From an archaeon GW2011_AR10 (GTDB taxonomy: Archaea > Iainarchaeota > Iainarchaeia > Iainarchaeales > GW2011-AR10): a stretch of DNA of 32,000 nt. Below the pieces are notes generated by a model. It saw nothing but the letters and a program-made list of their open reading frames with translations. It was not told the origin of the DNA and did not search any database. The stretch is taken from NCBI GenBank assembly GCA_000830275.1, contig CP010424.1, positions 480,001-512,000 on the forward strand, read 5' to 3'. Positions 1-32,000 of the stretch are shown in pieces (positions within the stretch are counted from its first letter, which is position 1; the number at the start of each line of letters is the position of its first letter). A program made the translations under genes and the position numbers.

Positions 1-3
1 TGT

Positions 4-408
4 TTGAAAAACGGAAAAATAATTTGGGAAAAGATGATGGACTTTGCTTTAGAGAATGGATTTGATTTCTTCAGGCTAATTTATTTTGACAAAAAAGAAT
101 TAGATAAAACGCTTTGGAAGTTTAAGGAGGAGGAAAAGAAAAGTAACTGGAAATGGTTCCTTGGCGGAAAGGATGGGTTTTGGTATATCGAAGGAAAACT
201 AACAGAAGAATCTGAAAAAGCATTGAAAGAAATGAAATGGAATGGATTCGGGTTTGTCAGAATTTATGTTTTTGACAAACAAAAAACCAAGCATATTCGA
301 TTAAACGCTGATAACTACATTTTTTTCAAAACACCCAACAAAAAAGAACAAAGCCTATTAAATGAAATCCTGAAACCACTGGGAAGCTCAAAACAATTAA
401 GTTTTTAA
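4..408 (+). CDS. Hypothetical protein. The frame is open to the window edge, so it may be 5'-truncated. It contains an internal duplication (NGFDFFRLIYFDKKE / NGFGFVRIYVFDKQK).
   Basis: ORF track. The tool start is TTG at position 4, and codon 1-3 is also open. I recognised no family motif. Confidence 0.4.
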   Translation: MKNGKIIWEKMMDFALENGFDFFRLIYFDKKELDKTLWKFKEEEKKSNWKWFLGGKDGFWYIEGKLTEESEKALKEMKWNGFGFVRIYVFDKQKTKHIRLNADNYIFFKTPNKKEQSLLNEILKPLGSSKQLSF

Positions 409-413
409 AATTA

Positions 414-1148
414 TTAACTGAATTTTTTCCTGAAAAATGCCACACAAGCAACAAAGCTTAATACTGTTACGAAAAATAATATCAGCAAACTGTACAATGG
501 ATCAAACTCATAATAAAGCCCCAACGAAAACCTCAACAAATCAAAAGTATACGTTAAGGGGTTCAACAATACAATTTGCTTTAAAATCAGGGGCATTTCC
601 TTTAAAGGCAAAAAAGCATTTGAAACCACTATTAGTGGAAAACTTGCTAACGCAACAATTGACTGGAATGAAACAGACCTCTCAATAACCAAAGCAATGA
701 TTAAAGAAGTGCAACCCAAATAAAAAGCTGTCAATGCAATTGAAGCCAGTCCAAACAACAAATTAAAATTTAGCTCCGGGCCAACAAAACCCAGCAACGA
801 AGAAGCTATTAATAAAATAATTGGAAAAATTACGATCATCATAGCAGAAAACAAAATACGGCCCAAAATGATTTCAGTGTTAGAAATCGGGGCTGCCAAA
901 ATTTCCTTGAAAGTCCCGAATTCCTTTTCAGTAACAAGCGTTAGACCAGCTGAGAAAGCAGGCAAATAAGCGCCAAGAACAATAAAGGTACTAATCAAAT
1001 AAAGGGTTGTAGAAGGCGAAACACTGTAAAAAAACAGGTAAAGAAAAACAATAAGCAATAAAGGAGTTAACACAAACGAAGCAAGCACCGCTTTAGCCCT
1101 GAACAACCTAATCAAATCGGAATAAATTATTGCAAATACTGCTCTCAT
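414..1148 (-). CDS. ABC-2 type transporter permease
   Basis: 244 aa with about six hydrophobic segments. Its start overlaps the stop of the upstream ATPase gene by 4 nt (ATGA at 1145-1148), the typical ABC-2 exporter pair layout. Confidence 0.75.
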   Translation of the reverse strand: MRAVFAIIYSDLIRLFRAKAVLASFVLTPLLLIVFLYLFFYSVSPSTTLYLISTFIVLGAYLPAFSAGLTLVTEKEFGTFKEILAAPISNTEIILGRILFSAMMIVIFPIILLIASSLLGFVGPELNFNLLFGLASIALTAFYLGCTSLIIALVIERSVSFQSIVALASFPLIVVSNAFLPLKEMPLILKQIVLLNPLTYTFDLLRFSLGLYYEFDPLYSLLILFFVTVLSFVACVAFFRKKFS

Positions 1149-1864
1149 CTATTCCCCCCCAGCAATTTCTCCAGCCCAGCCTTATTAATTTCTTTTTTAC
1201 TTAATACAGATAAAATTTTTCCATCCTTAAACACAATTACCCTGTCAGCCATTTTCACTGCCTCATCAATATCCTGTGTCACTAACAATACGCTTAAATT
1301 AAACTTCCTCTTCAATTCCGCAATGTAATCCCAAATTTTTAACTTAATTGAAGGATCCAAATTTATGGTAGGCTCATCCAGCAATAACAGTTTAGGTTTA
1401 TGAATTAATGCCCTAGAAATATCAAGTCTCCGCCTCATTCCCAAAGAATAAGTTTTAACCAGTTTATCAGCATAGTCATTTATTTCCATAAACCCAAGCA
1501 ACTCATGCGCCTGCTTTTCCAATTCCTTTTTTTCCACCCCATAAAGTATTCCATGAATCAGCAAAGTTTCCCTTCCAGTGTAAAAACCTTCAAGCACATG
1601 CTCCTGAAACACAACTCCTCTAATTTTTTTAGCAGACTGGTTGAAAGGTTTTACCCCCATAATTTCAGCCTGCCCCGAAGTAGGCTTGTCAACACCAGCA
1701 AAAATATTCAATGCAGTGGTTTTCCCTGAACCGTTCTTTCCCAAAAGCACTAAAAATTCGCCTTCCTTCAAAGAAAAAGACACATTATCTACTGCCTTTT
1801 TGTCCCCAAACTGCCTGCAAAGCCCTTCAGCCTTCAAAACAACAGAACTGCTTCTAACACCCAT
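1145..1864 (-). CDS. ABC transporter ATP-binding protein
   Basis: Walker A GKNGSGKT, ABC signature YSLGMRRRL and Walker B LLLLDEP. ATG start at 1864. Confidence 0.9.
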   Translation of the reverse strand: MGVRSSSVVLKAEGLCRQFGDKKAVDNVSFSLKEGEFLVLLGKNGSGKTTALNIFAGVDKPTSGQAEIMGVKPFNQSAKKIRGVVFQEHVLEGFYTGRETLLIHGILYGVEKKELEKQAHELLGFMEINDYADKLVKTYSLGMRRRLDISRALIHKPKLLLLDEPTINLDPSIKLKIWDYIAELKRKFNLSVLLVTQDIDEAVKMADRVIVFKDGKILSVLSKKEINKAGLEKLLGGNR

Positions 1865-1920
1865 TTTATCACTTAACTATTTTGCACTCCAAACTAATTA
1901 AAACCTATTCAAAAACCAAC

Positions 1921-1955
1921 AATGAGCTCCTCCCCCGCCTGAAGGCGGGGTATCC
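1921..1955. repeat. Conserved hairpin motif, copy A (aatgaGAGCTCc-tCCCCGCC-tgaa-GGCGGGG-tatcc)
   Basis: 7-bp G:C-rich stem (1933-1939 / 1944-1950) with a 4-nt loop, followed by a T-rich run at 1958-1968. It is near-identical to 12097-12132, with one compensatory base-pair change. Confidence 0.5.
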
Positions 1956-2131
1956 AAGTTTCTTTTTTAGCTAGAGTAATCCGCTATTGTTGTTTGCTCT
2001 GCTTGTCTTTTCACGTAATAAAAAATTCAGGAGGCTCAAAAAACAATGGATACAATAATCAACCGGATAATTGATTTGCATTCAACCATAGATATTTATT
2101 ATGGTATTTCAGCAACTGTATAATTAAGCAG

Positions 2132-4648
2132 GTGTCATGCTTGGGCCCATATTGCAAAATTTCTATTATTTTGTTATTTTCAATTTTGATTTTTACATCC
2201 GCTTCAGCACAGAATGAAAAAAAAGAAGATTCTCCTTTTCCGGTCACCATTGAAAAAGCAATTAGTACAACTGGTTGTTCTACAGCCCCTTATTTGGGAA
2301 GCCTTTCCTGCAGCACATCAAAAAGTACCTCCTCTTCTTTATCAAGTGCTGCAACAAAATGGCATAAATTGTATGCAAGCAGTTCAGGAACCTTAACAGT
2401 GAACCTAACCGGTCCAAGTTCTGCAGACTTTGACTTATACATTTATTCCTCCTGTAGCGGAAGTTGGATTTGTAGGCCGTATACTTGGAGCAGCAACGAA
2501 ACATGCAAAATCAGTGCAATCGCAGGCCGGTATTACTATATTGGAGTAAACAGTTATTCAGGTTCAGGCAGTTACTCAATAAATGCTTCCCTGTCCTGTA
2601 GCAGTTCGTGCACAAACGAATGCAGTTCAGGAGCAAAAAGGTGCAATGGCTCTTACTCTCAAACATGCGGAAACTATGATTCAGATTCCTGCTACGAATG
2701 GCCACCCTCAACTTCTGGAACAGGAAACACTTACTGTTCTTATGGATGCAACACAGGCACGGGGCAATGCTATTCTGCATTAACCACTTCAATATCCCCA
2801 ATCAATCCTACAGTGAATTCAGGTGTTACGCAAACATTCACTGCTTCCCCAAGCGGAGGAACCGGTAGCTATTCTTACAATTGGTCACTCTCTTCTTCTA
2901 CAAATTGCACTACCAGTAGTTCTGCTTCCAGTTCTTACTCAGTAACCTGTACTAATAGCGGTTCAAGTCAAATCAGCAGAACCGTAAACGTGACAATTAC
3001 AAGTGGATCACAAACAAAAAGTGCAAGCACTAATTTGTACATTAATCCTTCAACTCTAACTGTAAATGTAACTTCATATAGCGATAGTGTAGAAAATGAT
3101 TATCTGGGAAATATTCAATGGGAAACTGTTGGCAGCATCAGGGAAACAGGCGTTTATATTTCTTACAAAAGCGATAAAAGTGATGCTACAAAGATTATAG
3201 CCCCTCTGAACCGCTTTAACAAGTACGCAGCAATTCTTGCGCCAAAATACTGTTTAGGTTCATTAATGTATGCGAGAGCCTATATAATCGGCACCAACGG
3301 AGTAACCAAATACAGCGATTGGAAAAATATTTCATTAGCAGAATATTGTGCAGTTAGTGCTTCTGCAAAAAGCACAGATATTCCATTATATGATCAGAAA
3401 GAAGAATCTCCAGCAGACGCTATAACAAAAGCAATTAGTACAACAGGCTGCTCAACAGCCCCTTATTTGGGAAGCCTTTCCTGCAGCACATCAAAAAGTA
3501 CCTCCTCTTCTTTATCAAGCGGTGCAACAAAATGGCATAAAGTGTATGCAAGCAGTTTAGGAACCTTAACAACAACTCTTACAGGCCCCTCAGGAACTGA
3601 TTTTGACCTTTATGTTTACAATAGTTGTGGAAGCAGTTGGATCTGCAGGCCATATACTTCAAGTTCAAACGAAACATGCACCATAAATGCTTCTGCAGGC
3701 AGTTATTATTATCTTGGAGTAAACAGTTATTCGGGCTCAGGAAACTATTCCCTAAACTCAAGTTTGGCCTGCGCTAATGTTTGCAGCAACACCTCGCAAA
3801 CATGTTCAGATGCAATACTACCTTTTGATATAAGAGAGGTTGACCTTGCAGGCCTTGGCTGGTCAGGCATAAAGTTTTTCACAATAGGCAGCTGCCTTGA
3901 TGATGGCTGGCTTACTGTATGGTGTGCTTTTGATGTAGGCAGTACCGCCGTTATAATTGTTCCCGGGACAGAAATTACAGGTGCAGATTTTGCAGCAATC
4001 GGAACAAAGCTTGCCAAACTTGCCAAGAGCAACAAACTCCTTGTTGAAATCGGAACAACCACAAAACTGTCACAAACAGTAAGAAAAATAGAATTAACCG
4101 TGAACGGAATTAAATACTCAGTAGCAGGCAGCAAAATTACAAGAGGCGTAGAACTTGGCATAATGCAAGTTGACTTTATTGTAGGCGAAATAAGGACTTC
4201 CTTCAAATACCTAAGCGAATGGCTCCTAAAATACGGGGACACTGCAATTACAAGGCTCAAGGGATTAGGCGCAACAAATTATATGCTGGAAGTAGTGGTT
4301 AAGAAAGGCGGGAATTTAGACTTGACTTACCGTGTTACAAAAAGAGCTGATGTTGTTGGGGTTGTTTGGCTTGAAGAAGGAACCTCAGAGTGGGGTTGGA
4401 AGCATATTGTTTTAGGAAATCATCACACAGACATACAAAAAGTATTTGGTTTAACAAATTCAGATGCTGCGGTTAAAGATTTAATAAATGAAGCAGCAAA
4501 GAGCGGGATTAGAAGTTCTACTGACGCATATAAAATAACTATAAAAAAGTACAGCCCTTATTATGGAAAGGATTATTATTTAAGAGTAATAAACAAAGAT
4601 TTATCTGATACTGCAATAAAGACAGCATATCCCAGCCCAATACCTTAA
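2132..4648 (+). CDS. Secreted multidomain surface protein: signal peptide, PPC-like domain, Cys-rich module, Ig/FN3-like domains, second PPC-like domain, then an unassigned ~280-aa C-terminal region with a His-rich motif
   Basis: GTG start. Sec-type signal (K, then ISIILLFSILIF, then TSASA/Q). There are two copies of a domain with the pre-peptidase C-terminal (PPC) pattern (DFDLY..., YYY[IL]GVNSYSGSG.YS[IL]). An Ig-like segment carries GGTGSYSYNW. The C-terminus carries GWKHIVLGNHH. Confidence 0.8.
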   Translation: MSCLGPYCKISIILLFSILIFTSASAQNEKKEDSPFPVTIEKAISTTGCSTAPYLGSLSCSTSKSTSSSLSSAATKWHKLYASSSGTLTVNLTGPSSADFDLYIYSSCSGSWICRPYTWSSNETCKISAIAGRYYYIGVNSYSGSGSYSINASLSCSSSCTNECSSGAKRCNGSYSQTCGNYDSDSCYEWPPSTSGTGNTYCSYGCNTGTGQCYSALTTSISPINPTVNSGVTQTFTASPSGGTGSYSYNWSLSSSTNCTTSSSASSSYSVTCTNSGSSQISRTVNVTITSGSQTKSASTNLYINPSTLTVNVTSYSDSVENDYLGNIQWETVGSIRETGVYISYKSDKSDATKIIAPLNRFNKYAAILAPKYCLGSLMYARAYIIGTNGVTKYSDWKNISLAEYCAVSASAKSTDIPLYDQKEESPADAITKAISTTGCSTAPYLGSLSCSTSKSTSSSLSSGATKWHKVYASSLGTLTTTLTGPSGTDFDLYVYNSCGSSWICRPYTSSSNETCTINASAGSYYYLGVNSYSGSGNYSLNSSLACANVCSNTSQTCSDAILPFDIREVDLAGLGWSGIKFFTIGSCLDDGWLTVWCAFDVGSTAVIIVPGTEITGADFAAIGTKLAKLAKSNKLLVEIGTTTKLSQTVRKIELTVNGIKYSVAGSKITRGVELGIMQVDFIVGEIRTSFKYLSEWLLKYGDTAITRLKGLGATNYMLEVVVKKGGNLDLTYRVTKRADVVGVVWLEEGTSEWGWKHIVLGNHHTDIQKVFGLTNSDAAVKDLINEAAKSGIRSSTDAYKITIKKYSPYYGKDYYLRVINKDLSDTAIKTAYPSPIP
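2255..2602 (+). repeat. Internal repeat 1 (PPC-like domain, aa 42-157)
   Basis: Nearly identical at nucleotide level over its first ~145 nt to 3428 onward (offset 1173 nt = 391 codons). Confidence 0.85.
3428..3775 (+). repeat. Internal repeat 2 (PPC-like domain, aa 433-548)
   Basis: Same as repeat 1. AISTTGCSTAPYLGSLSCSTSKSTSSSLSS is identical in both copies. Confidence 0.85.
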
Positions 4649-4657
4649 CGTGGTTTT

Positions 4658-5071
4658 ATGGATTTTAAAAAATTATTGTTAAAGATAAAACAAAAAGTTC
4701 TTTTGACAAACTATTCTAAAGAACAGGAAGCTGAATTTGATATTTCAAAGAATAAAATAGTTTGTTTTTTACCCAATGTTTCTGTTTTTGATAATACTAT
4801 TAAAGCAAAAATAGGGGAACTTATTTGGGTGTCTTTTTTTTTACTGACTACTAACATGAAAAAAGTCAATAAATATTCAAATAAAATTGAAAAAATTAAT
4901 TCTTTTCATTACAACATTACCGGGGTTATAAAGGAGATTGATGGTGGGCGCGCTATAATTAATTGTGGCTTTCCAGTTTTAGTTGAAGTCCCAGCCAGTC
5001 TAAAAGTTATGGTTGGAGATTTTGTCAGCACAGAAGGAAGACTTGATGCATATTTAGTTAATAATAAATAA
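4658..5071 (+). CDS. Hypothetical 137-aa protein, a candidate cognate partner (immunity-like) of the upstream secreted protein
   Basis: ATG lies 10 nt after the stop of 2132..4648 on the same strand. It is AT-rich (line 4681-4740 has 15/60 G+C) and has no recognisable motif. Confidence 0.55.
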   Translation: MDFKKLLLKIKQKVLLTNYSKEQEAEFDISKNKIVCFLPNVSVFDNTIKAKIGELIWVSFFLLTTNMKKVNKYSNKIEKINSFHYNITGVIKEIDGGRAIINCGFPVLVEVPASLKVMVGDFVSTEGRLDAYLVNNK

Positions 5072-5340
5072 AATTCCCTGTAGATGTTGACAAACATGTA
5101 ACCGAAGCAGACGAAAACAACAACACAGCTTCAATCACAATCACAGTCTCCTAAAAAAAATCAACTTTCCAGTTGAATTCCAATCAACCCAACATATATT
5201 AATTCAGCAACCGCCAATATGAATGGAGAGAAACGATTTGGACTAATTTCTACATAACATAATTATAAAAAGTTTATTAATAAGAAAGTTATTAATAGTA
5301 GTAGAAGTAGTAGTTTATTAGTATTCAATTGTGATCCAAA

Positions 5341-5490
5341 ATGTTCACAAAAACCAAAGCAATTGAAAGGCCTTATTCCGAGGCTGAGCTTAAGGGGCTT
5401 GAAAAGGTTTTTGCAGAACTTAGGAAGGCTGGTCATAGCCCTAGTGTGAAAGCTTACCTTAGAAAGAGGAAAGCAGAATTAAAGGCTTAA
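5341..5490 (+). CDS. Small protein (49 aa), member 1 of a local three-member family
   Basis: Hand-translated: MFTKTKAIERPYSEAELKGLEKVFAELRKAGHSPSVKAYLRKRKAELKA. It shares MFTKT and ERPYS.A.L with the ORFs at 6403 and 6234. Its 3' end overlaps the convergent PIN gene by 12 nt. It is below the ORF-track length cutoff. Confidence 0.45.
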   Translation: MFTKTKAIERPYSEAELKGLEKVFAELRKAGHSPSVKAYLRKRKAELKA

Positions 5491-5964
5491 TTCGTTGAGT
5501 CTAATGAATCTCGGGGTATTCAACCCATTTTTTTCGTTGACCTTGTTGTAGGCCCTTAGACATGGTTTTGATTTCATTGTCCTGTCATCCTCAGAAACAA
5601 TGATATCAAGAGTGTGGATTGTTGCTGTTGCTACAATAAGAAAATCGGGCATAATTTTTCTCTTAGGAACCCCACCTTTATACTCTTTCCAGTATTCCTC
5701 TGCAAGAACATCGACGACCCTTTCAATTGGAAAGGAATGGTCTTTGACCAAACCATCATAAACTTGAAGAAGCAGGTTTCTGAAGCTCTTCCCATCATAT
5801 TTAACGCTTGGAGGAATATCCCTAAATTCATCCCTTATTATTTTACAACCATAAACAACAAGATTGCCCTTCTTGACGAGAGCCTTAACTTTAGAAAAAC
5901 CATTTTTCAAAAGAAACTCATAAGTGTTAGTGTCCAACATTACCCTTAACTGGCCACCCTGCAT
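5479..5964 (-). CDS. PIN-domain protein (VapC-like ribonuclease), paralog 1
   Basis: Acidic PIN tetrad context: MLDTN, IRDEF, DFLIVATA and IVSEDD. I place the start at ATG 5964 (MQGGQLRV...), not at the track start 6003. Confidence 0.8.
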   Translation of the reverse strand: MQGGQLRVMLDTNTYEFLLKNGFSKVKALVKKGNLVVYGCKIIRDEFRDIPPSVKYDGKSFRNLLLQVYDGLVKDHSFPIERVVDVLAEEYWKEYKGGVPKRKIMPDFLIVATATIHTLDIIVSEDDRTMKSKPCLRAYNKVNEKNGLNTPRFIRLNELSL

Positions 5965-5974
5965 GATAATTCTT

Positions 5975-6007
5975 GTGAAAAGAAAAGAATAAAAGACAGG
6001 CATTAAA
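5975..6007 (-). promoter_or_regulatory. Conserved 33-nt element upstream of PIN paralog 1 (minus-strand TTTAATGCCTGTCTTTTATTCTTTTCTTTTCAC)
   Basis: Identical 33-mer at 7058-7090. In both copies it lies exactly 10 nt upstream of the PIN ATG. The TTTAAT box sits about 40 nt upstream of the ATG, consistent with an archaeal TATA promoter and a short leader. Confidence 0.45.
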
Positions 6008-6102
6008 TAAACCGCCTAACAATCATCTGACATCAGGAAGGTTACTGCTTCTGCATTGGCAACAACCCAAACGCGGCCTTTTACTATTATTCCTTTCCTG
6101 AT

Positions 6103-6143
6103 TTCTGCGAACAAGTATTGCATTGTTTTTTAAAGGCTTTTTT
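6103..6143. promoter_or_regulatory. Repeated intergenic motif, copy 1 (ttctgcgaacaagtattgcattgTTTTTTAAAGGcttttt)
   Basis: 41 nt identical to 7124-7164, and the 25-nt core is identical to 9480-9504. It contains a TATA-like TTTTTTAAAGG. Confidence 0.45.
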
Positions 6144-6233
6144 CGAATTTATAAATAGGAAACCAAAAATTTTATATAGAAAAAGAGAGAATAATTATGT
6201 TATTTCACAATAAGGGAAAGAGAAGCGATTGGA

Positions 6234-6398
6234 ATGTATTCAAAATCTGAGACTGTTGAAAGACCTTATTCCAAGGCGGATTTAGCCAAAGCTAGAAAGT
6301 TGGTTGCAGATATTAGGGAAGCCAAAAAAGACCCAGAAGTTATTAAAGCAGCAAAAGAATTCTACAAATACCATACTGGTAAAAATTTTAAGGTGTGA
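6234..6398 (+). CDS. Small protein (54 aa), family member 2
   Basis: Hand-translated: MYSKSETVERPYSKADLAKARKLVADIREAKKDPEVIKAAKEFYKYHTGKNFKV. It shares ERPYS with member 1 and AKKDP...EF..YHTG with member 3. Confidence 0.45.
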   Translation: MYSKSETVERPYSKADLAKARKLVADIREAKKDPEVIKAAKEFYKYHTGKNFKV

Positions 6399-6402
6399 TG
6401 AA

Positions 6403-6570
6403 ATGTTTACAAAAACAATTGAAAAGCCGAAAAGCCCGGCATCTGCTAAAACTTCAAATAGACACCATTCCAGCAAAGATTTCTGGAATAAAGTCCATAT
6501 GGCAAAAAAAGACCCTAATTTCAGGGCTTTCATTAAGGAATTCGTTGCCTATCATACGGGTTCAAAGTAG
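6403..6570 (+). CDS. Small protein (55 aa), family member 3
   Basis: Internal ATG of track ORF 6304..6570: MFTKTIEKPKSPASAKTSNRHHSSKDFWNKVHMAKKDPNFRAFIKEFVAYHTGSK. It starts 4 nt after the stop of member 2. Its 3' end overlaps the convergent PIN gene by 9 nt. Confidence 0.45.
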   Translation: MFTKTIEKPKSPASAKTSNRHHSSKDFWNKVHMAKKDPNFRAFIKEFVAYHTGSK

Positions 6571-7047
6571 TTTCCAGAATTTTTCAATAGAAAAGAAAGC
6601 GGGCTCCCGCAACTGGTTTCTTGCATTTACAGCAGTATAGGCTTTTACAGCGGGCCTGGAAATCATGGAATCGTTGTCTTCTGAAACAATGATGTCCAAA
6701 TCATGTATGCTAGAACAAGCGACTATAAGAAAGTCATTCCACATTTTCCTTTTTGATATTCCGCCCCCATATTCCCGCCAATACTGCTCTGCAATATTCT
6801 CAATGACCGGACTCAAGTAGTAGTCTTTTTTCACAACCCGGTCATAAGCGCCTAACAGGAGACCCCTGAAGTTCCTATTTCCATACTTCAGCTTTTTCGA
6901 AGTGTCTCTTAGCTCTTTCCTCACTACATCAAAACCATAAATTGTTACTTTGGTTGTTTCTTCGGCCTTCTTCAGGATAGACTCATCTTTTTCAAAGAAG
7001 AGCCCGTAAATGTTTGTGTCTAGGATTATGCGAAATCGCTTTTCCAT
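6562..7047 (-). CDS. PIN-domain protein (VapC-like ribonuclease), paralog 2
   Basis: ILDTN, VRKEL, DFLIVACS and IVSEDN motifs. I place the start at ATG 7047 (MEKRFRIILDTN). Confidence 0.8.
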   Translation of the reverse strand: MEKRFRIILDTNIYGLFFEKDESILKKAEETTKVTIYGFDVVRKELRDTSKKLKYGNRNFRGLLLGAYDRVVKKDYYLSPVIENIAEQYWREYGGGISKRKMWNDFLIVACSSIHDLDIIVSEDNDSMISRPAVKAYTAVNARNQLREPAFFSIEKFWKLL

Positions 7048-7057
7048 GACAAAACTA

Positions 7058-7090
7058 GTGAAAAGAAAAGAATAAAAGACAGGCATTAAA
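7058..7090 (-). promoter_or_regulatory. Conserved 33-nt element upstream of PIN paralog 2
   Basis: Identical to 5975-6007, with the same 10-nt spacing to the ATG. Confidence 0.45.
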
Positions 7091-7123
7091 AATCGCCTCT
7101 TTTTGTTTTCTCATTTCCTCTAC

Positions 7124-7164
7124 TTCTGCGAACAAGTATTGCATTGTTTTTTAAAGGCTTTTTT
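7124..7164. promoter_or_regulatory. Repeated intergenic motif, copy 2
   Basis: Identical to 6103-6143. The TATA-like box lies about 55 nt upstream of the GTG start at 7207. Confidence 0.45.
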
Positions 7165-7206
7165 TGAGTTGTTAATTATTAAAACTCGTTTTTGAGAATG
7201 GTTTAA

Positions 7207-8325
7207 GTGAGCAAAAAAATTCTTGTAACAGGAGGCGCGGGATTCATTGGCAGTCACCTCGTTGATGGATTAGTAAAAGAAGGGCATGAGGTGAGAGTCC
7301 TGGACAATTTGGACAAGCAGGTGCATGTCAGCGGGAAAAAGCCGGATTTTCTAAACAAGAAAGCCGAATTCGTGCAGGGGGATGTGAGGAACAAGGAAAA
7401 CATTGCAAAGGCGCTTGAAGGAGTTGAAGCGGTTTTCCATTTTGCTTCAACAGTCGGAGTAGGGCAAAGCATGTACGAAATTAATTATTATGTTGATACA
7501 AACAACGGTGGAACTGCTAACTTAATGGAGTGGATTGTGAACAAGGAAAATGAAGTGAAAAAAATAATTGTTGCAGCATCCATGAGTTCTTACGGGGAAG
7601 GCTTATACAAATGCGAAAAATGCGGGTTGGTGGAACCAGAAATAAGGGGCACGGAACAACTGAATAAAAAAAAATGGGAGCTGCTGTGCAAAACCTGCGG
7701 TTCAGTGTTAAGGCCTGTGCCAACTCCTGAAAGCAAAACACAGCACTGCAACAGCATTTACGCTTTAACAAAAAAAGACCAGGAGGAAATGGTTTTGATG
7801 CTTGGAAAAGCCTACGGGATTCCAAGCGTTGCACTGCGATTCTTCAACGTTTACGGTACAAGGCAGCAGTTAAGCAACCCCTACACTGGCGTTGCAGCAA
7901 TTTTCATGAGCAGAATAATGAACAAACAGCAGCCGGTTGTTTACGAGGACGGAATGCAGACACGCGATTTTATTTCAGTGCATGATGTTGTTGAGGCAAA
8001 CATTCTTGCACTTAATTCAAAAAAAGCAGATTACGGGGCTTTCAATGTGGGAAGCGGGAAGGCCTATTCAATCAAAGGAGTAGCTGAAACAATTGCGAAA
8101 GCTTACGGCTCAAACATTAAGCCAAAGGTATTGAACACTTTCAGGAAAGGGGATGTAAGGCACTGCTATGCTGATACAAGCAAGATAAGGAGAGCTCTTG
8201 GCTTTGAGCCAAAAGTTTCGTTAGAGCAAGGAATGAAAGAACTCATAAATTGGAGCAGGGGCGTTAAAGCGCAGGACAATTTTGAAAAAGCAAAAGGCGA
8301 GCTTCAAAAGCGCGGATTAATCTGA
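7207..8325 (+). CDS. NAD-dependent sugar epimerase/dehydratase (extended SDR) with a Cys4 insertion
   Basis: GGAGFIGSHL Rossmann motif and a YALTK (YxxxK) catalytic pair. CEKC...CKTC is inserted between the catalytic Ser region and the Tyr. GTG start. Confidence 0.85.
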   Translation: MSKKILVTGGAGFIGSHLVDGLVKEGHEVRVLDNLDKQVHVSGKKPDFLNKKAEFVQGDVRNKENIAKALEGVEAVFHFASTVGVGQSMYEINYYVDTNNGGTANLMEWIVNKENEVKKIIVAASMSSYGEGLYKCEKCGLVEPEIRGTEQLNKKKWELLCKTCGSVLRPVPTPESKTQHCNSIYALTKKDQEEMVLMLGKAYGIPSVALRFFNVYGTRQQLSNPYTGVAAIFMSRIMNKQQPVVYEDGMQTRDFISVHDVVEANILALNSKKADYGAFNVGSGKAYSIKGVAETIAKAYGSNIKPKVLNTFRKGDVRHCYADTSKIRRALGFEPKVSLEQGMKELINWSRGVKAQDNFEKAKGELQKRGLI

Positions 8326-8341
8326 TTTTTCGGCGAGAACA

Positions 8342-9460
8342 ATGAAAATATTCTACATAACAAGTGTGTTGGGTGACAGTGGAGGAAGCGAAATTTATGC
8401 GCGCGATTTGCTCCTAGAACTGCAGAGGCGCGGCCACGAGCTCTGCGTTTATTCAACGGAGCACTATGAGCTGAAAGGCGTAAAAATGGTTTTTGCTCCA
8501 AGCGCTGGGCACCACGCGTTCAGAAAATTTTTTGGGGTGCTGAGTTACTTTAAGGCATTGAAGGCAGCGCAGGAATTCAAGCCGGATTTGGTGCAAAGCC
8601 ACAGCAATTCAATGATGGGGCTTATAGGGCATTTTTTGAAAAGGAAGCTGAAGGTGCCGCACGTGATGCTGGTTGAATTAATCAGCTCGAGGAATTTGAA
8701 CATTCACACGAAAACTATTTTTGAGCTGGAAAAGTTTTTCCTGCCGAAGCTGAATTACGATAAAATTGTTGTGTGGACAGAGAACATGAAAAAAAACTTT
8801 CTTTTGAAGTGGAATGTTCCTGCAAAAAAAATTGTAGTGCAGCCTGCAGCGGTTAAACTGCGCAATTATCCCTTGAATGTGAGCGGTGAACGCATTAAAA
8901 AAAAATACGGAGAGCATTTGATTACTTCCATCAAAACCCTGTGGGGAACAAATGCTGAAGGGCTGAAGTATGTAATTGAGGCAATGAAGTATGTCAAGGA
9001 AAAGCATCCAGAATACAAGTATGTTGTTTTTGGCGACGGGAATTATCGAAAAATGCTAGAGGAATTTGCGATAGAGAAAGGAGTGAGCGATGTTGTGAAA
9101 TTTGCTGGAGCAATTACCCCGGAACAGGCAAGAGAAGTGTGGGCAGCAACAGAAATTGCCCCACATTCATTTGTTTACGAGTTTTCAACATCAGTTTCCC
9201 TGCTGGAGTACATGGCTGCAGGAAAGGCGTGCGTTGTAACTGATATTGGCAGCGTTCAAGAATTTGTGGGAAATGCAGCGCTTGTTGTTAAGCCGAATGA
9301 TGCAAAAGCAATGGCCGCAGGAATCAACAAACTTATTGAGGATAAAAAAAAGCGCACAGAGCTTGGTGCAAAGGCAAGGAAGCTTGTTGAGGAACGCTAC
9401 TCAATTAAAGCAACTGTTGACAGGCTGGAGCAAATTTATTCGGAGTTGAAAAAGCGCTGA
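8342..9460 (+). CDS. Glycosyltransferase, GT4 family (GT-B fold)
   Basis: N-terminal GDSGGSEIY motif and a C-terminal EX7E-type motif (EFSTSVSLLEYMAAGKACV). Confidence 0.85.
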   Translation: MKIFYITSVLGDSGGSEIYARDLLLELQRRGHELCVYSTEHYELKGVKMVFAPSAGHHAFRKFFGVLSYFKALKAAQEFKPDLVQSHSNSMMGLIGHFLKRKLKVPHVMLVELISSRNLNIHTKTIFELEKFFLPKLNYDKIVVWTENMKKNFLLKWNVPAKKIVVQPAAVKLRNYPLNVSGERIKKKYGEHLITSIKTLWGTNAEGLKYVIEAMKYVKEKHPEYKYVVFGDGNYRKMLEEFAIEKGVSDVVKFAGAITPEQAREVWAATEIAPHSFVYEFSTSVSLLEYMAAGKACVVTDIGSVQEFVGNAALVVKPNDAKAMAAGINKLIEDKKKRTELGAKARKLVEERYSIKATVDRLEQIYSELKKR

Positions 9461-9479
9461 ATTCGATTTTTGCACTAGG

Positions 9480-9504
9480 TTGCATTGTTTTTTAAAGGCT
9501 TTTT
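9480..9504. promoter_or_regulatory. Repeated intergenic motif, copy 3 (25-nt core ttgcattgTTTTTTAAAGGcttttt)
   Basis: Identical core to copies 1 and 2. It lies 20 nt after the GT4 stop, and its TATA-like box is about 36 nt before the rmlB ATG. Confidence 0.45.
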
Positions 9505-9528
9505 CCAGCTTTTTTATGTAAGGGTTTT

Positions 9529-10518
9529 ATGGATAGAGTGCTGGTTACTGGAGGTGCGGGGTTCATTGGCAGCAACTTCATTCGCTACTTGGCGGAAACC
9601 CATCCTGAAACGGAAATCGTGAATTTGGATAAACTGACTTATGCCGGGAACCTGGAAAATTTAAGGGATTTGAAGGGAAACAAAAATTACTCGTTCATTA
9701 AAGGCGACATCTGCGACAAAAAAGTTGTGGCAAAGGCAATGAAGGGCTGTGATGTGGTTGTCAATTTTGCTGCTGAAAGCCATGTGGACAGGAGCATTGA
9801 GGAGCCTGCTTCCTTCATTAAAACAGACGTTTTTGGTGCTTATGTTCTGCTGGAGGAAGCTAGGAAGCAGGATGTGGAGAAGGTTATTCAGATTAGTACT
9901 GATGAAGTATACGGCAGCATTCAGAAAGGTTCCTTCACAGAGGAAAGTGTGCTGAATCCAACTAATCCTTACTCTGCTTCAAAGGCAGGGGCAGACAGGC
10001 TTGCTTTCAGCTATTTTGCAACTTATGGTTTGCCTGTAATTATTACAAGAAGTTCTAATAATTATGGGCCTTATCAGTTTCCTGAAAAAGTCATTCCGCT
10101 TTTCATTACTAACCTTATTCAGGGAAAAAAGGTGCCGCTTTACGGAGATGGCCTGAATGTTAGGGACTGGCTTTATGTGATGGATAACTGCGAGGCAATT
10201 GATTTGGCGCTGAGGAAAGGAAAGAATGGGGAGGTTTACAACATTGGCGGCGGCAGCGAGAAAACAAATCTTGAGTTAACGAGATTTATTTTGAGGGAAA
10301 TTGGAAAAGGAGAAGAAATGATTGAGCACGTTAAGGACAGGTTAGGACATGACAGGCGATACAGCTTAAGCTTTGAAAAAATCGCTTTCCTTGGCTATAA
10401 ACCAAAGAAAACATTTGAAAACAGAATGCGTGAAACAATTCAATGGTACAAGAAAAATAAGAAATGGTGGATTCCGCTACTCAAAAAAGCTGCATTTGAA
10501 AGGAAAAGCGTTTCATAG
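9529..10518 (+). CDS. rfbB: dTDP-glucose 4,6-dehydratase
   Basis: VLVTGGAGFIGSNF, NLDKLTYAGNLENL, AAESHVDRSI, YSASKAGAD and NNYGPYQFPEKVIPL closely match the well-known RmlB sequence pattern. Confidence 0.9.
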   Translation: MDRVLVTGGAGFIGSNFIRYLAETHPETEIVNLDKLTYAGNLENLRDLKGNKNYSFIKGDICDKKVVAKAMKGCDVVVNFAAESHVDRSIEEPASFIKTDVFGAYVLLEEARKQDVEKVIQISTDEVYGSIQKGSFTEESVLNPTNPYSASKAGADRLAFSYFATYGLPVIITRSSNNYGPYQFPEKVIPLFITNLIQGKKVPLYGDGLNVRDWLYVMDNCEAIDLALRKGKNGEVYNIGGGSEKTNLELTRFILREIGKGEEMIEHVKDRLGHDRRYSLSFEKIAFLGYKPKKTFENRMRETIQWYKKNKKWWIPLLKKAAFERKSVS

Positions 10519-10538
10519 GTAAAAAAAGTGAAATTAAA

Positions 10539-10739
10539 ATGAAACTGAAAAAGAAGCATTGGCTAATCCTTTATTTAGTTTTTGTTGGAATTCCAGCAAT
10601 TGTTTTTAGTGGTTCACTTTACTTTTTTGCTACTAGTGATCCTGAATTAGCAATTACAATTGCTCTTGGAGCAGCAGTTGTACTAGTTTTTTTTGTTTGG
10701 TTATTAAAGAACTTTAGAAGCTTATTAAGGGGTTTTTAG
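10539..10739 (+). CDS. Small membrane protein (66 aa, two predicted TM helices)
   Basis: ORF track. There are two hydrophobic stretches. Its stop TAG (10737-10739) overlaps the GTG start of the next gene. Confidence 0.5.
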   Translation: MKLKKKHWLILYLVFVGIPAIVFSGSLYFFATSDPELAITIALGAAVVLVFFVWLLKNFRSLLRGF

Positions 10740-11344
10740 TGGCAAGGAGAAGAAGTCGTCGAGATGATGAATTAGTAGTAGGATTTCTATTTATTTTATA
10801 TTTAATTATATTAATTCTCGCTTTAATTTACTTGGTAATAACTTCTACTATTGCTTGGATTAGCGAAAACTTGCTTTTGGTAATTCTTATAGGAATTCCA
10901 TTAATGTTGATTGTGGCAATAGTTGTTGGAGTTGGTGGCTACTATTTTTTAAAACGTAGAAATGAACGCTCAGAACAACTTTATTATCAAGTTGTTGATG
11001 CAATAAAAGAATTTAAGCCATCCAAAAAATGGTCGCATGAGGAAGGTTATCATGCAGAACTTCAACGTGAGCTGAAAAATCATTTTAAAAATGCAATGGT
11101 AGAAATTCAAAAGGGTTCTTCAAGACCTGATATTGTAATTGATGATATTGCAATAGAAGTTAAAGGGCCAACTGGAGCAAGTGAATTAGAAACCATCCCA
11201 AACAAAGTTATGCGATATGGCCTGCATTTTAGAAAAGCTTTGATTATTGTTTTGTTTGATCTTCGAGCAAGTGACAGATATTATAAGGAGTGGTTAGAAG
11301 CTTTGAAGCGACAGTTTCCAGAAGTGGAGGTAATAAAAAAGTGA
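10739..11344 (+). CDS. Membrane-anchored PD-(D/E)xK nuclease-fold candidate: two N-terminal TM helices plus a ~120-aa soluble domain
   Basis: The TM segments are at about aa 13-36 and 44-70. The C-terminal domain has HEEGYHAEL (helix with an acidic residue), then SRPDIVIDDIAIEVKG, which fits the PD...ExK pattern (D131, E140, K142). Confidence 0.6.
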   Translation: MARRRSRRDDELVVGFLFILYLIILILALIYLVITSTIAWISENLLLVILIGIPLMLIVAIVVGVGGYYFLKRRNERSEQLYYQVVDAIKEFKPSKKWSHEEGYHAELQRELKNHFKNAMVEIQKGSSRPDIVIDDIAIEVKGPTGASELETIPNKVMRYGLHFRKALIIVLFDLRASDRYYKEWLEALKRQFPEVEVIKK

Positions 11345-11420
11345 GAAGAAATAAAATCCATAAAAAATACTGCTTTAAGTAAACTTCAAAAGAAGCTCAA
11401 GAAAAAGGGAGGTGGATAAA

Positions 11421-11597
11421 ATGTATGATCCATTCGGTACAAGGAAAAAAAGAAAATCCGCTGATAGAAGAGCAGGAACAAGAAATGTGCCCCATGTAGG
11501 AAAAGCACCTAGAGCTCGCACAGCAAAAGGAAGCTGGAGGAAAAAAAGAAAAGATGCTGGCAAAAAAAGACGCAGAAAAAGCATTTGGGGATTTTGA
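11421..11597 (+). CDS. Very basic small protein (58 aa, Arg/Lys-rich)
   Basis: ATG at 11421 is preceded by GGGAGGTGGAT (SD-like) 6-7 nt upstream. Sequence: MYDPFGTRKKRKSADRRAGTRNVPHVGKAPRARTAKGSWRKKRKDAGKKRRRKSIWGF. A competing antisense ORF exists. Confidence 0.35.
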   Translation: MYDPFGTRKKRKSADRRAGTRNVPHVGKAPRARTAKGSWRKKRKDAGKKRRRKSIWGF

Positions 11598-11614
11598 AAT
11601 CTGAATTTGAAATC

Positions 11615-12079
11615 TTACTTTTTATATGAATGGTAACTGAGTAGCCCCCATATAAGCCCTAGAAGAGCAGTAACTATAAAATAAGGAAGGACATTCTGCC
11701 TAGATTCATCCCACTTTTTAAAAGTTTCAATCCTATACTCTAGGTCATCTGTATACTTTTTTTCGAAAAAATTTATCTCCCTGTAATCAGCACGCATAAT
11801 TCGTTGGTTTTCTTCATCTGCCAAATTTATGTTCTTTGTAAAAGCAGGACCAAATAAAGTTTCATCTTTAGTCTTAAGGTAAGCATATGCGCTAATCTCT
11901 TTTTCAAATTGTTCGTGTTTGTCTCCAAGTTCATCAATATAATGAGTCAAATCACAATAATATTGGGTATCTTTTACAAATGCGTCTCCAAGTTTTATGA
12001 TATCTTTTGTGCAATAAAACTCTTTCTGAAATTCCAATTCAGTGTAGTCAGCAAGGATGCTCCAAGTATTTTTTTCCAT
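11615..12079 (-). CDS. Hypothetical protein with a C-terminal TM anchor (154 aa)
   Basis: ORF track, ATG start. The body is acidic and soluble, followed by LPYFIVTALLGLIWGLLSY near the C-terminus. Confidence 0.55.
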   Translation of the reverse strand: MEKNTWSILADYTELEFQKEFYCTKDIIKLGDAFVKDTQYYCDLTHYIDELGDKHEQFEKEISAYAYLKTKDETLFGPAFTKNINLADEENQRIMRADYREINFFEKKYTDDLEYRIETFKKWDESRQNVLPYFIVTALLGLIWGLLSYHSYKK

Positions 12080-12096
12080 TAATTTTTGTATATTAA

Positions 12097-12132
12097 AATG
12101 ACGTCCTCCCCTGCCTAAAGGCAGGGGTATCC
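12097..12132. repeat. Conserved hairpin motif, copy B (aatgaGACGTCc-tCCCCTGCC-taaa-GGCAGGGG-tatcc)
   Basis: 8-bp stem (12108-12115 / 12120-12127) with a 4-nt loop. It is enclosed by a 9-nt inverted repeat, atgacgtcc (12098-12106) / ggacgtcat (12144-12152). Confidence 0.5.
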
Positions 12133-12170
12133 CAACATTTAATGGACGTCATGAACCCGTCAACGGAAAA

Positions 12171-12212
12171 GATACCGAGGCCTACAAACCTCGGCTTAAA
12201 AGCCGAGGTATC
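12171..12212. other. Hairpin with two mutually exclusive pairings; it shares the GGTATC 3' tail with the hairpin motif family
   Basis: CCTCGG (12189-12194) can pair either with CCGAGG (12175-12180) upstream or, as CCTCGGC (12189-12195), with GCCGAGG (12202-12208) downstream. GATAC (12171-12175) is complementary to GTATC (12208-12212). Confidence 0.4.
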
Positions 12213-12315
12213 TTTTGGGTTGAATCAAAAGAGCTCTAGGATTAGCTCAATCAAATCCAGAGCAATTAACTGATAGGGAACTCTGGATTCTGGAAGAGTT
12301 TGGAGGTGATTCTTA

Positions 12316-12468
12316 ATGCGAGCTTTGGTTTTGTTCTTTTTTAGCATTGTCTTTTTCCCCACAATATTTCTTCTTGATGCATTTGGTTTTCAAGAAGAAG
12401 CAATTGAGATTTCAACTCATATTGCAGCATTTTTCTCAGGAATGCTGGTTTGGGAGTTGGTGTTATGA
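12316..12468 (+). CDS. Small hydrophobic protein (50 aa)
   Basis: Hand-translated: MRALVLFFFSIVFFPTIFLLDAFGFQEEAIEISTHIAAFFSGMLVWELVL. A strong SD-like GGAGGTGA lies 7 nt upstream of the ATG. Its stop overlaps the ATG at 12465 (ATGA). Confidence 0.4.
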   Translation: MRALVLFFFSIVFFPTIFLLDAFGFQEEAIEISTHIAAFFSGMLVWELVL

Positions 12469-13382
12469 ATTCCGCACCGGAAATGTGGTGTCTGAAAGCC
12501 CATATAACTGCCTCAAAATTCAATAGTACAATGAATGGAGAAAAATATGAAATCACTAAAGAGTATATTGAGAAAGAATATTTTCAGAATGGGCTATCAC
12601 AATATGAAATAGCCAAAAAGGTTGGTTGTTCGCAGACAATTATAAGTGACAGAATGATAAAATTTGGTCTGAAAACAAAAGAAAAAACATGGAAGTTATG
12701 GAAACATATTTACTCGGTCGACGAAACATATTTTGATGAATTGAATGATGAGAATGCTTGGGTCCTAGGATGGCTGGCTAGCGATGGATATGTGATAATT
12801 AGAAATAATTCCCACCTTTTTGGATTAAAACTAGCAGAAAAAGACAAAGAAATAATTTATAAGATTAAAGACCTCTTAAATTTCAATGGCGTTTTATATA
12901 AAGTAAAACAAAAATTGGAAAAAACAGGCAAAGAATACAATCAAATACAGATAAAAATAACCAGCAAGCAAATTGTTAAAAATCTAGAAAAATACGGTGT
13001 TGTACAGAACAAGTCAAAGATAATAAAATTTCCAAAAATTATTGAGGAATTAAACAATGAGTTAATTACAAAAAATTTTATATTAGGAGTATTTGAAGGA
13101 GATGGAAGTGTTCTTTTTGATGAAAAGTATAGTTCACCATGCTTTCAAATTGTCGGGACAAAAGAATTGCTCACAGGCATACAAAAACAATTAATAAAAT
13201 ATTTGGGTATTAGCAAGACAAAATTAACAAAAAACTCATTATTAGGCAACCATTATATGTTAAGATATAGAGGAAGATTCCAAGCAGTCAGGATATTCGA
13301 TTGGCTTTATTTGAACCAAAAACACTATTTAAAAAGAAAATACAGAAAATACATAGATATCAAAAGGAGATTAAGTCTATGA
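12465..13382 (+). CDS. Free-standing double-motif LAGLIDADG homing endonuclease with an N-terminal HTH
   Basis: Two LAGLIDADG-type motifs (VLGWLASDGYV and ILGVFEGDGSV) about 100 aa apart. The HTH-like segment is LSQYEIAKKVGCSQTIISDRM. The start is uncertain: 12465 is favoured by the ATGA coupling, and 12531 is the alternative. Confidence 0.8.
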   Translation: MNSAPEMWCLKAHITASKFNSTMNGEKYEITKEYIEKEYFQNGLSQYEIAKKVGCSQTIISDRMIKFGLKTKEKTWKLWKHIYSVDETYFDELNDENAWVLGWLASDGYVIIRNNSHLFGLKLAEKDKEIIYKIKDLLNFNGVLYKVKQKLEKTGKEYNQIQIKITSKQIVKNLEKYGVVQNKSKIIKFPKIIEELNNELITKNFILGVFEGDGSVLFDEKYSSPCFQIVGTKELLTGIQKQLIKYLGISKTKLTKNSLLGNHYMLRYRGRFQAVRIFDWLYLNQKHYLKRKYRKYIDIKRRLSL

Positions 13383-14104
13383 AAGGAGTTATACTTGCAG
13401 GAGGCCACGGAACCAGGTTGATGCCCCTAACAAAAACTGTCAATAAGCATTTGCTTCCAGTTTACAACAGGCCGATGATTTACTATCCGATTGAAACTTT
13501 AACAAAAGCCGGTATCAAGGAAATCTTGATTGTTACAGGAAGCGATCATGCAGAAGGATTCTCAAAACAGTTAGGTAATGGGAAAGAATTCGGATGCAAT
13601 TTCACTTATGAACTGCAGGACAGTGCAGCAGGAATTGCCGATGCATTAAGGCTTGCAGAGGATTTTGCCGATGGAGAGAAAATAGTTGTAATTTTAGGAG
13701 ACAATATTTTTGAAGATGATATTTCAAAATACGTGAAGGAATTCGAGAAAGGAAATGATGAGGCTGCCATTTTCCTGAAGGAAGTTCCTGATCCACATAG
13801 GTTTGGAGTGCCTGAGCTACAGGGAGAGAAGGTTTTGGGGATTGAGGAAAAGCCAAAGAAGCCCAAATCAAATTTTGCTATTGTTGGTTTGTATATGTAT
13901 GATGAGAAAGTGTTTGACATTATTAAAAATCTGAAGCCATCTGCACGCGGAGAGTATGAAATAACTGATGTGAACAACGCATACCTGAAAAAAGGCAAGA
14001 TGAAAGCAGTGAGATTGAAGGGATTCTGGACAGATGCAGGAACTTTTGAATCCTTGTACAGGGCAGCACAGCTTGTAAAGGAAAAAGAAGACAAGAAAAG
14101 CTGA
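13379..14104 (+). CDS. rfbA: Glucose-1-phosphate thymidylyltransferase (short form)
   Basis: MKGVILAGGHGTRLMPLTKTVNKHLLPVYNRPMIYYPIETL closely follows the RmlA N-terminal consensus. AAGGAG lies 8 nt upstream. The ATG overlaps the endonuclease stop (ATGA). Confidence 0.85.
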   Translation: MKGVILAGGHGTRLMPLTKTVNKHLLPVYNRPMIYYPIETLTKAGIKEILIVTGSDHAEGFSKQLGNGKEFGCNFTYELQDSAAGIADALRLAEDFADGEKIVVILGDNIFEDDISKYVKEFEKGNDEAAIFLKEVPDPHRFGVPELQGEKVLGIEEKPKKPKSNFAIVGLYMYDEKVFDIIKNLKPSARGEYEITDVNNAYLKKGKMKAVRLKGFWTDAGTFESLYRAAQLVKEKEDKKS

Positions 14105-14109
14105 TTCTG

Positions 14110-14979
14110 ATGAACACATCAATTGTTGTAATGACGCATAACAGGAAAAATGTGCTGGAGCAAACCATCAACGGAATGCTGGAACAGGATTTTCAAGGAA
14201 GATTTGAAATAATTGTTGTTAATGACGGCAGCACTGATGGCACCAAACAAATGCTGTGGGAGAAATTCCAAAACAACAAAAAAGTTGTCGTTTTGAACCA
14301 GCATAGGAGCTTTCCGTGCAAGGCAAGAAACAACGGCATACGGAAAGCAAAGTTTGAATTTGTTGTGATAATGGATGATGACTGCATTCCTAGCAGGAAC
14401 TGGCTCAAAAATTTGATTGACGGTTTTAATTCAGAGAAAATCGGGGTTGTGAGTTCTTTTGATTTGTATGGTGGCACTTCAACTGCTTTCAGGAAAAGCG
14501 TTCTGGAAAAAATTGGGGGCTATGACGAGCAGTACCGATATTATCGTGAGGACACTGACTTGGTGTTCAGGGTTTTGGATGCAGGCTATGAGGCAAAACT
14601 GGTTAAGGCAGACTTCACACACGAGCACAAAATGGAGGCACCGAAAGGACTGCTTGGATTGGTTGCTTACGGTTTGGAGAGAGCAGCCTATCACATGAAT
14701 GACGTGCTGCTTTACAAAAAGCACCCAAAGCTCGCAAAAGAGTTTCTTGGGGTGAGATTTGGTTTTCTGGTTTCTCCGGCAAAGGATTTTGCGGCTGCAA
14801 CAAACCAGTGGTTTAAGGGCGGGAAAATGAAGCTGGCTTCACCGCGCGGAATTGTTTTCCTTGAGGGAAAAAATTTTGCGGCAAAAGCACTGATCGTGAT
14901 TGGAGGAATTTCATGGGTTTTCACTGTCAAATTTTTCAGGCTGATTGCAAGCATCAGGTTCTGGAAGCTGCTGGTTTAA
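14110..14979 (+). CDS. Glycosyltransferase, GT2 family
   Basis: IVVMTHNR...IIVVNDGSTDGT and a DDD (DxD-type) motif. Confidence 0.85.
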   Translation: MNTSIVVMTHNRKNVLEQTINGMLEQDFQGRFEIIVVNDGSTDGTKQMLWEKFQNNKKVVVLNQHRSFPCKARNNGIRKAKFEFVVIMDDDCIPSRNWLKNLIDGFNSEKIGVVSSFDLYGGTSTAFRKSVLEKIGGYDEQYRYYREDTDLVFRVLDAGYEAKLVKADFTHEHKMEAPKGLLGLVAYGLERAAYHMNDVLLYKKHPKLAKEFLGVRFGFLVSPAKDFAAATNQWFKGGKMKLASPRGIVFLEGKNFAAKALIVIGGISWVFTVKFFRLIASIRFWKLLV

Positions 14980-15050
14980 GGCCTGTCTTCGGCTATTGTA
15001 CCATGCGGCTTTATTAAAATTATTTGATTGGATTATTTAGTGCTGGTTAA

Positions 15051-15749
15051 ATGAAGACAGTTATTTTGTGCGGTGGGAAAGGCTCTAGGATGGGCGCAAA
15101 AACAGAGAAAATACCGAAGCCGTTGGTGGAGATAGGGGACAAGCCTGTGCTGTGGCATATCATGAAAATCTATGCATCGCAGGGGTTCAATGAGTTTGTG
15201 CTGTGCCTTGGCTACAACGGAGAAAAAATCAAAGCTTATTTTGGGGAAAATAATTCTGAAAAATGGAGCATAGAATTTGTTGATACCGGCTTGGAAAGCT
15301 CGAAAAGCGAGAGAATACAGAAAATAAAAAATTTTGTTGATGGGAAAAATTTTTTTCTTGCTTACGGTGACGATTTATGCAATATTGACCTGAAAAAACT
15401 TTTGGGGCTCCATGAAAAAAGCAAGCGGGTTGCAACAATAACTGCTGTTAGGGTTGAAAGCCCTTTTGGCCTTGTTGAATCAAATGAAAAGGGCGAGGTT
15501 GTAAGGTTCAAGGAAAAACCGAAGCTTAACCACTGGATGAACGGCGGCTACATGGTTTTTAACAAAAAAATTTTTGGTTATCTTGGAGAGGGAGAGCTTG
15601 AAAAAGAGGTTTTTGAAAAACTCGTTAAGGAAAAGCAGTTAATGGCTTTCAGACATGAAGGTGAATGGAAGACAATGAACACCCTCAAGGACAACATTGA
15701 GCTTAACGAACTATGGGAAAACAATAAGGCGTTCTGGAAGGTGTGGTGA
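15051..15749 (+). CDS. rfbF: Glucose-1-phosphate cytidylyltransferase
   Basis: MKTVILCGGKGSRMG...IPKPLVEIGDKPVLWHIMKIYASQGFNEFVLCLGY matches the characteristic RfbF N-terminus. Confidence 0.88.
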   Translation: MKTVILCGGKGSRMGAKTEKIPKPLVEIGDKPVLWHIMKIYASQGFNEFVLCLGYNGEKIKAYFGENNSEKWSIEFVDTGLESSKSERIQKIKNFVDGKNFFLAYGDDLCNIDLKKLLGLHEKSKRVATITAVRVESPFGLVESNEKGEVVRFKEKPKLNHWMNGGYMVFNKKIFGYLGEGELEKEVFEKLVKEKQLMAFRHEGEWKTMNTLKDNIELNELWENNKAFWKVW

Positions 15750-16720
15750 TGGGCTTTTGGAGTGAAAGGAAAGTTTTTGTTACAGGCGCGGATGGCTTTA
15801 TTGGCAGCTGGGTTGCAAAAAAATTGGTTGAGGAAAAGGCAAAAGTTGTTGTTTTGGTGCGGGACCTGAAGCCGGAGCTAGGCTTTGATTTGCAAGGCTT
15901 AAGGAATAAAGTAACGGTTGTGAAAGGAGACTTGGCTGATTTAGGAGTATTGCAGCGCGCACTCAACGAGTACAGTATTGACTCGGTTTTCCACATTGCA
16001 GCGCAGGCAATTGTTGGAACCGCAAACAAGAGCCCGCTTTCAACTTTTGAGTCAAACATCAAGGGAACGTGGAACTTGATGGAGGCATGCAGGCTCCACG
16101 AAGGAGTTGAAAGAATTGTTGTTGCTTCAAGCGACAAAGCATACGGCATCCAGAAAAAGTTGCCTTACACTGAGGAATCACCATTGCTTGGCTGCTATCC
16201 TTATGATGCGTCGAAAGCATGCACTGACATAATTGCGAGAAGCTATCATGCAACTTATGGTTTGCCTGTTGCAGTTACAAGGAACGCAAATACTTATGGA
16301 GGCGCTGATTTAAACTTTTCAAGGATTGTACCTGACGCAATAAGGTGCATTCTCGGGGGAAAAACTTTTGAAATCAGGAGCGATGGCTCACCGGAGAGGG
16401 ACTACATGTATGTGAAGGATGCAGCTGATGCATATGTTTTGCTTGCAGAAAAACTCGGGCGAAATGAGTTGAAGGGGCAGGCATTCAATTTTGGTTCAGG
16501 GAAGCCGGTTAAAGTTGTTGAGTTGTTTGGAAAAATTGCTGTTGCTTGTGGGAAGCCAAATACGAAGCCAAAGGTTCTCGGCACGGCAACCAATGAAATT
16601 GACAGGCAGTACCTTTCAATTGAGAAAGCAAGGAAAGTGCTTGGGTGGAAGCCAGAATTCAGCCTTGAAGAAGGGCTGCAAGAAACAGTGCAGTGGTATA
16701 GGGAGTACTTCAAAAAATAG
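15749..16720 (+). CDS. rfbG: CDP-glucose 4,6-dehydratase-like SDR
   Basis: FW..RKVFVTGADGFIGSW at the N-terminus, FHIAAQ and a YDASK catalytic pair. It lies immediately downstream of rfbF, with the ATG overlapping the rfbF TGA. Confidence 0.7.
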   Translation: MGFWSERKVFVTGADGFIGSWVAKKLVEEKAKVVVLVRDLKPELGFDLQGLRNKVTVVKGDLADLGVLQRALNEYSIDSVFHIAAQAIVGTANKSPLSTFESNIKGTWNLMEACRLHEGVERIVVASSDKAYGIQKKLPYTEESPLLGCYPYDASKACTDIIARSYHATYGLPVAVTRNANTYGGADLNFSRIVPDAIRCILGGKTFEIRSDGSPERDYMYVKDAADAYVLLAEKLGRNELKGQAFNFGSGKPVKVVELFGKIAVACGKPNTKPKVLGTATNEIDRQYLSIEKARKVLGWKPEFSLEEGLQETVQWYREYFKK

Positions 16721-16815
16721 TTCGAGCACTGTTCGATATAGATATTTATATAACTATAATACACTTATAATAAAAAAGCAAGGAAAAGAGAAAGAGAAGC
16801 GAGGAGTTGAAACTG

Positions 16816-18303
16816 ATGAGAGTATTGATGCTTAACCCGCCTTTCCTGCCAAGGTTTTCTCGCACCAGCAGGAGCCCGGCAATTTCAAAGGGCGGCTGCG
16901 TTTATTATCCTATCTGGATGGGTTATGCAACTGGAGTTTTGGAGCAGGCAGGCCATAACGTTAAACTGGTTGACGCAACAGCCGCTTCCCTGAACCACGA
17001 GCAAGTGTATGAGCAGGCTGAAAGCTTTTCACCGAAAATGATTGTTGTTGACACGGTTACTGCTTCATACAACAATGACATTAGGGTTGCAGAGCACTTG
17101 AAGGAACAGTTTCCTGAATCGTTCATTGTAATGGTCGGGGACATGGTCACAACAATGCCTGAGGAAACCCTCAAAAAAACTGATTCGGTTGATGCAGTTG
17201 CAAGAGGAGAATATGATTTCACTTTAAGGGATTTGGCAGCGCAGCTTGGCAATGGTAAAAGGATTGAAAAAGTTGAGGGCTTGAGCTGGGTTGACAGGAG
17301 CAGTGGAGAAAAAAAAGTTGTCCACAACGCCGAAAGGCAGTCGATTCAAGGAGAAGAGCTTGACAAGATGCCATTTGTAAGCGATGTTTATTCAAGGCAC
17401 TTAAACATTGAGGACTACTTTTACCCAAGCGTCCTTTATCCAGAGGTCACAATTATTACCGGCAGGGGCTGCTATTACAGGTGCACTTTCTGCAAGTGGC
17501 CGCAAACCCTTACAGGGCATTTGTACAGGGCAAGAAGCATCCAGAACGTTGCTGATGAATTCGAGTGGATTCAGGATAACCTGCCCCAAGTCAAGGACAT
17601 AATGGTTGAGGATGATACTCTCACACAGGACAGGAAGAGGACAGCAGAGTTATGCGGCGAGCTTGTCAGCAGAAAGACAAAGATTGCTTGGACGTGCAAT
17701 GCAAGGGCAGACTTGGATTATGACACAATGCATAAAATGAAGCAGGCTGGGTGCAGACTAATGTGTGTGGGCTTTGAGTCAGGCGTACAACAGATTCTTG
17801 ACAACATCAGGAAGGGAACAAAAATTGATAAAATAAAGGAGTTTATGAATGATTCAAAGAAAGCTGACTTGCTTGTTCACGGCTGCTTTATGATGGGAAA
17901 CAAGGGGGAGACAAAAGAAACAATCAAGAAAACTGTTGAGTTTGCTAAAGAGCTTGATCCTGATACAGCACAATTTTTTCCGATAATGGTTTATCCTGGC
18001 ACTGAAGCTTACCGCTGGGCGGAAGAAAACGGTTATTTGACTACAACAAACTGGGATGAATGGCTGTTGCCTGATGGAACGCACAACACAATAATTTCTA
18101 CTCCTAGCCTGAACTCTGGAGAGCTTGTAAGGGAATGCGATCGTGCGAGAATTAGCTTTTATTTGCGCCCAAAGTTTATGACAAGGAAACTGAAGCAGGT
18201 TATAATGAACCCAAAGGACATTCCCAGGACTTTTATTTCAACCCTTGTTTTTGCAAAGTACCTTGGCAAGGAAATAAATACAACATTGTTCACAAAAGCT
18301 TAA
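16816..18303 (+). CDS. B12-binding-domain radical SAM enzyme
   Basis: The CYYRCTFC (CxxxCxxC) cluster is preceded by a ~200-aa N-terminal domain of the B12-binding radical SAM type (RVLMLNPPF...). GAGGAG lies upstream of the ATG at 16816. Confidence 0.85.
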   Translation: MRVLMLNPPFLPRFSRTSRSPAISKGGCVYYPIWMGYATGVLEQAGHNVKLVDATAASLNHEQVYEQAESFSPKMIVVDTVTASYNNDIRVAEHLKEQFPESFIVMVGDMVTTMPEETLKKTDSVDAVARGEYDFTLRDLAAQLGNGKRIEKVEGLSWVDRSSGEKKVVHNAERQSIQGEELDKMPFVSDVYSRHLNIEDYFYPSVLYPEVTIITGRGCYYRCTFCKWPQTLTGHLYRARSIQNVADEFEWIQDNLPQVKDIMVEDDTLTQDRKRTAELCGELVSRKTKIAWTCNARADLDYDTMHKMKQAGCRLMCVGFESGVQQILDNIRKGTKIDKIKEFMNDSKKADLLVHGCFMMGNKGETKETIKKTVEFAKELDPDTAQFFPIMVYPGTEAYRWAEENGYLTTTNWDEWLLPDGTHNTIISTPSLNSGELVRECDRARISFYLRPKFMTRKLKQVIMNPKDIPRTFISTLVFAKYLGKEINTTLFTKA

Positions 18304-18340
18304 AGCTTCATATTTAATTTTGCCGGATGCCGGTGGTTGA

Positions 18341-19306
18341 ATGAAGGTCAGCGTAATCATCCCTGCGTTCAATTCTTCTTCAACGATTTCTTCATGCATT
18401 GAATCAGTGCTGAAGCAGGGCTTCAAGGATTTTGAAATCATAGTTGTAAATGACGGCAGCACTGATGAAACAGAAAAAATTGTGAAAAAGTTTTCCGGGG
18501 TTAGGCTTTTATCGCAGGAAAACAGGGGGCCTGCTGCTGCAAGGAACCTTGGAGCAAGCAAGGCAAAAGGAGAAATTGTGGCATTCATTGATGCTGACTG
18601 CATTGCATCAGAAGACTGGCTGGATGAGGTTGTGAAAACGTTTGAGGACAAGGAAGTTGCAGGGGTGCAGGGCTCATACAAGTGCAACCAAAAGGAGCTG
18701 ATTGCAAGGTTTATTCAGGTTGAAATTGAGAACCGCTACAAAAAAATGCTGAAGGCAAGCAAACTTGACTGGATTGGAAGCTATTCGGCTGCTTACAGGA
18801 GGGAAGTCTTTTTAAGAGAGGCAGGCTATGACGAGAAATTCAGGAAGGCATCCGGAGAAGATCCAGAGTTAAGTTTTAAACTTTCAAAGAAAGGATACAA
18901 GCTTGTTTTTAACCAGAAGGCAGTTGTTTACCATTCCCATCCAACGGCGCTGTGGAAATACTTGAAGTCAAAGTTCCAGCACGCTTTCTGGAGAGTAAGG
19001 CTTTACAGCAAGCACCGGGAAAAAATAGTGCAGGATTCTTACACTCCGCAGGTGATAAAACTGCAGATTGCAATGTTTTATGTTTTCAGTGCAAGCATTT
19101 TGGGCTTGGCCTTTAGCTCCTTCTTTGTGTGGCCTCTTGCAGTTTCACTTGCCTTGATGTTTTTGAGCTCTCTCCCTTTCTCTTTTGAGGCATTAAGAAA
19201 AGATTTTAGCTTGGGAATTGTTGCTCCGGCAATAGTTTTCCTGCGCTCTGCTGCATTCGGTTTTGGGCTGATTGCAGGAATACTTAATGGAGTTGCGTTA
19301 AAATGA
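18341..19306 (+). CDS. Glycosyltransferase, GT2 family, with C-terminal TM segments
   Basis: VSVIIPAFN...IIVVNDGSTDET and FIDADC, with a hydrophobic C-terminal ~90 aa. Confidence 0.85.
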   Translation: MKVSVIIPAFNSSSTISSCIESVLKQGFKDFEIIVVNDGSTDETEKIVKKFSGVRLLSQENRGPAAARNLGASKAKGEIVAFIDADCIASEDWLDEVVKTFEDKEVAGVQGSYKCNQKELIARFIQVEIENRYKKMLKASKLDWIGSYSAAYRREVFLREAGYDEKFRKASGEDPELSFKLSKKGYKLVFNQKAVVYHSHPTALWKYLKSKFQHAFWRVRLYSKHREKIVQDSYTPQVIKLQIAMFYVFSASILGLAFSSFFVWPLAVSLALMFLSSLPFSFEALRKDFSLGIVAPAIVFLRSAAFGFGLIAGILNGVALK

Positions 19307-20409
19307 GGGTAGTACAAGTAACACACCATTTCTTGCCGTGCATTGGCGGAGTTGAAAGGGTAGTGCTTTATACTGCACAGAAATTGGTTAAGGAAGGCCA
19401 CAAGTGCAGGGTGGTTTGCCTTGACAGGTGCCATAACAGCGAAAAGCTGCTGCCTTCAAGCGAGAAATTTAAGGGCATTGAAATTAAGAGGATTCCGTTC
19501 AGTGACCTGAAATACTATAAGGTAGCGCCGCGTGTTCTGGATTTCATAAAAGATGCTGACCTAGTGCACGTTCACGGCATCGGATTTTTCTCAGATTACC
19601 TGCTTTTGACAAAGCATTTTCACAGGAAGCCGATTGTTGTTTCAACCCATGGGGGAGTATTCCATACAAAAAAGCTTCTTCCCATAAAATGGCTTTACTT
19701 TAACCTGTGGAACAGGGTTTTGCTTCGCAGAGCTGACAGGGTTGTTGCGGTAAGCAAAAACGATTTCAGGATATTTTCCAAGCTGACAAAAAAAATTTCG
19801 CTGGTGGAAAACGGGGTTGACGTTGAAAGGCTGCTGAAACTGAAGCGGGCAGCAGAGAAAGGGCTTTTTGTTTTCATTGGAAGAATCACTTCAAGCAAAA
19901 GGATTGACTTGCTGCTGAAGGCTTTTGCAGTAGTAAAGGAAGAGCAGCCTTTTGTGAGGCTTGCAATTGTCGGGGAAGACTTTGATGGAACAAAGAAAAA
20001 ACTTCTCGGGCTCGTGAAAAAGCTTGGGTTAGAGAATTGCGTTGAGTTTGCCGGCAACCTCACAGGAAAAGAGCTTGATGCGCTGATGTCAAGAGCCGAG
20101 TTCTTTGCGTCTGCCTCTGAGTATGAGGGGTTCGGCATTTCAGCCATTGAAGCAATGGCTGCAGGTGAAATAGTGTTCTTGAACAACATTGACTCTTTCA
20201 GGAATTTTGTGAAACACAAAGAAAACGGTTTTTTGGTTGATTTCTCTGACCCTGAAACAGCCGGCTTGAAAATCTCTGAGGCGCTTGATTCAGGCAGGGA
20301 GGAACTTGAAAAAATCCGCAAAAACGCAGTTGTCTCAGTGCAAAAATACTCTTTAAACAATTCTTTTAACAGCCTAATGGAAGTTTACAATTCGGTGGCA
20401 GAGAAATGA
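19303..20409 (+). CDS. Glycosyltransferase, GT4 family
   Basis: EYEGFGISAIEAMAAGE (EX7E). The start overlaps the upstream stop (ATGA). Confidence 0.85.
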   Translation: MRVVQVTHHFLPCIGGVERVVLYTAQKLVKEGHKCRVVCLDRCHNSEKLLPSSEKFKGIEIKRIPFSDLKYYKVAPRVLDFIKDADLVHVHGIGFFSDYLLLTKHFHRKPIVVSTHGGVFHTKKLLPIKWLYFNLWNRVLLRRADRVVAVSKNDFRIFSKLTKKISLVENGVDVERLLKLKRAAEKGLFVFIGRITSSKRIDLLLKAFAVVKEEQPFVRLAIVGEDFDGTKKKLLGLVKKLGLENCVEFAGNLTGKELDALMSRAEFFASASEYEGFGISAIEAMAAGEIVFLNNIDSFRNFVKHKENGFLVDFSDPETAGLKISEALDSGREELEKIRKNAVVSVQKYSLNNSFNSLMEVYNSVAEK

Positions 20410-21584
20410 AGGTTTTGTTCACTAACTTTTTTGGATTCAACGCTGGGGGGGCAGAGAAAAGCTCTTCTCTGACAGCAAAGGCGCTTGAGGAAAAAGGGGT
20501 TGAAGTGGTTTTTGCTTCAACTGCTGCTTTTCCGAATGCGGAAGTGAAAAGGTTTGGCGCTTTTCCTCCGCTTGTTTTTTTTCAGAAAAATTACTTGAAG
20601 GGAAAGCTGTTGGAAATAATTCAGTCTGAACGAATTGATTTGGTGCATGGCCAGGACAGGCTGACAAGCTTTGCGTCGGTTTTGGCTGCTGAAAGCAAAG
20701 GAATTCCTGTTGTGCTGCATTTCAGGGATTACTGGTTTGACTGCGTTAAGAGCACGAGGCTGAAGCCTGATTTCACTGAATGCAACTGCTCGATGCAGGA
20801 CATCATGGCGAGCTTTCCTTTTTACAGAGTGCCGTGGGAGTACCTGAAAATTTCTTCAATCAGGAAAAATCTGCAACTGCTGAACTATGCTGACAAAAAA
20901 ATCGCCATAAGCGAGGCAGTCAAAAAGCAGATGGAGCTAGCAGGAATCGGGGAAAACACTTCAATTGTGCCAAACCCGGTGGATTTGAAGGCTTTTGATG
21001 AAGCAGTTCCGGTTGACCTAGAAAAGGAATTTGGAGCAAAAGGGAAAGTGGTGCTTTTTGTGGGAAGGCTTTCATACGAGAAAGGTTTAAGCAATTTGCT
21101 TAAAGTAATTGAAAGCGTTACGGCCCATGAAAAAAAAACTTTTTTCTTGATTGTTGGCTCAGGCCCAATGGAGAAAGAACTCAGGGAAAAAATCAGGAAC
21201 AAAGGGATTTTGGGGAATACAAAAATTGCAGGCCATGTTTCATACGAGAAGCTGATGGGCATTTACAAGGCCTGTGACATGGTAGTTTTCCCTTCTGTTT
21301 GGCAGGAACCTTTTGGGAGAGTAAGCGTCGAGGCAATGGCTGCCGGCAAGGCGGTTGTTGCAAGCAGGGTTGGCGGCATTAATGAAACAATTGAGGACAA
21401 CGTAAACGGTTTTTTGGTTGAACCAAACAACATAGGGCAATGGCAGAACAGAATCGTTGAACTTTTGGCTGATGACATTAAAAGGAATAAGTTCGGGAGA
21501 AAAGGCAGGGAAACTGTCAAGCAAAAATTTGATAAAATGGTTATTGCAAAAAAAATCTTAGAGCAGTATAAAGAGGTACTATAA
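20406..21584 (+). CDS. Glycosyltransferase, GT4 family
   Basis: WQEPFGRVSVEAMAAGKAVVASRVGG (EX7E). The start overlaps the upstream stop (ATGA). Confidence 0.85.
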   Translation: MKVLFTNFFGFNAGGAEKSSSLTAKALEEKGVEVVFASTAAFPNAEVKRFGAFPPLVFFQKNYLKGKLLEIIQSERIDLVHGQDRLTSFASVLAAESKGIPVVLHFRDYWFDCVKSTRLKPDFTECNCSMQDIMASFPFYRVPWEYLKISSIRKNLQLLNYADKKIAISEAVKKQMELAGIGENTSIVPNPVDLKAFDEAVPVDLEKEFGAKGKVVLFVGRLSYEKGLSNLLKVIESVTAHEKKTFFLIVGSGPMEKELREKIRNKGILGNTKIAGHVSYEKLMGIYKACDMVVFPSVWQEPFGRVSVEAMAAGKAVVASRVGGINETIEDNVNGFLVEPNNIGQWQNRIVELLADDIKRNKFGRKGRETVKQKFDKMVIAKKILEQYKEVL

Positions 21585-21585
21585 A

Positions 21586-23373
21586 ATGTGCGGCATATGC
21601 GGCTTTGCTGGCTTCGCTGATTCAAAGCTTTTGAAGGAAATGACTGACGCGCTCGAGCACCGCGGCCCGGATGATTCAGGAAAATTTGAGGATGCTGGAA
21701 TTTCTCTTGGCCACCGAAGACTCAGCATAATTGACTTAAGCAAGAAAGGCAGGCAGCCGATGCACAACGAGGATGAAAGCATCTGGGTTTCGTTCAATGG
21801 AGAAATATACAACTTCAGGAAACTGAGAGAAGAGCTGGAGCAGAAAGGCCACAGATTTTATTCAGACACTGATACAGAGGCGATAGTGCACGCTTTTGAG
21901 GAATTTGGGTCAACATTTGTTGAGCACTTAGACGGAATGTTTGCTTTTGCGCTGTGGGACTCTAAGAACAGGAAGCTTTACTTGGTTAGGGACAGGCTCG
22001 GGAAAAAACCACTGTACTATGCTTTTGTAGACAATGGAATTGTGTTCGCTTCAGAAATAAAGGCCCTGCTTAAGCACAAAGAAATCAAAGCAGAAATTAA
22101 TCTGAAAGCAGTTGACTTGTTTCTTTCAATGCGCGTTGTGCCTGGAAAAGAAACCTTGTTTGATGGGGTATTCAAGCTTTTGCCCGGAGAAATGATTTTA
22201 TTCAGTGAGGGGAAAACTGAAAACAGTTTTTACTGGGAGCCAAATGAAAATATCAGGGAAAGAAATGAGGGCGCTGCTGCAAAAGAGTTCTTGGGGTTGT
22301 TTGAGAAAGCAGTTGAAAAAAGGCTTGTGAGCGATGTTCCAATCGGGGCTTTTCTCAGCGGCGGGCTTGATTCAAGCTCGATTGTAGCAGTAATGTCAAG
22401 GTTCAATGTGAAACCGCTTAAGACTTTCACTGTTGGCTTTGGCGAAGAAATGGATGAATTCCCGTTCGCTGGAAGGATTGCTGAAAGATTTTCAACCGAG
22501 CACTACAAGTTGATTGTCAGCTTAAAGCAGATGACGAAAGAGCTTCCAAGGATTATCTGGCACTTGGATGAGCCAATTTCTGACCCTGCAATAATGCCAA
22601 GCTACTTTGTAACAAAGCTTGCAAGAAAGCATGTAACGGTTGCATTGCTGGGGGAGGGCAGTGACGAGCTTTTTGCAGGATACTCTAGGTATCAACAGAT
22701 GAACTGGCCTTACACTGTTCTGCCTAAAAGGGTGATGGAGAAAAGGTACTTTGAAAGCGATGTTGCATTCAATTCAAGCGAGAAAAAGGAATTGATGAGC
22801 CCTGAACTGAAGGAGAAAACCAATTCAGGTTACCTTCCTTTTGCAAAGCAGTACATTAATTCCCTGCCGGCAAAGGAAACACTCAACAAGGCGCTTTTGT
22901 TTGACTTAAGGCAGCTTTTGCCAAATTACCAGCTGATGAGGGTTGACAAGCTCTCAATGGCTTTTGGCTTGGAAGCAAGGGTTCCTTTCCTTGACCACCG
23001 GATTGCTGAATTCGCTTTTTCATTGCACCCTGCATTGAAGCTGCGCGGTTCCAACGGAAAGTTTGTGATAAAAAAAGCAGTGCACGAAATCCTTCCAAAA
23101 AACGTGACAGCAGAGAAGAAAAGGATTTTTGCAATTCCAATGAAAAAATGGTTTGACGTGGAGCTTAAGAGCATTGCACAGCAGCAGTTAGAGGAAGCCG
23201 TGATTGATAGGAGAAAACTGTTCAAACGGGAAGCTGTCAGCAGGCTCTTCCACAAGCAGGTTTTTGGCCTGAGGAAAGGCCGCTACTCCAATCAGCTCTG
23301 GATGCTTTTAATGCTGGAACTATGGCAGAAAATCTTTGTTGACGAAACCCCGTTTGAAAAAATTTCGCTTTAA
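21586..23373 (+). CDS. asnB: Asparagine synthase (glutamine-hydrolysing) family amidotransferase
   Basis: N-terminal MCGICGF (Cys2 nucleophile) and the SGGLDSS PP-loop. 595 aa. Confidence 0.9.
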   Translation: MCGICGFAGFADSKLLKEMTDALEHRGPDDSGKFEDAGISLGHRRLSIIDLSKKGRQPMHNEDESIWVSFNGEIYNFRKLREELEQKGHRFYSDTDTEAIVHAFEEFGSTFVEHLDGMFAFALWDSKNRKLYLVRDRLGKKPLYYAFVDNGIVFASEIKALLKHKEIKAEINLKAVDLFLSMRVVPGKETLFDGVFKLLPGEMILFSEGKTENSFYWEPNENIRERNEGAAAKEFLGLFEKAVEKRLVSDVPIGAFLSGGLDSSSIVAVMSRFNVKPLKTFTVGFGEEMDEFPFAGRIAERFSTEHYKLIVSLKQMTKELPRIIWHLDEPISDPAIMPSYFVTKLARKHVTVALLGEGSDELFAGYSRYQQMNWPYTVLPKRVMEKRYFESDVAFNSSEKKELMSPELKEKTNSGYLPFAKQYINSLPAKETLNKALLFDLRQLLPNYQLMRVDKLSMAFGLEARVPFLDHRIAEFAFSLHPALKLRGSNGKFVIKKAVHEILPKNVTAEKKRIFAIPMKKWFDVELKSIAQQQLEEAVIDRRKLFKREAVSRLFHKQVFGLRKGRYSNQLWMLLMLELWQKIFVDETPFEKISL

Positions 23374-24797
23374 TTTTTCTGCTGGACTTTTTTCAGTATT
23401 GCCTTGTCTTCTTCTGTGAAGCCTTTCAGCAGGAAAAATGCCGCAAAGTAAACCAGTGCGCCGAGAGGAATCAAAATGAACAGGCTAAGCCATTGAACGC
23501 TGATAAGCACAAGAACCATTGTAAGCGAAGCCATAGCTGGTTTAATGAATTCTTTCAGTGAAATAGTGTAAAGGAATTTTTTTACAAGAACATAGAATAG
23601 GATAAAGGTAACGATTTCTGTGAAAAGTGTTGCAATTGCTGCACCAAAAAAAGAGTATCTGGGGATTAACAGCAGGTTTGCAGTCACATTAACCAGAACC
23701 CCTGCAAGAATTGCCCCGACAACATAGTTTTGCCTGTGAATGGAATTAAGCATATTGCTTGAAATCAGGTTTAAGAAAATTAGTAATGCGCCCCACATCA
23801 GGGCAATCAGCGTTAGAACAATTCCTTCATTCAGATAATCTGCGCCATAAATGTGGAACAAAATTCTTTCAGAAAGAATAGTGGTTCCAAAAGCAATTGG
23901 AACAAAAATTATTGTTAAGTACCTGAATGCAAGGGCATGGGTTTTCTTAAGTGCTTCCTCCGACTTTTTGTAAAAGCCAGACATTATCGGGAATAAAGTG
24001 AAGGCAAGCGCGTCAGGGATTATTGCAAGCGCCCATGTCAGCCTGTAAGCAGCCGAGTACCTTCCAACGGCATCAAGGTTCACCATTAGCGAGAGCATTA
24101 AAACGTCAATCCTGTTGTAAATTGCAAGAAACAAAAGTGACAGGCCAAGCGGGGCGCCGATTTTTATTATTTGCACCCATTTTTGAAAATCCAATTTTAT
24201 GGAAATTTTTGTAACCCCTCTTGCAAAATAATAATTTAGTATAACTGAAACAACGGTTGAAAAAACCGAGAAAACGATAATTAAAGCCAGTGGGGCGTTT
24301 ATTGATATCGCATAAAAAACCAGTGCCAAGAAAATAAGCCGCTGAACAAATTCTACTAATACGACATAAACCATTTTCAGTTTTGCCTGGAAAATTGAGG
24401 AAAAAACAGAGGAAACGGAGCCAGTGAACAAGGTTAAGGAGAAAATGTACAGTATGAGAAGCGTGTCAGTTTGGTATCCGGCAAGGTTTGCAATAAAGAT
24501 TGAGGCAATGACTGAAAAGATGCCGAGAAACAGTTTCAGGCCCAAAGAGTTTCCAATCAATTCCTCTGATTGTTTTTCTTTTTGCGTTAATTCCCTTGGC
24601 AATACAAGTGAAACGCCGAAGTCATTCAAAAACAATAGCAAGCCAATGAATTCAAGAGCCAGGGAGTACTGCCCAAACAGCTCAACGCTCAGGTATCTCG
24701 CAAGCAGAATTGTTGTGATTAAGCCAAGAAATTTTCCTGCAATTTTGCCCAGCAGTATGACAGAGGTGCTTTCCGCAATTTTTTTTACGGCAGACAT
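23370..24797 (-). CDS. Polysaccharide/oligosaccharide flippase (MOP superfamily, Wzx-like)
   Basis: 475 aa with about 12-14 TM segments. The N-terminal pattern GKIAGKFLGLITTILLARYLSVELFGQYSLA is typical of Polysacc_synt proteins. Confidence 0.8.
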   Translation of the reverse strand: MSAVKKIAESTSVILLGKIAGKFLGLITTILLARYLSVELFGQYSLALEFIGLLLFLNDFGVSLVLPRELTQKEKQSEELIGNSLGLKLFLGIFSVIASIFIANLAGYQTDTLLILYIFSLTLFTGSVSSVFSSIFQAKLKMVYVVLVEFVQRLIFLALVFYAISINAPLALIIVFSVFSTVVSVILNYYFARGVTKISIKLDFQKWVQIIKIGAPLGLSLLFLAIYNRIDVLMLSLMVNLDAVGRYSAAYRLTWALAIIPDALAFTLFPIMSGFYKKSEEALKKTHALAFRYLTIIFVPIAFGTTILSERILFHIYGADYLNEGIVLTLIALMWGALLIFLNLISSNMLNSIHRQNYVVGAILAGVLVNVTANLLLIPRYSFFGAAIATLFTEIVTFILFYVLVKKFLYTISLKEFIKPAMASLTMVLVLISVQWLSLFILIPLGALVYFAAFFLLKGFTEEDKAILKKVQQKN

Positions 24798-26300
24798 TCA
24801 CTTTACCTCGTAAAGCTTTGCACACGAATCTGAAAAAATTTCTTTAACCAAGCCCTGCTGTTCAAGTTCATTCAAGAATTTTTTGTTTAATGGGCTTTTG
24901 TAACATGTCTGCGCAATGTGCGTAATGTTGAATTGTTTCACTTTTGAAAGAAATTCTGAGGCGTTGTTTGACTCAAACCTTGCATCATTGTCGTTGAAGC
25001 CGAACGGGTTTCTGCTGCTGAAAAAAGAAACAGCCCTGGTGTTGTTGGAGTAAACCAGCACAAGAGAGTTTTGCGGCGTTTCGCTTATTGCGTTGTAAAG
25101 CGGGAGGTGCTTCTCAAAAACATCTTTGAAAAACAAGGCTGAAGTGCCAGTGTATGCAAGCGAATAAAAAGAGAAAAGCAGAAGGGACAGTATTACTAGT
25201 GATTTGAAAAACTTGTTTGAAAGAGCCGCAAAGCCAAAAGCAAAAACAACTGCAATCAGGGGCACAACAGGAATAATCATTCTAAAGTAAGCGGCCCTCT
25301 GAATTATGGGTATGAATTCCAAAGCAATCGGAAGTAGAACAATGAAGGAAAGCAATGTCGGCTTCTGAATTAATTGCTTTGCACCGTTGAGCAGCGTAAT
25401 TCCAAGCGGAAGAACCATTAAAGCAAAAACAACTGCGGCTAATTCGAACGGAATTCCTGAAACGAAAGATTGAGCGGAGAAAGCTGAAAGATTTGGAAAA
25501 TCCCAGAAGTAAAGATAGTATAGGTGCGGAAAACTGATGAGATGGGAAAGAGGGAATGCAGTGTCAATGCCTAAAGTGAGTTCGTTGCTTGCGAGCTGGA
25601 AATTGTGCTGGTCAAGTGTGCCAAACTTCAGAATGTTCAAGCCGAACCAGAACCCTGAAAGAAAAACTGTGATAACAATAAAACCAGCCACTGTTTTTAG
25701 GGAAGTGTGCTGTTTCCAGAGCACATAAATTGAAGCAAGGAAAAAAACCGGCACAAGAAGTGTTGCGTTGAGCTTGCTGAGGCTTAACGCGGAGATTGAA
25801 ACTGCCAAAGGAATTGCTGAAAAGAAAGTTTGCTTTTTTTCCTGGAGCTTCATGATAAGGAACATGGAGGAAAAAACGAATACAACAGAAATTGCTTCAG
25901 TGTAATTTACTGCCCCAAACCTTGTAAGCCAAGGAACTGAGACAAAGAATGCCAAAGCCGCAAGGTAGTGCTGCGGGAAAAGCTTTCTGAACACAACAAA
26001 TGCCAACGATAATTGTACCAATGAAAGCACTAAAGGCACCATTTTTGATGTAAAAAGCGTTAGGGAAAGCTGAGATAATATCAATGCTGAAGCAAAGAAT
26101 GCATAATAAAGAGGTGGCGGTACATCAATTTCTGGCAGGGAAAGCGTTTTTTGGTCTAAAATTTCTTTCACTATTGACAAATGGTAGAGAGAGTCATTGT
26201 AGGCAGCCTCTGGTGTAATTGCAAGCGCCCAAAGCTTTGAGAGAAGCCCCACAACAATTATTAGAATTAGCACATTCTTTGAACTTAGAAATTTTTGCAT
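24798..26300 (-). CDS. Polytopic membrane protein with a C-terminal soluble domain, a GT-C fold (PMT/ArnT-like) glycosyltransferase candidate
   Basis: 500 aa and more than 10 TM segments. The first loop has AAYNDSLYHLS (acidic/aromatic, GT-C-like). It abuts the flippase start with 0 nt spacing. The family call is tentative. Confidence 0.5.
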   Translation of the reverse strand: MQKFLSSKNVLILIIVVGLLSKLWALAITPEAAYNDSLYHLSIVKEILDQKTLSLPEIDVPPPLYYAFFASALILSQLSLTLFTSKMVPLVLSLVQLSLAFVVFRKLFPQHYLAALAFFVSVPWLTRFGAVNYTEAISVVFVFSSMFLIMKLQEKKQTFFSAIPLAVSISALSLSKLNATLLVPVFFLASIYVLWKQHTSLKTVAGFIVITVFLSGFWFGLNILKFGTLDQHNFQLASNELTLGIDTAFPLSHLISFPHLYYLYFWDFPNLSAFSAQSFVSGIPFELAAVVFALMVLPLGITLLNGAKQLIQKPTLLSFIVLLPIALEFIPIIQRAAYFRMIIPVVPLIAVVFAFGFAALSNKFFKSLVILSLLLFSFYSLAYTGTSALFFKDVFEKHLPLYNAISETPQNSLVLVYSNNTRAVSFFSSRNPFGFNDNDARFESNNASEFLSKVKQFNITHIAQTCYKSPLNKKFLNELEQQGLVKEIFSDSCAKLYEVK

Positions 26301-26372
26301 GACAAAATAAAGTTAATATAAAAGACTTTTTAATAATTAGATATTCAAAGAAGAACCACTGGTTTTGGTACA

Positions 26373-27341
26373 ATGGTAAAAGGGTTGAATGTTGTTGTGC
26401 TGATTCCTGCATTCAACGAGCAGGAAACAATTGCGGAAGCAATAAACAGCGTGCCAAGAAAAATCCTGGGCGCGGAAAGCGTGAAAATCCTGGTTGTAGA
26501 TGATGGCAGCACTGATGCAACTCTAGAAAAAGCGGGAAAAGCAAAAGCAGACAGAATTGTTAGGTTGCCTTCAAACAGGGGGCTTGGGGTTGCATTCAGG
26601 AAAGGAATCGATGAAGCAATAAAAATGAAGGCAGACGCAGTTGTCAACATGGACGCTGATTTGCAGTTTGACGCAAATGATATCCAGAAGCTTTTGCAGC
26701 CAATACTCAAAGGCGAAGCAGACATGGTTACATGCACTAGATTCAAGGACAAATCAATGCAGCCACAAATGCCACTGGTGAAGAAATTCGGCAACAAGGT
26801 TTTCACTTCCGTCGTAAACTTTTTAACGCAGCAGAAGTTCACTGACACGCAGTGCGGCTTCCGCGCTTACAGCAGGGAAGCAATGCTGCGCTTGAATCTT
26901 TTCGGAAAGCACACTTACACTCAAGAGGTTTTTTTGAGCTTGGTTGAAAATGATTTGAGAATTGTGGAAGTACCGTGCAGGGTTAAAGGTCAAAGGCAGG
27001 GAAAATCAAAAGTCGTTGGAAGCATTTTTGGATACAGCCTTAAAGCATTGCTTATAATTATTAGGGCAATAAGGGACTACAAGCCCCTGGCATTTTTTGG
27101 AAGCATTGGAACAGCTATTCTTTCACTCGGCACGGCAATTGCCGGAGCGCTTTTTGTAAGATGGCTTTTAACAGGGCTTACATCTCCTTTTACTTCGCTT
27201 ATTTCAGTTTCAGCTCTGCTTATAATCGTTGGATTTATGCTCATAATTCTTGCGCTTATTGCTGACATGCAGGGAAGGCAGAAAAAATTGCAGGAAGAAA
27301 TCCTTTACAGGCTCAAAAAGCAGGAAATCGAAAAAATTTAA
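26373..27341 (+). CDS. GT2 polyprenyl/dolichyl-phosphate sugar synthase-like glycosyltransferase (GtrB/DPM1-like)
   Basis: VVVLIPAFNE...VVDDGSTDAT, DADLQ and TDTQCGFRAY, plus two C-terminal TM helices. Confidence 0.8.
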   Translation: MVKGLNVVVLIPAFNEQETIAEAINSVPRKILGAESVKILVVDDGSTDATLEKAGKAKADRIVRLPSNRGLGVAFRKGIDEAIKMKADAVVNMDADLQFDANDIQKLLQPILKGEADMVTCTRFKDKSMQPQMPLVKKFGNKVFTSVVNFLTQQKFTDTQCGFRAYSREAMLRLNLFGKHTYTQEVFLSLVENDLRIVEVPCRVKGQRQGKSKVVGSIFGYSLKALLIIIRAIRDYKPLAFFGSIGTAILSLGTAIAGALFVRWLLTGLTSPFTSLISVSALLIIVGFMLIILALIADMQGRQKKLQEEILYRLKKQEIEKI

Positions 27342-27342
27342 A

Positions 27343-28245
27343 TTAGTGCAATAGCTGCTCTTCTTCTTTCATCAGTGAAAGGCCGTTCAGGAGGGAAAGC
27401 GGTTTAAATTTTAGGGCTTTCTCCATTTTTTCGGTGGAATAACATGTTTTCATTGGCCTTGGAGCAATTTCCTTAAAAAAAGAGTTTTTAACCGGGAAAA
27501 TCAGCTTTGAATCAAGCCCGAATACCTCTGCAACCTTAACTGAAAAACTGTATCGGTCAACGCATTCAGCCCCTGCCACGTGAAACAGGCCGGATTCTTT
27601 CAGCTCAATGCATTTCCATACTGCTTCAGCAGCTGAACCAGCATACAAATGATTGTTGTAAATGTCGTCGACCACTTTAATCTGCTTTTTTTGGCGAAGC
27701 ATCTGAATGCACCAGGTTGCAGGGTTGCCCCGTTCTCCCTCATTGTTCCAGCCGTACATGGTGTTAAGCCTAAGAACAGCATTTTCGCTGCTTGCATTTT
27801 CAACTGCTTTCTCTCCAAGCAGTTTGGTCTTGCCGTAATAGTTCAGTGGCTTTGGCGTGTCAAGTTCAGAGTAAATATTTTTTCTCCCGTCGAAAACAGC
27901 ATTGGTGGAAGTGTAAACCATTTTTGTTGCGTGCTCTTCGCACAATTTTGCAAGGTTTTCTGTTGCCTCGGCGTTTGTCCTGAATGCAAGTTCCCTGTTT
28001 TTTTCGCACTCGTCGACGTTTCCAATTGATGCAGCATGAATGCAGGCATCAAAAGAGTTTTCACTGAAAACTTTTTCCAGCTCTCCTTTTTTGGTTATGT
28101 CCAATTTTATTTCCTTGAAGCCAAGAACTCCAGAAATCGGCGCACTGTGCTTTGCCAGAAAAAGGCTGTGCTTGCGCTGGCTTTTGAGGAGGTACCTTCC
28201 AAGAAGACCGCTTGCTCCAGTGACAAGAATATTTATTCGGCTCAC
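27343..28245 (-). CDS. rfbD: dTDP-4-dehydrorhamnose reductase-like SDR
   Basis: ILVTGASGLLG, YGKTKLLGE (RmlD-type YxxxK) and ~300 aa length. GTG start. Confidence 0.7.
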   Translation of the reverse strand: MSRINILVTGASGLLGRYLLKSQRKHSLFLAKHSAPISGVLGFKEIKLDITKKGELEKVFSENSFDACIHAASIGNVDECEKNRELAFRTNAEATENLAKLCEEHATKMVYTSTNAVFDGRKNIYSELDTPKPLNYYGKTKLLGEKAVENASSENAVLRLNTMYGWNNEGERGNPATWCIQMLRQKKQIKVVDDIYNNHLYAGSAAEAVWKCIELKESGLFHVAGAECVDRYSFSVKVAEVFGLDSKLIFPVKNSFFKEIAPRPMKTCYSTEKMEKALKFKPLSLLNGLSLMKEEEQLLH

Positions 28246-28307
28246 CTATAGACATCTTTTTAAACAAACCTTTAAATTCCTTTTTTAAGAGGCAAGAGGT
28301 TTTTTTC

Positions 28308-29429
28308 TTGAAGGTTTTGGCATTTGGCTCCTACGACCTGCACCAGAACACTAACACTGAAAAACTTTCCGGGCTGCAGGAAGTAGGGGTTGAGGTTGTT
28401 CAATGCAGGAATGAGTTCTGGCAGAAGAAAAGAAACAGGCCAGAATACTTCAGCGGTGCTGCCATTGCATGGCACGCGTTAAGGCTGCCACTGCATTACG
28501 CTAAACTTCTGTGGAAGTACCTTAATGCAGGAAAGTATGATGCAATGCTTGTCCTTTACCCTGGGCACCTTGACCTGCTGTTGGCAAAACCGCTTGCGTT
28601 TCTTGCAGGAAAAAAAATTGTGTTCTCTCCGTTTATTTCAGCTTACCAGAACATTGTTTTCCAGAGAAACTACGCTGGGAAAAACTCGCTGCGGGCAAGG
28701 CTCTTTTATTACCTTGACAAAGTTCCCTGCATTCTTGCTGATGCCATAGTTATTGACACAAACGCCCACGCAGACTACTTCAGCAAAACATTTGGAATTG
28801 AAAGGAAAAAATTTCGCAGGGTTTTCACTGGAGCAGGCAAGGCTTTTTCTCCAAAAAACACTCCAAAAAACAGCAAATTTACTGTGCTGTTTTATGGTTC
28901 ACTGATTAAGGGCCACGGGATTGAAAAAATTCTTGAAGCAGCAGAGATTCTGAGGAAAGAAGACATTCTGTTCAGGATTGCAGGCAGCGGCCCACTGCGA
29001 GAAAAGGTTGAAAAGCTTGTAGAGGAAAAAAAACTAGGAAACGTTGAGTTAATGCTCGAATGGCTGCCGCAGGAAAGGATTGCCGGGCTAATCGCTGGAG
29101 CAGACATTGGCCTTGGGCTAATGGAGTCAACTGAGAAAACAAGCTTGGTGATAGGCAACAAGGCATACGAGATTCTGGCAATGAAGAAGCCGCTTGTAAA
29201 CGCTGACGGGGCAGGCATCAGAGAATTAGTGGAAAACGGAAAGGAAGCTGTTTTATGCAGCCCAAACCCGAAAGCAATTGCTGAAGCAATATTGCTGCTG
29301 AAAAACAATGAAGGAAAGAGAAAAACCATTGCAGAAAACGGTTACAGGAAATTCGAACAGATGGCTTCAACCAAGGCAATTGGCAGGGAAATGGATAAAG
29401 TATTCAAAGAAGCTCTCGCGGCAGAATGA
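28308..29429 (+). CDS. Glycosyltransferase (GT-B fold, GT4/GT1-like)
   Basis: C-terminal Rossmann half with GSGPLREKVE and E...E (ESTEKTSLVIGNKAYE). TTG start, with GAGG ~10 nt upstream. Confidence 0.7.
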   Translation: MKVLAFGSYDLHQNTNTEKLSGLQEVGVEVVQCRNEFWQKKRNRPEYFSGAAIAWHALRLPLHYAKLLWKYLNAGKYDAMLVLYPGHLDLLLAKPLAFLAGKKIVFSPFISAYQNIVFQRNYAGKNSLRARLFYYLDKVPCILADAIVIDTNAHADYFSKTFGIERKKFRRVFTGAGKAFSPKNTPKNSKFTVLFYGSLIKGHGIEKILEAAEILRKEDILFRIAGSGPLREKVEKLVEEKKLGNVELMLEWLPQERIAGLIAGADIGLGLMESTEKTSLVIGNKAYEILAMKKPLVNADGAGIRELVENGKEAVLCSPNPKAIAEAILLLKNNEGKRKTIAENGYRKFEQMASTKAIGREMDKVFKEALAAE

Positions 29430-30201
29430 ACTCTGCTCTCTGTTTCTGCAGGAAATCAAGCGTGCTCTGCAGTACCTTGATTCTGTTCTTGGAACCGATA
29501 AGCCAGTCGTGAAAGGTCAGGTTAAAGTGCTGTTCTGCCTGAAAATACTGTTTCTGAAGCGAGTTAACTGTAAACTCTAACTGTGCCAGAGAGCTGTTCT
29601 GGTTTGGGTCCACTAACCCTAAAAGCTCCCCGTCCATGGAGGAAAGAAGAGGAATTTCCCGCAAGCCATTTGCATTGAACGGTTTCTTGGGAAAGAAAAC
29701 CCATTGGGTGCGAAGAAATGTTTTAAGCAGAAGCTTGTTAACCAAGTGAAGGAAATTGCTGTCGGAAAACTGAAGAGAAGGGTGCTCAGCAATTTCTGCT
29801 CTACGGATTCTTTTATTGCTGGCCCACTTGTAGCCGCGCTGCCGCAATACACTGTAAACTTTGGCATTATAGTAAAGCCATGGACTCCTGAAGCCAATGG
29901 GCTTTGAGCCAGTAATTTCGCTTATTAGCTTCTCTGTTTTCTGCATTGCGCTGTTGAGTTCTTTTTCGTTTAAGCCAAGAACGTTTTCGTGGTTGTACAT
30001 GTGAGAGGAAATCTCGTGGCCGTTGGAATGCATTAACTCAACCTGCCTTGGAAATTCCTCAACCACTTTCCCGCAGACATTAAATGCAGCCATTATTTTT
30101 CTTTTTCTAAGCTCTCCAAGCACTCTTTCAATGCACTCCTTGTTATCAGTTTTCTGGCTTACCAAATCAGCTTCCACGTCAAAAAACACAATAGTTTTTT
30201 T
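29404..30201 (-). CDS. Polysaccharide deacetylase (CE4 / NodB homology domain)
   Basis: FFDVEAD, HSNGHEISSHMYNH and GFRSPW motifs. I place the start at MKKTIVFF (30201). Its 3' end overlaps the convergent GT gene by 26 nt. Confidence 0.8.
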   Translation of the reverse strand, partial: KKTIVFFDVEADLVSQKTDNKECIERVLGELRKRKIMAAFNVCGKVVEEFPRQVELMHSNGHEISSHMYNHENVLGLNEKELNSAMQKTEKLISEITGSKPIGFRSPWLYYNAKVYSVLRQRGYKWASNKRIRRAEIAEHPSLQFSDSNFLHLVNKLLLKTFLRTQWVFFPKKPFNANGLREIPLLSSMDGELLGLVDPNQNSSLAQLEFTVNSLQKQYFQAEQHFNLTFHDWLIGSKNRIKVLQSTLDFLQKQRAEFILPRELL

Positions 30202-30214
30202 CATTGAAAAACAC

Positions 30215-32000
30215 TCATTCAGGTTCAATTAAAACTTCTGTCAGTTCATTTTTTAATTTAAGGGCAATTCCGGGCCACAAAAACTCTTTCTTAAGCCTCT
30301 CTTTTCCTCTTGCAACCAAAGATGCAGCAAGCTTCTGGTCATTTTTTATTGCAGTTAATTTCCTCGCAAGATCACTTGGTTTTCCTTCCTTGAAAACCAA
30401 GCCAGCATCGCCGATTATTTCAGGAATCGCACCGCTACTTGAGCCAATTACCGGCACTTCAACAGCCATTCCCCCGAGAAGGATTCTGCCGAATTGTTCC
30501 TTCCAAACACTGGTTGACTCTGAGGGCAGAACAACAACATCCATGCAGTTCAGGTATTTGGACACTTCCTCCAGAGAAGCATTGGTTACAACAATTCTGT
30601 CACGAATTTTTTTCTTTTCAGCGTAATCCAAGAAATCTTTTTCGAATGGTCCTTTTCCAACAACCAAAATGTTGAACTCAAAATCAAGTGTTGATGCAGC
30701 ATCAACCAAGGTGAGCAGGCCTTTTTCCTTTGTGAGCCTTCCGCCGAAACCGATTGTGAAATGCCTTAAACCCAAAGATTTTTTGAAATCTGGGCTGCGC
30801 TTTTTCGAGTAAAGGCTGTTGTCAATGCCAAGGTAAAGCAAAGAGGCTTTTTTTATGAACCCTTTTTTTCTCAGGATTTTTTCGCACTCCGTATTGAGAA
30901 TGAACGCAGAGCTAGCGCGAGAAAACACAAGCCTTTCAATCAGCCTGAAAATGAGCCACCTGCGCTTTTCAACCAAGTTTTCGTTAGTGTGAAAAACAAG
31001 CTTTGCACCAGAAAGCAATGAAACGACAAACGCCTGCAGCGCAACCATGCTTCCCGGCTCCTCTTGCAGGAAAATAATATCAGGCTTTGAATGCGTGATA
31101 TTTAGTAAAAAAGGCTTCGAGTAAAAGTGCAGGTGCATGTGGTTGGTGAAAACAGTGTTTCCCAAAACCATTTTTGCTTCGTTTCTTTCCCTCAAGTTGA
31201 TTTCCTCTGTTTTTTCTGCTGAAGCAGTGTGCCAACGCGTTGGCACAATAACCGAAACATCCCAATCAGGGAATTTGGCAAGTTCAATGAACAGTATTCT
31301 GTTCAAGGGGTCATAGGCTGAATGACTAATGCATAAAACCCTTTTTTTTCTGGAGCCTATTTCAATAATTTTGCGGTCACGGTTTTTTGCCGCAAGAGTT
31401 GAAGGCAGGAAAACAAGGTTCCATAAAAGCGCCTTCAGCACGATTGGAACATTCAGCAGAACATTGTCAGAGTAACGGAGCCTGTCAAAGTAGTTAAGGC
31501 TCCTGTCCACCTTTTTGAAAGGGTTAAGGGCATTGTTGATAACGCTAAGGGCAAGCCTTGCCGTGCGAATCACGCCAAAGTTTTTTATCGAGCAGCGAAT
31601 ATTGTTTCTTATTTGCAGGTAAGATGCCTTTCTCTTCCACGCCTTGTTCTCTGTAATTCCTGAACCCTGGTGGAAGTTTGAAATGTTTGTCTGCACGAGT
31701 TTGAAGCCAGCACGCCTTGCACGAGTTTCAAAATCTAATTCCTCATCGTAGAGAAAGTAAACAGGGTCAAAGAGGCCGGCTTTTTCAAAAACTTCCCTTT
31801 TAACGAAAAGGCCGCTGCCTGAAAGGATGCCTTCTTCCAGCACATTAAAGCGAAGAGGCCTGTTCTGCCTCAAAACTTTTTTGAACTGTTCAATGCTGCC
31901 CTTCACTATTGCTCCATGCGGATTAAAATCTTTGTCTGCAAGAGGATTAAGGTCACAGCCCACCAAGCCGATTTTGTCATCCCCGGCAAAAACCCGCAGA
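30215..32000 (-). CDS. Bifunctional glycosyltransferase, a GT2-GT4 fusion. The N-terminus lies beyond the window edge.
   Basis: The frame stays open upstream of the tool start to position 32000 (...FAGDDKIGLVGCD). It contains the C-terminal half of a GT2 domain (FVKREVFEKAGLFDPVYFLYDEELDF) and a full GT4 domain (KEQFGRILLGGMAVEVPVIGSSSG). Confidence 0.75.
   Translation of the reverse strand, partial: LRVFAGDDKIGLVGCDLNPLADKDFNPHGAIVKGSIEQFKKVLRQNRPLRFNVLEEGILSGSGLFVKREVFEKAGLFDPVYFLYDEELDFETRARRAGFKLVQTNISNFHQGSGITENKAWKRKASYLQIRNNIRCSIKNFGVIRTARLALSVINNALNPFKKVDRSLNYFDRLRYSDNVLLNVPIVLKALLWNLVFLPSTLAAKNRDRKIIEIGSRKKRVLCISHSAYDPLNRILFIELAKFPDWDVSVIVPTRWHTASAEKTEEINLRERNEAKMVLGNTVFTNHMHLHFYSKPFLLNITHSKPDIIFLQEEPGSMVALQAFVVSLLSGAKLVFHTNENLVEKRRWLIFRLIERLVFSRASSAFILNTECEKILRKKGFIKKASLLYLGIDNSLYSKKRSPDFKKSLGLRHFTIGFGGRLTKEKGLLTLVDAASTLDFEFNILVVGKGPFEKDFLDYAEKKKIRDRIVVTNASLEEVSKYLNCMDVVVLPSESTSVWKEQFGRILLGGMAVEVPVIGSSSGAIPEIIGDAGLVFKEGKPSDLARKLTAIKNDQKLAASLVARGKERLKKEFLWPGIALKLKNELTEVLIEPE

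Follow-up and report, generated by a model that had tools for sequence, protein, structure and literature searches.

In the groundwater archaeon GW2011_AR10 (Candidatus Iainarchaeum; DPANN, Diapherotrites), the sugar genes rmlB and rmlA are separated by a segment of A+T-rich DNA that is absent from the corresponding junction of related genomes. We regard this segment as selfish DNA that was probably inserted at the rmlB-rmlA junction in this lineage only, and attribute it to the homing endonuclease gene G at its right-hand end. The locus lies in a window of 32,000 nucleotides (contig CP010424.1, positions 480,001 to 512,000 of the forward strand), to which all positions refer (Table 1). The gene calls and coordinates of rmlB and rmlA in the original prediction for this DNA both hold.

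Table 1. Features of the rmlB-rmlA region of GW2011_AR10, with positions in the window.
Feature	Position	Strand	Description
rmlB	9529..10518	+	dTDP-glucose 4,6-dehydratase type; Pfam GDP_Man_Dehyd 1e-76, Epimerase 5e-68
Inserted segment	10491..13378		~2.89 kb, 33.0% G+C; absent from related genomes
A	10539..10739	+	66 aa, two hydrophobic helices, pI 10.1; QT03_C0001G0569
B	10739..11344	+	201 aa, N-terminal transmembrane helical hairpin (~8-73) and C-terminal alpha/beta domain
C	11421..11597	+	58 aa, extremely basic (23 K+R, pI 12.0)
D	11615..12079	-	154 aa, acidic, single C-terminal transmembrane helix (129-149); convergent with C
HgcC-like structured element	12088..12210	-	Rfam HgcC (RF00062), 23.3 bits, top match of the whole window, below gathering score
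Pair of G+C-rich hairpins that overlap, with a T-run after each	12174..12219		Terminator-like on both strands; within the HgcC-like element
F	12316..12468	+	50 aa, hydrophobic N-terminus, strong Shine-Dalgarno GGAGGTGA
G	12465..13382	+	305 aa, predicted free-standing HTH + double-LAGLIDADG homing endonuclease, full-length
rmlA	13379..14104	+	Short-form glucose-1-phosphate thymidylyltransferase, intact; Pfam NTP_transferase 1e-65

All flanking genes match glycan-assembly families (Pfam, NCBIfam), and rmlA is the most conserved gene of the glycan cluster. When the locus is compared with relatives, the check that had been proposed for an insertion, an empty site is seen in three related Diapherotrites lineages, with identical downstream synteny in a conserved glycan cluster. 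The two genes are spaced by 4 nt at loci L103, L104 and L105 and by 13 nt at L106, and overlap by 4 nt at L109 and L110; the insert is absent from each of these, and the cargo genes of the AR10 insert were not found at the relatives' loci. Overall, the loci with an empty site run from L103 to L110. RmlA of AR10 is 88-95% identical to that of the empty-site relatives, and 74% in one lineage. As these relatives are only 60-92% identical at the protein level, the comparison is too coarse to date the insertion or to count separate events. In this lineage, the assumption that rmlB and rmlA are normally neighbours is correct; distant RmlB loci usually have the order rmlA-(rmlC)-rmlB.

Homology to L103 and L106 (blastn) breaks off at 10490 and picks up again at 13379. 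This agrees with the right edge originally proposed, 13378; the left edge, set at 10519 at the time, has to be moved into the final rmlB codons, to approximately 10491-10511. The last ~9 codons of rmlB (10491-10518) read PLLKKAAFERKSVS before the stop codon in AR10, compared with PLLKKAEVKR in the empty-site alleles.

The composition of the segment is clearly different from that of its surroundings. Its G+C content is 0.330, compared with 0.428 on the left (7207-10518) and 0.434 on the right (13379-23373), and is lower than in any of 469 other windows of the same size, which average 0.416 (sd 0.025) and do not fall below 0.349. The GC3 values of the six inserted genes range from 0.19 to 0.31, those of the sugar genes from 0.38 to 0.51, and the tetranucleotide distance is raised over 10251-14000 (z 1.1-2.6). 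The compositional break had been proposed on the basis of four spot counts of G+C (14/60, 13/60, 25/60 and 24/60), which are exact on recount, and is borne out by the G+C scan, GC3 and the tetranucleotide distance. A further atypical A+T-rich stretch is located at ~2000-6300, so the window has more than one compositional break. Each of the 19 contigs carrying B, from several independent assemblies, contains the insert, with only two SNPs, both synonymous; B, D and RmlA are on record together on one 1.24-Mb contig.

Six credible genes (A, B, C, D, F and G) are found in the segment, instead of the seven ORFs counted before. A 43-aa ORF at 12142-12273 was dropped as a gene candidate: it sits within the structured RNA-like element and carries no gene call in the contigs shown. 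The term ORFan, applied to the whole gene set, does not fit either, given that B has 81 archaeal homologues, which form an uncharacterised family, and G is an ordinary LAGLIDADG enzyme. Clustering at 90% identity leaves A, C and F as singletons, and D has two remote homologues only among 1.8 billion representatives, both of which carry the D-like domain between transmembrane helices and share two conserved Cys residues. C is preceded by a strong Shine-Dalgarno sequence, GGAGGTG, 6 nt upstream. None of the inserted genes A-G matches glycosyltransferase, sugar-modifying, flippase or polymerase families (Pfam, NCBIfam), in line with the earlier view that the cargo fits glycan chemistry less well. 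Nor do the six proteins match integrase, recombinase or transposase families (Pfam, PHROG, NCBIfam), and there is no tRNA; direct or inverted repeats of any significance do not flank the segment.

The LAGLIDADG gene proposed for this segment is well supported. G scores 36.3 bits against Pfam LAGLIDADG_3 (cut-off 22.5) and matches the phrog_4645 endonuclease with 1e-38 over residues 21-304. An N-terminal HTH at residues ~38-74 is followed by two LAGLIDADG motifs, WVLGWLASDGYV (99-110) and FILGVFEGDGSV (205-216), and the acidic residue is retained in both. Its relatives are phage and intron-encoded endonucleases at 28-31% identity; the matches in the PDB are I-HjeMI (1e-4) and I-AniI (8e-4). G has its own start and stop and lies between two complete genes, and the window yields no group I or group II intron match to Rfam, either at gathering threshold or at E<=1. 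From the sequence, we classify it as a free-standing homing endonuclease gene that is neither intron- nor intein-encoded. Its motifs, the profile match, the presence/absence polymorphism and the recurrence at the same site (see below) point to the double-motif monomeric LAGLIDADG type.

This recurrence is seen at locus L111: rmlB and rmlA there flank a piece of G that covers residues 213-305 with 68-73% aa identity and has its right-hand junction in common with AR10. The operon of L111 is far more divergent, RmlA and RmlB being 52% and 57% identical to those of the window. The remnant is A+T-rich as well (0.34 vs 0.42 G+C), and everything upstream of it is deleted. Viral and metagenome scans for G yielded nothing beyond one full-length copy (AR10) and this one remnant. 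A co-conversion signal was not detected: rmlA merely ranks as the most conserved gene of the cluster, and its 5' end is no nearer to L111 than in controls. The L111 remnant is a copy at the same site that has decayed independently, in keeping with the life cycle of homing endonucleases. Because a decayed G recurs at this junction in a divergent operon, G is most likely site-specific for the rmlB-rmlA junction and the agent of the insertion.

On these grounds, we propose the following course of events. G would have cut the uninterrupted junction, probably at a site of ~20 bp across the rmlB stop and the rmlA start. Repair from a G-bearing allele, with rmlB and rmlA as homology arms, would then have copied in G together with the intervening DNA. 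Being intergenic, the insertion is tolerated, and the translation of rmlA can remain coupled to G, since the G stop overlaps the rmlA start (ATGA) and the last G codons recreate a Shine-Dalgarno sequence (GGAG, 8 nt before the rmlA ATG). A, B, C, D and F would be passengers, which either accreted beside G or moved with it. Judged by similarity in sequence and structure, an IS200/IS605 element also appears to have landed in the same spacer, leaving the HgcC-like relic.

Among the putative passengers, B carries a signature of E101, D131 and E140-x-K142 ('GSSRPDIVIDDIAIEVKGPT'); in alignments of 25 and 39 sequences, D131, E140 and K142 are invariant and E101 is conserved in at least 90%. No sequence match was found in Pfam, NCBIfam or the PDB. 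AF2 models (pLDDT 93 and 96) give the core of the C-terminal domain as alpha-beta-beta-beta-alpha-beta, and the top structural neighbours in PDB and BFVD are nearly all PD-(D/E)xK proteins with a probability of 0.92-1.0, the matches being weak ones (PDB E >= 0.008, TM ~0.45-0.66). Foldseek lists CdiA-CT, NucS, XPF, AF1548, OkrAI and viral endonucleases. B shares the E...D...ExK signature and, going by the models, probably this core with the PD-(D/E)xK superfamily (NucS/EndoMS, XPF/Mus81, AF1548, CdiA-CT(Bp1026b)). It differs from those enzymes in the transmembrane hairpin attached to the domain; in its homologues, zinc ribbons or coiled coils are attached instead. As far as the models can tell, B is a membrane-anchored protein with a PD-(D/E)xK nuclease fold and belongs to a widespread archaeal family, with members in Methanoregula, Methanoculleus, Geoglobus, Bathyarchaeota and DPANN. 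The transmembrane hairpin joined to a predicted nuclease fold is in line with the membrane-tethered nuclease-like content anticipated for the segment.

This raises the question of a defence or conflict islet, in which B with A, C and possibly D and F would form an anti-virus, abortive-infection or toxin-antitoxin module and G would be a mere neighbour. B joins an intact PD-(D/E)xK signature to two transmembrane helices, and its best structural neighbours include the CdiA-CT toxin and restriction enzymes. Moreover, in both A/B and F/G a small protein is translationally coupled to a larger one: the TAG stop of A shares 1 nt with the GTG start of B, and the F stop overlaps the G start (ATGA). Some B homologues have transposases, an integrase and groups of small ORFs of unknown function in their vicinity, and relatives carry a ParE-like module elsewhere in this cluster, at a different junction. 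We nevertheless consider such an islet unlikely. None of the six proteins has a PADLOC or NCBIfam match above noise; PADLOC-DB 2.0 returned noise only for A and B (E 0.008-0.07) and nothing for C, D, F and G. An immunity or antitoxin signature was not detected. The neighbours of B differ in 5 out of 5 contexts examined, with no A-, C- or D-like partner and no conserved partner genes among the B homologues, so that the co-occurrence of the inserted ORFs elsewhere, raised as a further check, is not borne out there. The singleton status of A, C and F and the two remote homologues of D also speak against a module. Of the horizontally acquired conflict/defence-type cargo suggested by the original prediction, we retain horizontally acquired selfish DNA; the defence part is unsupported, given that an integrase, a transposase, a tRNA, flanking repeats and PADLOC matches are all missing.

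A different origin could be read from the hairpin cluster between D and F, which had been recognized before and is real by its folding: z-scores for 12080-12320 are -6.3 on the plus strand and -5.3 on the minus strand, and the region has 9 terminator-like sites where 1.9 +/- 1.3 are expected. With 23.3 bits vs a gathering score of 50, the element stays below the threshold of HgcC (E 0.003 for 601 nt, 0.16 for the whole window). It contains a conserved 40-nt core at 12099-12138 (ATGTTGGGATACCCCTGCCTTTAGGCAGGGGAGGACGTCA on the minus strand), which ends 19 nt ahead of the D ATG. Plasmid sequences match this core with 84-92% identity (E 2e-4), among them one in Alicyclobacillus p1, where the match starts 6 nt past the annotated tnpB stop, and one in Natrinema pNATPE01. 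Against HgcC, these two plasmid loci reach 27.3 bits (tnpB-adjacent, Alicyclobacillus p1) and 21.3 bits (Natrinema pNATPE01), so that even the genuine tnpB-adjacent copy stays below the gathering score. The HgcC family comprises right-end or sense-overlapping (omega) RNAs of IS1341-type tnpB as well as PATEs, and in Thermococcus, solo transposase-less copies lead into a downstream ORF (PMC4615843, PMC4247193). The AR10 element resembles them as a ~120-nt G+C-rich structure in an A+T-rich archaeal context, and shares with the tnpB-adjacent sequence both a layout of two hairpins and CCCCUGCCUUUAGGCAGGGGAGGAxGUCA as its terminal motif. It differs from the family in scoring under the gathering threshold and in having no TnpB or TnpA beside it; a tblastn search with a TnpB revealed no remnant in the window, and no TnpA is near. 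It is at best a putative solo right-end or omega-RNA-like relic, or a PATE-like piece, of an IS200/IS605 (IS1341/TnpB-type) element. If so, HgcC-like end relics of this kind occur beyond hyperthermophiles and halophiles.

Given such a relic within the block, the whole segment might be a generic insertion into the flexible genome, brought about by illegitimate recombination or an IS200/IS605-type (TnpA/TnpB) event, with G as a non-causal passenger. Glycan clusters are hot spots of gene flux, relatives carry a different small insertion at another junction of the cluster, and the A+T-rich stretch at 2000-6300 can be counted as a second accessory region. We find this origin rather improbable: the relic is internal and away from the block boundaries, neither a TnpA/TnpB remnant nor a matching left end nor a second copy of the element was found, and an independent G remnant at precisely this junction in L111 would not be expected of a random passenger. 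We judge it very unlikely that the segment was there from the start and has been lost from the relatives, or that it is an assembly chimera: only few related loci were examined and some public contigs of this population have scaffolding artefacts, but the empty site is seen in three lineages of differing depth (RmlA 88-92%, 74%) with a tight junction and an intact Shine-Dalgarno/stop arrangement, the composition is foreign, and the segment is present, with every base matching, in all spanning contigs examined, from several independent assemblies.

Insertion by G itself hence remains the preferred reading. A bolder version makes G a vehicle which, by cutting empty rmlB-rmlA junctions, drives the whole 2.9-kb cassette with A, B, C, D and F into the rml operons of other cells. 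We hold this to be doubtful. If it were true, the spread could even cross domains, as a bacterial-type contig has an rmlA 94% identical to that of AR10, and cargo of benefit to the element or the host, e.g., for membrane exclusion of competing DNA, would ride on a homing endonuclease instead of a transposon or integrase.

Two known systems resemble the proposed role of G. In T4-like phages, intronless homing by the free-standing SegF/SegG and MobE has been described (Belle et al. 2002, cited in PMC5867893). The endonuclease gene there likewise lies between two conserved neighbours and varies in presence among relatives, and it is expected to cut the endonuclease-less allele and to spread by repair together with flanking DNA. 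The phage enzymes are of the GIY-YIG or HNH type and act in phage co-infection, whereas G is a LAGLIDADG protein on a cellular archaeal chromosome, and marker exclusion or a co-conversion tract is not demonstrated for it. Alternative glycosylation clusters of Haloferax hold free-standing LAGLIDADG genes (Shalev et al. 2018, Genes 9:172, PMC5867893); according to the authors' proposal, gene conversion set off by the endonuclease could move parts of the island. Both cases concern an archaeal chromosome with a LAGLIDADG gene outside introns and inteins, in Haloferax within a low-GC, horizontally exchanged protein-glycosylation cluster. They differ in family (LAGLIDADG_2, pfam03161, in Haloferax vs LAGLIDADG_3 with an N-terminal HTH in G) and in phylum (Halobacteria vs DPANN/Diapherotrites). 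For G, in contrast to the Haloferax case, both the precise empty site and a decayed copy at the same place are on record.

The AR10 locus is a clear-cut case, found in nature, of a LAGLIDADG homing endonuclease that stands free on a DPANN cellular chromosome. Since filled, empty and decayed states of one site are known, the recognition site is directly testable on the junctions of L103, L106 and L107. The B family deserves notice as a widespread group of archaeal membrane-anchored proteins with a predicted PD-(D/E)xK nuclease fold. Together with the Haloferax findings, the locus adds to the presence of homing endonucleases in archaeal surface-glycan clusters, where they may favour gene conversion and the diversification of glycans.

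The source organism, GW2011_AR10, is a groundwater archaeon from the Rifle aquifer (Candidatus Iainarchaeum, phylum Diapherotrites, DPANN). The six genes of the insert between rmlB and rmlA, here named A, B, C, D, F and G, carry the locus tags QT03_C0001G0569 to 0574, and a 1.24-Mb contig is on record for B, D and RmlA. Both sugar genes were verified with Pfam and belong to a long co-directional surface-glycan cluster, which comprises epimerases, GT2/GT4 glycosyltransferases, a second nucleotidyltransferase, a B12-radical-SAM enzyme, an asparagine synthase and a flippase, with RmlD farther along. An RmlD-type reductase (RmlD_sub_bind, 3e-56) is encoded on the opposite strand, 13 kb farther downstream. 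A general, not rmlC-specific scan of the window ORFs brought no rmlC to notice, and thus the dTDP-sugar of the cluster may be other than rhamnose.

The original prediction described the insert as a compositionally distinct segment. All four of its spot counts are exact on recount, and the break is evident: the insert has 33.0% G+C, the sugar genes on either side have 42.8% and 43.4%, and each of 469 windows of equal size from the rest of the 32 kb lies higher than the insert (34.9% or more). GC3 is 0.19-0.31 in the insert genes and 0.38-0.51 in the sugar genes, and the tetranucleotide distance is elevated over 10251-14000. Another atypical AT-rich stretch occurs just upstream of the glycan cluster. 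Within it sits a tandem pair of paralogous genes (44% identical), which show PIN-like motifs by eye (LDTN..., DFLIVA..., DIIVSED) and no Pfam match at 1e-5. Each is preceded by a conserved sequence of approximately 85 nt (78% identical).

Features of the window referred to in the text
Feature	Position	Strand	Length	Remarks
AT-rich stretch	~2000-6300			upstream of glycan cluster
Paralogue 1	5479-6003	-	174 aa	
Conserved sequence 1	6078-6162			precedes paralogue 1
Paralogue 2	6562-7086	-	174 aa	
Conserved sequence 2	7099-7183			precedes paralogue 2
SNP patch, epimerase	8271-8307			
SNP patch, GT4	8851-9058			
SNP patch, rmlB	10131-10377			
rmlB	9529-10518			
Insert	10519-13378			
A	10539-10739		66 aa	two hydrophobic helices; stop overlaps B GTG start
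B	10739-11344		201 aa	two long N-terminal transmembrane helices, C-terminal alpha/beta domain
C	11421-11597		58 aa	23 K+R, pI 12.0, strong GGAGGTG ribosome-binding site
D	11615-12079	-	154 aa	acidic, tail-anchored
Right end to D ATG	12079-12099	-	19 nt	spacing
HgcC match	12088-12210	-		
Core of hairpin element	12099-12138		40 nt	
F	12316-12468		50 aa	hydrophobic, strong SD; stop overlaps G start (ATGA)
G	12465-13382		305 aa	HTH and two LAGLIDADG motifs, acidic residue in each
rmlA	13379-14104			
RmlD-type reductase	27343-28245	-		

A search with RmlA led to close relatives at 94, 92, 88, 87 and 74% identity, whose contigs share the gene order GT4 - rmlB - rmlA - GT2 - nucleotidyltransferase - epimerase - B12-rSAM - GT2 - GT4. 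As would be expected of an empty site, rmlB and rmlA are contiguous in the relatives' loci examined, with no gene in between. Their spacing is a 4-nt gap in loci L103, L104 and L105, a 13-nt gap in L106 and a 4-nt overlap in the Diapherotrites MAG loci L109 and L110; L104 and L105 stem from the same samples as the AR10 population. Nucleotide homology of the window to L103 and L106 ends at 10490 and restarts at 13379-13442. The empty junction reads ...CTGAAGAAAGCAGAGGTTAAGAGGTGAAAGCATG (an example from the set L103, L106 and L107 is GCAGAGGTTAAGAGGTGAAAGCATGCGCGGCATAATTCTAGCAGGTGG), and the rmlB C-terminus changes from ...PLLKKAEVKR* in the empty-site form to ...PLLKKAAFERKSVS* in the window. 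A search of the relatives' loci for the six insert proteins gave no match. Judged from these alignments, the segment is an insertion into a site that is found uninterrupted in relatives.

Two further lines of search were set aside. An RmlB scan of genome contigs was uninformative as an empty-site test, the listed matches reaching at most 65% identity (CPR, Methanobrevibacter, Actinomycetes); among them, rmlA-(rmlC)-rmlB is the usual order. N-terminally extended RmlA homologues, candidates for hidden endonuclease remnants, have mis-called GTG starts or extra upstream residues instead.

In L103 (15793-16650) and L104 (14427-15284), whose rmlB/rmlA site is empty, a different small insertion separates the B12-radical-SAM gene from the GT2 gene that follows it. 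It holds a 60-aa ORF, a 90-aa ParE-toxin-like ORF and a 129-aa ORF; the same junction measures only 37 nt in the window. Intergenic junctions of the glycan cluster seem to be repeated collectors of small selfish modules. Locus L107 (ENA ERZ28563803 scaffold_121910, 1-3382) contains an rmlB 3' end of the L103/L106 type (83% nt) and an rmlA nearest to that of the window (87% nt), with a product 94-95% identical to that of AR10. Downstream of these lie genes for a class-II aminoacyl-tRNA synthetase and a GreA transcript-cleavage factor of bacterial type. Either rmlA passed very recently from an archaeon to a bacterium (CPR?), or the contig is chimeric.

Gene callers and manual reading concur on the six insert genes. 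C is without a match in the family libraries and a singleton at 90% identity. D retrieved only itself in a 5.8-billion-protein search, and a complete HMMER search against 1.8 billion representatives gave two remote relatives (E 6e-14 and 4e-4), both with a D-like domain between TM helices and two conserved Cys.

The hairpin cluster reported at first reading was recovered in the 236-nt spacer between D and F. This spacer folds much more stably than shuffled versions of it (z -6.3 and -5.3) and contains two hairpins that resemble terminators, with T-runs on both strands. The top Rfam match in the window is HgcC (RF00062), with 23.3 bits versus a gathering score of 50 and an E-value of 0.003 for the 601-nt region or 0.16 for the window. 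HgcC RNAs overlap the 3' end of IS1341-type tnpB genes and thus represent IS200/IS605 right ends; solo or PATE copies exist too, some running into a downstream ORF (PMC4615843, PMC4247193). The core of the window element is 84-92% identical to plasmid sequences (E 2e-4). In Alicyclobacillus p1 the match lies 6 nt past the stop of an annotated tnpB, and in Natrinema pNATPE01 it is a solo copy; their HgcC scores, 27.3 and 21.3 bits respectively, are in the range of that of the window element. Owing to the HgcC match and the likeness of the core to a tnpB-adjacent sequence, we read the hairpins as a putative solo right-end/omega-RNA-like relic of an IS200/IS605 element, below the Rfam threshold and devoid of its transposase. 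Neither TnpB remnants nor further copies of the hairpin motifs turned up in the window and the other loci examined. The right end stands just before the ATG of D, both are oriented alike, and D is devoid of a Shine-Dalgarno sequence. A similar case is HgcC4 of Thermococcus, an RNA that makes up the 5' region of a hypothetical gene; by analogy, D may be transcribed from the relic. A sigma-70-type promoter scan gave 11 sites versus 10.8 expected, with a consensus not applicable to archaea.

Gene B had been taken for an ORFan, a label given up here in view of 81 homologues at E<=1e-3. Hosts are Methanoregula, Methanoculleus (Memar_2016), Geoglobus, Methanosarcinales, Bathyarchaeota and DPANN. The family shares a C-terminal domain of approximately 110 aa at about 50% identity, while the N-termini vary (TM helices, zinc ribbons, coiled coils). 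D131, E140 and K142 are invariant and E101 nearly so, in the context 'GSSRPDIVIxDIAIEVKGPT'; at the sequence level, this pattern is the classic PD-(D/E)xK signature. AlphaFold models reach pLDDT 93 at full length and 96 for the domain alone. Their best structural neighbours are nearly all PD-(D/E)xK enzymes, among them CdiA-CT 4g6v, NucS 2vld, XPF, AF1548, OkrAI, phage endonucleases and the nuclease domains of KilA-N proteins from giant viruses, at modest scores (PDB E at least 0.008; BFVD E as low as 8e-5). The B sequence has no match in Pfam, NCBIfam, PADLOC or PDB, and a PDB search with the B profile gave no meaningful one. The family is absent from the viral contigs scanned, and B has no plasmid match. 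Five homologue neighbourhoods have no genes in common; transposases or an integrase occur in two of them. The original prediction of a conflict/defence-type cargo, that is, a defence islet, has the fold of B and its membrane anchor as its one argument. PADLOC and NCBIfam return nothing for the six cargo proteins, and we consider a defence islet unlikely.

G had been recognised as a LAGLIDADG endonuclease, in good accordance with Pfam LAGLIDADG_3 over cut-off and phrog_4645 'endonuclease' (1e-38). Phage endonucleases share 28-31% identity with G, among them the enzyme encoded by an intron in the polymerase gene of Bacillus phage 0305phi8-36, and its PDB matches include I-HjeMI and I-AniI. The stop of G and the ATG of rmlA overlap (ATGA), with GGAG 8 nt upstream of that ATG. 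A scan of viral contigs with G gave nothing, and a metagenome scan one locus, L111, in the order rmlB (57% identical to that of the window), G remnant, rmlA (52%) and B12-radical-SAM gene. The remnant corresponds to G residues 213-305 at 68-73% identity, directly adjoins rmlB and rmlA, and lacks the HTH as well as the first domain and the second catalytic motif. Compared with its host genes it is AT-rich (0.34 against 0.42), and the right-hand junction is collinear with that of the window (...AAGAGGAGGCTAAACTTATCAAAGGAATT against ...AAAAGGAGATTAAGTCTATGAAAGGAGTT). Since the remnant is more similar to the window than are the surrounding, slowly evolving host genes, sequence identity suggests that G moved horizontally from one divergent rml operon to another, into the same site, with subsequent decay. 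Such gain at one site and later decay make up the usual cycle of homing endonucleases. If G were a bystander in a generic insertion, L111 would be left unexplained, and this reading is therefore regarded as quite improbable.

Everything left of the L111 remnant is lost, and therefore this locus gives no evidence of A to F travelling with G. Neither per-gene identities versus the relatives nor binned rmlA identity versus L111 gave a signal of gene conversion or co-conversion in the flanks; rmlA is the most conserved gene, nothing beyond. At L111 1540-1545, the overlap reads ATCA instead of ATGA owing to a single G-to-C change, whereby the endonuclease stop and the rmlA start codon are lost; an ATC start, a pseudogene or a sequencing error may be behind it.

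The insert was found base-for-base in all spanning AR10-population contigs examined, from several independent assemblies, and just two SNPs, both synonymous, occur across the population. An ancestral segment or an assembly artefact is essentially excluded. In the upstream glycan genes (compared stretch 7250-10380), SNPs form clustered patches, which suggest recombination with diverged alleles or strain-chimeric assemblies. N-gap joins occur in public contigs and MAG scaffolds of the AR10 population. Several apparent strain variants were rejected as artefacts of such scaffolding, a foreign high-GC fragment being involved in one of them: in contig L003, losses of 48 nt in the hairpins (~11380) and 62 nt at the rmlA end (~13267); in L002 and L012, about 93 extra nt in rmlA (~12690-12785). 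L009 shows a further apparent variant, a 32-nt loss, which may be real or an artefact. The foreign rmlA fragment, joined into rmlA in one case, leads to spurious 230-236-aa 'no-Pfam' gene calls. The insert and its boundaries exhibit no tRNA, no Rfam family at gathering score, no direct or inverted flanking repeats of note and no recombinase or transposase domains.

An insertion centred on the homing endonuclease is the best-supported reading and probably correct. G would recognise the uninterrupted rmlB/rmlA junction, and repair from a G-bearing allele would copy G into it; through the gene arrangement, rmlA stays translatable. The remaining genes, like the IS relic, would be passengers, or later arrivals in a spacer without further need for tightness. 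The mechanistic model for G is intronless homing by phage Seg/Mob enzymes. The closest precedent is found in free-standing LAGLIDADG genes of alternative glycosylation clusters in Haloferax, for which the same mechanism was proposed (PMC5867893); AR10 differs in belonging to another archaeal phylum, and G in belonging to another LAGLIDADG subfamily. The AR10 insert is well explained and not categorically new. It offers the exact empty, filled and decayed states of one site, adds an uncharacterised nuclease-fold family and a putative IS200/IS605 relic as cargo, and gives a directly testable target site.

Follow-up and report, generated by a model that had tools for sequence, protein, structure and literature searches.

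A predicted membrane-anchored PD-(D/E)xK nuclease of a mainly archaeal protein family in the archaeon GW2011_AR10

The locus and its two reading frames

The window analysed here is a stretch of 32,000 nucleotides from the archaeon GW2011_AR10 (contig CP010424.1, positions 480,001 to 512,000), and all coordinates refer to it. Two overlapping reading frames lie in a glycan-synthesis cluster, within a low-GC block situated between an RmlB-like gene and an NTP-transferase gene. The features of the locus are the following.

10520-13380, no strand: low-GC block carrying both ORFs (GC about 31-34%, versus 42-44% in the flanks)
10539-10739, forward strand: ORF of a 66-aa small membrane protein, from the ORF list, starting 20 nt past the stop of the RmlB-like gene
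10737-10741, forward strand: TAGTG stop/start overlap, read directly in the sequence
10739-11344, forward strand: ORF of a 201-aa membrane-anchored PD-(D/E)xK nuclease-like protein (80 homologues; full-length AlphaFold2 model with pLDDT 92.7)
10739-10771, forward strand: Arg-rich, predicted cytoplasmic N-terminus, residues 1-11 (MARRRSRRDDE), with similar basic N-termini in relatives and in keeping with the positive-inside rule
10772-10951, forward strand: predicted transmembrane (TM) hairpin from a hydropathy scan, with TM1 at about L12-I34, outer loop T35-N44 and TM2 at about L45-L71
10988-11341, forward strand: conserved C-terminal domain, residues 84-201, predicted minimal PD-(D/E)xK fold (domain model with pLDDT 96.9 and pTM 0.89)
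11039-11041, forward strand: E101, the acidic residue opening helix alpha-1, kept in at least 90% of 81 sequences
11129-11164, forward strand: putative catalytic motif from D131 (after P130, at the start of beta-2) to E140-V-K142 (beta-3), from the 81-sequence alignment

Both ORFs are found where an earlier note on this DNA had placed them, and the overlap that it described is seen in the sequence, where the TAG of the first frame (10737-10739) and the GTG of the second (10739-10741) have a G in common. The overlap suggests translational coupling of the two frames, and the 66-aa ORF and the nuclease gene are probably translated together. Overlaps of a stop with a start occur often in the window (for example at 1145-1148, 19303-19306, 20406-20409 and 23370-23373), and the one at 10737-10741 is thus not unusual. 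The GTG at 10739 is the earliest start codon available in the 201-aa ORF. Its use is supported by the relatives, which open with the same basic type of N-terminus followed by a TM segment (e.g. MAKRKRRRES, MGKRRKRKDP and VPRRRKDEID). A search for repeats flanking the low-GC block found none that is convincing, and a promoter and terminator scan of the locus, of a kind ill-suited to an archaeon, gave nothing informative.

The upstream frame encodes a protein with two TM helices, predicted to form a hairpin with both termini inside and with positive-inside flanks. No homologue outside its own cluster was found among 5.8 billion proteins, so that the ORF is not confirmable by conservation, and searches of Pfam, NCBIfam and PADLOC gave no family match. 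The ORF is probably a real gene. It occupies exactly the space from the upstream stop (10518) to 10739, and by our own estimate the chance of a 66-codon open frame in DNA of about 31% GC is about 0.5% per frame. A kinship with the TM hairpin of the nuclease-like protein itself was considered and rejected, there being no real similarity between the two (E 0.03, in a single comparison). As judged from these searches, the 66-aa ORF is a lineage-specific small membrane protein outside any conserved system.

The gene that follows is real, since its product has 80 homologues at E values from 2e-37 to 1.5e-12. The Arg-rich N-terminus and the two long TM helices described earlier are both present in this product, and the outer loop between the helices (T35-N44) is short, about 10 residues, and uncharged. 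Over the hairpin region AlphaFold2 places helices at residues 6-43 and 45-91, with about 20 helical residues linking TM2 to the nuclease domain. In the 80 relatives with two TM segments, K+R average 2.1 ahead of TM1, 1.3 within the loop and 4.0 past TM2. The membrane tethering proposed in the earlier note is borne out by these predictions, the hairpin by hydropathy and the side by charge counts: the domain is predicted to be cytoplasmic, tethered by a hairpin with both termini inside.

Fold and putative active site of the C-terminal domain

In the AlphaFold2 model of the isolated 118-aa domain, the core follows the order alpha-beta-beta-beta-alpha-beta, and a further alpha-beta comes after it (domain-model elements H18-32, E36-38, E49-51, E54-59, H64-80, E84-89, H96-109 and E113-117). 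The full-length model gives the same order of elements. E101, D131, E140 and K142 fall where the predicted secondary structure expects them, namely on alpha-1, beta-2 and beta-3. The product contains the motif SRPDIVIDDIAIEVKG, as had been claimed, but the positions given for the whole of this peptide were wrong, since 11129-11164 covers D131 to K142 only and the full peptide, S128-G143, lies at 11120-11167.

Across the 81 aligned sequences D131, A138, E140, K142, G143, P144 and T145 are invariant, and E101, E122, R129, K156 and Y160 are conserved in at least 90%. Of the pair of glutamates proposed earlier as the helical part of the motif, E101 is thus retained, while E102 is not conserved among the homologues.

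Scores in the fold search with the full-length model were depressed because of the long TM helices, and the search was therefore repeated with the domain alone. Against the PDB, Foldseek then places the restriction endonuclease OkrAI on top, with a probability of 0.99 and a TM-score of 0.62, and the other top matches, most of which belong to the fold, include CdiA-CT, FANCM/XPF, NucS, AF1548, FokI and PaqCI. All of these PDB matches are weak, the best E value being 8.9e-3 and none reaching 1e-3 or below. In a viral structure library, predicted endonuclease-like proteins match the domain with E values down to 1.4e-4. Taken with the sub-threshold sequence matches, the set of related folds comprises the OkrAI/BamHI type (3odh), the CdiA-CT toxin (4g6v, PF18451), DpnII/MboI (PF18742) and SfsA (PF03749), and further NucS/EndoMS (2vld, 5gke), the ERCC4 domains of XPF, Mus81 and FANCM, and AF1548 (1y88). 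The domain has the same alpha-beta-beta-beta-alpha-beta core as this set and, like it, carries an acidic residue on alpha-1, opens beta-2 with an Asp and has E-x-K on beta-3. It differs in that the family signature and the K156/Y160 pair on alpha-2 do not lift the family over the cut-off of any library model, and in the membrane anchor found in the family. An Hjc-like resolvase had also been considered, on the basis of its motif layout, and was set aside, as Hjc is missing from the top 50 fold matches and from the profile hits.

Neither the 201-aa protein nor the isolated domain has a match at threshold in Pfam, NCBIfam or PADLOC, the PADLOC scan yielding noise only (Cas12f, 0.0084; DpdJ, 0.025), and PDB searches by sequence, run from the single protein as well as from the family profile, returned nothing meaningful. 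A Pfam check of the C-terminal domain, as the earlier note had proposed, brings out sub-threshold matches in the relatives and none at cut-off. Over the catalytic core of 47 members these matches are to DpnII-MboI (17/47), SfsA (15/47) and CdiA_C (14/47), and the best Pfam E value over the 47 is 6e-4, to DpnII-MboI. Ten members displayed individually score 11.7-17 bits against cut-offs of 22.8-27, and the curated cut-off is never reached for named nuclease families including DpnII-MboI, SfsA, CdiA_C, VRR_NUC, CoiA_nuc and DUF4263.

The assignment of the C-terminal domain to the restriction-endonuclease, or PD-(D/E)xK, fold is supported by the predicted structures, and the original reading stands on the modelled core, the invariant D131, E140 and K142, and best Foldseek matches that are restriction-fold nucleases. 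We infer that the domain would cleave phosphodiester bonds, with DNA as the substrate. That this fold was mistaken, or that the homologues belong to unrelated housekeeping operons, finds no backing: the nuclease core is modelled, the D/E/K residues are conserved and no housekeeping operon recurs around the genes.

The family and its genomic surroundings

Among 1.84 billion representatives the family comprises 226 clusters at E<1e-30, a number that rises to 720 at E<1e-3. The members span at least 10 archaeal phyla, including DPANN and methanogens, together with a few bacterial MAGs. A scan for the invariant motif in 185,579 species genomes finds about 75 loci, at 40-58% identity, which are again spread over many phyla of archaea, with a few bacterial MAGs as well. 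Some genomes hold two copies (L014 and L062; L072 and L079), and members occur in the cultured species Methanoculleus marisnigri JR1 (Memar_2016) and Geoglobus acetivorans. The family may be recognised by the signature G-S-S-R-P-D ... A-I-E-V-K-G-P-T. Its named members are all "hypothetical", save for labels describing the N-terminal parts, and a literature search on Memar_2016, archaeal dark matter and archaeal membrane-bound nucleases did not find the family described. By these homology searches the domain defines an unnamed, mainly archaeal family absent from Pfam, NCBIfam and PADLOC. A mainly virus-borne family was considered and rejected because a single IMG/VR contig matches it and no record matches in the phage and plasmid collections, both of which are mostly bacterial.

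The conserved domain is always C-terminal, and the extensions preceding it vary from 0 to 596 residues and are unrelated in sequence. Among 225 members with such an extension, 125 (56%) have at least one predicted TM segment and 80 have two, so that membrane tethering is not exceptional in the family; the remaining 44% are predicted to have none. In some relatives a signal peptide is followed by a large outer domain, and a single TM segment then leads into the conserved domain. The members lacking TM segments are rich in a strongly amphipathic N-terminal helix (MGLFDK...), with a hydrophobic moment of at least 0.5 in 32% of them versus 6% of control proteins. Fusion partners in the long relatives comprise a PEGA domain and otherwise weak matches only. 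The hairpin of one relative matches the 8xMP family, on which a literature search found nothing relevant, and another relative is labelled DUF378.

An all-against-all BLAST of four genes on each side at 67 loci reveals no recurrent neighbour family, any one family reaching at most 5 of the 67 and none holding a fixed position. The neighbours are a mixture of housekeeping, mobile-element and defence-type genes, and the surroundings do not stand out clearly as defence islands. The 150 that lie within two genes include CARF (3), Schlafen-type helicase (2), ResIII (2), integrases (2), transposases (2) and EVE (1), and many others are housekeeping genes, among them NrdD, RuBisCO, isocitrate dehydrogenase and FtsZ. 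Near some copies there are integrases, transposases, a Cdc6-flanked stretch of orphan ORFs or a Z1/ResIII gene. The gene is an accessory, horizontally spread and stand-alone one.

A nuclease at the membrane: known systems and alternative explanations

The explanation that we prefer, with moderate confidence, is that the product of the 201-aa gene is a nuclease acting as a single protein, which is anchored in the membrane, would cut at its inner face and belongs to an undescribed, mainly archaeal family. The Arg-rich N-terminus and the TM hairpin, with both termini inside, would hold the protein in the membrane, and TM2 would run on as a cytoplasmic helix of about 20 residues bearing the 118-aa domain with E101, D131 and E140-x-K142. 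As the domain is predicted to be anchored on the cytoplasmic side, phosphodiester bonds would be cut, if at all, at the inner membrane face only. Membrane retention would keep the enzyme off the chromosome, and the enzyme may act on DNA that enters through or is located at the membrane, e.g. viral DNA during entry, with the variable N-terminal part serving as anchor or adapter. Such a logic would be the one demonstrated for the bacterial SNIPE system, carried out with a different nuclease fold.

SNIPE is a bacterial membrane-bound nuclease which cleaves phage DNA during injection (PMC13190303). It has a conserved C-terminal nuclease and a very variable N-terminus, with one TM segment in 59% of its homologues and two in 7%, and a variant lacking the TM segment is toxic (PMC13190303). 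A membrane-bound nuclease has experimental precedent in SNIPE (PMC13190303), and TM segments are predicted in 56% of the present family. Each system consists of one protein, anchored in the membrane by its N-terminal part and bearing its nuclease on the C-terminal, cytoplasmic side, here by prediction. In both, conservation is highest in the nuclease, and the N-terminus differs greatly in sequence and length between homologues; TM segments are present in most homologues (in SNIPE one in 59% and two in 7%, here at least one in 56%), and homologues without them bear other potential membrane-binding features. The proposed logic, whereby confinement to the membrane spares the chromosome, would also be shared. 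The differences are considerable. The SNIPE nuclease is of the GIY-YIG type, as opposed to PD-(D/E)xK here, where no Pfam GIY-YIG match was found, and SNIPE needs the DUF4041 domain, which binds DNA and the tape-measure protein, whereas no DUF4041 match occurs here and the 201-aa protein lacks a separate DNA-binding domain. SNIPE is a single-pass protein with its N-terminus outside, while the 201-aa protein is a predicted hairpin with both ends inside; and SNIPE is bacterial and of experimentally established function, whereas the present family is mostly archaeal and its function is deduced. For the function proposed for the family, SNIPE is the closest analogue, an analogue and not a homologue.

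Shedu (SduA) resembles the family in being a single gene with a C-terminal PD-(D/E)xK nuclease and diverse N-termini, its N-terminal sensor domains being of many kinds. It differs in that the domain here is much smaller (118 aa) and has no DNA-end clamp domain, and the window protein has no match to any PADLOC model or to Pfam DUF4263. In EcSduA the single-gene system places the PD-(D/E)xK nuclease behind an N-terminal domain (PMC13434031). A further likeness, that of membrane-attached nucleases at the cell boundary, exists with EndA and NucA of competent bacteria. These face outwards and have a different fold, whereas the domain here is predicted to face the cytoplasm. Both are membrane-attached and act on DNA at the cell boundary (PMC3025545).

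By analogy with SNIPE, we infer that the family may have a role in defence. The stronger statement, that it represents an archaeal counterpart of SNIPE-type immunity, which would cut viral or foreign DNA crossing the membrane and in which N-terminal anchors, outer domains or amphipathic helices would direct the nuclease to the sites of entry, is possible but doubtful, and is offered tentatively.

The variability of the N-termini also lends itself to an abortive-infection or toxin effector, in which the nuclease would be inactive at the membrane and, once released or activated by a variable N-terminal part that senses membrane stress or a signal from outside, would degrade the cell's own DNA or RNA. 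Some relatives are receptor-like, with a large outer domain, one TM segment and the nuclease; the domain resembles the CdiA-CT toxin nuclease in structure and, weakly, in sequence, and the gene is accessory and patchily distributed. Such an effector is nevertheless unlikely, as no conserved immunity or antitoxin gene adjoins the family, no PADLOC model is matched, and the outer loop of the window protein, at about 10 residues, leaves scant room for a sensor.

The earlier note had read the two genes of the locus as a paired module, and the 66-aa protein could on that view be a sensor, inhibitor or antitoxin in complex with the nuclease. The stop/start overlap and the common strand do suggest co-expression, and both products are predicted TM hairpins with their termini inside. 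Among 121 loci, 9 have an overlapping upstream ORF, and 6 of those 9 encode TM proteins, including that of the closest genome relative (L006). This enrichment was noticed post hoc and in small numbers. Of the upstream ORFs at a gap of 0-40 nt, only 4/29 have TM segments. The other 112 of the 121 loci have no overlapping upstream ORF, and genes overlap routinely in this genome. The 66-aa protein has no homologue; where other loci encode a membrane protein upstream, it is related neither to the 66-aa protein nor to its counterparts elsewhere, and no neighbour recurs at the 67 loci. A two-gene complex is thus quite unlikely. Because the two genes form no conserved module, an effector or sensor reading has to rest on the single protein and not on the pair.

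Housekeeping DNA processing at the membrane, be it the clearing of DNA caught at the division site, the use of imported DNA for nucleotide salvage, or repair or resolution, would agree with the strong conservation of the domain across phyla (40-58% identity), its presence in small DPANN genomes and the occurrence of NucS and XPF among the fold matches; some TM-less relatives also have short motifs that seem, by eye, to resemble helix-extension-helix DNA-binding motifs. Against such a function, which is very unlikely, the scan of 185,579 species genomes for the invariant motif finds the family in about 75 only, some genomes have two copies, the genomic context is not conserved, the window copy is atypical in GC, and mobile-element genes lie near several copies. 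Least probable is a restriction-fold domain that does not cut and serves as a binding or scaffold module or acts on a substrate other than nucleic acid: the nuclease activity of the family is itself deduced from sequence, and inactive members of the fold are known, of which FAAP24 and ERCC1 are among the matches, but such members typically lack the full catalytic set, whereas E101, D131, E140 and K142 show little or no variation across the 81 sequences.

The antiviral defence of archaea is far less charted than that of bacteria, and even in bacteria a single-gene membrane-bound nuclease that stops phage DNA at entry was demonstrated only in 2026 (SNIPE, PMC13190303). The present family is a candidate for this entry-nuclease principle, being compact (about 200 aa), well conserved and easily recognised by its motif. 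As Pfam, NCBIfam and PADLOC do not contain it, a model of the family would give several hundred "hypothetical" proteins an annotation, and would be valuable even if the family had no role in defence. The cultured members, Methanoculleus marisnigri JR1 (Memar_2016) and Geoglobus acetivorans, offer hosts in which the family can be tested. If the family were indeed a counterpart of SNIPE-type immunity, membrane entry nucleases would have arisen convergently in two domains of life, on two unrelated folds.

The gene pair and the conserved domain

The pair is read in the window as two open reading frames:

10539-10739, + strand: ORF of 66 aa, encoding a protein with two transmembrane (TM) segments
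10739-11344, + strand: ORF of 201 aa, encoding the membrane-anchored nuclease-like protein

The first ORF's TAG stop at 10737-10739 shares its last base with the GTG start of the second at 10739-10741; since start/stop overlaps are frequent throughout the window, this one is a sign of an operon and not unusual. The GTG start is supported by relatives of the 201-aa protein, which open with a similar basic stretch followed by a TM helix. The 66-aa ORF is a probable gene: it is long for DNA of 31% GC, fills the gap between its two neighbours exactly and has positive-inside flanks. Both ORFs are identical across all four public contigs carrying both, such that population variation is uninformative on the coding status of the shorter one.

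The 201-aa product begins with MARRRSRRDDE, followed by two hydrophobic stretches (about L12-I34 and about L45-L71). Its catalytic-motif peptide, SRPDIVIDDIAIEVKG, occupies nt 11120-11167; the range quoted in the earlier note, 11129-11164, is correct for D131-K142 and too short for the whole peptide. Neither the full protein nor its C-terminal part has a meaningful match in Pfam, NCBIfam, the PADLOC models or PDB sequences. A search of 5.8 billion proteins returned 80 homologues (E 2e-37 to 1.5e-12), from sources including Methanoregula, Bathyarchaeota, Geoglobus acetivorans and Methanoculleus marisnigri (Memar_2016); nearly all of the named ones are termed "hypothetical", and two bear pipeline labels which describe N-terminal parts. 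Only the last ~118 residues (84-201, here the domain) can be aligned among them, with 34-59% identity over the domain and 29-53% over full lengths, while the preceding regions, 0-229 residues long in this set, are unrelated. The catalytic set is intact and strongly conserved: L108, D131, A138, E140, K142, G143, P144, T145 and F173 are invariant among the homologues, and positions conserved in at least 90% include P94, E101, Y104, E122, G126, S128, R129, P130, K156 and Y160.

AlphaFold2, supplied with the family alignment, modelled the full protein with a pLDDT of 92.7, as two long helices (6-43 and 45-91) leading into the domain, and the domain alone with a pLDDT of 96.9 and a pTM of 0.89. The elements of the domain model run alpha-1, three strands, alpha-2, strand, helix, strand, with E101 at the start of alpha-1, D131 just before beta-2 and E140-V-K142 on beta-3, which in the model is the PD-(D/E)xK layout. 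The top PDB match by Foldseek was OkrAI (probability 0.99, TM-score 0.62), closely followed by CdiA-CT, FANCM, XPF, NucS and AF1548, and further down by FokI, EndoMS and PaqCI, every E-value being weak, at 8.9e-3 or above. The best matches among predicted viral structures include endonuclease-like proteins, endonuclease I and restriction enzymes (lowest E 1.4e-4). When 47 members were scanned singly against Pfam, restriction-fold families recurred among the sub-threshold matches: DpnII-MboI (17/47), SfsA (15/47) and CdiA_C (14/47), with CoiA_nuc and VRR_NUC matched once each. For ten members looked at one by one, the matches extend over the catalytic core. Membership of the PD-(D/E)xK superfamily is thus well supported, as the earlier note had proposed from the motif order, and assignment to any described family is not.

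Variable anchors at the membrane

The domain lies at the C-terminus in almost all members of the family, and what precedes it varies widely.

Predicted TM segments in the 225 members whose domain is preceded by at least 25 residues
0 segments: 100 members
1 segment: 35 members
2 segments: 80 members
3 or more segments: 10 members

In two-TM members, Lys and Arg residues average 2.1 before TM1, 1.3 in the loop and 4.0 after TM2, a distribution which places the domain in the cytoplasm, where it is predicted to sit on a short helical stalk beside the membrane. Long relatives combine a signal peptide, a large outer part (with a PEGA domain in one), one TM segment and a Lys/Glu-rich coil before the domain, and single relatives carry a hairpin assigned to the 8xMP or DUF378 membrane family, or a J domain. 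Many members without a TM segment begin with a strongly amphipathic helix, e.g., MGLFDKVGDAIKKAG, which presumably resembles the membrane-binding N-terminal helix of PspA/Vipp1. A hydrophobic moment of at least 0.5 was found in 32% of the members without a TM segment, compared to 6% of control neighbour proteins (Mann-Whitney p 2e-7, a value inflated by relatedness of the sequences). The membrane tether described in the earlier note is upheld, and it seems to be the presence of an anchor that matters, rather than its sequence.

Relatives that have no TM segment and share the amphipathic helix (e.g., proteins P0024, P0042, P0045, P0058 and P0162) continue with the short motifs LKKLCxxxG and FAKRNxIxIRDI, which by resemblance look like helix-extension-helix DNA-binding elements. 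In many relatives (proteins P0004, P0013, P0018, P0037, P0088 and P0136; locus L033:4389-5360), the segment linking the TM region to the nuclease domain contains a ~25-residue motif near KGLVKFVDRFGxEKWGTPEEVEKW, in one to three copies; the 201-aa protein lacks it.

Genomic surroundings and distribution

The pair lies in a 2.9-kb block (10520-13380) of 31-34% GC, flanked by an RmlB-like gene on one side and the gene for an NTP-transferase on the other; GC in the large glycan-synthesis cluster around it is 42-44%. The block also contains:

11412-11597, + strand: small, extremely Lys/Arg-rich ORF (58-61 aa), just 3' of the nuclease gene; no family match
11615-12079, - strand: 154-aa orphan ORF with a hydrophobic C-terminal segment; no Pfam, NCBIfam or PADLOC match
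12085-12320: intergenic stretch between the 154-aa gene and the next ORF, with GC-rich nested stem-loops in AT-rich DNA
12450-13382, + strand: free-standing ORF with a LAGLIDADG_3 domain (E 6.7e-9) and a weak N-terminal helix-turn-helix match

The intergenic stretch folds at -83.8 kcal/mol versus -57.4 +/- 4.3 for shuffles (z = -6.2). On the - strand, 12088-12210 weakly matches HgcC RNA in Rfam, below threshold (23.3 bits against a cut-off of 50, E 0.01). The stretch may be a structured non-coding RNA. The LAGLIDADG ORF, whose 3' end overlaps the longest ORF containing the NTP-transferase gene (13301-14104), could be a mobile gene of the homing-endonuclease type. The composition and gene content of the block are consistent with acquired DNA, but a search for repeats at its flanks turned up none. 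Elsewhere in the window are two paralogous genes (44% identity, E 2e-52):

5479-6003, - strand: 174-aa gene
6562-7086, - strand: 174-aa gene

One has a weak, below-cut-off PIN-domain match (E 7e-4), and gene callers place small ORFs beside them; they may be toxin-antitoxin-type modules.

Across 67 genome loci no neighbour gene family holds a fixed recurring position, the largest neighbour cluster occurring at 5/67 in scattered positions, and the nuclease gene stands alone. Neighbours within two genes include housekeeping genes (NrdD, RuBisCO, isocitrate dehydrogenase, FtsZ) as well as mobile or defence types (integrases, transposases, a Schlafen-type helicase, ResIII, EVE and CARF proteins). 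One close relative lies amid orphan ORFs with a transposase on one side and a Cdc6 gene on the other, and another is near an integrase.

Among 1.84 billion representative proteins searched with a profile, 720 matched at E<1e-3; 343 of these reached E<1e-10 and 226 reached E<1e-30. Scanning 185,579 species genomes by motif gave 75 loci, the majority archaeal and a few in bacterial MAGs. The archaeal hosts are Iainarchaeota, Woesearchaeota, Aenigmatarchaeota, Micrarchaeota, Altiarchaeota, Nanoarchaeota, Methanomicrobia, Methanosarcinales, Thermoplasmatota, Halobacteria, Nitrososphaerota, Methanomethylicota and Asgard groups; two MAGs hold two copies each. Identities of 40-58% across distant hosts and a rare, patchy occurrence suggest that the gene is accessory and moves horizontally. 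A mainly virus-borne family was rejected, since only one of 2.9 million IMG/VR contigs has a copy and none was found in the mostly bacterial phage and plasmid records. In that viral-contig copy (L085:5038-6372), the nuclease domain is preceded by a J-domain-like N-terminus and several TM segments; genes for a Z1/ResIII helicase and a tyrosine integrase are found nearby.

Possible roles and the closest precedent

The 201-aa protein would be an active metal-dependent nuclease, its action confined to the inner membrane face. An abortive-infection or toxin effector is an unlikely reading, given the short outer loop and the lack of a conserved immunity gene. The sensor/effector module suggested in the earlier note is not supported, and a true two-gene module is quite unlikely: the 66-aa partner has zero homologues beyond its own cluster among 5.8 billion proteins and does not recur across loci. 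An overlapping upstream ORF occurs in 9/121 genome and metagenome loci, six of the nine encoding membrane proteins, mutually unrelated, and TM segments are found in 4/29 upstream ORFs with gaps of 0-40 nt. Coupling to a membrane protein is thus an occasional feature, observed post hoc, and not a conserved system. A housekeeping role at the membrane is very improbable in view of the rarity, patchiness and multiple copies, and an inactive scaffold, with the catalytic set invariant, is the most improbable of all.

For a nuclease acting at the membrane, the best precedent by analogy is SNIPE, a bacterial protein in which a TM anchor and a DUF4041 domain precede a C-terminal GIY-YIG nuclease; it cuts phage DNA during injection and turns toxic once the TM is removed (PMC13190303). 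About two thirds of its homologues have TM segments, and the rest have other membrane-targeting features (PMC13190303). Both groups share a conserved nuclease, a highly variable N-terminus and TM segments in many members, yet the present family has neither GIY-YIG nor DUF4041, and is an analogue of SNIPE rather than a member. The PD-(D/E)xK fold and membrane-bound nucleases are already known; the family itself has no entry in Pfam, NCBIfam or PADLOC, and the literature searches yielded no description of it. With a function that we infer throughout, the family is a concrete candidate for entry-site nuclease defence in archaea.
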